Shown piece after piece: positions 1 through 64,000 of a DNA stretch of 64,000 nt. How positions within the stretch are numbered: the first letter of the stretch is position 1; the number at the start of each line of letters is the position of its first letter. The notes under the pieces were generated by a model, which made no database searches, was not told where the DNA came from, and saw nothing but the letters and a program-made list of their open reading frames with translations. Location: contig NC_087250.1 in assembly GCF_037042905.1 (NCBI RefSeq), positions 27,406,001 to 27,470,000 of the forward strand, written 5' to 3'. Position numbers and translations under genes: made by a program. The stretch comes from Lytechinus pictus (Eukaryota).

Positions 1-642
1 ACATTTGTTAATAGAGATAATGAGGGTGACTCTTGCATGTGGTAAACGAATGTGGTGAAAGAAATAATTTTTGTTCTCGCTGATGTATGACTTTCTGTGA
101 TAATACAGCACCCCCCCCCCATGGTTATGCACGTGATCAGGAAATTACAAAGAAACATGTTTGAAAGTCTCCGCTTCTTTAAATTTTTCGTTGTTCTTCC
201 TTAATTGGAGCCATAGTATAATATAAAGTTCACTATCAAACCGTATTAACAAAAAAAGAAGTAAAGATTGTTTTATCTTGTCAATCTGAGACACTGACTA
301 CACTCAAAGCAAAATATACAAAATTAGAAGAGATGTATTGTCTATCAACCTGATAATTGTAAACTGATGTTACATACATATTTTGTACATGCAACCAGCT
401 AACTGTGACACCTCATCCCTCTCTTTCCCCTCTCTCTCTTTCTTGTATCACTTATCAATATCATGTAAAAGAGAGAGCTCTGGGGCTAGACCCACCCCAA
501 AAGTTCAAGCACCAAGATAAAATTGAGAAAGAGAAAGAAAGGAAAGGAAGAGGTGTGAATTATATACACATATTTTTCTTAATTTTCTTATTATTTTTTA
601 TCCATCACAAAATAAGCTGTCTTCTTTTGCTCGCTTTCTTAA

Positions 643-1242
643 AGGTCAAGTCCACCTCAGAAAAATGTTGATTTGAATCAATAAAGAAAAATCAGACAAT
701 CACAATGCTGAAATTTCATCAAAATCGGATGTAAAATATTAAGAAAGTTATGACATTTTAAAGTTTCGCTTATTTTTAACAAAATAGTTATGTGAAGCCA
801 GTTATATCCAAATGAGAGAGTTGATGATGTCACTCACTCCCTATTTCTTTTGTTTTTTATTGTTTGAATTATACAATATTTCAATTTTTACGAATTTGAC
901 GATAAGGACCTCCTTGCCTGAAGCACAAAATGTTAAAATAATGGAATTCCACGTGCTCAGGGAGGAATGATACTTCATTTCACATGACAATGACGAGAAA
1001 ATAAAAAAAATCATATTTCATATAATAAAATACAAAAGAAATAGTGAGTGAGTGATGTCATCAGTTCCTTATTTGCATACTGACCGAGATGTGCATATAA
1101 CTGTTTTGTGAAATGAAGCGAAACTTTAAAATGCAATAACTTTCTTATTTTACATCCGATTTTGATAAAATTTTCAGTGTTATGCTTGTTGAATTTTTCT
1201 CTCTTTATTCAAAACAAGTTTTTGTTGGGGTGGACTTGTCCT
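643..1242. mobile_element. Non-autonomous TTAA-target DNA transposon (Kolobok-like MITE), 600 bp
   Basis: TTAA at 639-642 and 1243-1246; ends AGGTCAAGTCCACC / GGTGGACTTGTCCT; long imperfect inverted arms; same family as 33921-34520. Confidence 0.85.
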
Positions 1243-2104
1243 TTAACTCCGTTTTATGAACCTTTTCATCTTTTGGACAATGTTTGGCCCCCTCATGTTT
1301 TTGTTGGTTCATCACCGCATTGACACAAGGCTTTTATATTTGACAAAAGTTTCCGAAACTGTGATCAAATTTACCATTTTTGTTTTAATATCATTCAGAC
1401 TAAAAATATTCCTTCTGGATAAAAATGAAGGGAAATTATAAAACTAATCTGCATTTGTAATAATTCTTTTCTGTATTATCATAATAGTACAAAACAATTG
1501 AATTATATTGGATGGTTCAGAACGGAATATCAGAGATATTTCAATAGTTTTGTATAGTAGCCTGGTATGCGGAGGATATCAGTCCTTTGTTCAATGTGCT
1601 CTCATATTGAACAGACAACTGATTCAGACAAAAATAAACATTAAAAATGCATCGCTAAAATCATGGACCCTTGTAGGGTCCATGCTAAAACACTCTGTAG
1701 ATTACAATTCTTGATATCAGTATTAATAGTATATAACCATTATTGTCAAAGTCATGGTCAGTTATTAAATGTTATTATCATGTACAACATTATTATCATT
1801 CTTATTATAGTTATGGTGATTTAGATTTTTCGTTATCATAATCAAAATTATTATCATAAATGGTGACAATTATAATAATAATAATAAAGTAGGTGGCCCT
1901 AATGGTACTATTATTATGGTAATATTCACCATCAACGTTATCTAACATACAAAATAATAAAACATTTAAGTTTTATGCAGAAAATCTATAGAAAGTTCAA
2001 ATAAAAAAAATGAAAATGCCTTGAAATTTCAAGGCTCAAAATCCTCAAGGCCAAGGCTTGACAGTCCTAGGCCAAGGCTTCGAAAAAATTGGCCTTAAGG
2101 CGCT

Positions 2105-2373
2105 TTAATAATAATAATCATACCAATCATACTGCCTAATGCGTCCCTATATGCGCTTAATTGGATATTATTACCCTGGCTTTAGCCTCGCAGCCTTTTA
2201 CAAGCGCGATGGCATTTAAAGGAGTAAATTCCTGCCATTTATATCACCTGGGTCGAGTGCAGCACAATGTGGATGAATTTCTTGCCGAAGGAAATTACGC
2301 CATGGCTGGGATTCGAACCCACGACCCTTTTTTTCAAAGTCCGAAGACTAATCCACTGGGCCACAACGCTCCA
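2105..2373 (-). mobile_element. tRNA-derived SINE
   Basis: Minus strand starts TGGAGCGTTGTGGCCCAGTGG (A box) ... GGTTCGAATCC (B box) and ends in a (TTA)n tail; body shared with 46026-46257. Confidence 0.8.
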
Positions 2374-2469
2374 CATGGCAATGGTCGAATATCAAGGCAC
2401 TATAACACTAGTTCTTGATTACAAAAATTTTTTCTATACTTTCCAAATTTTAGGTCAGGGTATCATTTT

Positions 2470-4163
2470 TTCAGCTTGCGTTTTGTGCTCGCTTCAATAA
2501 AGTTTAGATGTCCATTTACCAATCCCAGTTTAAAAGTCAGAAATTAAAAAAAAATCACAGCTTTCTCTCTTCTCGCTTGTATCAGAAGTTTAGTAAAAAT
2601 CTATTTTGTTCACAGTTAGAAAAAGGTGCTAAAAATGTCAAGGTTAAAACTCGGAAAAAAAAAATTCAGCTCGCGCTTTGCGCTCACGTATTTTGTGTAG
2701 TTAGATACCTATCCTCTTAAGGGTAACAAAATATTAATTTCCTATTGCTTAGTTGGAAAATTACAATTTCAAGCTTATGCTTCGCGCTTGTATTAATATT
2801 GTTTGATCAAAAACATATCATGTTTATGTTTACAAAAGTGCTTTATTGCTCACATTGATTGGTACATGTAGGATATGTATTCTTCTCATGTGTTACATGG
2901 AAACATTCATTAACAGGTAGCTTTTCAGATCAATATAGTAACATTTTCAGCTCCCGCTCGCAATATCCTCTTCATGAGCCACTGCAAAACTGTTATTATT
3001 AGCTCCCTTTTTAGATTAGTGTATTGAAATTTTGGCTCGCGCTTCGCGCTCCCATAAATTATTTAGTTACATACGCATATTGTTTATGAATAAAAAAACT
3101 GCTCAGAATATCAAAGTTTATATCACTATACATGAAATATAAAAAAAAGATAGCTCGCGCTTTGTGCTCGCGTTATTTCTTAATGCCTTATTCTACTATC
3201 TTGTGTGGACGCACAAACCTGAGATGTAGTTAAAACTTCGGTCTTTTGAGAGAAATACCCCCTAGAAATTAGATCATGGCGGCCAATCGGAAAAAAAAAA
3301 TTATAATTTGTTTCTGCCGATCATTATTATTGTAAGATATGTGTTCTTTTCCCCGGATAACAAAAAAAGTATTAAGCTCTTGCTTTAGCTTTAGATTCCC
3401 ATCATCCATTAGTGAGATAAGTATATCCTCTCAACAATTTTCATGCCTCTTAAAAAGTGTTCAAATGTTTCCACTTCTGGTCAGTATAATAAAATGTTCA
3501 CCCTGGGCTTTGGACTCGCATCAATCATAAAATTAAGATACATAAATTGTTCTTTATTTTAAAAACGTGCTTATACTGTCCAATTTTCAGATGGGAATAT
3601 GAAAATATCTCGGCTCGCACCTCCTGTTTGTATGGCTTAATTAATCATGCTTAAAAATTGAAATTTTCAGTATAAATTATTAAAAAAAGAATCAGCATGT
3701 GCCTGGCACTCGCATCTTATCCTGAATGATTTTAAGCGACCGCAAAGCGTGAGCTGCATTTTTTTTTAATTCTAACCTGAAAAACGAAAATGATCTTTTT
3801 CATATTATTATAGAAAATTTCAGCTCGCAATTCGCGCTCACATTTTTTGTATTTATCCCTTGTAAGACACCTTACCGTGTTTTTGAGAATAAATCTCATG
3901 ATTTATTTAACTTCGGACGGTTTCTACAAAACAAATTTATTTTGGTGCCCCCTACAAATGTTCAAGCAGCCCCCCCCCCCTCCCAGCTGAATTAAGTGTC
4001 AGATACGCCATTGCCTTCAAGATTACATTACTTCCAAGAGATGTTATCAATAATATTTCTAACCTCCCGCTCACACAATTCTAGGCCTACTCTGATAAAA
4101 AAATACATGAAATTGAAACCCCCAAATACCTGAAACACAAATTACTCGCGCTTCGCGCTCGCA
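2470..4163 (-). repeat. Dispersed array of degenerate GCTCGCGCTTCGCGCTCGC motifs in AT-rich spacers (interior of a repeat element)
   Basis: Motif recurs roughly every 100-200 bp (e.g. ~2669, ~3035, ~3153, ~3823, ~4145); the same motif occurs in the opposite orientation at 25780-28800. Confidence 0.65.
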
Positions 4164-4446
4164 TTTATTCTTTTTGAAGAAAAAGTGACATTCCATATAT
4201 ATACATGCATGTGGATTTGGAGGGCGCAATTCATCTTCGCTGGATAAGGTCACGACCGTTCCCGGAGAGTGATTAAACCCTCTATTTCTAACGTTTTTGG
4301 ATATATATTTTGAGAAAGGACTAGTGGAATCTGAGGTAAATATAGTGACATAACATATATATCTATTTGGAAACTGGATGTTGTTGCATGGTCTTGATAT
4401 TTTGAGATTCCAACTTTGAGGTTAACGCCCAGGCTATTTTTGAAAG

Positions 4447-5552
4447 ATGGCGGCCTACGCAGAAAAAGCCCGGTTTAAACCTCCAATAGACTCAACTGAC
4501 ATTAAACCGGTGTTTGTGAAACGAAACACAAGGACATCCCCTCTAGTAATGACAATACAGATGTATCAAGTGAAGAACTTTTCATGTGCATTGCTCGTAC
4601 AACAAAAAGTAGCGGCATTAGAGGGATTCAAAAAATCGGAGGTTTATGGCGTTCATATCTGACGTCCCAAGACGCCCGTATAGAGCTCATCACAAAAGGC
4701 ATGAACGTTAGGAATGTCAATATCGCAGTATACGATAAAAATCCATTTCTAAATGATGGAATGGATGGATGTATTCGCCTCATAATTAAGGACATACCCT
4801 TGTCAGCCCATGACTCCTTGATTTGTGACGAACTAGAGATGAGGAAATATAAAACTGTTGGGAAACCCACCTACCAACGGCTCCGTGTTGACGGGCAGTT
4901 GACAGACTGTCTAACCGGAGATAGGACTGTTTACATCCAGCAACCATCCCAACCCCTCCCTCGTTTCATGACCTTCGGCCTCTTCAAAGGGAGAATCTTC
5001 CACCCAGGGCAAATCACAACCAACACAAGCAAGGTGGTAGTATGCTCCAACTGCTTGAACGAAGGGCACTATCGTTCAAGTTGCATTAACCCGGTTGTGT
5101 GCTGCAGTTGTAAACAACCCGGGCACATTCAGCGTGATTGCAGTTATACGACCACGCCCACCTCGCAACAACAGGCTGATAACACCCGCACATCAGATAT
5201 CATCCCCGATGCCCAGGCGACAATTGACCAGTTCATCGCGTCCAAGCGAAATGCAGCTACATCCGTCACCGAACAGACGCATCACCCTGACGACCCCATA
5301 CCTATGGAACCAAAGATTACACGATCTAAAAGCAGCCGCCAATCGCAACAAAAGAATGCGTCGTCATCCAGGCAACCAGGCATATCTGAATACCTACGTA
5401 GCGAGAAAGCAAGTTCGCGAGAGTCGGCAGTCACAGAGGAAGAAACAAACACAGATGCAACAGCTTCAGGAAATGAAGAAGAATCCGACTCGTATCTATC
5501 TCCCGAAACACCGAGCCCTAAAAAAACAAGGGGAAAAACCCGTCAAGCGTAG
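4447..5552 (+). pseudogene. L1/Tx1 ORF1 (gag-like, two CCHC zinc knuckles), one frameshift near the 5' end
   Basis: CSNCLNEGHYRSSC and CCSCKQPGHIQRDC in ORF 4584-5552; N-terminus lies in the overlapping ORF starting at 4447. Confidence 0.85.
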
Positions 5553-7255
5553 GAGAAAACAGAAAAAAATGAAGAAAAAAAAATTGAACAGTAATTATTC
5601 CTGAAAGGTGCAGAGATGGTCCATATCTGTTCTAACTTGAAAACGCAGAATCTACACCTCATTTCTCTTAATGTCAGAGGCATTCGGAATAAAGTAAAAC
5701 GAGGCGTTATATTTTCATGGTTATCTTTTCAAAAAGCGAATGTAATTTTATTACAAGAAACCTTCTTAACAACTGAACTGGAATATGCGTTTAGATCAGA
5801 ATGTGGTGAACTGTGCTTTTTCAACCATGGAACAAATCATTCTAAAGGCGTTGTGACTATAATAAAGAAACAGGATAACATTGAAATACTCGAAACTTTT
5901 GTGAAATTCGACGGAAGGGCAATTGCTGTAAGATTAAGTGTTCAGAAAAAAATATACTTTCTTCTAAATGTTTATGCCCCAACTATAAAATCTGAAAAAT
6001 AAATATTTTTCAAGATAATGTATAACTGGATAAAAGATATGAAACAAAAGGGTGATTTACTCGTATTTGGAGGTGATTTGAACCGTGTACAAGATCCCAA
6101 GCTTGATACCCAAGGTTGTTCACAGGCTTATAAACAAATGAAAGGGTTACAAAATATTCAGAATAAATTTAGTCTAAGTGACGTATGGCGAAAATGGTAT
6201 CCACTCGGAAAACAATTTACCTGGCGTCAATTAACGTTGATTATATCATCTCGACTTGATTACTGGTTGATTTCTTCATCATTGTATTGTAATGTTCAAA
6301 GTACTGATATCAGACATGCAATCAAGTGTGATCACTGTGCCATATCACTAAAATTAAGGATAGAAAGTGTTACGAGAGGAAAGGGGACATGGAAATTTAA
6401 TAATTCATTATTACATGATTATGTCTATAAGAAACATATTAAGTATAGTATAAACTCTACATCATTTCAATGCTATATGAATGCAAGGACCAAATGGGAC
6501 ATTATGTGAAAAATAAGGATTCTAGAGTTTACCATGAAATTCGCCAAGCAAAAGCAAATTGAAAAGATGGAATGGTATAAAAGAACGTACGAAATGTACA
6601 TGTTATTGTGCAGGAATGTTGACAGTGGTAATTACGAAAGAAACGACATAGCAAGAATGAACGATCTGAAAACAGATATTGAAAAATGGTATGCACATAG
6701 ATGTAGGGGCGCATTTGTAAGATCTCGCGAACGGTGGATGGAATCTGGCGAAAGATCTAACAAGTATTTTCTCAATTTAGAAAAGAAAAATGGAAAACAA
6801 AAAGAAATTGACTGTATAAATAAAAATGGAAAAATTGTTACTGGTAATGGAAACGTTCTTAAAGAAATAACAAATATTACAAAGACTTATACTAAAAAAA
6901 AGTCTTTAAGTGTACATTCCGAAATAAAAAAGTACCTAAAAATACAAATTTAACTACTCTTTCTGAGGATGATGCACTGGCTTGTGAAGGCTTAATAACA
7001 GAAAAGGAATGTTTTGAAGCGTTAAAAACAATGAGAAATAACAAATCTTCCGGCAGTGATGGACTAACTGCTGAATTCTATCGGTGCTTCTGGGATGATT
7101 TAAAGTATATGTTGATCGATAGTTTGAAAGTCAAGAGTTGCCTGAAAGCCATAACAGGCTGTCATTACATTGTTGCATAAAAAAGGTGACAAGAGAGTAA
7201 TAGACAACTGGAGACCAATTTCATTGTTGAACATTGACTACAAGATCCTTGCAAA

Positions 7256-9223
7256 GGGTGATTGCATACGTGTCGTACGGGACATTTAGAGAACATTTGA
7301 CAGTTTTTTGACAAGAAAAACAAAAAAATATTCCAGTAACTAAAGGTGATCATCAAGTACTACCAGAGTGTTAGAAAAACCAAGAGTTAACATGACTTGA
7401 ATTCACATCCTGTATAATACAGATTTAAAGTAGTAATGCGTCGTACGGACGCAGAAAAGGTGGCTTTTTTAGAAACCTCAAGTTTGTACTCTAAAGTCTG
7501 TGAGTTGGACAGATAATTTTCATAGAAACTGAACTAAAATTGATATTCAATTACCCAAGAACAAACACATCTATGAAAGAAAGCAAAATAATCCTTCATG
7601 AATAAATAAAGCAAATTGCAATTTTCGAGAACATTGTGGGGTACGGGACATTTCTAAATTGAAGCCAAACTTTCTTACTTTATGTCTCTTTGACTTCTTC
7701 AATCATTTTATTTGGCTGATGATAATGATAATCCTATCAAACTAAAGACATTCATTATGTTAGAAACCGCTATTGGCTGAATATTTCTTTCAATTATCAT
7801 AAACAAAAAAATGTGTCGTACGGGACACTTGTGTGTCGTACAGGACACTTCTGCGTCGTACGGGACACTTGTGTGTTGTACAGGCACTTGCGTGTTGTAC
7901 TCGGCAGCCTGAATAAAACAATGATCTTTTTATTAATCAGAAGGGGAGCATTGCCCCTAAATTCTTCGTTTTTAATGAAAAGTCTTTTAATAAGTAGTCA
8001 TTCAGGACAATATAATTAAGTAACCTCAATATATACAATCGGGAGCAATATGTTATCATTTTTTCATGATGGGAAATGTACAAGGGTTCACAGCATTTTT
8101 ACGAGCTGAAAAACTTGAGGTTTTGTGTGAAGTTATATTTAGTGAATTAATTGATGATTTCCAATACACTATTTAAACAATGAATGAATGAAACTCTTTG
8201 TGTAAATTATGGGGCAAAAATGTTATAATTTTTCATATAAAATGTATATACACTAGCGTACCTACGGAGGGGGGGGGGGGCACTCTGCCCCCCCTGACGA
8301 GCCACAACCCATACAAAAGACATATACCTGCCCCCCCCCCCCTGACGAGCTTGAAGACATTTATAGGGTGAATCAATTTTAAAGGTTTTCTTTTCATGCT
8401 CAATGACATAGAAATTAACCTGCTCTGACCAGTGAAAATCACCAGTTTAATTGGAGGGATTCACAAAAGAATACGCCTACATGAAATCAATTAAAATGGT
8501 TAGAATCACCTATTTTATGTTCTATGGAGATAACAAAAGTACTTTTTCAGTTCACTTTACGTCAAATCAATTACTTGAATTAAAATAGGTCTACTATTTA
8601 TAGTTTCTGAATCCAAATCATGTAATTAAATGTAGTATATATTGTGTGTCGTACGGGACATGTCCCGTACGACACAGTGTGTGTCGTACGGGACAACTAT
8701 TAATAGGACGATTATTGACAAATGAAGAACAGTAATTAAATCCTTATGGGATAAATCGATCACCCATGGGTCAAAGATAGAGAAACTGATTTGGTGAAAT
8801 TGCATCATCAAAAATAAAATTGTAAGAAAAACTTTTGCACTTTCATGTGTCGTACGGGACATTGCCAAAAATAGGTTCGGAAAAATCAGGGCTGCCGCTA
8901 TTATGGAACATGAAAATGCTGTAGATATTATTTGGAACATTCAATGATACATTATTCCATTGACCTGCAATATTTTCAGTCTTCTCGTGCTTTGCCAATA
9001 GTTGTTTCAGGCAGTGTTTGTACTTGACTATTTAATCAGCAAAATTATTGAAAATTGAAAATTCCATTTTCCCCCTAAAAAAACTATATCTGACTTCACT
9101 TTTGGTTAAAATTCATTATTTTCATAAAATTTAGGTATCATAGTAAAATATTACACTACTTATGACTTATTGAAAGCATGTTGAAATTTATGATATTTTT
9201 GAAGTTTTAGTGTGGAATCGCCC
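7256..9223. mobile_element. Non-autonomous DNA transposon with GGG...CCC ends (PIF/Harbinger-superfamily-like), 1968 bp, inside the L1 RT
   Basis: Imperfect TIR GGGTGATTGCATAC vs reverse complement GGGCGATTCCACAC; probable AAA TSD; removing it restores DYKILAKALCKRL; about 10 copies of TGTCGTACGGGACA. Confidence 0.8.
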
Positions 9224-10502
9224 AAAAGCACTTTGTAAAAGATTGTATACTGTGTTAGAAAACATAGTCTCCGCAGATCAGACTGGTTATTCAAAACAAC
9301 GTTCCTCTGTACAAAACATCCGCCTTGTTTTAGATACTATTGAATATTGTCACTACAAGAACTCCCCAGGGATTCTAATTTTTCTAGACTTAAAAAAGGC
9401 ATTCGATAACATTAGTCACGAATTCCTTTTTCTGTTACTAGATAGACTGAGGTTTAAAGAAACTTTTAAAGTTTGGGCTAAAACTCTTTTTAACAATGCG
9501 ATAGGGAAGGTAATTAATAATGGTTGGGTCTCCCAAGAATTCAAAATAGAGCAAGGTGTGAGGCAGGGTTGCGCTTTATCAGGTCTCCTCTTTATACTGG
9601 TCACCGAAGTCATGGCAGTGAGTATAAAGCAAAATGCTTACATTAATGGAATTCGAATTCCCTCAGAAAATCCAGTCATGCCAGTTGGTATTGTTCAAGA
9701 AAATGTCGTTATGTCACAATCAGACAATTGGCAGACGACGCTGTTATTTTTGTAAACTCTATAGAGTCGGGAAATTTGGCTTTGAAAGAAGTTGAAACGT
9801 TTGGTCTTTTAGCATGCCCAAAACTAAACTTAATGAAAACAAATGCTATGTCTACCTCTTTCCAAGAAAAGGAACTGGACAATTTAGCATGGACAAACCA
9901 GCCCATAAAATACCTCGGTGTATACATTTCCGCCAAACAAAAAGAATGTGAAAGTTTAAATTGGGATTTTAAAATTGAGAAGGTGAGATCTCTTTTGAGG
10001 GTATGGAAAATGAGAAACCTGATATATTATGGAAAGATAACAATTATAAAAACACTTATTGTTTCTCAATTTGTATACATTGGGACATGTTTACCAATTC
10101 CAAAGAATACTATGACTAAACTTAACAAATTAATTTACAGTTTTCTTTGGGGTTCCAAAAAAGAAAAAGTCAAGAGAGCGGTTGTTACTCGCTCTCCAGC
10201 AAATTGGGGGTTTAGATATGGTAAACCTAAGAACCAAATTTTAATCATTACAATTATCTTGGTTCACAAAATACCTTAAAGGTGACAAGTCACAATGGAG
10301 ACTATTTTTTAAATTCTGGATAAACCTTATCGGAGATGTATCGGAGGTTTTGAGAATGAACTGTTCGAATAAAGATATGCCTTTTTTATGTACGAAGTTC
10401 AAATTACCAGAGTTTTATGTCAACCTACTTATGTACTGGAGTGAACTGAGATACGTTCATTTTAATAACGTTAAAGACGTGTTCGATCAAGTATTATGGT
10501 AC

Positions 10503-11039
10503 CGCATACATTCGTAATTCCGAAGCTTCGTTATTCCGAAGGTTCGGATATTCCGAAGGTTCGTTATTCCGAAGGTTCGTATTTCCGAAGGTTCTTAATT
10601 CCGAAGGTTCGTTAGTCCGAATACGAAATTAGGTTCGTAATTCCGAAGGTTCGTTAGTCCGAAAACGAAGTGAGGTTCGTTAATCCGAAAAAGAAATGAG
10701 GTTCGTAATTCCGAAGGTTCGTTAGTCCGAAAACTAAACCTTATTTCGTTTTCGGACTAACGAAACTTCGGAACAACGAACCTTATTTCGTTTTCGGATT
10801 AATGAACATTCGGAACAACGAACCTTATTTCGTTTTCGGATTATCGAACCTTCGGAATAACGAACCTTCGGAATAACGCCCCAAATGTTCGGATTAACGA
10901 ACCCTTTTACGTTTTCGGATTAACGAACATCGAGGTATAGGTAGTTTGCGTGTTTCGGAATTACGAACCTTCGGAATAAAGAACCTTTGGAATTACGAAC
11001 CTTCGGAATTACGAACCTTCGGAATTACGAAGTGTAACC
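10503..11039. mobile_element. Foldback MITE with 9-bp TSD (Mutator/MuDR-like), arms of ~15-bp TTCGTAATTCCGAAGG-type repeats
   Basis: TSD TTATGGTAC at 10494-10502 and 11040-11048; repeat orientation flips near 10740; removing it restores QVLWYNSNI in L1 ORF2. Confidence 0.88.
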
Positions 11040-12814
11040 TTATGGTACAATAGCAATATTAAACACGGAAATGACCTCTTATATTTTAAAGAGTGGAAAG
11101 CTAACGGGATTGAAAAAGTCAGTGACCTTTTTGAAAATGGGCAGTGGATATCGTGTGACTCCTTACAAAGACGATTGGGCACAAATTCATTGTTAATACA
11201 TTTCAAATTTTCTAAATTGAAAAAGGCATTTCCAAAAGTATGGGTGAGTGAAACAAGAAATACAGTTTACACCAAAGATGAAACAGAAAATGAACCAGAA
11301 ATGTTTGAAATATCATCTGGTGATTTCATTAAAGTTTGTTGCATGAAAGCAAAACATTTTTATTTATTACTAAATGAATCAGAACAAGAGAATCCCTCTG
11401 TTTCAGGGTGGTGGGAGGAAATTTGTCAACTACCAGTAGATTATGAATGGAAGCACGTATTAGATTTTAAGTTGAAACATATCAGAGATAATAAAGTGAG
11501 ACAATTTAATTTCAAATTATTGCACAATATTTTGCCCTTTTAGAAAAAAATCTTTAAAAATGGAAGATCTCGTCAAACATTATTTGCTCATTTTGTAACG
11601 AACCTAAATCATCTATTTACGTTTTGTTAAAATGTCACCAAGTAACTGATTTTTGGAAAAAGGTTCACATTTTAATACTAGATTGGTTTCAAAAAGACAT
11701 TTATTTAGAAGAAAAGAATATTGTAATTGGTTTTAAAATCAGTGAGTCTAAATCTAATTTGATTAACCTATTATTAATTTATGCACAATATGCAGTGTAC
11801 AAAGTATATATGTTAAATTACTTCAAGAATAAATTGTTCAATAGTCAATCAATTTTGGATGGTATTTAAAAATGATTTCAGGAATTATGCTCAGTGGAAA
11901 TAGAAAAATAAGAAAGATGTTTCAGAAGAACTTGAGAAGTTTCTGTTTTAGATACTCTTACCATTTCTGCATCTGTATTTACTCTTTTTTTTCTATACAT
12001 GTTGATTAATTTTGTATACATGTGATTATATTGTTATTTGATTTGATTTTATGAAATAAAGTACCTCAGAAGAGGAAAAGAAAAAAAATATATATATGTG
12101 GATTTATTTCCTTTATGAAAATATGATTAGAATTAGTGGTCTTCAAATGCCGTGTTTTATGTGACTAGGAAATAAAATAATTCACCACGCATTTAAAGCA
12201 CTTTTCTTGCTCGGCAGGGATGGACGAGGCGCATTTTTTTCTGTCTAAAAGGGCGCCAAAATCAGGTCAGGTTTTGGCCCCTCCCTACGAAATCCCTGAT
12301 CTTATTATCATTATTCTATACATGAGGAATTTCGTATAACATTTTTTTACAATGAAAAGAGCCTTTAGTCTTTTTCTCTTTGAACATTTAAATTTCGCTG
12401 TAAAGTATGCTCACTGCATATACTAAATGTTGGCCCTAAACATACAAGACATCTTTTTGACATTGTTTGTCGTTTTCTCTACGCACTATCATAATTTATT
12501 TCCAAAATTCTTTGCAATTTGAGCACTGATCCACGTTTATCATGAGCTAAAAATAAAAACCATACCTCCTAATTTGTGTATACACTGCACCTTTTCGTGT
12601 ATCCGTGTTTAATAATACATTATACAAGGATCTTAATTCAACTAAAGAGAAAAAAAAAGTATTAAATTAAGCGTTGTTTTATCGGTTCACAAAACAAAGC
12701 AAGAAAAATTAAGATTAAATCTGAGAACACTTTCACTGTAAAGGTTTCTGAGAAAGCGAGATAATGTTTAATATATCCTCGTAATTTTTTGTTCAAATGT
12801 TTCTTGAGTTAATT

Positions 12815-12849
12815 TTAACTTTTCTTGCGTTTTTTGTTTTGTTTTTTAG
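12815..12849 (+). promoter_or_regulatory. Splice acceptor (polypyrimidine tract + AG) upstream of the TRIM-like exon
   Basis: TTAACTTTTCTTGCGTTTTTTGTTTTGTTTTTTAG ends at 12849, 30 nt before the ATG. Confidence 0.65.
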
Positions 12850-12879
12850 GTAGGCTACTGTCCCCATTTTCTCTTCGTC

Positions 12880-14541
12880 ATGGCGTCTAAGTTCCCAACA
12901 AAGAAGGGTGGAGAGGTAGAGCTTCGTACAAGGAAAGGTCATGACATGACCTGGTCATGTGACAAGCATGGTGAGCCAATCAAATTTTACTGTAAGAAAC
13001 ACAAAATTCCCATATGTCATCCATGCGCTACCAAAAATCACAGCCAGAAACCATGTGAGCTAGACGACATCGAGGATGTTATCTTCGAAAGGAGAAGACA
13101 GCTAGATGAAAAACGGCCAAAAATACAGGAACTTCAGAAACAAATGGAAGCCCTCAAAGCGAAAATAAAGACTACATCAACGTCTGGAAGTACTCATCTT
13201 CGGAAAATTGACAACAACATTCAAGCTTCATATTACGACAAGATCGAATCTGTTGGAGAAAAGGAGAACAGGATGATTAGGGTTATTAACGAGGAGGCAG
13301 ATGAGGAAATAAGACTAGTAAATGAGAAGAGAGAAAAACGGATCAAAGACTGCAACACCGAGAGAGAAAAGGAGCGACAAATCATCAGAGACCAAAAAGC
13401 AAAACTTTTATCAGATGCAAAAAAAATCAGCGAAGTTGTTTCTAAGAAGATCAAAGATCTTGCTAATAAGAATCAGCATGTAATAAACACTGTAGAGAAC
13501 ATTGAATCAACCATCAAACGTATAAACCAACATGATGAAACATTGGTGAATGAAGCTCCTCAAGTACTTGCATCTATTGATGAAAATTTAAGTTTTAATG
13601 TTCATCAAGATGTTAGCGATTGTCTTGACCGAATACAGAATGAAGTTGAGAGAGTGAAATTTGTAGAGGGGGAAGTAGGTGGAGAATACTATGGTAAAAT
13701 TGATGGGTATATCGGTAAATGGGAACTTGTCAAGTCAATTCACATTCCATCGGTTGTTAATTACCCGTATGTGCATGGTTTAGTCAGTGATGATGAGATA
13801 TGTGTGCGAGACGTAGGTAACAATGTCATGTATATTACAAACATCAACACTCAACACACAGAGAAAGTCATTGATGGAGGTGTGTGGATTACATCATGTG
13901 CGCCCATAGACAGTAACGTAATAGTATGTGGTAAGGAGAGAGATGATCGCACGGGTGACAGGTTGAATGGATGCATCACTCTCTATGACAGACAATGGAA
14001 GGTGATTAGATACATCAGCATACCAGGGAATGGAGACGATTATAATAGTGTGTATGTTGATGTTGACAGGGATGGGATGATCATCGCTGCTCAGTTCTAT
14101 CAGTCTAATATCTACGTCATCAATCCTGCTGATGATAAGATAGTAAACACTATTACGATGCAGGGTAAGGTGGTGTGGGGTGAGATACAAGCCTTGTCAT
14201 CAGGTGATATCGTTGTGAACACAGGTTATAATGAATACACTGTCATCTCACGATCAGGAGAAGAGAAGGCTGTCATACACTGTGATGGGTCGGACTGGCC
14301 ACAGTGTCGCGTTGACAAACTGACAGACACACTCTACATCGCGTACTGGGATGGAGCGCGTAATCCCATCGCAGTTGATCAGGTGTCACGTGATGGTATC
14401 ATCCAGGCAAGGAAGATCGTGGAATACGAGCAATCAGATCGCACTAACTTAATGAGCCCTTGTCTCGTTACTCCTACTGGTAACTTTATAGGGTGTGATG
14501 GAAACAAACTTCTTCTCTACAAGAAGACATTAATCTTGTAA
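12880..14541 (+). CDS. B-box zinc finger / coiled-coil / beta-propeller (NHL-like) protein, TRIM-like with no RING in this exon, 553 aa
   Basis: Intact ORF; B-box CDKHGEPIKFYCKKHKIPICHPCATKNH; long charged helical segment; C-terminal beta-rich repeats (VDVDRDGMIIAA, IYVINPADDKIVNTI); AATAAA near 14810. Confidence 0.88.
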   Translation: MASKFPTKKGGEVELRTRKGHDMTWSCDKHGEPIKFYCKKHKIPICHPCATKNHSQKPCELDDIEDVIFERRRQLDEKRPKIQELQKQMEALKAKIKTTSTSGSTHLRKIDNNIQASYYDKIESVGEKENRMIRVINEEADEEIRLVNEKREKRIKDCNTEREKERQIIRDQKAKLLSDAKKISEVVSKKIKDLANKNQHVINTVENIESTIKRINQHDETLVNEAPQVLASIDENLSFNVHQDVSDCLDRIQNEVERVKFVEGEVGGEYYGKIDGYIGKWELVKSIHIPSVVNYPYVHGLVSDDEICVRDVGNNVMYITNINTQHTEKVIDGGVWITSCAPIDSNVIVCGKERDDRTGDRLNGCITLYDRQWKVIRYISIPGNGDDYNSVYVDVDRDGMIIAAQFYQSNIYVINPADDKIVNTITMQGKVVWGEIQALSSGDIVVNTGYNEYTVISRSGEEKAVIHCDGSDWPQCRVDKLTDTLYIAYWDGARNPIAVDQVSRDGIIQARKIVEYEQSDRTNLMSPCLVTPTGNFIGCDGNKLLLYKKTLIL

Positions 14542-15004
14542 ATCATCTAGACTATCAAAGGAATAATATCGGATTTGTAAGAGAAATATAGACCAGAGAT
14601 TTGTTTTCACTTTTACTTCCATTTCAATTTACGTCCTTCTATCTCTATATGTACGTGACTACATTCATATACACATGGCCATGGTGTGTATAATGTTGTA
14701 TCAATCCATATCAAATAGAAAACTGTCGCTAATGTCCACTCCGTCTAGATTTAGGTCTGTAATGAATGCACTCAGATCCAAATGAATAGTTTACTCGAAA
14801 CCTGAACAAAATAAATGCAAAATGTGTTAACGAATTGCCTACTTGAACCAGATGGTTATTGTAGAAAGTCTTTTAGAATGGCTGAATTCAGAATTGAACG
14901 TGTTAATAACTGAACTGATGTTATTCTCCTAATAGTGATCGGATTATTCCTCGATTAAAATTGCTCTCAGCTTTTAAGGTATTTGATTCGAATCAATTAA
15001 TCAG

Positions 15005-15163
15005 GACCCCATTTCATAAAAATGTTGACTATGATAGCAACTCATGCTAAAATGTCAATTACCATGACAACAATAACGATTCTGGTTCCTGATTGGCTGA
15101 TCCAATGAAATTTGATATTCAAACTGGAGTTGTTATCATAGCCAGGTTTTATGAAATGGTACC
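15005..15163. mobile_element. Small Harbinger-like MITE
   Basis: Inverted ends CCATTTCATAAAA / TTTTATGAAATGG; flanks CAG / CTG; central CTGATTGGCTG. Confidence 0.5.
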
Positions 15164-16626
15164 CTGGTTGATTTCATTGTTTTTTATTCTGTGGTAAAAA
15201 AAAAAAAAAAAAAAAGAACGGAAAGGGGTCAAAACTGCATGAAATTTAAGTTTCGTAATGTACACAATCCCCCCTCATGAAGTTAGATTAAAATAAGATA
15301 AAATCTCGTAAATAATGGTGTTTAATAGGGTTCTTGTTTAGTCTACATTCATATGTCAATATAAAGGGAAAGGGATAATGTTTCCCGTATAATTCTTTTT
15401 TTGCCAATTAAATATTCTCTAGTCATGTATAACAAAATAGGTGAGATTTTTTCAAAAATATTTAGCACACGGTATATTCATCAGATTCCTGAAAGCATTG
15501 CATCATATTGCTTATTTCAATCAGTGCATTTTTCTTCGCTTGTACAACTTTTACTTTATCCTCATATCGCTTAATATTTTCAACATAGATTACTGATTAA
15601 TTGTTTCCCAACACGAATAATATCATCTTACACATTGGCTACCTGACTATCAAATCTTAAGTAACAATAATATGGAAGTGAAACATTTTTTTTAAATAGT
15701 TATTTGTGTCGACGTTCTGTAATGATGTATTCGCACCTACTACGTTCAGTTATGTTTATCAACATCATGAAATTATGTCAAATTAATTTCATTATAAAGA
15801 TCATATGTCAATAAAAAAAACACATGATAGGCTAGCGTACCATGCTGTAAATAAATAAAACAGGAATCTATTTTTGTTTAACAGACAGAATTAGATAATT
15901 TGTCAAATATCTGCCCATAATGTAGCTTTTGTTCGTGGTTTCATGTTAATATAATATTTAACTCGATTCAATCCATTTGTTTATTTCGTTTCTATTTTAA
16001 ATTGTGTTTAGTGTGTAAACTGGAAGTCTATTCCAGAGGCATTAGCTAAAGTGAATATTCTTAAGATGAAAATGGTTGTATTCTTCTGATCATAATTGAT
16101 TCAAATTGTGTGGTTATTCTTATACATCTACCCCCCCCCCATCTCCCTTTTAACCCCTAAATTACCCCCTTGTACTGTGTAATACGACACGGATATCCAT
16201 GTTGCTGCAATAAGTTGTATATAAATCGTTATTGTCTAGGGTGTGTTGTTTTAAGTTAGGAGTATATCATTTTTCAAAAGAAAAAAAATCCAACCGAATT
16301 TATTCTTACAATAATCACCTTTGTACAGGTTAAGTTTAGCTAGGGTTTATGCTTTATTTCAACTATCAATTCAATTGCCCGTTATTGTCTATATAGTATA
16401 GGTTATTGAAAGTTCGTTCCTAAAAATGGAACGGGATATAGTGCTATATGTCTACATTTTCTTCCGGTGATATGTCAGATCTAACGATTTTTCTTGTTTT
16501 TGATTGGCTGAGAAGCGCTGTTACTATGGGTAATGTCAAATGAAACGCTTGACAATCCAAACTTCTTTTTTTTTTGCTCAATATTTGTTGTTTGATCTTA
16601 TACAGCTAATTACAATTTTCTTCATA

Positions 16627-18712
16627 CAACTAGGAAAACTAATGTACATAATGAACATTTATATTATGATATAACATGTATAATGTGATGATGTTAGTAT
16701 CTATTATTTCAAGTGTATATTGCAAGATGAGTAGAAACTATACTTTTTGTTTTTAAAATAATATATTTTCATTATAATTTGTTGTGAATTACTAACACTA
16801 TTAAATAGAAAAATAAACCGTTTGTTGATGTATATTACTTAAATCGAGACGAAATTATTCTTACCTACTTGAGAGCTGAAAATAGTCAAGTGAAAATAGT
16901 TCGGAAATATCTTTCTGTATTAATGTATTTAGTAAATTTCGAGAAATGTTTGCCAATGCAATATACAGTGCGTCCCACAAAAAACGAAACCGAAATTTAT
17001 CGATGATTTATCATAACTTAATCATAAATAAAATAGACAAATGACCTATCATTGTAAAGCTTAGAATCTTCTCTTTCATCTGCAATTACTTACATTATTT
17101 TTTATTCACGCATGAGTGAGTAAAAACAATTTGAAGAGGGGATACTAAAAAGTCATTTGGCGGGCTGTATCTGGATCTCAAAAAAGAAAACCGCATTTTG
17201 AAAAAGTTAAATATCTGCTCTTTAATTTGATACCTCAATTACAGAAAATGGTCAAGAAATAACAAAGTTCTGGTTATTTGAAATAAGGTTTGAATTTCAA
17301 TAATTTCATAAAATGAAGAGGTTTTACAGGCTAGCGTTCAAAATCACTCGACACTCCGTTTTGTTGACTATCAGCCATGCATTAATTCTTTTGTTAACTA
17401 TGCGATAGCTTCTGTGGGAAACCGGTGAAAACACGTTTATTTAATGAAATTATGGAAATACAAGCATTGTTTCGAGGGAACATAACTTTTTTACTTCTTG
17501 ACCATTTTTTGTGATTAAGGTATCAAATAAAAGAGCAGATATTGAACTTTTTAGGCATGTGATTCTCGTTTTAAAATTCAGATACCCCCCGCCAAATGAG
17601 TTTTTGGTATCCTTTCTTCATATTGTTTTTGCTCACTCATGTGTAAATAAAAAATAATCTCAGTAATATCAGATGAAAGAGGAGATCCTAGATTTACATT
17701 GATAGGTAATTTGTCTATTGTATTTATGATTAAGTTATGATAAATCATCGCTAAATGTCGGTTTCGTTTTTTGTGGGACGCACTGTATAGTGATATACAA
17801 ATTGCTGATCTAATTATCAACCGATCGGAAGAATATCTAAGATTTTAAATTGATCAAAAATACATGGTGTATTTTGAAGTTATTATCATAGTTATGAAGA
17901 GGGTGTTCTTAATACACAAATAATCACGTACTATATAATCAAGAAATTTTGTCAGCATAAATGAAAATAAATGTCAAACAAAATACCGACTTTGCTCAAT
18001 GTATGATGTTTAATATATACAGCTGATTATAATTCGCTTCATAAAACTTGGAAAACTATTGTACATAACATGCATAATGAACATTATTATGATATAATGT
18101 ATATCATGATATCTATTATTTTCAAGTGTATATTGAATGATGAGTAGAAAGTATACGTTTGCTTTTGATATAATATATTTTTATTATACTTTATTGTGAA
18201 TTACTAGGAAAAAAAGCAAAATTATTGTTGTTGGATAGACTTAAATCAAGACGAAATTAATCTTAAATACTTGAGAGCTGAAAATAGTCATATGAAAATA
18301 GTTAGGAAATATCTTTCTTTACTGTGGGTTAATGTATTTAGTACATTTCGAGAAAGGTTTGCCAATGCAATATATACATGATATACCGGTAGTTGTATAC
18401 AAATTACTGATCAAAACACCAATTATCAACCGATCTAACTATATCTTCACTATGGGTTATCTACGACATTTCGAGAAAAGCTTACCAATCCACAATGAGT
18501 TGTATGCACATTACTCATCTAAAAACCAAGTATCAACCGATCTGAATAAATGCTTAATATTTTTAAACTGATCGAAATCTTTGCAGTTTTTTTTTTGAGG
18601 TCATTATCATGGTGATGGGGAGGGTGATTTTAATGCACAAACAATCATGTAATGTTATAATCAAATAATTTTGTCAGCATAAACGAAATTAAATGTAAAA
18701 AACCCGACTCTA
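16627..18712. repeat. Local tandem duplication of a ~600-bp unit; copy 1 is interrupted by a MITE
   Basis: GGAAAACT.TGTACATAA at ~16632 and ~18051; shared TACTTGAGAGCTGAAAATAGTCA, TTTGCCAATGCAATATA and TTTTGTCAGCATAAA. Confidence 0.75.
16966..17785. mobile_element. Tc1/mariner-type palindromic MITE, 820 bp
   Basis: TA|CAGTGCGTCCCACAAAAAACGAAACCGA ... TCGGTTTCGTTTTTTGTGGGACGCACTG|TA; arms over 300 bp. Confidence 0.9.
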
Positions 18713-18759
18713 TATGCAGTTCATATTAGTGATTTACAAATGATTTTATTGGGCATGTA

Positions 18760-18991
18760 CACTCTAAATTACAGGGATTTAAAATAAGTCCAGATGGACT
18801 GTAGCTAGGGACCAATCGATTTCTGAATTTAGTTTTAATCCTAACGACTTAAATTTAAATCTCAAATGATTTAAATTTAAATCTTTCGAGATTTAAAAAT
18901 GAATCTTAAGGATTCAAACTAAATCCGGAATTCGATTGGTCCCTAACTACAGTCCATGTGGACTTGTTTTAAATCCCTGTAATTTAGAGTG
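18760..18991. mobile_element. Palindromic MITE with CAC...GTG ends and TA TSD (CMC/EnSpm-like), 232 bp
   Basis: TA|CACTCTAAATTACAGGGATTTAAAA ... TTTTAAATCCCTGTAATTTAGAGTG|TA. Confidence 0.85.
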
Positions 18992-19015
18992 TAGGACTGA
19001 TGGTAACAGACGAAT

Positions 19016-19432
19016 GGGGGGGGGGGGGGGGGAATGAGAAGATAAAGGGAAAAGAGAGGGGTGGGAAAGTGGAGGGAATGAGAGATTAAAAAAATGGAGA
19101 GACGAGGGAAGTAAAGATGGAAAAAATATAGAGAAAAATATATATATGAAAATAAAAGGATAAAGAGACGGAAAGGAAAGGGAAAGAACAGATGAGAGAG
19201 AGGGGGAGGGGGGGGGGGAGAGAAAGATAGAAGAAGGGGAGAGAAAAGAATGGAGAGACAGTGAGAATAAAGACTGAGAAAGAGCGAGAGAGAGAGAAGT
19301 GGAGGAGTGAGAAGGAGAAATGGAGAGACAAGGTGAATACAGATGGAATAAGAGAGAGAGAAAGAGAGAAGAAGAAGAAGAACTACCGAGAGACAAGGGA
19401 TGATAGAGAGAGATTGGGGGGAAGGGGACGGG
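19016..19432. repeat. Purine-rich low-complexity tract
   Basis: Almost only G/A with G-runs; explains the spurious Phe/Leu/Ser-rich ORFs. Confidence 0.8.
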
Positions 19433-19785
19433 GTGAATTTGTATTTGAGTTTGTATTTGTATTTTCCTTTCTTATCTAGGAAACAAAGAAACATTACATT
19501 ACAAAGTGAAATACATCACAAACCATGTCAATCATAAAAATTCATAACAAAATTGAAGAAAGGATGAATTTGAATTCCGTATAGATAGATCTGGCTTCGT
19601 CGAAATTAAGTAAAAGGAAACATAACTGAGGGGCTTGCCAAGAACGAATGAATTTAAGAGATTAAAAAAAAAATCATAGAAAAGAGTTAGAGAGAGAAAG
19701 AGGGGGGGGGGGGGAACAATCAGAACGCTACTTTTTTGCTTCACTGGGAAATTTTGTACGATTAAATAATATTAAATTATATTAA

Positions 19786-20408
19786 AGGGATGGTCCAGGC
19801 TGAAAATGTTCATAATAACTAAATAGAGTGAAATCCACAAAGCCAAATGCCGAAAATTTAATTAAAATCGGATAACAAATAAGGAAGTTATTGAATTTTA
19901 ATTTGTCTAATTTTAAACATTTTGTGAAAACAGTTATTTGCATATGGTCATGATTATTCATTAGGTGGGCTGATGATGTCACATCTCCACTTTCCTTGTT
20001 CTTATGTTATTACATGAAATCATACACGTTTCATTTCTTCATACATGTGCAAATGATGTGTCTCTATTACGATAAAATAGGTTGCAGCAATAAATAACTA
20101 TTGCACTTGATCAGTTGCCATCCAATTGTTTTAGCTCTTGGTAAAAAAAGTTTAATAAATCTAATTTCATATAATACAATACAAAAGAACTGGCGGGGAT
20201 ATGACTTCATCAGCCTACCTCATGAATATTCATAAAGACATGCCTAGAACAGTAGAACTCAGTGTTTCACCGGAATGATAATGCAAATCTTTAAAATTCA
20301 AATAACTTCGTTATTTTCTACCAGATTTTGATCACATTTTTAGCATATTGCTTTTTGATTTTTTTTCTTTTTATTGAGATTTGAATATCTCTAGCCTGGA
20401 CCATCCCT
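19786..20408. mobile_element. Kolobok-like TTAA MITE, 623 bp (second family)
   Basis: TTAA|AGGGATGGTCCAGGCT ... AGCCTGGACCATCCCT|TTAA. Confidence 0.85.
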
Positions 20409-23400
20409 TTAAATGTGACCATTGTGCTACTTCTAAAAATTCAAAGAACTACGCCACTGTAATATTGAAATTATGTTCAACGCTTCACCAAAATAATATA
20501 TCAAAATATAATAACACAACACAAGAAATACATTTAATTATAAAATTATAAAGAAGATTATGGCAATGGCAATTAATGAAAGTGAAATGTATATCTAACA
20601 CAAAATAATGTATACACTGACAGAGCAACGCACGTTGCTTATTGAATCACCCATTGAAAGTGAATTTCTTCTTTAGAAACCACCCAGTAATGGCTTCCAT
20701 AAAGTGACAGTGATCTGAAGTCGGGTATCATCTATCGGGAATCCACCTTCATGTCTATCCATTCTACGTCAAAAGATGGCGCTCTTTCATGTCTACATTA
20801 CACACACATTGAATCACTTGATGAAGATGTGATTTCTGACATTAATAAAATCAGTTGAAATCAGACGTCCTAGCAGTCTACATTGAAGCTGAAATGAAAC
20901 GATTGATTTCTGTAATGTCAATACGCTAAAGACGCACTCCCTCACTCCTCGCTTTTTTCCTTGCACAGAGCAAATATGCAACTAAATAGCTCATGAAATA
21001 AATTCGATGAGATTGAGGAATACCCCCCCCCATTGCCCAATTGGCAAGCATACACTGTTACTTTACAAACATGCACGTCAGGTCAAAATTTTTATGCAAA
21101 AGGAAGATCAAATGAAATATTTTCAAACTGAGAATGTCGTCTTCCATTATAATCGTTGGAGGAATCATGTCGGGGTTTTTTTGGTGAGGCACCGATCCCT
21201 TAGATATGCCAAATAAGCTGGAGGTTTCGTGTTGAGATAGAAAGGCCAACGCAAAAAGCAGGGTAAAAACATGGTGTTGTGATCATGTATCAAGATGCTC
21301 AAAGCTACCCGTCACAGGCTGAAAATGATATAGAGTGATACTCATTTACCAAAATGCTGAAAATTTTGATTAAAATATGATTACAAAATACTGCTGTTAG
21401 TGTATTTTAATGGGCTGGTGATATCACGTCCAGTGCCATAGAAAGGACTTTTCAAATAGCGGGTGCTGGGGGATTCGTTAAAAAATTTTTTAACTAGATG
21501 ATGCCCGAGGGGATTTCGGTAACTAAAAAAAAAGAAGCAAAAAAAAAAAAAATAATAATAATAAATAAATAAATAAATAAATAAATATATAAATAAATAA
21601 ATAAATAAATAAGTTTCTGCTGCCAAATGTTCCTCTATTTCAATCATTTTTTTTCTTGTCAACTTGATGGCAATGGAGTGCTTCCTATGTGATAGCATAC
21701 GCAACACCCTCTGAAAAATCATGAGGGGTGCTTCCGCATTCACCCCAGTACCTCCGCTTCATATTTTATTAAGTTATTAGATTAAATCATATTCCTCTAC
21801 TATCTGAAGACTTGTTTGCATGATAAATATATTACACATTTAATCAGTAGTCAATTCATGTTTTCCGACCTTGGTGGACGAAATTTGACGAAATATAATT
21901 TTCCAAAAAAAAAAAAAAAAGAATAAGTGCGGATTAGTCTGCAGGCACAGACCCTGATTAGAACTTCGACCAACCAGTGTGCCTCCACGCAAAGACTAGC
22001 ACATACAAAACTTGCTGTTCCAAGATAACCTTCAGTACACAAGGCATATAAGTAGGCTGCACATTAAGACCCTTAACTCGAGTGAAGGGTTTGCCCAGCA
22101 GACTAAGTGCGGATAGACATCATCAACTTGTTCATTGTATTGTAGCGAACCCGTCCGCTACGGTTTTTAGTTATAATGCAGTAAACGTAGATGGCGCTAT
22201 AGCATTTGGTGCGTTAGAATTCAATGATCGACTTATAGTATCCCGTAATTAGTAACCAACTGGAATAAAATTATTGGAAATGGTTTTTTGACTGATTTGA
22301 GTAGGTATGGGTGTCAACATTTACCCAAAAAAAGTTAGAAGGAATACGGGTTGGGGAAAGTGCTTTTTTTCAAGGTCAAAGGTCAATGACCTTTTTAAAT
22401 ATACTGTATCATGGTATCTCCCAGATAAATATTACAGGTTGGTGATTATGGTGTCAAAATGCACAGATTCTTTTAAGAAGATCAAATAAAATAAAATCAA
22501 GTACCTACAATGCTCATTCACCCATGAAATTCAAGGTCAAAGCCCTTCAAAGTTCAATGACATTTATTACATTATATACCATATACGGTATAATGGTATA
22601 TCTGAGATGAAAAGGTGCAGGTTGGTGATCTAGGTGTCAAAATGCAGAGGTTCTTACAGGAAGATCAAATAAAATCAAATTAATTACCAGAATGCACATT
22701 AAACAATAAAATTCAAGGTCAAAGCCTTTCAAAGGTCAATGACCTTTTTTCTACATCAAATACCATATACGGTATAATGCTATCTCTCAGATGAAAAGGC
22801 GCAGGTTGGTGATCTTGGTGTCAAAATGCACAGATTCTTACAAGAAGATCAAATGAAATCAAATCAAGTACCTACAATGCTCATTCACCAAATGAATGAA
22901 ATTCAAGGTCAAAGCTTTCAAAGCTCAATGACTTTTTTTTACATTGTATACCATATACGGTATAATGGTATCGCTGAGATGAAAAGGTGCAGGTTGGTGA
23001 TCTTGGTGTCAAAATGCAGAGGTTCTTACAGGAAGATCAAATAAAATAGAATTAAGTACCCAGAATGCATATTAAACTATAAAATTCAAGGTAAAAGCCT
23101 TTCAAAGGTCAATGACCTTTTTTACATTATGTATCACACTGTATAATAGTATCTCTGAGATGAAACGGCACAGGTTGGTGATCGTTGTATCAAAATTCCC
23201 AGATTCTTACAGGAAGGTCAAATAAGATAAAGTTAATCACCTAGAATGCATACTAACCCATAAAGTTCAAGGTCAAAGGTCAGTGACCTTTTTACATAGG
23301 CTATATATCGTATAAAGGTATCTCTGAGATAAAACGCTGCATGTTGGTGATTTTGATGTCAAAAAGCAATTTTTGCAAGAAAATAAAAAAGACTCAAAAT

Positions 23401-24736
23401 AATCCAATATCCAAAGTCAAAGGTCAAAAGTTGATAAATATTTATATATCCATGTATGATTCCCCCAAAAAAGACATTTATCCATTATATTCACATTTTA
23501 TTTGTGAATAATAAAAAGAAAGATAACTATTTGTAATGAACACTTGGAAGTCTAATAATTTCACTCTGAAAGAAATAAGGATAAAAAATGGCCATGGAAA
23601 ATATATTTAGGAGTTAAAGGTCAATCAACTATGTAAATAGCGTCAGGGAATTTAAGTAAATAGGTCGATATAACGTGATTGTGGCATGTAGGTATAGTGA
23701 TTCTGATGGGAAAAAGACTGACCTGCGTGGAAAAAGAACACAAATGTAATAGTTGAATCCTTGACCAATGATGATGTCAAAATACAAGTTCGAGGTAAAA
23801 TTGGATCAAATAGCACTTTTTCTTTATAATATATTGTAATGCATTGACAAAAGTGAAAAAAATAATGTGTGATATAATTTGAAATGGTGACAATGGTGAA
23901 GTTACCTAAAGTAGCAGCATTTAGATATGCATTTTATAAATCTAAATCAAGGTACTAATTTCTCTGTAGCAATAGGTCACTAACCTCAAATGCTACAATC
24001 AATACTATAACGCTATAACTTAATCTGTAAATGGAAAGGATAGGCCTAAGTCTTATGGCAAGCATCATCCGAGAACATTTTCATATAGCCAGGGATAATG
24101 ACGAAGAATTAAAATAAGGCAATCATTAGAGCTGCAGCTTTTTTGTCATAGATGAAGTTAAGTGTCTCAACTTCAGCAAAGAGTAATTGAACTCTTGAAA
24201 ACCTTCTGACATTTTCAAGACTTTGATCTGGCCCATTCATTGAAAGCCTAACGTTCTGTCAAGGGATATCAGACCAGGATCTATATTATTACTGATAATT
24301 GCACAGCTTGATTCTCAAGAACTGGAAGTGGTGCTGTAGGAGTTTTGTTAGGTCGATGGATGGGTTACAGCCCGATAGACCGCGGGTCCGATAGACCGCG
24401 GGTCCGATAGTCCGCGGGTCCGATAGACCGCGGGTCCGATAGACCGCGGGTCCGATAGACCGCGGGTCCGATAGTCCGCGGGTCCGATAGTCCGCGGGTC
24501 CGATAGACCGCGGGTCCGATAGTCCGCGGTGTGTGTAAAATTATGATCAGGATATAGTGAGATCCAATGCCATCAAGAGGTCAAAAGGCCAATGATACGA
24601 GTCCATGGGGTTCTATAACGATGACCCAAAGGACAATCGCCCCCTGACATGTACATCAAGGAAAATATTATCCCCATATTTTTATCGTCAGGGACTGTTA
24701 CCCCCCCCCCCGGAAATTTACCCTCTAGACGCCATA

Positions 24737-25393
24737 CGGAGCCTCTAAAATGCCATCGACTTGACGACATGGCGAGATACTTTATCTTGCCATGTCGACT
24801 AAATAAGCTTATTATGTCCGCATGGCGCGATACGTTATCCTGCCAAGTCAGTCGACTTAAATATGTTACATGTCAACATAGCGATATATCGGGATTCTCG
24901 CCGGGACTTGTACACTTCATATCTTGCCATGTGGACATATCGACTTGACAAGATAGAATATATCGCTATGTCGAAATAATAAGCGTATTAATTACTTAGG
25001 CGGCGGAAGCGGGGGGGGGGGGGAGGGACCTTTCCCCAAAAAATTTGAGGTGGGGTACGGTCCCCCCTAGATTTTTAGTTGAGAACCTTTTTTTTTGCTT
25101 GTCAATTTGTTTTCTACGTCCCCCCCCCCTAAATTTAGGTGGACCCCTCCCCTAAAATCTTTTTGTCCCCCCTAATTTAGGTTGATAACCTTTTTTTCTT
25201 GTCAAAAAATTTTGATGGTCCTTCCTATAAATTTTGGTTGATTTGCTTGTCAAATTTTTTACCTGTGTCCATCCCAAAATTCCAGGTGGACCCCCCTAGA
25301 TTGTTTTGCCTTCTGCCGCCAATGTTTAATTAAGACATGGCAAGATAAAGTACCATGCCATGTCGTCACGTTGATGGCATTTTCAAGGCTCCG
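24737..25393. mobile_element. TA-flanked palindromic MITE nested in the MuDR-like element
   Basis: TA|CGGAGCC..AAAATGCCATC ... GATGGCATTTT..GGCTCCG|TA. Confidence 0.7.
24995..25324. mobile_element. hAT-like non-autonomous element (innermost nest level)
   Basis: Ends CTTAGGCGGCGGAAG / CTTCTGCCGCCAATG; 8-bp flanks ATTAATTA / TTTAATTA (7/8). Confidence 0.6.
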
Positions 25394-25543
25394 TACTAGG
25401 GGTAATTATCCGGGGTAATTGTCTGGAGGGTAAATTTCCGGGGGGGGGGTATTACTCCCCGGCGGTAAAAATATGGGGATAATATTTTCCTGGTAGTAGT
25501 TGTCAGGCGGTGATTGCCCTAATTGGGTTATTGTTATCGAACC

Positions 25544-28500
25544 CAGGCGCGGATCCAGGATTTCGTGGGGAGGGAGGGGGGTGGGGCAAATTTGACCTGA
25601 TTTTTGGCGCCCATATGTGTACTTTTCGAAAAATGGCGCCCACTCCCTCCCGGCCAGGCTAACTTAAGTGCCTAAAATGGATTTTGAATTATCTTATAAT
25701 CACATTAAAAAAAAACACCAAAGACCACTTTTTCATGTGTTCTTGAAAAAAAAATCCGTGAATATATAATGTAATATCAATGGGAGCGCGAAGCACGAGC
25801 GATTCTTTTTTTTTTTTGGGGGGGGGGGGGGGGTTCAATTTGGTTTAACTTCTAACCAGAGTAGGCCCTACTATAATATTGTGTGAATGGGAGCTGTAGT
25901 TTCTGTACTGTTGTGTTAGAATAACCTTCAATAATATTAATGATAACCTCTTGTGAATAATCTCGACGCAATCGACTAATTCTCCTCATCAGTGGCGTAT
26001 TTATTCAGCATGGGTGCACAGGGGGGGGGGGGTGGCGAGGGCACCAAGTTAAAAAAAATAAATGAAATGGGGGGGGGGGGGTAGACGTCAAAGAAAATCT
26101 GAGATTTCATTCTTAAAAACAAATCGAGGTATCTCACAAGGCCTAAATAAATAATAAGAACGCGAAGCGCGATCTGTTTTTTTTTTAATAGATTTTTCAT
26201 GTATTATATCCTGAAAGCCTAAGTCAGGGGCGGACCCAGCTTCCGCCAAAAGGGTGTGGGGCCATTTTTTCACCCATATTTTCCCCGATCGGCCGCTCAA
26301 AGTTTATTTTTTATTTGTTTCTTTGAAGGGGTTGTCCCAGTGCCGTATTGAGCCAACAATTTCGAGGGGGCTCGATATGGTGTATCGCATAAAATTAATA
26401 AGAAGTTGCCAGTGAGCGAAGCGAGCAAGCAAATATGCTAACATTTTTATTACAAAAATACAAGGTTGTGATAGATTTTGACATAATATTTGGAAAATAA
26501 TATTATATTTCATCCTAATCCCTTTCCCTTTCTCTCTATTTTTTCTTAGTCTTGATTCTCTCTTTTTTTTTTTTTTTTTTTTTTGGGGGGGGGGGCAAAA
26601 CGGCCATGCCCTAACAGTCATTTCCTAGCTTTACTTTATAAGCAACATAAATGTGTAATAATCTCTTAAGCCCTATCTAATCTAAAAATGAAATTTCATG
26701 TATTTTTGTCCGGAAAATTGAACATTTTGGGCAATGTTTGTGAACCTGAACAGGACGTGTATGTAACTAGATAATTACCACGAGCGCGAAGCGCGAGCAG
26801 AAATGTTAAATATTCATTCTGGCCTGGTCGAAAAGGGACCTGTTAAGGATGTTTTGCAGTTAGCCATTAAGACGATACATATTTCAACGATTAAATAATG
26901 CGAGCGCGAAGAGCGAGCTGAACATTTTTGATATTCCAACCTAAAAAGATGAAATTTCAAATCCCCCAATGGAACATTCGATTCATGTTTGTCAATCATG
27001 AAAAAGGATGGGTAATTTTTGGTATCTTCCTACAATAATAATGCGAGTGCAAAGCGCGAGCAGAAAATTTTTGATATTCTGATTCGAAACTGGATAATTT
27101 TAGCACGTTTTGAATAAGATCAAGCTTTGTATCTCAAAAACATGCGTGCGCGTGTTTTAGAGTTAGACATAATCCTAGCAATCAGGCTGAATACATTTCA
27201 TTTTTTTATCATAAAAATCAATAATGCGAGTGCAGAGCCCGAGCTGAAAATAATATTTGAAATTCCGATATGAAAAGGGTCAATTTAAGCACTGTTTACA
27301 GCACTGTGTATAGAGGGAAATTTGATAACACTATACAAATAATGCGAGCGCGAAGCGCGAGCTGATATTTTATTATTTATTTGACCTAGGATCGAGACAT
27401 TTTAGGCCTAAGGACATTTTGTCATCATATAAGAATGAGAACTATCTTCTATTTCTTTTCCTAAAACTTGTTGATATTTATTTCTGAAAAAGGGACAATT
27501 CAGTTATTATGAATTCATACCAATTTTATTTCATATTTATTAATCTGCTAAGCCTAATGAGTGTGTGAAATTTGCTGACAGTGCATGAGGCCTGAAAACT
27601 GGATATTTTAAGTATTTTTGTAATCATGAATAGGATTCATTGGTTGATACATTTTTAGCAAATAATGCGAGCGCAAATTGCGATCCGGATTTTTTTAATT
27701 GGGGGATTTAAGTAGTCTGTTATAGAATTAATATATAGGTATACATAACTCACCAATCAAAATACAAGCGCACAGCGCTAGCTCATAGGCCTTTATTATT
27801 ATTTTTTTTACAATCGAGACACCTGAAAAGGTATATTTAGAGAATCTTATATGAAATATAAAAAGACAATAGGTAGGCCTACTTGGCAAATAGTGCGAGC
27901 GCACAAAATGTTGCAGATTTTTATTCAAACCATAAAACGGACATTTTCCAGAGCACTTAAAAACATAAATTGGTAAATAAAACAAAATAATTAAAGATCG
28001 ATGTCCGAGCTGAATTATGTTTTGTATATTGATATCAAAACTTGATATTTTAAACTACATATCAACCTATTGAGCAAGATATGTATTTTCATCGAACAGG
28101 CAATGCGAGCGCGATGCGTGATCGAAACTTTAATATAGTGACTTTAAATATTTTTATAAATTGTTTTCCAAGTCTTCTCCTGACCTTATTTTATTCGCTC
28201 GTCTTCCTCCTTTTATGTTTCGTCTTCTTTTTCTTCTTTCTTTCCCCCTTTTTTTCTTTCCCCGTTTTTCACAATGTATTTGCTCTGTCAATAGGGGGGA
28301 GGTTGCCCTCGGGCCGTCTCGATCTGCCTATGTTAGTAGTTGTTATGATGAACACGATGCATATCTATTAAGAAATTAATGCGACCGCGAAGCGCTAGCT
28401 GAAAACTTTTATAATGATGAAATGAAAAATTCATTTTCAGTTGTCAGGTTAGAATATCAAATATTTTCAGCTTGTGCTTCTCGTTCGCATAAAAAACTGT

Positions 28501-30108
28501 AAGGTCGGGATGCGTATATAACTAAACAATTTATTGATGCCAGCGCGAAGCGCGAGCTCAATTTTTTATATACTGACTTAAGAAGGACTAAGGTATAATT
28601 CCTATTCTAATTGCTTGTCCTTTTTCTGTTTCTTACCCCTTTTTTGCGCCACCATGGGAAGGGGGGCAAAATCTTTGCCCCCTGGATCGGCCTATGTATG
28701 TTGACTTGAAAAACAGTAACACTTACATGTGGGATTGAAGCAGAGGATGCATACCTCATTAATCAAATATTGCGAGCGCCTAGCGCGAGCTGAATTTGAT
28801 AATAACCTTTTTTTTGTGACCATGAACAGGGTATCTATCTCGCTAAACAGACTTAAAACTCGAAAACATTGTTGTTTTTTTGTTATCGTAAAAACGGGAT
28901 ATTTCAATTCAGCCGCATTAATTTAAGTTTTTGGGGCAGGACATATATTTTACTATATACAGGCAATACGAGCAATGTTGCGCCCCCGGTCGAAAATGAA
29001 TTTGCATGAAGCCCTCTAAGTTCAAGGTCAATATGGCGCCCTCGGTTGAACATAAACTTGGCGCCCCCATGTAAAATATAACTTTGCCCTCCCTCCCCCT
29101 CTCTGAAACATGTATTTGTCGCATTATGGTCAAAATTCAAATTAGCGCTCCCCTAGTTCGAACATCAATTTGGTGCCCCGCTAGATCGAACATCAATTCA
29201 GCGCCCCATAGTTCGAACGTCATTTTGGCGCCATCAAATCGACGTCCAGGTCAACATCTCCCTCTTCCGTTTCCCATCTCCTTTTCTTTCTTTTTTCTTT
29301 CTCTTATCCTCATTCCCCTTCCTTCCTTTCTCTCTTTCTTTCCCCCTCGTCTTTTCCCCTTTTCTTCTCTTTTCCCCATCTTTTCTTTCCTCCTTTTCTT
29401 CTCTTTTTCTGTCTTTTCTTTTCCCCTTTTCCTTTCTCTTTTCTCCTTTCTTCCCCCCTTACTCTCTCTTTTTTTCTTCTTCTCTTTTCCTCTCTCTCTC
29501 TCTCTTTTCTTATCTTTCTTCCCATCTTCCTCTCTCTTTAAATATTATTCTCTTCCTTCCTCTTTTTCTTCTTCTTTTCCCCCTTTTCCTTACTCTTTTC
29601 TTTTCTTTTCTTTTCTTTTTTTTCCCTCTTCCACTTTTTTCTCTTTCCCCCTTTACTTCGCCCTTTTTCTTTTTATTTCCTTTCCCCCTTTTTTCTCTTT
29701 TAGTCTTTTTTTCTTCTCTCCCTCCCCTTCCTCCCTCTCTCTCTTTCTTCTCTTCTTTTCCCCTCTTTCTCTCTCTCTCTCTTTTTTCTTATCTTTCTTC
29801 CCATATTCCTCTCTATTTGAATATTCTTCTCTTCCTTCCTTTTTTCCCTTCTTTTTCCTCCTTTTCCTTTCTCCTTTCTTTTCTTCTCTTCCTTTTCCCT
29901 CCTCTTTTTTTCCTCTTCTTTCCCCTTTTCTTCTCCCTTTTTTTCTTTGTCTTTCCTTTCCCCCTTTTCTTCTCTTTTTTTCTTCTCTTCCTTTCTCCTT
30001 CTTACTCTCTTTTCTATTCTCTCCCTTTTCCCCTCTTCCCCCTCTTTTATGAGCTGGGGGGGGGGGGGGTGAGGTAGTTCCCCCTCGGCCCCCATGGATC
30101 CGAACCTG
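25544..30108. mobile_element. hAT-like composite element containing GCGAGCGCGAAGCGCGAGC arrays and a pyrimidine tract
   Basis: CAGGCGCGGATCC ... GGATCCGAACCTG; 8-bp flanks ATCGAACC / TTAGAACC (6/8); removing it rejoins the right arm of the MuDR-like host. Confidence 0.6.
29257..30050. repeat. ~790-bp polypyrimidine (C/T) tract with an internal duplication
   Basis: Nearly pure C/T; TTCTTATCTTTCTTCCCAT block at ~29507 and ~29786. Confidence 0.85.
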
Positions 30109-32092
30109 TTAGAACCCCATGGCCTCGTATCATTTGACCTTTGGACCTCTCGATGACATTTGATATATCTGATCATAATTTTACACACACTGCGGACTAT
30201 CGGACCCGCGGTCTATCGGACCCGCGGTCTATCGGGATGTCCCCGATGGATGTGTACTTGTAAGCTATTATCTCCTTTTGAACTTCATTGTTATATGCCT
30301 AATTTGTGCATGATAATAATCAGTTGTTCTGGACCAAAAACATGATCCTTGTACAAACTGATACCTAGTAGAAATAGCATCATGGGTGACGTACGGCAGA
30401 GAGCAGATATGAAGTTCTGTCTTGCAGCATTAGCATCACAAGAGATTCTGGCAGCTCGCAATGAACTGATGAAAGGTACTAATAATACGGGAATTCACCT
30501 TTGTTGGAGTTGATATATATATAATTTACTACATGTATATGACAGAAGCTGCAGCTCTAATGATGGCCTTCATTTCATCATCATCATCATCCCTCTGCTG
30601 TTTGGAAATGCTCTCAGATGATGCTAGCTGTGACATGAGAGTTAGACCTGTCCTATCCATTTTCAGAAGATTAAGCTAATAGTTTATAGTATTTATTATA
30701 GCATTGAGGTGAGTGGCCTATCGCTGGAGAGAAAAGACACGACAACCTTGATTTAGATATAATGATGCATTAAATGCTGCTACTTAAGATAAAAATCATT
30801 TCAAATTATATACTTGATTTCATTTATTTTTCAGTGCTTTTGGCAATGCATCGCAGTATACGAAAAAGTGTTATTTGGTTATCAACTTTTTTAACTTAAT
30901 TTCCACTGATATTTTGGAAAGGGCTCATTGACCTCTGACCCCTAAATACATTCTCCATGGCCTTCACTATTTCAGACCGAAATTATGAAACCTCCATGTT
31001 TTCATTACAAATTAGCCATGGTTATTAACATTATTCAGATATCATAAAATATGAACACAAAAGATATTGTTTTTGGTTATTTTTATATCATATAGATTAT
31101 ATATTTCCTCTGATCTATGATTTCAAGGGTGAAAGTTTATTCTTTATACTTATTTTAGTGACAAGTCTTTGGATTTTGGCACCAAGATCACCAACCTACG
31201 GTGTTTTATCTCAGAGATACCATTATTATTATCTAATGTTAAAAAGGACATTGACCTTTGTCCTTGAATTTTATGGGTGAATGTGCATTCTCGATGCTTA
31301 ATTTTATTTCATCTTCCTGTAAGAATATGCGTGTTTTGACACCAAGAACACCAACCTGCACCGTTTTATCTTAGAGATACAATTATATAATATGGTATAT
31401 GTAGTATAAAAGGTCATTTACCTTTGGCCTTAAATTTTATGCGTGAATGTGCATTCTAGGTACTTAATGTTATTCCATTTGATCTTCTGGTAAGAATCTG
31501 TGCATTTTGACACCATGATCACCAACCTGTGCTTTTTCATCGCAGGGATACCATTATACAGTATGGTATATAATGTAAATAGGTCATTGACCTTTGAAAA
31601 GCTTTGACCTTGAATTTTATTGGTGAATGTGCATTCTAGGTACTTAAGTTTATTTTATTTGATCTTCTTGTAAGAATCTGTACATTTTGACACCATGATC
31701 ACCAGCATGTACCTTATCATCTCAGAGATACCATTATACGGTATGGTATATAATGTAAAAAAGGTCATTGACCTTTTGAAAGGCTTTGACCTTGAATTTG
31801 ATAGGTGAATGTGCATTCTAGGTCATTAGTTTTATTCTATTTGATATTCTGGTAAGAATTTGTGCATTTTGACACCATTATCACCAACCTGCGCCTTTCC
31901 ATCTCAGAGATACCATTATACAGTATGTACGAAAAGGTCATTGACCTTTGACCTTGAAAAAAAGCACTTTCCCCAACCCGTATTCCTCCTAACTTTTTTT
32001 TGGTAAATGTTGACACCCATAACTACTCAAATCAGTCGAAAAACCATTTCCAATAATTTTATTCCAGATTGGCTCTTTTGGGGTCTAATTTA

Positions 32093-35000
32093 CCCAGGTA
32101 ACAAGCCAACGTTGGCTCCACGTTGGAAACTTGAAAGTCGTTGGACGTTGGAAAAACTTGATGGATTAACGTTGAATCGATGTTGGAAACTAGTTTGATG
32201 GAAAGATGATGGACAATCAACAATGACACGACGTTGGCAACGTTGGAAACTTGTTAGTTGGAGAGTTGTTGGACGGTCGACAATGTGACAACGTTGGAAA
32301 CACGTTTGATTGGATAGTTGTTGAACAGCCAGCAAAGGCACAACGTTGGCAACGTTGGAAACTAGTTCGCTGGAAAGTTGTTGAACAACCGACAATGGCA
32401 CAACGCTGACAAAGTTGGAAACTAGTTTGTTGGAGATTTGTTGGACGGTCGACAATGGCACAACGTTGGAAACTAGTAAGTTGGAGAGTTGTTGGACGGT
32501 CGACAATGTCACAACGTTGGAGACCCGTTTGATTGGATAGTTGTTGAACAGCCAGCAAAGGCACAACGTTGGCAACGTTGGAAACTAGTTCGCTGGAAAG
32601 TTGTTGAACAATCAACAATGACACGACGTTGGCAACGTTGGAAACTTGTTAGTTGGAGAGTTGTTGGACAGTCGACAATGGCACAACGATGGAAACATGT
32701 TTAATTGGATAGTTGCTGAACAGCCAACAATTACACAACGTTGGCAACGTTGGAAACCAGTTCGATGGAAAGTTGTTGATCAACCGACAATGAGACAACG
32801 TTGACAAAGTTGGAAACTAGTTTGTTGGAGATGTGTTGGACGGTCGACAATGGCAAAACGTTGGAAACTAGTAGGTTGGAGATTAGTTGGATAGTCGACG
32901 ATGACACAAGGTTGGCAACGTTGGAAACTAGTTCGATGGAAAGTTGTTGAACAACCAACTATGGCACAACGTTGTCAAAGCTAGAAACTAGTTCGATGGA
33001 GATTTGTTGGAAAGTCGACGATGGCACAACGTTGGAAACTGGTAAATTGGAGATTAGTTAGATAGTAGACCATGACACAACGTTGATAAAGCTGGAAACT
33101 AGTTAGATGGAAAGTTGTTGAACAACTGACACTGGCACAACGTTGTAAACTGGTAGGTTGGAGATCAGTAGGATAGTCGACGATGACACAACGTTGGCAA
33201 CGTTGGAAAGTTGTTGAACAACAGACAATGGCACAACATTGGAAACTAGTGTGTTGGAGATTTGTTGGACAGCCAACAACGTCACAACGTTGGAAACGTG
33301 TTTGATTGGATAGTTGTTGAACATCAGCCAACAAAGGCACAGCGTTGACTACGTCGGAAACTAGTGCGATGGAGAGTTGCTGAACAACCGACAACGGAAC
33401 AACGTTGAAAACTATTTTCTTAGAGATTTGTTAGACAGTCGACAATGGCACAACGTTGACAAAGTTGGAAACTAGTTTGATGGAGAGTTGTTGAACAACG
33501 GACAATGGCACAACGTGGACAGCGTAATTGGAATAGTTTATTGGAGAATTGTTAACAGTTAACATTGACACAATGTTGGAAACTATAGTTTGTTGGATAT
33601 TTATTTGACAGTCAACATGATATCCTGGCATATTATACACAGTGTTGAGAACATGAGAAACTGGTTCATTGGAGAATTGATATACAGACGACTACTCGCA
33701 TAATTTCCAATGGGGCCAAGGGGGGGGGGGTCGATCAAGTAAGTTTGCTTGTCTATCCTTGTCACCCTTGGTATCCCCTAGCAATAAGGGGAAAATAAAT
33801 CGAGAGAGAAGGAAAATAATGGGAAGGGAAAGAGGAACTAAAACTAAGGGGAAAACAAAAATAAAGATGGGGTAGAATAGAGAGGCTGCATGCACCGGGG
33901 GATGCAAATGTGTCGATTAAAGGACAAGTCCACCCCAACAAAAATTGATTTGAATAAAAAGAGAATAATCCAACAGGCATAACATTGAAAATTTCATCAA
34001 AATCGGATGTAAAATAATGAAGTTATGACATTTTAAAGTTTCGCTTAATTTCACAAAACAGTTATATGCACATCCTGGTCGGTATGCAAATGAGGAGACT
34101 GATGATGTCATCCACTCACTATTTCTTTTGTATTATATGAGATATGAAATATTCTAATTTTCTCCTCATTGTCAAGTGAAACAGTGATTAATTCCTCCCT
34201 GAACATGTGGAATTAGCATTGTTTAATACTTTATGGTTCAGTCAAGTCGGTCCCTATATGCAAGTCTGTAAAAAATTAAATATTTTATAATTCAAACAAT
34301 AAAAAACAAAAGAAATAGTGAGTGTTGATAGACATCATCGACTGACTCATTTACATGTCACTGAGTTGTGCATATCACTGTTTTGTGAAAAATAAGCGAA
34401 ACTTTAAAATGCCATAACTTTCTTATTTCACATCCGATTTTGGTGACATTTCCAGTGTTATGCTAGTTTGATTTTTCTCTGCTTATTCAAATCAATTTTT
34501 TGTTGGGGTGAACTTGTCCTTTAATATAGAAAATAAAGGAGAAAAACAAGAAAATAAATGTAGTTCAAGACCAGAATTTCCAGAAACGCCCTCGTCCTTT
34601 GCAGCTGGCTAGGCCTCTTACAGTAAGTACGAGATATATATAGGCCTACTGTCACGAAACTAGAAGAAATTGAAGAAGGAAATACAAGCATCAAAATGTG
34701 CCTATTTAAAAATACCATACTATTCTGATGCGCAGCGCAGAATTAGTCGCGACGTCGGACTCCTTCTAGTTCTATGTAGTCTGCTTCCTTCAATTTTGAA
34801 CTTGAAGAATCTGGCAGAATCTGGTTGGATATAGACAATTAAATTCCTGAATATCTAGTGATCTGGAACAGTACTTATAAGCTGCATATTTAGGACCTAC
34901 AATCTACAGTGGAATTTTCTTTGCACTTGCAGATAATCGGTAACTGCAACCGTTGATCCCCTCCGAAAGATCCCGGAGTCAGCTTCTGTGCGCGTACTGT

Positions 35001-37502
35001 CCGACGCTAGGATTTTCGTGTAAGTACTTAACAGTCACTGCTCAGTATATATATTATAACATATTACCTCGTACTTGTGTGAGTGACGAATACTAACCTC
35101 GCAATACGTGTGAGTGGAAACGAGTATGCGATACCAAGGGCAAGACAACAGTCATTGGGTGATTTCAATAATTTCAAGTACAGTGTTGAAATCTGGTGTT
35201 GGTGTTGTGACAACACCGTACTTGAATCAGGCTGGTGTTGAGATTGACCTCGGAAAATATTGTGTATTTCCGGCAGTTTGTGTTGAAGGCTGGTGTTGAT
35301 TGTCATCTGCTGAACCCAACACTGCACTGCGGCTGCATGGTGTTGATGATCTACGTGCAATTTCCCCATTCAGCGACACCGACCCCCAGGGATCGATTGG
35401 GAGAATCGTGATTTAAAGTTCAGTGTTGGTGTTGATAAACTGTAGCTCACGAACAGGGGGCGAACACGACAAACCATCTCCATAAAATTATCTTTTACAT
35501 TTAAGATGAGAGCAAATCATTAGAGTTTTAATACATTTCAATGAAAAATAATATTACGCTTGGTGTTGGAGCTCAGTTCAGCAGCCCTTCGCGTTCTCAA
35601 CACCGTACACCGTACTTGAAATAACCCAATGACTTGCTACCTGGCATTCCTGCCTTAGTTATTGTACGCTGCCTTGAATTGACCTGGTCGGTCCTGCCTG
35701 GACCGAGTGTTTTCCAACTGCAGTCAAACCTGTAGTTGCTACGTGAGGCATGCTTACACTTGACGCTGAAATATCATTTAAGAGTTATGGCATGAGCGAG
35801 ACTAGGCCATGGCCATGCATATTGAGATATCACTTGACTTCTATCTTAATCAAAAAGAGGCGCTCTTTAGTTACAGTAGGCAGTAGCTACGTTACTCTGA
35901 GTGAGGCCAAGTTACGCGACCTCCTGAGAGACTGCAATTACACATGTGAGTTTTTGTGATGATTACTGACGTTGCAATTGGCATTGCATACCAGGTCATT
36001 AAACAGTTGTAGACAGAAGCATAGATTGCAACTCGCAAGAAAATGTAATACATCTTAATTCTTATTACATATGCATATGTTTTTTTGGTATTAGTCTTGT
36101 TTGAGAAAAAGAGGATGTCAAAAAAGTTTGAATGCTACAAAGGCCTCAATAAATATCACACGTAATTCTCTTGATTCCTCTTAATTATGTGAAGAGACTT
36201 GTAAAAGAAAGAATGAAAAGAAATGAATAGCTGTAATAATAGTTGTAATGTTTTTTGACAGAATCATGAACAGGTTACAGATGATGATGGCACAGTGTTG
36301 AAAACTGTTTGATGGAGATGGCGCATCGTTGGATTTGTTTAAAATTAGACCAACAAAGAATCAACGTTACAATAACATTTAACCGATATTAGACAAACAT
36401 TGAATCAACGTTTACGCCAACATTGGACCAACATTAGACCAACGTTGGATCAACGTCACCCAACGTTGGACCAACATTGGACCAACGCTGCCATACCTGC
36501 GTCATCTGGACATAATGATTATGCACTCATGAATATTCATTACATCAGTAAATGACAAAAATTTTAGGTAATATTGCTATAATAATTAAAGTATTTATGT
36601 TTATTCAATATTTCCACCATGAAAAGTTTTAGAAAAGTATGTGGCTCCATTACCATATCATTTATAATCAAAACATATTATTCTAAGTGAAATTTTCAAG
36701 GTTAAGTGTGGAAAATGATATTAACTGTATTCTGCCAAGTATAGCAAAGTTGCTCTATATATAGGAGTCATGACAGGATTCAGTGGATAGGTGTAGGATG
36801 ATAGGAATAGGATTAGGATGTAGGATTTTAGGATAGGATAAGACATGATGTTAAAGATTAGAGTGTAGAGTTGTAATGGTGGACTTCACCTTGAAACCAA
36901 TTAATGTTTTGTTAATTACTGCCATACGTTGGAATAACGTTGGAGCAATGTTGGAGCAACGTTGTGACAACGTTGTAACAATGTTGGAGCAATGTTGCCA
37001 GACAACGTTGGAGCATTGTTGCTGGACAGCGTTGAACCAACGTTGTAAACATAGTTGGACTGACGATGTATGCACGTGCACGTCCATCGCTGATTCAACG
37101 TTGCCCATCAACGTTGCAGCAACGCTGTTATTGATGACTCAGCCGACATTATACCAACGTTGGAGCATTGATGGTGGACAACGTTGAACTGACGTTGGAA
37201 ATGTTGTTGGTCTGACGATGTATGGACGTGCACTTCTATCGATGATGCAACGTTGCTTACCAACGTTGTAGCAATGTTGTATTTGACTATTTAGCCAACA
37301 TTGGATCAACGTTGCCAGACAACGTTGGAACATTGTTGCTGGACAACGTTGAACTGACGTTGGAAATTTTGTTGGTCTGACGATGTATGCGCGTGCACTT
37401 CTATCGATGATGCAACGTTTGCCTGCCAACGTTGAGGCAACGTTGGGAAAAAAATTCCCAACGTTGATCCAACGTTGGTCCAACGCTGTATTGTTACCTG
37501 GG
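32093..37502. mobile_element. CMC/EnSpm-like non-autonomous element (5.4 kb) with subterminal arrays of palindromic CAACGTTG
   Basis: TA|CCCAGGTAACAA ... TTGTTACCTGGG|TA; dense CAACGTTG arrays at 32107-33590, 36350-36490 and 36925-37490. Confidence 0.85.
33921..34520. mobile_element. Kolobok-like TTAA MITE, 600 bp (same family as 643-1242)
   Basis: TTAA|AGGACAAGTCCACCCCAACA ... TGTTGGGGTGAACTTGTCCT|TTAA. Confidence 0.85.
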
Positions 37503-38074
37503 TAGGGATACTATTACGCAACGCACTGCGTAAGGCAGCTCTCGGAGACTATAAATAGCGGAGTTTCGCGGTGATCTCGTCACTTCGACGCGCTGGCAGA
37601 GGTCGGAGTCGGACGAAGAACTCCCTGAACTCCCTGCGCTCCTCTCCAACTGGGCTGAATCAAGAAAATGTTTGGAAATGAACATTGCTCGCTTAATTTC
37701 TACTACTGCAAATACAATTCTGGATAATTGGTGACGGTGTTAAAGGTGATAACATGTAAGAGATGCTGAATGTATAATTAAATTATGACCGTTGTCATAA
37801 ACCAAATGTAATCATCGTCTCCAACCTGTGTGATCTATGGAATCCGATTGACTTCTACAGTATAAGCCTTCCCATAGAGATTATACAGCTCCAATAGAAA
37901 TCCCCTGTAATTCTATATTTCACCTGTTCACACTACCTCTCAACACTCCACCCCCATATATTTTGGGAAAACGGAACACGCCCGGGTCTCTACATAACGC
38001 CATACGGAAACCGCTCGCATTAAGGATGGCTAGCAATTCATCAACAGATGAAGGTGATAGAGGCAAGGAACAGG

Positions 38075-40602
38075 CCGGTGTACCGGCGGATCCTGCGCCT
38101 GGCAGATACTGTTCTAGGCACAAAATCCGCCGGCGGATCGTGTTCTACTCCGGCGGATCCAGTACCAAAAAAGGCCACTCTCTTCGGAAGATATCGTTCT
38201 TGGGCTATCGCGATATCCTTCATTCACATACGTCACGTAGTACGAGAAAACTAGTCAAAAAGCGGTAGATTTCATCAATTAAAGCTTGCAGAAAAAGATA
38301 TTTATGATATCTCTATGTGATAGAAGTGAAGAAATAAAATGCGTAATCTGAAATTGGAAAATAACCCATTTTCTTGTTACAACTCTACGGGAATTACACC
38401 ACTTCTAACACTACATGACGTCACGGTCTCGGTGCGAGGCCGGTGAAAGCATATTTACAAGAAAGTATATTTTCGAAACCCGATAATTGGAGTTATTCTT
38501 AAGCACAATATTCAGCTGTAAGCGATGACTGCATAAAACTTGCATTTCTGTTTTTAGTTTGAATTAATAGCTTTCGATTTGACTGATTTGTCAACTTTTG
38601 GGGTCTGGTCTGGGTCTTTAAATAGTCCACATTTAGTCTTCATTCAACTTTCAATGTCTACTGCACTACTAGTATACAAAGAATTTACCCCATGATATGA
38701 TAATGCTTGTAGTCTAATAACATGCATTTGTTAATTTATTTTATACCTATTAATTTATTGCAGTATGAAAAGTCCTTCTTATCACAATTTTGGGGATAAA
38801 TTGGGCACAATATGCATCAATTATGATTAATACAGAGTATTAAATAAAGACAAACAATGGCAGTTTCGATAATTAAAATCAGTATTTGTATAAATTTGTA
38901 TAAATAATGATCACTGCAAATGAAATTCTTGAATTACGAAATTCCAATGTATTACTATTATTTCCTCTACATTTTCTCGTATATTTTTTTCTATTTTTCT
39001 CTCCCTCCCCTTCCTCTTTCTATTTCTCCTTTTTGGTGCTATATTACCCACGCGTATACGCCCCAGATATATTCATAATGTGCAAGAACGATATAGGAAA
39101 CTGGAAAAGAGGCAAAAGGGGCGAAATGAGCAGGGACAGAAAGAAAGGCAAAAAAAATAAAGAGATGAAAACCAGGAGGGGGTAAAGTAAAAGAAACAAA
39201 ATATATAAAGGAGAAATTATATTTCACTAAAGATCCCATATTGATCTTAAAATTAGATGACTGAGAGGTAAATTAGGGAGCACCAAACAGTACGTGGCGT
39301 ATCTAACTTTTGTCAGGGTGATCTTCCGGTCCCCTTCAATCATCATCATCATCATCATATCACCGTCACCCTCACCTTTATCATCTTCATCTTCATACTA
39401 AAAATATTGCATGAATTGATGTTTCGTATTTAAAAATATATATGCCCATTCTGCTTTATAAATGCATAAATTAATTTAATTAGTTTTAGTTTGGGATTGT
39501 CATTTTTCTTCAAGCAATCTGCTTATGATGACAATCCTTCTCCTGCAAATTGTGAATATCATATAATAATTTGGTAGTTAATCATTTTTGTCTGGAATAA
39601 TTTTTTTGTACACTTTATTTATGATTCATGGCAAAATTGCTAACATAATATTATGTTTATTATGTTATGGAAAATGTATTATACGAATGTTCCATGGATG
39701 CAGAAAAAAAACATAAATCAAATCAAATCAAATGAATTAATTCAGATTCCTTAACATTGAAAAAAAAAGAATAAAAAAAACAAATAAAAAAAATACATGA
39801 AAATTAAAAAATAGGCCTTCAATAAACTACATAAGAAATTAATCATGTTCTGACATTCCTTTTTTATGTTTGTTAGAAATAAAAAATTTATGTTTTCACC
39901 AAAAATTAGCATTCTACAAGCAATAATATGAGTTAACAGCAAAACAAATATTTTCATACACTAATTTGAATCATTTATTTTAAATATGAAAATTTTAACT
40001 TGTTGAAATTTTTCTAAAAATTTGTAGTTTCAAAAACCTATAGGCCTATATGGGGGTGCAAATTTTCGCCAAACAGTCTGGCAAACTGACAGTAAACATG
40101 GTGTGAAAAAGCACAGTTAAAGAGATCGATGCATACTGCGGACTGAAAATAGTATAAAAATTCACAAAACAAAATGATGAAAATTTCATCTTATAATAAT
40201 AAATAGTATAGTTTTGCGTATGTGTCAGCTAGGTCTACGTAATACATATCGAGACATTATTTCTCCTATTAATCCTCACCCCCATCGAGCCCTTTGTCAA
40301 AAGCTGTATGGATCCGCCCCTGAATAAAAATTCACTAAAGGCGGACGAAAATCCCCCCCCCCATGCATTGCGATCGACATTGCCGAGCCGCGCATGCGCG
40401 CGCTGCCGAGGTTGTCTGTCCAAATCAATATTACACGTATAATCAATAGAACCAAATCCGCCGAGGAACCAAATCTGCAAACATCAAGCCGCGTCAAACC
40501 CGGCGGATATGGTTCCGATTAAAAACGATATCGGCCATTTAGAACGATATCTGCTGGCGGATACGGTATCCGCCGGTGGAACCAAATCCGCCGCTACACC
40601 GG
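38075..40602. mobile_element. Probable DNA transposon with CCGGTGT...ACACCGG ends and subterminal GGCGGAT/ATCCGCC repeats
   Basis: GCCGGTGTACCGGCGGAT vs ATCCGCCGCTACACCGGC; no matching TSD found. Confidence 0.55.
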
Positions 40603-41578
40603 CCCCCAGCATCTAGGACCCGATCCAAGATGGAGGGCCGCCACAGTATATTCATGAAGACATGCAGAGGCCCGTCTCATCAGAACAATGAAAGTGCTTA
40701 AAATATCAAAAATCTATCATTTCTTATCCGGTTTCAATGACATTGTCAGTATTTTAATTGTCTAATTTTACTTTTTCTATTCAAATCACATTATATCCAA
40801 GCCTAGAGTACCCCCTCTAAGCTTCCTTTCTTAGGCACGTCAACCCACATGAAATAATAATATTTGTTGACAACGAAACTACATAATTTTTATCATGTCA
40901 TCTCTGCCTTCCAGAAGGTGTACGTTGTTCATTGAATCACATGGATCCTTTTAATTTATACAGTCTTTTATATATCTATGTAATACACTGAAATATGAAG
41001 AGTTAATGGACGAGGTGTAATGTTTAATACTTAATTCTTATATTGCCCCCTTTCCTGTCCAAACGACGGTGTAATATTCGCAACAATCACCCTCATGAAC
41101 ATTTGGTATTTGCATACTATACCAGCATGCTGACAATCACCATGTAGAAGCATGCTCATTATAACTGTAACGTCAAATATTGTTTAAATGATATGTTATT
41201 TTTCCTGTCTAACCATCCTTGTGATCCTATACAGAGTGTTGTGCATATGAAGAGTTTAGTTACAAAAGGGGTTAGGTCCACTATGGACCATTTCGAGAAA
41301 AAAACCATGTTTTTTATTCTCACTTATGTAATGTTATGTTGGTGGAATGACACTGTATATCACTGAGATGGACACGTGACTGATTGAACTCTCAAATAAC
41401 AAGTTTATTAACAACCACTTAGCAACCACGCGCATGCGTAAACATATATCATAACCAGGGCCGTAGCTGGAGGGGGGGGGGGTATGGGGGTGTGACACCC
41501 CCCCCCCCCCAACATTCATGGCAGTCGGCAAAATCATGTACCAGTTGGCAAAATGTAGGATAGGGGAAAAAGAAAGAG

Positions 41579-41756
41579 CGCCATGGGTTAATAAGGCACA
41601 ACTTAATATAAAAGAAGTAAATAAACTAAGCAACTTTGAGGTTACGTGTAACTGTCTTTAATAACCATGGCCAAGAGACCAACACAAGGTGGCGCGCTTA
41701 CACTTTGCGATTGCAACAACGAATCATCAGTATAATACGATAACAACACACTGGCG
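41579..41756 (-). repeat. 3' LTR (178 bp)
   Basis: 177/178 identical to 45718-45895 by eye; minus-strand ATTAAA inside. Confidence 0.92.
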
Positions 41757-43267
41757 TGACTGCCTTTTACTTTTCCCATCTTTTTACAATAAAAACTGTA
41801 TGACAAAATCATGATGATTCGTAATTAAATCACTATTACATAAAAAGGGTTAGACCTTCACTGGTGTAAGACTCTGATAAATCTAGTCACCAATGTATCA
41901 TAACAAGTTGAATACTAAACAGGCATACCCAAACAAAGGTCACAATTTAAAAAAAAACATCAAATGGCAGCACCACTTCTCATCTCTCTCCATCATATAA
42001 ATTGACGAAAAACATAGGTGGGCTTACAAACGGAATGACAGCAAATTATTATCCCCGTCTAAACAGCGGATTGCAAAAATTGGACCCAAAACTACTCCAA
42101 AACACAAGGCTCAATTAAGGCTGTGCACTAATAGCCAATTCTCGACACAAATTAAACAAGCATAAACCTGCATTAAAAAAGAAAACATGCATATTGGCAA
42201 ATAAAACAAAAAGCAATACAATGACCTCAGTGCAAAGTTTCCACATAGCAAATAGATTAAATGCACAGTTGAACGATGTCACCCTAAATAGCAAAAACAT
42301 CTGTGTACGATAAAAAAGGATGGCACAAAAAAAACAGGACAAAAATTACTGAATTATGAGCAGTCTCATACCATCTCAATGAGATAAAAAAATACTTGCA
42401 AAAACGGAAATGGATCAAATAGAGGAAACAGCCACTTACCCACAACGTATGACTGTTTAACTACATAAAATTGACACAAGGAACTGAGTAACATTACTAG
42501 GTATAATGCATGATACACACAAGTTATACAATGTCTGAAAACAAGGCATATAAATCATTATTCAGAACAAAAGTATACTAACTAATATCAAAACAACACA
42601 AATCATCTTCTCAAATATCACTGTAGGCACACATTAAAGAATCAGCAAATGTCAGATAATCATCACCTGTCCAGTATAACGCCATAAAAATACACATCCA
42701 CAAAATCAACAACACTCATAACTGGCAGAATCACTCACCCAAAGCACATCACAAATTACATCATGAAACTGTTTATTGTGATCAATCAACATAACATACT
42801 ATACTGTATACAAAAAATCATTGAACCCCAAAATACCTGCAAATAATTATAATAAAATATCCTGACAGAAAATTACAAGTCATAAAATTTACATGGCACT
42901 CCTAACCTTCCTGATTGAACAGAAATATACCTGCAAATAAACATAACACAAAAGTACATATAAAACCAAGTAAGCATGCTGTCCATATCGGCTAACAACA
43001 TCAAGTGATGAAATGTATAAAAGTCCTGATAGAATGTTCTTCATAATCACATAATATGGCCAGTCCAATTATAAAAGCAGTGTCCAAGCTCACGAAAGAT
43101 GTAGAGTAATCACTGTCCATGGAAAGAAGTTATGTCTACGTAATCATAGGTCTTGAAAGCAAGGCGAGCGAACACTGTATCAAACAATAAATGTCTCTGG
43201 AGCGTTGATAGGCGAGAATCATGAAGAAAAGTCCTAGGTAGGGACCAACATCATACGGTCTATGAAA

Positions 43268-45559
43268 CTATACCACTGGGATAGACAGACCAGCAGGACC
43301 ATACCCTGGAGTAGCATGGGGCCGGTCTGGCGGACGAGTGTGAAGACATCCTTCAGGGTTGGACAGATCAGCAGGACAATGCCCTGGTATAGCATGGGGC
43401 TGATCTGGAGGACGACAATGATGAACACCTTCAAGGACAGACAGATCAGCAGGACCAAGCTCTAGGGTAGCAAGGGGCTGATTTGGAGGGCGAGTACGAG
43501 GAGCGACACCAGTCCGGATTGAATGAACATGGCTATTAGAGACTGGGATGCTAGGTGAGTGCTTACATTCGGTAGGATACGATGCTGGCGGGATGAACGA
43601 CTTACAGCTCTGCGGGATCAACCCGTTCACGAAACAGTGTACCCGCGCCGGACGGATAACTTGCGTAGTAGAGCTACTGCTGCTGACGTTAGCCTGGCAC
43701 GGAGGCATAGCGGTTACCCCGGTGTTTGCTCTGTGGCGGTTACTCGCGTTGAAGGGTAACACCGCATCGGCCGATGGTGTAACGGACACAGTATCAACAC
43801 TACTAGAAGTGTCAAACATGTGATCAAGAGGCAGTACGGTACCTCCACGGTCAACGACAAGGTTGCTACCTATGCAGCGATCCAGTAGCATATCGAGTGA
43901 TATGTTAGGCAAAACTGTCTCATCAGGCAAAGTCATGTTAGGGAAAATTGTCACATCCGGCAACGTCAAGGTAGGCGAAACTGTCACATCAGGCAAAGAC
44001 AAGTTAGGCAAAACTGTTACATCAGGCAAAGTCATGTTAGGTGAAATTGTCACATCTGACAAAAAGCAAGGACCATGGTTCTGACTAGGATCCAAATCAA
44101 GGGACTCTGTAAAACTGCAGGTCACATTGGATTGGCAACAATCCCAAATTACCAAAGGCTGAAACTCATCGGCAGAAAGTGGAGAGCAACTCAATCCACT
44201 CAGAGTAGTAAAGGCAATATTACCATGCCAACAATCAATGCAATGGAGTGAAGAAGTTCTGAAATCACTCAAACATAAAACTGGAGGAGAGCATGAACTG
44301 CTTTCATAATTGTCTGTAACTGTACACTCTTGGAACAATGAAGGCACATTGGCATCGGTATCCTGACCAATTACATCACTAACAATAGACCCTACATTAT
44401 CTTTCCTTGTTTCTTTTACATCTCTCATGTGACCAATAAGCACATCATCTCCATTAGCTTTATCAACCACATCAACATTAGCTTCATATCCAATTTCTTC
44501 ATTCCATTGTTTCACATCACATTGGTCACTTTCATGAACCAGACTATCACTAGTTGCATACTCAACCTCTTCATTCCATCCTTTCATGTCAGCACTGTTT
44601 GTTATTTTCACCTCACCATCACAATTCATGTATCCATCAACTGCATTACATTGTTTCACATGAACTATGTTAGAGTCATTACCTCCACCATCACTACTCT
44701 CATACCCATCATCTACATTGCATGGTGTCATTTCACCTTTGTTAGTTTCATGCACCTCACCATCACTAGTCTCATCTCTTCGGTCTTCATTCCGAGATTT
44801 ACAATCATTACTTTCAGATTCATCTATCACACTATCACTCGTCTCATATCCATCATCTCCTTTGTGTATGTTAGTGTTTACTGGTGTGACTGTGGTCCCT
44901 AATGTAACATGATTATGAATTCCACGACTATCATTAATTGGACTCTCATTTTTCTCGCGTTCCTGATCATTTAGAATGAGATTCGTAACCGTATGTATGC
45001 CGGCGAGATCAACATCATACAAACACGGCGGAGCTGCTCTAGATGACACACCATAGCAGAAAGTAGCACCGTCTCCAAACATGATCAACTGCTTGGAGGG
45101 GCGAACCGAAATATCGTTCTGCTCCATGAATGGAGCCCCAGCAACAATGCTACAAGAACCTCTCAAGTAATCATCTTGGACTACCACACCATCAAACCAA
45201 AGTTCACAACCATCGTAAAATAATGTGAACTGAGCCACACCCACAATGTGGGTCTGACCGACGAGACTAACAATGGACACATCATCAACAAAATAATCAT
45301 CAAAACCAAAATCATCAACAAGAATCTCGACACCAATATCATCTGCTACAGATTCAGTGATTAAATTGAGCTGTGATCCGCTCTTCAATTCAACATTAAT
45401 CCGCGAATTATCTATTGTGCGGGCACAAAAACAAGGTTTATTCAATATCTGCCTGCAAGCAGAAAACTGGCGCAACCCTGGTTGCGACGACCTGCTAGCC
45501 GAACGCCAGCTCGACGCATCGTGAACGGCTGCCGCGGCGGTCAACGCGGCCCTGGCCAT
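43268..45559 (-). CDS. 763-aa protein: degenerate retroviral-type aspartic protease fold, then 24-aa acidic, 11-aa and 26-aa (RPPD) repeat blocks
   Basis: Uninterrupted ORF; ATG in ACCATGG context at 45559; VELKSGSQLNLI (K in place of the D of DSG) ... IVAGAPFMEQNDISVRP; no RT, RNase H, integrase or zinc-knuckle motifs. Confidence 0.7.
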   Translation of the reverse strand: MARAALTAAAAVHDASSWRSASRSSQPGLRQFSACRQILNKPCFCARTIDNSRINVELKSGSQLNLITESVADDIGVEILVDDFGFDDYFVDDVSIVSLVGQTHIVGVAQFTLFYDGCELWFDGVVVQDDYLRGSCSIVAGAPFMEQNDISVRPSKQLIMFGDGATFCYGVSSRAAPPCLYDVDLAGIHTVTNLILNDQEREKNESPINDSRGIHNHVTLGTTVTPVNTNIHKGDDGYETSDSVIDESESNDCKSRNEDRRDETSDGEVHETNKGEMTPCNVDDGYESSDGGGNDSNIVHVKQCNAVDGYMNCDGEVKITNSADMKGWNEEVEYATSDSLVHESDQCDVKQWNEEIGYEANVDVVDKANGDDVLIGHMRDVKETRKDNVGSIVSDVIGQDTDANVPSLFQECTVTDNYESSSCSPPVLCLSDFRTSSLHCIDCWHGNIAFTTLSGLSCSPLSADEFQPLVIWDCCQSNVTCSFTESLDLDPSQNHGPCFLSDVTISPNMTLPDVTVLPNLSLPDVTVSPTLTLPDVTIFPNMTLPDETVLPNISLDMLLDRCIGSNLVVDRGGTVLPLDHMFDTSSSVDTVSVTPSADAVLPFNASNRHRANTGVTAMPPCQANVSSSSSTTQVIRPARVHCFVNGLIPQSCKSFIPPASYPTECKHSPSIPVSNSHVHSIRTGVAPRTRPPNQPLATLELGPADLSVLEGVHHCRPPDQPHAIPGHCPADLSNPEGCLHTRPPDRPHATPGYGPAGLSIPVV

Positions 45560-45702
45560 GGTATATGTGGGACTACACAAATTTATATTCGGGAAGAAAC
45601 CCAACCTCTCGTCTACCACCGATAGAACACGGCGTGCCTAGCCCCAATTTATAGGGTTAAATTAACTTGGGAAGGCTTATTTATACTCGATGGGTGGATA
45701 CA

Positions 45703-45717
45703 ATCCAGCTGCCACCA
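45703..45717 (-). other. Primer-binding site (probably tRNA-Leu-like)
   Basis: TGGTGGCAGCTGGAT directly after the 5' LTR, complementary to a tRNA 3' end ...GCUGCCACCA. Confidence 0.75.
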
Positions 45718-45895
45718 CGCCATGGGTTAATAAGGCACAACTTAATATAAAAGAAGTAAATAAACTAAGCAACTTTGAGGTTACGTGTAACTGTCTTTAA
45801 TAACCATGGCCAAGAGACCAACACAAGGTGGCGCGCTTACACTTTGCGATTGCAACATCGAATCATCAGTATAATACGATAACAACACACTGGCG
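45718..45895 (-). repeat. 5' LTR (178 bp)
   Basis: Direct repeat of 41579-41756. Confidence 0.92.
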
Positions 45896-46025
45896 GAGGG
45901 AAAGAAAGGAAGAGAAAAAAGAAAGAAGGAGAGAGGGGAGAGAAAGAAAAAGAAAGAAAGAAAGAGAGAGAGAGGGGGAGAAAGGGGGGGGGGGGGGAAG
46001 TGAGATAGAAAGAAAGAAAGAAAGA

Positions 46026-46257
46026 AATAATAATAATGATAATAATAGGCATTTATATAGCGCCATCTATCTAGAAATATTCTATTCCGAGGCGCGTTGT
46101 TATTATTATTATCACCCCGGCTTTAGCTCGAGCTGCCTTTCAGCGCTCATGCATTCAAGGAATTAATCCTGCCAGGTACCCATTCACCTCACCTGGATCG
46201 AGTGCAGCACAATGTGGATAAATTCCTTGCTGAAGGAAATTACGCCATGGCTGGGAT
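46026..46257 (-). mobile_element. 5'-truncated copy of the tRNA-derived SINE
   Basis: Shares CACCTGG.TCGAGTGCAGCACAATGTGGAT...GAAGGAAATTACGCCATGGCTGGGAT with ~2245-2312; (TTA)n tail; flanked by GAAA repeats. Confidence 0.8.
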
Positions 46258-46516
46258 GAAAGAAAGAAATTCAATTCAATTTCAATTTTATTTCAATCAT
46301 AAAATCATAAAATATGTACAAAGTAACATGCAACAATCGAGATTTAATCTAATGAATGAAATTGGAGACTAATATGAACGTTTAAAAAACTTGTGAGTCA
46401 TAGTCCCCCAAAACAGGGAAAAGAAACACATGTTACGATATAATATAAACACACACACACCATCACACACACACACACACCATCACACGCATGATACATA
46501 GGTACTTAAAATAGAG

Positions 46517-48037
46517 TTACAAGGAATAGGAAGAGACGAGCTGTCTCTTCAATAAGACCTTAAAAGATGACAATGTAGTGCATGACATAAAATTATTAGG
46601 TAAATTGTTCCAAATACGGGGACCGTTGTGTCTAAGAGAGTTGAGTAAGGACTGAGACGAAACCTTTGGGTAATGGTATTTTATACATGAGCGGGTATTA
46701 TGGGAATGGATAGATTTATTAAGAGTAAACATTTGACAAATTATTTTAGGTGCAATACTATTATTAACATAAAACATCATTATTGCAATTTGGAATGTAT
46801 ATATATCATAAATCGTAAGTGTTTGTAACCTAAAAAATAAAGGACGAGAGTGAGCTTGAAAATGAGAATTTGTACATATTCTAAGAGCTTTCTTTTGCAG
46901 TTTGTATAAAGATTCTAATTTAGTTTTACCAACTGCTGCCCAGGTAATGGTACAATAATATAAGTATGGTAAAATTAAACAGTTATACAACATAAATAAT
47001 ACATTTTGAGGTAGGGATATACGTAATTTACGGAGGATACCAATGTTTTTAGATATTTTGTTTGCAATATATTGACGATGGTCCTGGAAAGATAAAGTAT
47101 CATCAAGAATTATTCCTAAAAATTTAACTGAAGTACACACATTCAAATTAACATGGTTTATAAGTATTCTAATATCCTTACAATTACATGGGTGGGATTT
47201 TCTATTAAAATATAATACACACGTTTTGTCATTGTTTATGATTAATTCATTAGCATCAAACCATTGTATAACATTTTCTAATTCTCTATTTACCTGTAAT
47301 ATTAATCTATTGAAATCTTTATGACATGCAATTAAGTTGGTATCGTCGGCAAACAGTATAAAACGAAAAAAGGATGAAGAATAGCTCAGATCATTTATAT
47401 AGATCAAGAAAAGGAGAGGACCCAGTATAGAGCCCTGTGGGACTCCACACTGGATCCTCTTTCTATCGGAAACAAAATTATTATAACATGTGAAATGGAA
47501 ACGATTACTCAAATAATTCTTAAACCACTGTAAGGCTACACCACGTATACCAAAAAACTGTAATTTACAGAGGAGAATATCATGGTTGATGACATCAAAC
47601 GCTTTAGATAGATCAAGAAATAAGCCTAATGTATGAACTTTGTTTGTTAATTTATTTTGGGTGTAATCATGAAGGTCAATTAAAGCATGTGCACAGGAGG
47701 ATTGTTTTCTAAAACCGTACTGAGAGTCATCAAGGAGATTATATTTATTTATATGATTAAAAACCCTATTGTAAATCAATTTTTCTAATATCTTAGAAAA
47801 ACAAGGGAGCAAAGTTATAGGGCGATAGTTAGAAAATATATGGGGATCCCCTTTCTTAAATATGGGTATAATTTTTCCTACTTTGAAGTTCATAGGAACC
47901 TTACCAGATAAAAAGGACAGATTACAAATATGTACAATGGGTTTAACAATAAAATGGATAACATGTTTAATAGTATATTGCGTAAGTCCTTCGAAATCTT
48001 GGCTTTTGGAAGAATTTATACATTTAACTATATTTAA
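46517..48037 (-). pseudogene. LINE ORF2 3' part (reverse transcriptase)
   Basis: NYRPITLL, QYGFR, LDLSKAFD, GVPQGSILGPLLFLIYIND, LFADDT, KFLG. Confidence 0.93.
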
Positions 48038-49258
48038 AGTATACATCCAAAGAAAATTCACGAAAGTGATGGTTATAGAAAAATTATATATGAATGGAAA
48101 GGTCTTGTCTTTTTATACACAAATATGTCACTGAAAAGTCTTATTGATGTCGTGGAAATGCAAGAAATGAAATTATTAGAGACCCTTCTCAGCCCCCCAG
48201 CCGCCCCCAGACAGCGATCAAATACAGTCGAGAATAATGACGTCACATGATGATCGACTCACTCAGCCGCTCTCTAGCTCTGTGCAATTCCAAGCCAGCA
48301 GTTCTCTGATAGCTGATTCACCTTCCTGGTCTCTATTTTTCTTCGAATTTACCGTTTTCTTCATGTATTGTGATATCCGAATTCTGTTTTCGACAACTTC
48401 AGACTATAAGGGAACCAGAACTGTGTTATTTTGCCCGGTTTTTATTGAATTGTGAACTGGAAAGATCGATTTTGTCCACTCGACAGTCTTCGTTGTGTTG
48501 CTCTACTAACTATTGAAAAACTCCAAGCTGCACGGTCCCATTCACTTGCTCCCGATGCATGTTGCAGGTTACGCTGTTTGATCCAGTCAAAAGTCAAGGT
48601 AAGCATGTTTGGAAACTGTACTTGTTCTGACGATGCATCCAGGTCAGATGACAGATACAGATCTGATATAAGTTTAGAATCATGCATTTTGGCGTATACT
48701 ATTAAAATTAAAAAGTCTTTATTTTAGAAATAATGTTTTTGCACAATTCCAGCAGATTTTTTCTTCAGATTTCTAAAACTGGTCAGGACTCAGGCAGGCG
48801 ATTAAATTATTTAGGAGCACTGGTATGGACCATGGCTGAAAATCTGCTGTTTCAGAGGAATGTTTAAGTTTTTATTATACACAGAATTATATCACCATGA
48901 TGCCGATGTCATGAAGCCAGACAAATTTTCAGCAGTGATTACCCTGGCCAAAATCACTCACACGTATTGCGAGGTTAGTATTAGTATACTAACCTCGCAC
49001 CACGAACCGCGTTTGGCAGTGGATTTCTAACTAGTGGGTCGCGCGTGCTGGGATCTCACTTCTTGGGTCCACAACATACGACTTCTATGGCTTGAATTTT
49101 CTGTGCGAGGCGGCATGTAATGAACCCTTGGGTGGGCCAAAATTAGAGTCTGGTGTTTCTTTCTGATTAGAGTGTTGCTGCATATATGCATGCGTAATGC
49201 CTTCAACAATGAAGATAAATGCAATCTTTGTAATGACACAGAGACTCAGAGAGCACCG

Positions 49259-49545
49259 TACCTCAAGTGATGTTCGTGTAGTCTCCACTTCACTACTGCT
49301 ACAGCCTACACTACGCTACACACCTACCCGGGTAGGTGTGGCGTACATGTACCAGGGGCTTTTTTCCAAAAACCGTGTACAAAAACGTAAAAATGACCAT
49401 ATAATTGTGATTTTTAGCATGGTCAGCCCCCCCACTTTTGGCTCAGCCCCCCCCCCCCACTTTGAAAACCGTTCCGCGGCCCCTGTGTACGGTAGTGTAG
49501 CGGTAGTGAAGTGGAGTGGGGCCTACACAAACATCACTTGAGGTA
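49259..49545. mobile_element. Small palindromic element nested in the Kolobok-like insertion
   Basis: TACCTCAAGTGATGTT.GTGTAG ... CTACAC.AACATCACTTGAGGTA; GAGCACC near both flanks. Confidence 0.6.
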
Positions 49546-51061
49546 GATCGAGCACCAGTGTTTTGAGTGGAACTTTTCAGGTGTCTTAACCTACTATCAT
49601 TTGTTGTTGACCGGGAATTACATGCCACCGCACGTCATCAATCATCACGATAATTAAATTCATACTTTGATTTGATTATTTAAACTATTTCTTTTTTTCT
49701 CTCTTCTACACACAGATCTGCACACTTGCTGACTCTGGTGACTTCTGGTCTCTGCTTGCTACCTCAATCTGGGAGATTCCATCATGTCCTTTTACTATGA
49801 TTTGGATATAGCCATTTTCTTCTTCACTCTTTCCAGGACCTACGGTTTGCAAGTTGTGGACTGATAATGATACAAAAGAAAAATTTTCTTTAACAATCTT
49901 GGAAACAATTTTGAGCACAGTTTTGGAGAGAACTAAGAAATTTGACTTGGACAGGAATACAGCTTGTCAAAAATAATAACACACAATTTAAAACGAAAGA
50001 ACAATTTTAATGTTACTAGGGCATTTTGCGAGAAATGTTATACTCAATCACACGTCCCAAATCAAGGGTAAGTCCTTTGATTAAACATGTAGTTGAATTG
50101 CGATTGCAACTCGACCTTATTACGCTTGAATTTGAATTTAAGACTTACGCTTGATTTGCAATTGAACATAAGTTTCTTGCAGTGCCCCATAATTATGTTT
50201 TGTTATCAGATATTTAACGTGCTGATTTTTCTCGAAAGGTATAATATATTTGTCCTTTTAAACGGTATTTGAATATGGGTACGCCTTTTACTTGTTTTCC
50301 ACAATATTTATTGCATGTATGAACAGAAGTGAAATACTTATTGTGAAGCACTGTGAATGTTGTGTGCTGTTGTGTGATGGTTCATCATTTTTGTAATAAG
50401 ACTGAAAGCCTGGTGGATGTGAGGAAGTGGCCTGGATGAAAGAAAAGTGAACATGTGTCCAATTACTGATTTGCATATTCTAAGACAATTTTGTTTCTGG
50501 ATAAATTTTGCTATGCATTCCCTACATTAAGAGTAAAGGAGAAGTCCACGCAATCAAAAATTCATTTGAATTTAAAGAAAAATAAGATATTGCAGGAAAT
50601 TTCATAAAAAATTTGATTCAAATTTATATAATTACTATTTTAACAGTTCCGTAAATATAACCTATTGTGATCAGATGAAGAGTTTCCTATCGTCAAATCT
50701 GCAAAGAATAAAAAACAAAATGCCACAAAAAATAGAAACGAATGTGATGTGAGTGACAACTCTAATTTGCATATCATTGTTTTGTGTATATGACTGCTTT
50801 GAGTAAAAACAACAAGGGAAATTACTCTATTCAAATAATTTTTAGTTGATGTGGACTTGACTTTTAACTCTACCCCTCGATCCCATCCCAAATAAGAGTA
50901 TAAATAATCTAATCAAGAACTTGAAAATCAAAAGCAGCAATTAAGAAGCAAGATTTGATAAATACAGGTCTGAATAGAATTTCACAAGAAAATAAAAAGA
51001 GAAAAAAAGATGGGTAGGGACGGGGAAGAAATAAAAAAAAAATGCCCAGAAAAAAAAAATC

Positions 51062-51124
51062 CGAGTTTCGAACCAGGGTCCTCGCACATGACAAAACAAT
51101 GGCCAACGCATTTGGCCACAGACC
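51062..51124 (-). pseudogene. Degenerate tRNA-like sequence / SINE head
   Basis: Minus strand GGTCTGTGGCCAAATGCG (A-box-like) ... TTGTCAT ... CCTGGTTCGAAACTCGG (B-box-like); stems poorly paired. Confidence 0.4.
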
Positions 51125-51816
51125 ATTGCCCTACTGGGAAGGGATTTTTAAGATATATGAAATAAAGTCCGCTCGCCGCTATTGCCTAATAATGCTTCGG
51201 CAATTCAACTGCAATTTCAGTCATTTCGCGATGGATATTGCCGTGTTTTTTTTGTGGTTCCTGACTTTGCTACTTAATGAAATTTCATAATTTTTGTTCA
51301 GTCATAAAGAAGAATGTCTATGCTTTATATTGATTATAATATTAATGTGACGCAAGTGTGATTTCTACGTGAAAATATGCTTTGTTTATTCACATATATT
51401 TCTTGAAAAAAAAAAAAAATTCTAAGCTAAATATCGGTTACCAAAATACGTTAAATGTGCACTTTTTTTCACTGTTCAGTAAACTCAAACTTTTATCTAT
51501 ATAACAAGACCAATATTAAGAGCAATAAACAATTTTAAGAGCAAAAAACGCTGATTGGAAAGATCGTTTCCAATGGGCTGCTGTCAGCTCAGCTGCTCTG
51601 CTCATTGTGTGACGTCACTCAGCTGGAGCTCGCAAGATGACCGGTGGAAGGCAGAAATATGGCATGAAAATAAATCATTTTTGAGAGCTGATTTCTGCAA
51701 ACTCTGATCACTATTTTGAAAAGTGAAGTTATATATCTGATTAGTAATACTTCCCCTTTACAATGATGACCACATAAAGTCATTATAAAATACTTTTGAT
51801 TCTTCGGTTGTATACT

Positions 51817-53413
51817 TTAAAACCTCTGATTCATTGGTTGGGTGAAAAAATATGGAATTATTGCAAGGGACTTTTAAAAATGAACTAAAATGGCACTTAG
51901 GGTTTTTAATATGTTGAGATTTAAGTTTGACAGCAATGCTAGAAAAATATAAATTAAATTCATTTACTATCGATTGAGGATCTGTTAACTTTCTTTCTTC
52001 TTTAAAAAAATAACTAGGATATTGACATTTTCTTTTCTTTCCTAATAGATTATTAATAACTTCCCAGGTTTTAGACATCTTGTTTCTATTCTTTTGTAAT
52101 AAATCACTAAAATAGGTTTTCCTCGCAGACTGTAAAATGGAGTTCAATTTATTTCTATAATGTTTATATTTATTTTCACTGATATTATTTCTTTTTTTGC
52201 AAAATATTTTATATAATCTATGCCTTTTATTTATACATTTTAGAAGTGAAGGCGTAACCCAAGGTTTTCGTGGGGTATTCTTTCTCTTTATTTTACGGGG
52301 AGCAAAATTATGTTTATACGTAGTTTTAAATAAATTTATAAAGGAGTTATATGCATTATCTACATCACATGCTGAGAATACTTCGTTCCATTCTAAAGTA
52401 GCTAAATCTTTCTTAAATGAACTTAAACTTGATGGATCTGTAAGTTTTACATAAAATAAAGACGTTGGTTCTTTGTATAATTTAATAGAAAGGTTGGTTA
52501 TTTGGAAAATGGGTAAATGATCAGTTATTCCACTATAAAAAACACCAGAATGAATATCTTTGTCGACTACATTTGTGAATATGTTATCAATCAATGTTAC
52601 AGACCGTTTACAAATTCTTGTTGGTTTGTCAATTAATGGACGAAGAGAATTATTATACATAATGTTTACAAAATCATTAATGTGTTGACAAGTATTATAT
52701 TTAAGAAGATCTACATTATAATCACCCATTAAAAAAATAGATTTATTTTCTGTGGATATTGTTCCAAGACAACTATTGAAATTTTCATTAAATTCAAGAA
52801 TGGGTTTATTAGGGTTTCTATATATAATACCAACAATAATATTTTTTGAACTATCCGAAATAATTTCAATAAAAAGAGATTCACAAATGGTTTCTGGTAA
52901 AGATATATCCTCTCTTACTTTAACATTAAGTGAATTATTAACCAAAAGTGCAACACCCCCACCTTTCCTACCTTGTCTGTCATTATGATAAAAAGTATAA
53001 TTATCTCTATTAAATAATAACGGGATATTTTCATTAATCCAGGTTTCACTAAAACCATATATAGAAAATTTTAACTTAATTTGATTAAGAAATTGATCAA
53101 TAGCGAAATAATTTTTGTTAAGACTTCTGGAATTAAAATGGAGAATACTAAAGTTATGTTTGTCATCAGTGGTAAAATCTGAATTATCATTGAAATCAAT
53201 AGGGAGCCAGTACTTAACAGGTTTATCAAATGTAAAAAAATTATTATCTGGATCAATATCATCAAGTATTCCACTCTCATCAGAATCAATATATGTCGAG
53301 AACATATCAAAATTATCATTATCAACGGTATCATATTGCACTTCAGAAAATATACATTTAAACTCTTCATCATTTACTTCATTGAAAGGAAAAATATATT
53401 GGAGAATATCCAT
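51817..53413 (-). pseudogene. LINE ORF2 5' part (AP endonuclease + linker)
   Basis: HFNSRSL, SETW, GGGVA, MGDYN, LIDNIF, TDHLPI, KPWVT. Confidence 0.93.
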
Positions 53414-53808
53414 ACAGTTGTATTTGCATGTTCACATTCACACTTCAATCAACATTCAAAGCATACACAGCAAAAATAAAAATAACAATTAGGAAATCAA
53501 ATATAACATAAAAAGTAAACATTAATATACAACAAGTAGGCATAGAAATATCAGAGTAACGTACAAATATATAAAGTGACAAAAATACAAGCAGATGAAA
53601 CATGTAGGTCAATAACCTTGGATGTATTATATAATAAAAGAAGTTATAGATTTACAAAAATATGACATGATTAAATGGTGACACTATATTCTCAGAAGAA
53701 TATACATGACTAATCAGGCGACTTCAGAAAGAAAAACTTCTACAACCATTTCAACGGTATGCAAAAAAGTACAAATATGTTCTTCAGCGTTCTTATGTAT
53801 TCGAAAGA

Positions 53809-54545
53809 TTATATATGATCAATGTCTTTCACAGAGTGTATCACTCTCTTCAGCGATTTGTTGTCTGAAGTTTTGACCGCTACAAGTATGCGTCCATCCA
53901 TCGACCAAGCCGATTGGATCTTACTTTCAGATTTTCTGCAAGCTCGTTGGGCTTCCCACAGAAGTGATCTGTTAGTAACAGTCAAGTCCTCAAAGATGCT
54001 GAAGCCAGTATTGCTTTCTTTTAGTTTCTTCTTATTTTGTAGCAGTAGTCTTCGCAGTCGGTATGAAATGAGTTTAACAATAATTGCACGCGGTTTCCTT
54101 GGCAACCCTTCTGGTGGTCCCATACGCCGGCGAACTCGATGACATCTGTCAATATCCTCCTCCTTGAGATTGACTCCAAGATGTTTCCTGGCGATCTCAC
54201 GTACCGTCTCAGTTCCTTTTCTTGTTCAGGGACTCCAAAGATGCGTACACAGTTTCTTCGGGAATACTGTTCCTGATCATTTAATTGGTGCTGTAACTTC
54301 ACATTTCTTTCCTCACAGGTTTGTCGCTGCTTCTGAAGATGCTTCAAATCATGCTCAATGTTTTCAATTTTACTTTGAAGATCCATGATGACACCATCCT
54401 GTTTATCCAGTCTAAGAATCAAAGATTGGAGTTTAACATCCATTGCTTCACAGATGGTTCTTTTAATAGTTGATAGAACTTCATCATCCATTAGAACCTC
54501 CTTTACTTGGCTCTTTAGTATGGCATCAGAGCGTGTTTCAGGCAT
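53809..54545 (-). pseudogene. LINE ORF1 (coiled coil + L1-ORF1-like RRM region), one frameshift near 54215
   Basis: QEQYSRRNCVRIFGVPE, then KPRAIIVKL, IFEDLT and SAWSMDGRI in a second frame. Confidence 0.85.
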
Positions 54546-54961
54546 TGTGTGGAGAGGTGGTTCCAAGTGTTTAATCCGATGCAATACAAAAGATAATCCA
54601 GGATGAAAGGGTAATGTCACAAAAGGTCAGTGATGAAGTACAGTGACCCCTCAAATCAATGCTGGATTAGGTCCCAGGTAAGCTTAGGCTTGAAGCAAAG
54701 ATAAACCCTACTCCAAAAGGTATATGCTGGGACTGGGTTGAAGATAACTCACAGAAGCAGGTAAGAAAATTCAGCAAATAAATGTTACAAAGTCCGCTTA
54801 TATGTCACCAAAGTACATCCAGGTCATGACTTGGTTGACTAAGATCTTCCTAAAGGTGAGAATGCATCACACTTCCATATACAAAGTGTAAAAAGGTAGA
54901 TATTCAGGTAGATATTCTGATGTGATATAGAGCTGATATAGAGCTAGTGTGCATGCACACT

Positions 54962-55087
<126 letters not shown>

Positions 55088-56808
55088 GAAGGAAGGAAGA
55101 AAAAAAAAGGAAAGAAAAATAGGGGTACTAACTACGAAGAAGGTTACGACTTTTAGAGTAAAGACAACCAGTTGGCAAATCCAAGTCCATGTAGCCAGGC
55201 TTAGAGCCCTACTAGTCAGCAAAATACAAAGGACAAAACAGATGGAGCTATAATAACACACAAAGTAAGCCCCCGGTCCTCCCCCAATATAATTGAGTTT
55301 GCAAATTATACCACAATTATTGACGATTTAACAAACACATTAGTTTTGTAAAATTAGAAGCAAGACTAGGTAAATAAATATGGGGTGGGATGAATTTTCA
55401 AGGTTTAAATTGAATAATCAAAGCCAAAGTATAGTTGGCAAATTATAAAGTGGGCCTATTAAAGTGGCAGAACACTATACGCTCTACCAGTCAACAAAGT
55501 GATATACAAGTACTGCCCCGTTTCAGATCTGAAAATAACAGAACTAAAGACTTAAAAAACTGGTAACTCTTCAGTTGGCAAATTCATGAAGACAAGTCTA
55601 CAACTTGTAGACTTGTCTACAAGTTTGCAGTTGGCAAAAAACACAAAAATGTTCTAAGTTATTTTTACTAAATTCTGTCGCCGAAGATTTTTTTTTAATT
55701 TATGGTGTCAGAATGTGCTTGGGGTGGGGATGGGTGGGAGTGGGGGCAGGTTGGAGTTGCATCATTCCTGGTGCTCTTATTGTCTGACTAATGAGATATA
55801 TAGTCCTGTTGTATTTTAAGTCCATATTAAGATTATGCACCAAATTATCTCCTCGCACTTCAAGTTATTATTGTTTTATGTAGTGCCATATGCTTTTTTC
55901 ATGACTATATACTTAAAGTGATTGCCCCCTTTTAAGGCCTTAATAAAACATTTCCAGTCTGTGCTTACGTCCGCATTGGTGTGGACCGATATAGATACAG
56001 GGCTGGTGTTAAATCAACACTGGCGTTTTTGCAGTGCACGAATTCCTAAAGACAGTCCTTAAAATGTCCCTTTTTCTGATCTAATTATAACAAATGGCTT
56101 GTCATTTGGGCACTTTTTGGAGTTTTAAAAGTGAAATACGAAGGCTTTCGTGCACACTTTTGGTGAATTTTGTGATAATTTTCACTAGAAAAATAAGTTT
56201 TTAAAAATTTAGGGGTCATCATGCCCCCGTATTGTCGTTGCGAGCATTTTGGGGCCAGGGTGAAATCGCCCCAAACGCCTCAAACAGACATTCCAAAATG
56301 TATTTGAAGTGCATTATTAGAACTGAAACTTATCTCTACACCAGGAAAAATTAACTTAACAAAATAAGCAACAAGAAATATTTATAAAAAGTAGAAGGGC
56401 CTGTACAAGTACACTGATATTTCACTCTCTCAGCTCATATGCACTTGATCGACTTCCATCGAAGATTCGGGCTAAATTCCGCCCGCCACTTCCGGGGACC
56501 AACCAACGTAGTATTTCGATGAAGAGCACTCCGTCGATTCACCGGTTGTCCCTACGATACACGCGCGCCTATGGGGATTGTGAACTGTAGGAAAAATCGT
56601 ATAAAATTACACTTTTTGATATTTCTACGAAGACGAAGTTATATAGAAAATGAAGAATATTACAATCAGACCATATCCCTAGAAAATTGCTTCAAGAAAT
56701 GTCATTATGAAGAGGAAATGGACAAAAATTTGTGAAGAAAAATCACGAAAAAGGAAATCGCATCATGAATATTGATATCATGGGCGGTCCCACATTTGCA
56801 TGTTATAG

Positions 56809-57879
56809 CGAGTTTTCCATTATTTAATAAATAATGGCATTATTTAATAAATAATGGTTATTTGTATATAAATAATGATTATTTGTATATAATGGCAAAC
56901 TGTAAAAATTGTTTATAAATAATGATTATTTATAAATAATGGGATATTGAAACTAAATTATTATTTATAAATAATGAAGTAGATATTTCATTATTTAACA
57001 AATAATCTTTATTTATAAATAATGGAAAACTCGAACATTAAATAATGATTATTTATAAATAATGAGAATAATGGTGCACTCGAAAAAATTATTTATAAAT
57101 AATGAAGTAGACGTTTTCATTATTTAACAAATAATCATTATTTATAAATAATGGAAAACTCAACAAATTATTTATAATTAAAGAAATGTGCACTGGCATT
57201 GATAATAAATAATAATTATTTATAAATAATAGAAAACTTATTTATAAATAACGGAAAAACGAATTGCAATTATTTATAAATAATTTAGTATGTAGTGTCA
57301 TTATTTATAAATAATGAAGTATGTAGTGTCATTATTTATAAATAATATAAAAACAAATAATCATTATTTATAAATAATGAAAAACAAATAATCATTGTTT
57401 ATAAATAATGAAAAACAAATAATCATTATTTATAAATAATGAAAAACAAATAATCATTATTTATAAATAATGAAAAACAAATAATCATTATTTGTAAATA
57501 ATGAAAAACAAATAATCATTATTGATAAATAATGAAAAACAAATAATCATTATTTACAAATAATGAAAAACAAATAATCATTATTTGTAAATAATGAAAA
57601 ACAAATAATCATTATTTATAAATAATGAAAAACAAATAATCATTATTTATAAATGATAAAAAACAAATAATTATTATTTATAAATAATGGAATGTCGAAC
57701 TATTATTATTTACAAATATTACTTGGAATTATATATAAATAATTAGAAATGATATTTTATATAATAGTAGTTATTTACAAATAAAATGTAAATTATATAT
57801 AAATAATAGTTATTATTTAATAAATAGTGATTATATAACAAATAATTGTTCTATATAATATTGGTACATTCGGCGCTCA
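56809..57879. repeat. AT-rich array of palindromic ATTATTTATAAATAAT, with a ~31-bp tandem unit at 57330-57690
   Basis: Unit TAATGAAAAACAAATAATCATTATTTATAAA repeated about 10 times; block flanked by TATAG at 56804-56808 and 57880-57884. Confidence 0.8.
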
Positions 57880-58573
57880 TATAGTGGTTATTACATGAAT
57901 GGAACAAAAAATTGATTCCATTGACTCGAAATCCTCCGGAGCACTGCCACTGGAATTGGTGTCAAACGATGCTATTATATCTGCGAGCGTGCGCCGGAGG
58001 TTCGTGCGTATGAAAGAAAGAGCGTGATTGGTTGTAAGCTAGTCAGTCCGCAAATCACGCTAGTAGTGCTGTATTGTGATTGGTTATTTTCACCGAGGAA
58101 ATGAGAAAATCTCGGCAGTTTTTGTATGATATTTTTCATTTTTTTTAGAAAACGTGCAAGTGTTGTCTCTGACGAGTTCGACATATGATTTTAGAATTAT
58201 TTTTTACACATGTCGACAAAGTTGTAGGTAGATACAAAATTTGAGGCACGAAACGGAAGAAAAAAGCACCTCGGCCCGCGGTCTATATTTTGTTCACCTG
58301 AAGGTTTTATTCAGCTTGGGTCGGCTGTATTTGGCAGTTAATGATACGCGTACCGCCTTGACCGAACTGTGCGAAGTCTGTGTGGTCTGTGTGGTAGAGA
58401 TAGGCCGGGCCGTAAACACTACTTCTTGGGGGTGCATAAATTGCCCTAATTAAGTTTATTATTTGTGACAAAATAGAATCACTGTAATTTGTTTATGATA
58501 TTAACTGTGGTACGACATAAGGATAACGGAGCAGCTTCTGTTTATGTTAAGATATAGACATATAGGAAGTTTT

Positions 58574-58708
58574 CTTTCCTCCTATGTGTTACAACGTCGG
58601 AAAGTTAATTTCTTTTCTTTATCTACCTCAGGTGACAAATACTGAAAAATAACAACAATGACAAAAGATTGAACATGTTTGGTCAGAGCTGGGCAATGAT
58701 TATTAGCT
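58574..58708 (-). repeat. Split direct repeat B2 (135 bp)
   Basis: Identical by eye to 60396-60530. Confidence 0.95.
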
Positions 58709-58831
58709 CGCTGTTTATTCAATAGACTCATATTTGTTCAGGATGATACGAACATTGCAAAGTATGCATAAGCAAAAACACAGCCAAGAAAATTAACTCG
58801 ACAACAATGATAAAGGATTGGGATTTGAAGC

Positions 58832-59808
58832 TTAAATCCCGAGGGATTGTGAAGGAAGAAGATTTGACGTTGCGTCTGATTCTATGTATGTGTCCCTGGC
58901 TTTGTCTGACTTCCAACGGCCATGTCGTGAAATCAGAAAGGGAGAAACTCGATTGTTACTAGCAGATGAAGCTCCACCCGACCGGAGACTGTGCAAACCG
59001 AACTTAGAGACGTCGGGAACAAAGGGCTTCAACGCCTCCAGGACAATCTCGCGACTTCTGGTGTAACTTAGGCCGTGAGAAGTGGCGACTAGACCGCGTT
59101 TGGAACGAGCAAGCCTGCGAATCACTGGTAGGTGAGAATGAGGAGGATCGCCTAAAGCTGCGAAATATCGCTCGGCTATAATGACGGGACAGGTCGGGTT
59201 GGATGTCCTAGCAATGGTAACATCTCTGCCTTGGCGGAATTGATCGGTTTTAGAAGAGGGTAAGTGTAGAACTAATCTGTCATGATGAAGAGTGCAGTCC
59301 TTCCTTCTTTTCCTGCTAAGGTCGTCGAAGCGTAGGAATCCAGCATAAGAAATGAAGCATATAAACAAAATGCGTAGATCAGCTAAAGATGCATTGAGCT
59401 GACCGTGTGATGCGCGAAGATGGGACAGGATTTCTGGTGTAACAGGCTCCTTACGACAAACAGAGTCCGGTTATACCCCTGCACTGCTGTTTTTACCATA
59501 GGGTCATCTGTGGGTGAAGGAAGGCCTGCGAGACTGTGCGCCCATTTCACTGACGCGACAAGGGAATCTGCTAGAGTCTTGGCTCCGCTAACGGAAGACA
59601 GGTGGGAAAGGTATAGACAGAGGTGGTACGCTTGGACTGGAAATGTGGGTAGAGATTTGGAGCTCGCCCACTGGACCCATTTGTCCCAACGGGATTTGTA
59701 TTTTGATGTGGTAGATGAAGCTTTGGCAGACATGAGTAGGGATGGAAGAACATCAGCGGCTAGGCTGCGTAGATGCGGATCGGAGATGGAGTCTTGCTGG
59801 CGGACCAT
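58832..59808 (-). pseudogene. Tyrosine recombinase, frameshift near 59460
   Basis: N-terminal STTSKYKSRWDKW; catalytic set AGFLRFDDL (R), SKTDQ (K), HSLRSGGAS (HxxR), HGRW, RDTY (Y). Confidence 0.93.
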
Positions 59809-60267
59809 GTTTCTGAAAGTTAGCTCATGAGAGCAAGAGAATTAGACAAAATTAATAAAAAGAAATCAGTCGAAAGACTGACATACATACTGTAACAGTA
59901 AGCAGAGTGAGAAATTTCAAGAAACAAAGTAATGAGTAGAACCAAAAGCTGCTTAATACGTACTCTTTCAAAAGTAGGTATCCAAAAGACCTAGATTTAA
60001 TCAAAAGAATAACAATGCGACAGGAAACGAATAAGGAGGATGCAAGGCGCCCAGTACCTGACTAGTGTACGAGACACTAGTACTCGGAGGCCACGAAAAA
60101 CCCCCATATTAGTTCATGGAGGAAACGTGGTTGCGTCCCAGGGTACCGAGCGAGGGCGCACTCCCTTGCTCCTTGCTCCTGAATACTAAGTAATGCAAGT
60201 TTGACCAGGGGAGGGGGGGGGGGGGTGAGGGGAAACCCGTAAGAACAAAAAAAGGGGGGTGGGAAGT

Positions 60268-60530
60268 CGAGCTAATAATGCTGAGCCGAGAATGGAAAAG
60301 ATATGCGTGTTAGCGCAACGAGAAAACTCGAAATACGCAGTTACGTAAGAAACACAAAAGGAACACCTTGCGTTGGATACCGAAAAGAAATTCCACTTTC
60401 CTCCTATGTGTTACAACGTCGGAAAGTTAATTTCTTTTCTTTATCTACCTCAGGTGACAAATACTGAAAAATAACAACAATGACAAAAGATTGAACATGT
60501 TTGGTCAGAGCTGGGCAATGATTATTAGCT
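60268..60530 (-). repeat. Internal B1-A2 junction repeat
   Basis: A2 60268-60398 and B1 60396-60530 overlap by CTT. Confidence 0.95.
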
Positions 60531-60899
60531 ATCGAGAAACGCAAAAGAAGGCATAACAGATAGGGTAAAAAGTTGCCAGGAACTTAAATTGACCTAAGCA
60601 AGGTGTGATTACAATGCAAGCAAGGGCTGCACATCACCTAGGCATGCAAATCTGCCTGTATATCACAAAACGGGGGGGGGGGGGGGTGACTAGGCACACA
60701 AATTGGCCTGGATAGAATAAATAGAGATAATGATAGGTACGCAAATCAGCCTCGATAGAACAAAATAATAATATTATTGGCCCGCAAATCGGCCTGTATC
60801 GTACAAAAGAAGGAACGAAGGGCGCACAAATCGGCCTGTATAATGCAAAAAGCTAATATCGTAATATGAGTACTTGATCATGATAAGGACTCGTTTGCT

Positions 60900-62880
60900 T
60901 CAAATACAATTTGGACAATAACCCAAGTCAGCAGAACAAAAACCGGTGTTTGAAGTTCTAGGCGAGCGCTTAAAATCGTATCGTAATGCTAGGGTAAAAA
61001 ATGACGGTTGCTCGCAAAACACATCTTTGTCTTTGTGCAAGGAGGAGGGAGTAAATGAAGCATTTAATATCCTCCAATCGTGAATGTGCGCATCAAAATG
61101 GATGCCGTCGGGGCAAATGAAAGGCCAGAAATGGGAGGTAGGCCAACGGGGAACTATCAGCGTGTCGATAGCGCTACAAGCAGCCATGCGCTTTATTACT
61201 TGAATAATGAACGATACTGGCGGGCAGAGGTAATTGTTTTCAAATTCCCAATTTTGACAAAATGCGTCCACGGCGGAAACGCCCCGGCAAAAAAAATCTT
61301 GCGTTAAAATTGGGAAGTTTGGCATTGTGGGGGGAGGCAAACCTATCGACTGTAAGTGGCCCCCACAAGTTGTCTACTTGTGAGAAAGAATGATCGTCGA
61401 TAGACCAGTCGTCATAATCACGATATTTACTGATCTTGTCTGCTAAAATATTTTCTCTCCTGGGTAACCATTCCGGTGAAATAACAATATCGTGCAACTG
61501 ACAGTAAGAGAAAATATCAAGCGCGATACGATGAAGATCGGACTTAACACTACCATAGTTAATGATTCGAGGCACGTTGGAATTATCAGAGAACCACTTG
61601 ATTTTTTGGTTAAAGCAATGGCTGGAAAATGCTTTGAGTGAGCGATAAACAGCGGTCAATTCGCGCCAAGTGGAACTCTGAAGTTTCTCAGAAGGTGACC
61701 ACAAACTGTGGACGCGCAGGTGTGAATGATCTTGGACATGAGCACCAAAACCAAGATCGCTGGCGTCAGAAAATATTTGCATGGTCGGTACAAGGCGATA
61801 TGAAAGTGCAAATCCATTAAGCGAAAAAATGTTGGCAGACCAAAAAACCAGTTCATTGAGCACAGATTCGGAAATAAAAATAAAATCGGACCATGAAGAC
61901 CGAGATTCGATTGCGCGATAAGTTGCGCGCGTCATCAATCTCGCCACCGGACCGAGAGCTAGATTTATTGAAATGACGTGTCCGGCGAATGAGGCCAATT
62001 TTCTCCCTGGGACAGGAGCAGCAGCCTTAGAAAATGAGACAAGCTCGTCAGTGCTCTGAACTAAGTTTATTAGTTTCGACTGAGGTACAAAAATCGAGCG
62101 TGATGGTGAATCGATGAGGAATCCTAAGTAAAGAATTCTACTAGATGGGTTCCAAGCAAGCACACTTTGCTTCATTGGGAACGAAACCGCTGCGCCGGAT
62201 AGTTTGCCTTACTACTGCCAAATTTGCTAAAGCGGATTCATAAGACGTTGAAATGATGAGGCCGTCATCAATATACATGTAAGCAATTATACCATGTGAA
62301 CGCCAGTGGTACACTAGTGGCCTTGTCAATTTAGTGAACAAATAACATGCGTTGTTGAGCCCAAAAGGCAGTACAGTGAATACATAATAACGTACTACGG
62401 AATCAGAATGGGTCCAAGAAAACCCTAAAAATTGCTGGTGGGGGGGAAATATGTCGACATGGTGATAGCCGGACTTTAAATCAAATGAGAAATAAAATTG
62501 CTCGGAACCAAGCACTTGCGCAATATGAGTGAGATCTTCATATTTAAATTTAGATTGAGCAACGAACTGATTTGTGTGACGTAAATCCAAAACTAGGCAT
62601 ATTTTTTTTGCCTTCGGCAACGGTTAGAGGGTTACAGCAATAAGGGCGTTGCTTTACTTCTACTGCACATCTGTTTTGTATCAATTCAGAGATGGCACTT
62701 TCAACAAAATCTGGGTGATCCAAACTGGACTTGTTATTCTTGCTATAAAATGGGGGAGGTACTTTATCAAAGGGGATTTTATAACCGTACTCGATAATAT
62801 CGCAAACAAACTTGGAAGCTTTTAATTCACTTTTCCAGAATGCTAAACATTCTCTCAATTTACCTTGCACGCCTGAAGGC
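60900..62880 (-). pseudogene. DIRS/PAT pol: RT, RNase H and Dam-methyltransferase-like domain, three frameshifts
   Basis: LVLDLR, FDLKSGYHH, LPFGL, YIDD; FSDAS, STWREL, FSDN, NILADKISK; VDRFAS, VDAFCQNW, NYLCPP. Confidence 0.93.
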
Positions 62881-63698
62881 GGGTCGAGAGATGAGGCGGG
62901 TGGGGCACTAGAAGGGGGCCTTTGATGGCTGTTGCTGGTTGACGGCACTTAATTCTAGCGGCTCGCAGAGCGGGGCAGTTGGGGCGGACGTGACCGGCGA
63001 TGCCACACTGGAAGCAGATGCGGGTTTCAGGACGGTAGGGGTTGAAGCGACGAAAAGTCCCAGGCATAATGCGAGGAGGTACAGAAGAGCGGGGGGCCCG
63101 GAAGGGGGGCTGAATCTTTGACTTTTTGGCTGTTTCGGCCCTTTTGGTGGCTGCAGCCTTCTCCGCCTGAAAATAAATCGCATATGAAAAAATTAACAAT
63201 GCATGAAGAAATGCACAGTGGTATAAAACGCAGTCAAATATTGCTAAAATTCGTATGAAAAATTTGATATATTTTGTTAAAAATAAAATATTCTGGAATT
63301 AAAAACATATTACCTTTCTGAGACGTTTTTCGTCATCGGAATTCTCCGCGAGGTCGTCTGCGATATACTCTTTGACTGTGGCCCAGCCCAAACGGGAGCG
63401 GTCTGCCAGGCGAATCAGTTTCTGCCTCTGAGTAAGGAGGGCGGATGCCTCGAGTAGACGCTCCTTTGCGGCCTCGATATCGATATCCTCCAGCGAATGT
63501 AGAGCGTCGTCAATGCACTAAAAAAAATTTTTGGGCGTGGTCGTATTGCTGCTTGTTTCCCTCACTCTTGAAGGAGGGGGAGCTTTCGGGCTTGGCAGAT
63601 TTCCGGGAGGCAGAGTCCACCTTTCGTTGAAGAGCCTGGATGGCTTGTAAAATGTTGTGAGACGTGGCTGGGCCGGGCGTGGTCTCGTCCACGTCCAT
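62855..63698 (-). pseudogene. DIRS/PAT gag-like ORF1 in two exons (63698-63314 with one frameshift; 63166-62855)
   Basis: FKSEGNKQQY, RQKLIRLADRSRLGWATVKEYIADDLAENSDDEKRLRK|AEKAAA, zinc knuckle CFQCGIAGHVRPNC. Confidence 0.85.
63167..63313 (-). other. Predicted 147-nt GT-AG spliceosomal intron in gag
   Basis: AAG|GTAATA ... ATTTATTTTCAG|GCG; AT-rich against GC-rich exons; in-frame TAA inside; phase-0 join. Confidence 0.8.
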
Positions 63699-63771
63699 GC
63701 CGCTATCTTGACGGGAAAAATACGGTAGCAGGACTCGTAGAGAAAATCTGGAGCTGGTTTCCAAACGTGCG

Positions 63772-63902
63772 CGAGCTAATAATGCTGAGCCGAGAATGGA
63801 AAAGATATGCGTGTTAGCGCAACGAGAAAACTCGAAATACGCAGTTACGTAAGAAACACAAAAGGAACACCTTGCGTTGGATACCGAAAAGAAATTCCAC
63901 TT
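63772..63902 (-). repeat. Split direct repeat A1 (131 bp)
   Basis: Identical by eye to 60268-60398. Confidence 0.95.
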
Positions 63903-64000
63903 CTGATGACCAAAAAGTATAAATATTATTCTCTGATTCTGTACTCCCGAGTTCAGGTTCAGTTGTCTTAGCCACGCGTTGTTTACTACTGCGCGCACGG

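What the first reader, a model, noticed from the sequence alone, without database searches (positions are those of the whole stretch)
63167..63313. Spliceosomal intron retained in the gag gene of a retrotransposon
Seen: the conserved gag motif DLAENSDDEKRLRK is cut from AEKAAA...CFQCGIAGHVRPNC by a 147-nt AT-rich segment with a GTAATA donor, a TTTTCAG acceptor and an in-frame stop. Splicing gives a phase-0 join. Known: elements that replicate through RNA usually lose introns. Inference: unspliced RNA is the replicated genome and spliced RNA makes full gag, giving a splice-controlled switch.
Basis: partly seen in the sequence, partly recalled or inferred. Interest (0 to 1): 0.7.

Follow-up and report, generated by a model that had tools for sequence, protein, structure and literature searches.

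The report
Splicing programme of a PAT retrotransposon
A sea-urchin jumping gene that copies itself through RNA carries a real intron, kept in many relatives and lost in some copies, and it uses splicing to decide whether its RNA makes capsid protein, polymerase or recombinase or stays copyable.

Summary
63167-63313 is a 147-nt GT-AG intron in a Pat1-like tyrosine-recombinase (YR) retrotransposon with split direct repeats (A1-gag-pol-B1A2-YR-B2). Exact junction and intron-retaining contigs coexist in two public runs, and Lytechinus pictus RefSeq models carry the join.

The switch is wider than proposed. The intron also cuts a +1-frame pol/YR leader starting 23 nt upstream, so retention stops both frames. 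A second intron (62863 to 59813 or 59824) removes RT-RH-MT and the B1A2 junction and fuses that leader to YR. RefSeq isoforms match both acceptors.

The intron start recurs in 9 diverged relatives of one clade, mostly with a weak donor. Other lineages hold the internal repeats inside gag introns.

Against 'only unspliced RNA replicates': three families appear to have both intron-bearing and precisely intron-less copies on long contigs. This copy's gag is also frameshifted, so it cannot make full gag.

Best model: doubly spliced RNA cannot be copied; intron-1 retention gives leaky, untranslated genomic RNA. Introns in YR retroelements are recalled from print, and this scan found them in other genomes. 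The expression scheme was not found in 8 searches.

The parts
58574..63902 (-). Whole Pat1-like YR retrotransposon, 5329 nt, A1-gag-RT/RH/MT-B1A2-YR-B2; defective copy
   Evidence: about 1% substitutions and 9 indels against contigs of runs X1/X5
63772..63902 (-). Repeat A1 (131 nt), begins with the AAG core
   Evidence: 100% identical to A2; ends shown
63314..63698 (-). gag coding part of exon 1 (ATG at 63698); frameshifted near 63521 in this copy
63314..63336 (-). Start of the pol/YR leader: ATG at 63336 in the +1 frame inside the SDDEK codons, 23 nt before the donor
   Evidence: RefSeq P0125, P0133, P0134, P0135 begin here; intron-less L001/P0076 has its first Met at the equivalent place
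63167..63313 (-). Intron 1, 147 nt, GT-AG; phase 0 in gag, phase 2 in the pol leader; stops at 63312-63310 (pol frame) and 63301-63299 (gag frame); T at +5
   Evidence: same start in relatives
62864..63166 (-). Exon 2: gag C-terminus with CX2CX4HX4C knuckle (stop at 62910-62908), overlapped by the +1 pol/YR leader
   Evidence: zf-CCHC E 0.0049, below Pfam's cut-off
59813..62863 (-). Intron 2 (alternative): donor AAG|GTAAAT, phase 1 in the pol frame; acceptors at 59813 (CAG, in frame, 3051 nt) and 59824 (GAG, out of frame, 3040 nt); contains RT-RH-MT and B1A2
   Evidence: joint 59823/62864 in X1, depth 45.3; RefSeq isoforms X1 and X3
60900..62870 (-). pol body: RT, RNase H, Dam-like MT; several frameshifts in this copy
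   Evidence: RVT_1 E 1.6e-18, RNase H E 3e-4, Dam E 0.096
60641..60850 (-). Five diverged 30-nt units at about 43-nt spacing between the pol stop and B1
   Evidence: family D10
60268..60530 (-). Internal B1 (60396-60530) and A2 (60268-60398), overlapping by AAG; the junction folds as a hairpin
   Evidence: -28 kcal/mol, z -6.2, 0 of 200 shuffles as good
58832..59812 (-). Exon 3: tyrosine recombinase; internal Met at 59733; two indels in this copy
   Evidence: motifs LRF, HSLR, HGRW, TY in P0125
58714..58719 (-). AATAAA just upstream of B2; none at the matching place before B1
58574..58708 (-). Repeat B2 (135 nt), ends with the AAG core
   Evidence: 100% identical to B1

Best explanation
One transcript from A1 to B2 is sorted by splicing. 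(1) Unspliced RNA stops the pol frame at the first intron codon and gag at the fifth, so it makes no full Gag, Pol or YR from the normal starts, but it keeps B1A2 and can be reverse-transcribed (stops shown; role as template inferred). (2) RNA lacking only intron 1 encodes full Gag and, from the +1 ATG at 63336, Pol. It keeps B1A2, so it can be copied too and gives intron-less copies (Gag shown; Pol and copying inferred). (3) RNA lacking both introns encodes Gag and a 107-aa leader fused to YR (acceptor 59813) or a dead-end 128-aa product (acceptor 59824). It lacks B1A2 and so should not be able to form the circle junction (products shown as gene models and one contig joint; exclusion inferred). 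Intron 1 is therefore an old, weak-donor intron that biases RNA between message and genome. It is a leaky filter; the strict filter is intron 2.
For: Junction 1 and the retained form in X1 and X5, junction 2 in X1. In X1 the depths of retained intron (12.9), RT (15.9) and pre-YR (17.5) match each other, against 28.1 and 45.3 for the junctions, as expected if splicing of the two introns is largely coupled. I noted the ATG at 63336 and the phase-1 leader-YR fusion (notes) before one search returned RefSeq proteins with exactly that structure: 3 proteins of 437 aa, plus isoform X3 using the 59824 acceptor. Two loci list both a gag isoform X2 and a fusion isoform X1. In intron-less relatives the +1 frame is open from the site to the knuckle in 15 of 29 families, against 1 of 29 for +2 and 1 of 29 for an upstream control. 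The YR ORF is preceded by a phase-1 pyrimidine-rich acceptor in 16 of 17 loci examined. All 9 V-[IL]-[CR] read-through rows fall in one 26-row clade (97/88). 10 of 12 lineages with the intron have T at +5, inferred from the second residue. Internal repeats lie inside a gag intron or intron-like insert in L050, L026, L040, L045, L063, L066, L075. DIRS-1 needs its internal complementary region, and both spliced and unspliced cDNA of a marker intron were seen (PMC7192593, passages).
Against: X1 and X5 are not on record as RNA; their RNA nature is inferred from uneven, additive depths and GT-AG skips. The retained form could be DNA carry-over or host pre-mRNA. X5 shows no junction 2 and a continuous contig 58712-60193 at depth 50. 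RefSeq also has 301-303-aa YR models from the internal Met, so an A2-driven route to YR may exist. No L. pictus pol model was among 57 hits, so the singly spliced pol mRNA is unshown. Intron-less copies appear common in one family: 3 ENA proteins on 8 contigs against 5 intron-bearing contigs. 0 of 77 distant loci have the intron, so it is not needed in most of the group. Donor sequences of relatives are inferred from translations and share descent. RefSeq models are automated and I could not see their read support.
Confidence: 0.62

Rival explanations
1. Strict switch: only fully unspliced RNA is ever replicated, and intron 1 alone decides between genome and gag message.
For: The intron persists in at least 10 diverged lineages. 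In X1 most RT-bearing molecules seem to retain it (12.9 against 15.9).
Against: Near-identical gag sequences occur with and without the intron on long ENA contigs: P0152 cluster (5 contigs, 20-114 kb) against P0142/P0286/P0288 (up to 40 kb); P0295 against P0140/P0294; P0004 against P0067. RNA lacking only intron 1 still holds B1A2.
Confidence: 0.12
2. Passive persistence: intron 1 has no sorting role. Reverse transcription takes whatever B1A2-bearing RNA it meets, often nuclear and unspliced, and loss is slow or offset by an ordinary benefit of introns such as expression, export or escape from silencing.
For: Most relatives do without it (0 of 77 loci). Both states are mixed within the clade (8 changes on the tree, 162 of 500 shuffles as low). 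The intron has no stable fold (z +0.87). Penelope-like elements keep introns for unknown reasons (PMC8557442, passages).
Against: The first three intron codons are conserved as V-[IL]-[CR] across lineages about 55-87% identical in the upstream 60 residues. The donor is non-consensus in 10 of 12. The position blocks both frames.
Confidence: 0.18
3. Retention is the route to Pol: unspliced RNA makes Pol, either by read-through as a Gag-N/Pol fusion or from an ATG inside the intron (63183), while spliced RNA makes Gag and YR.
For: In P0071 and P0072 the intron is 3n+2 and stop-free, so the retained form runs from gag into the pol frame. The window has a pol-frame ATG at 63183. No RefSeq pol isoform was found.
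Against: The window and P0004 introns have early stops. The peptide from 63183 found no match in the two closest pol proteins, which are called from later starts. P0071 and P0072 were recognised because they are fused (ascertainment). Several upstream ATGs precede 63183.
Confidence: 0.08

Closest known systems
Pat1-like elements, nematode-form layout (PAT of Panagrellus redivivus), order DIRS
   Same: Split direct repeats, Gag zinc finger, MT domain, YR in the same orientation, internal repeats between MT and YR (PMC4157794, section 7 read whole).
   Different: That paper has no occurrence of 'intron' and gives this layout for nematodes. Here it is in a sea-urchin-type family with two introns and a spliced leader-YR fusion.
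SpPat1, echinoderm-form Pat1-like element of Strongylocentrotus purpuratus
   Same: Sea-urchin Pat1-like element with zinc finger and split repeats.
   Different: Its internal repeats are placed differently (the figure is not held). The lineages here with B1A2 inside a gag insert may be this form. The primary papers were not held; from recall, Goodwin and Poulter 2004 mention spliceosomal introns and long overlapping ORFs in YR retrotransposons.
BARE1 and Arabidopsis EVD (Ty1/Copia)
   Same: Splicing makes a Gag message and separates translated from replicated RNA pools (abstracts of PMC3735527 and PMC5580714).
   Different: There splicing makes a Gag-only subgenomic RNA. Here the Gag and Pol-leader frames both need splicing, YR needs a second splice, and integration uses YR.
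Penelope-like elements
   Same: Retroelements that keep introns through retrotransposition (PMC8557442, passages).
   Different: Different RT clade and endonuclease; the functionally studied intron is in the 5' UTR, not in overlapping coding frames.
DIRS-1 of Dictyostelium
   Same: YR retrotransposon needing an internal repeat-complementary region; marker introns are removed on transposition (PMC7192593, passages).
   Different: Inverted repeats plus ICR; no natural intron in the passages seen.

Membership tests
Pat1-like (PAT, order DIRS) | Split direct repeats A1, B1A2, B2 | tested here: met
   131 and 135 nt, 100% identical pairs
Pat1-like (PAT, order DIRS) | RT and RNase H | tested here: met
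   RVT_1 E 1.6e-18; RNase H E 3e-4, below the curated cut-off
Pat1-like (PAT, order DIRS) | MT (Dam-like) domain after RNase H | tested here: inconclusive
   Dam E 0.096 in the window, 0.0056 in P0069, 0.018 in P0076; right position, all below the cut-off
Pat1-like (PAT, order DIRS) | Zinc finger in Gag | tested here: met
   Complete CX2CX4HX4C in the sequence; zf-CCHC E 0.0049
Pat1-like (PAT, order DIRS) | Tyrosine recombinase, same strand | tested here: met
   No Pfam hit for the window pieces or P0003; homologue P0131 carries PF00589 and P0126 is named xerD homolog; R-H-R-H-Y-type motifs in P0125 (motif naming recalled)
Pat1-like (PAT, order DIRS) | RT tree placement with reference Pat1 or SpPat1 | not testable with these tools
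   No reference sequence was delivered by a tool
Ngaro | No MT; internal repeats downstream of YR | tested here: not met
   B1A2 lies upstream of YR; weak MT signal
DIRS1-like | Inverted terminal repeats with ICR | tested here: not met
   Repeats are direct
Spliceosomal (U2-type) intron | GT..AG ends, pyrimidine tract, compositional contrast | tested here: met
   branch candidates at 63196 and 63237
Spliceosomal (U2-type) intron | Precise removal in RNA | tested here: met
   Exact joint in contigs of X1 and X5 (RNA status inferred) and in RefSeq models; raw stranded reads did not cover it
Spliceosomal (U2-type) intron | Lariat or spliceosome dependence | not testable with these tools
   Needs an experiment
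Nested transposon or introner | TSD, TIR, dispersed copies | tested here: not met
   the host genome was not held, so genome-wide copies are untested

The most novel reading that the evidence does not exclude
Animal Pat1-like elements as a group use splicing as their expression system. YR has no start of its own and is spliced onto an upstream leader, and the B1A2 junction is always intronic, so recombinase message cannot be copied. Weakened donors evolved more than once to spare genomic RNA: a +5-mismatched GT donor here, and donors starting with A or T instead of G in the knuckle-split lineage (11 of 11 loci).
Probability: 0.42. Interest if true: 0.82.

Novelty: new variant of a known kind. 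Interest (0 to 1): 0.66.

Why it matters
How DIRS-order elements express three overlapping proteins, and how any retroelement keeps introns, are open questions. This family gives exact, testable answers: a pol start hidden in gag codons, a recombinase made by splicing out the replication junction, and natural intron-bearing and intron-less copies to compare. It also shows that several 'uncharacterized' RefSeq sea-urchin genes with isoforms X1-X3 are transposon transcripts.

Tried and rejected
No whole genome is held, so the family survey in the host was not possible. No RNA holder was listed on record. Raw RNA runs X9 and X10 (about 6% read; 44 and 54 reads laid, largely poly-G artefacts) had no reads on gag and are uninformative. 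IMG/VR scan: 337 pattern matches, none confirmed. Rfam: no match in window 58000-64000 or in 10 loci. My first idea, that the intronic ATG at 63183 is the pol start and splicing toggles Gag against Pol, was dropped; it is kept only as a minor rival. My guess that X1's copy has a mutated 59813 acceptor became unnecessary once RefSeq showed both acceptors at one locus. My note that YR has no in-frame ATG in 15 of 15 loci was too strong: 11 of 17 have none. Trees were poorly resolved and P0071 had a long branch; only one search is used, and it cannot order gains and losses. The pol-frame donor in the V-x-G-x-L motif is not general: GT in 13 of 25 loci. Goodwin and Poulter 2004 and Poulter and Butler 2015 are not held. 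No supplements were read. Sequence search of earlier scan notes gave nothing, nor did a second word search.

Full report
Observation. The segment is exactly as described: 147 nt on the minus strand, AAG|GTAATA to TTTTCAG|GCG, GC 0.23 between flanks of 0.55 and 0.61, stop in the gag frame at the fifth codon, phase-0 join. Of 23 GT..AG deletions that keep the gag frame open, only this one restores the junction seen in homologues. It has no TSD, TIR or second copy in the window or in 80 fetched loci; the host genome was not held.

The element. It spans 63902-58574. A1 (63772-63902) equals A2 (60268-60398) and B1 (60396-60530) equals B2 (58574-58708), both at 100%. The order is A1-gag-RT/RH/MT-B1A2-YR-B2. 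B1 and A2 overlap by AAG and the same three bases stand at both ends, as expected for recombinase insertion (inference). The B1A2 junction folds as a hairpin, z -6.2. By the definitions in PMC4157794 (passages and section 7) this is Pat1-like with the nematode-form layout; the MT signal is weak. The closest named relatives are Lytechinus pictus RefSeq proteins, 97-99% identical over 68 residues. The window copy is defective. It differs from public contigs by about 1% and at nine indel sites (63521, 62949, 62603, 62153, 61289, 60807, 60764, 59797, 59462). The gag frameshift near 63521 lies upstream of the intron.

Transcript evidence. Four of 11 listed runs were laid. Contigs of X5 (kind not on record) and X1 (RNA is a guess) both show the exact 147-nt skip (depth 15 and 28.1) and an intron-retaining contig (7.2 and 12.9) with one difference from the window. 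X1 also shows a 3040-nt GT-AG skip from 62863 to 59824 (depth 45.3). In X1 the retained intron, RT and pre-YR stretches have like depths (12.9, 15.9, 17.5), which fits one unspliced and one doubly spliced population. DNA carry-over or pre-mRNA could also give the unspliced share. X5 has no second joint and a continuous YR-side contig to 60193 at depth 50. Loose ends at the A and B termini show other insertion flanks. The raw RNA runs X9 and X10 did not cover gag.

The intron cuts two frames. An ATG at 63336 lies in the +1 frame inside the SDDEK codons, 23 nt before the donor. With the intron retained this frame stops at once (63312-63310). In intron-less relatives the +1 frame is open from this site to the knuckle in 15 of 29 families (43 loci with open gag out of 80). 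The +2 frame is open in 1 of 29, and an upstream control in 1 and 0 of 29. 13 of 29 have a +1 ATG within 36 nt upstream, which Asp codons also give by chance. L001/P0076 starts pol 106 codons before the V-x-G-x-L motif; P0125 has 105.

How YR is made. In 17 relatives whose YR matched from its first residue (of 28 loci with a YR hit), the most pyrimidine-rich acceptor is phase 1 in 16, and 11 have no in-frame Met upstream. The window donor at 62863 is phase 1 in the pol frame. I noted the predicted fusion before searching. One search then returned RefSeq isoform X1, 437 aa, starting at 63336 and crossing junction 1 and a junction to the CAG at 59813. Three such proteins exist, P0136 shares junction 2, and isoform X3 (P0135) uses the GAG at 59824 seen in X1. 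LOC135153592 and LOC129276827 also list gag as isoform X2. Against a single route: 301-303-aa models start at the internal Met 59733, and an older model (P0138) joins gag to YR from another donor. No L. pictus pol model was among 57 hits. These are automated models; their read support was not seen.

Age and distribution of intron 1. Unspliced ORF calls expose it as K|V. It is absent from 77 of 77 distant metagenome loci with the motif (80 examined; the best 80 of 310, a choice that favours uninterrupted genes). Among 150 listed representatives, 148 could be mapped: 124 A, 12 S, 8 V, 4 other. In a tree of 70 rows (those at 52% identity or more, or with V next), all 9 V-[IL]-[CR] rows lie in one 26-row clade (97/88) with the window family, and none among the other 44 rows. 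The clade includes models from Amphiura, Patiria and Strongylocentrotus. In 10 of 12 lineages the second residue is I or L, which implies T at +5; P0295 implies G and P0151 is ambiguous. That +5 is usually G is recalled.

Evidence for loss. Sister sequences occur in both states. P0152 and four cluster mates (ENA contigs of 20-114 kb) run into the intron. P0142 (6 contigs, longest 39.7 kb), P0286 and P0288, near-identical over the first 118 residues, run through. The same holds for P0295 against P0140 and P0294, and P0004 against P0067. If these are unspliced calls on DNA, as the read-through proteins from the same source suggest, singly spliced RNA is retrotransposed fairly often. I could not read that DNA.

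Internal repeats inside introns elsewhere. L050 has a canonical phase-1 GT-AG gag intron (about 666-1105) holding A2. In 11 loci the knuckle sequence breaks off after C-F/Y-K. In L045, L063 and L075 the insert holds B1 and A2, and in L026, L040 and L066 at least A2. It ends in YAG in 6 of 8 aligned, but begins with A or T, not G, in 11 of 11. Whether it is spliced is untested.

Mechanism. Shown: both junctions, both acceptors, the stops on retention, the overlap, and conservation of the site. Inferred: that B1A2-less RNA cannot replicate (by analogy with the ICR requirement of DIRS-1, PMC7192593 passages, and the repeat-annealing model cited in PMC6681497 passages); that Pol comes from singly spliced RNA; that the weak donor is selected. 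Confidence 0.62.

Literature. Eight searches listed no paper on this scheme. Term look-ups found no 'intron' in PMC6681497, PMC3266345, PMC3783388 or PMC4157794. Passages of PMC13465315, PMC9341512, PMC5890265, PMC3212892, PMC12477816, PMC8226300 and PMC9940879 did not describe it. Passages of PMC8557442 cover intron retention in Penelope-like elements. Abstracts of PMC3735527 and PMC5580714 give the Copia parallels. The two key reviews are not held. From recall, Goodwin and Poulter 2004 already mention spliceosomal introns and long overlapping ORFs in YR elements, so part of this may be in print. Earlier scan notes report intron-bearing YR elements in other genomes (unchecked).

Verdict. A real intron, part of a wider two-intron expression scheme in a Pat1-like element. 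New variant of a known kind; interest 0.66.

Noticed in passing
L024:3786, L026:693-1189, L040:3443, L041:1014, L045:1637, L063:1680-2070, L066:887-1274, L073:1325, L074:729, L075:1332-1740, L076:574: Gag zinc knuckle broken by an intron-like insert whose donor matches the consensus except at +1 (A or T, never G, 11 of 11); where repeats could be located it holds the internal ones. Either non-canonical splicing or a U1-binding site with another role.
   Followed up: partly
L050:666-1105: Canonical phase-1 gag intron containing repeat A2; P0045 diverges at the same motif.
   Followed up: partly
P0039, P0040, P0041, P0043, P0049, P0056: Gag ORF calls turn into low-complexity sequence about 17-20 codons after the site; possibly a further intron position. 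DNA not seen.
   Followed up: no
P0071, P0072: The intron is 3n+2 and stop-free, so the retained form fuses the gag N-terminus to the pol frame.
   Followed up: partly
window 60372-60452; L063:1805-1875; L026:900-975: The B1/A2 junction forms a hairpin (z -6.2, -3.4, -1.9); candidate recombinase site or priming hairpin.
   Followed up: partly
window 63166-62953, +1 frame: The pol/YR leader has a hydrophobic run; similar runs occur in P0076, P0081, P0114, P0115. May be a by-product of the overlap.
   Followed up: no
window 58719-58714: AATAAA lies just outside B2 and is absent before B1, which would let transcripts pass B1.
   Followed up: partly
P0151: A Patiria 'nephrin-like' RefSeq model begins with gag and YR pieces of this clade; probably a chimeric annotation.
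   Followed up: no
window 56800-57860: AT-rich 31-nt minisatellite array beside the element.
   Followed up: no
window 51758-54626, 46517-48112, 4506-11543: LINE-type ORF1/ORF2 fragments (weak endonuclease hit for 51758-53431; the rest judged by eye).
   Followed up: no
window 12850-14541: 563-codon intronless ORF that looks like a B-box/coiled-coil (TRIM-like) protein; label by eye, not scanned.
   Followed up: no
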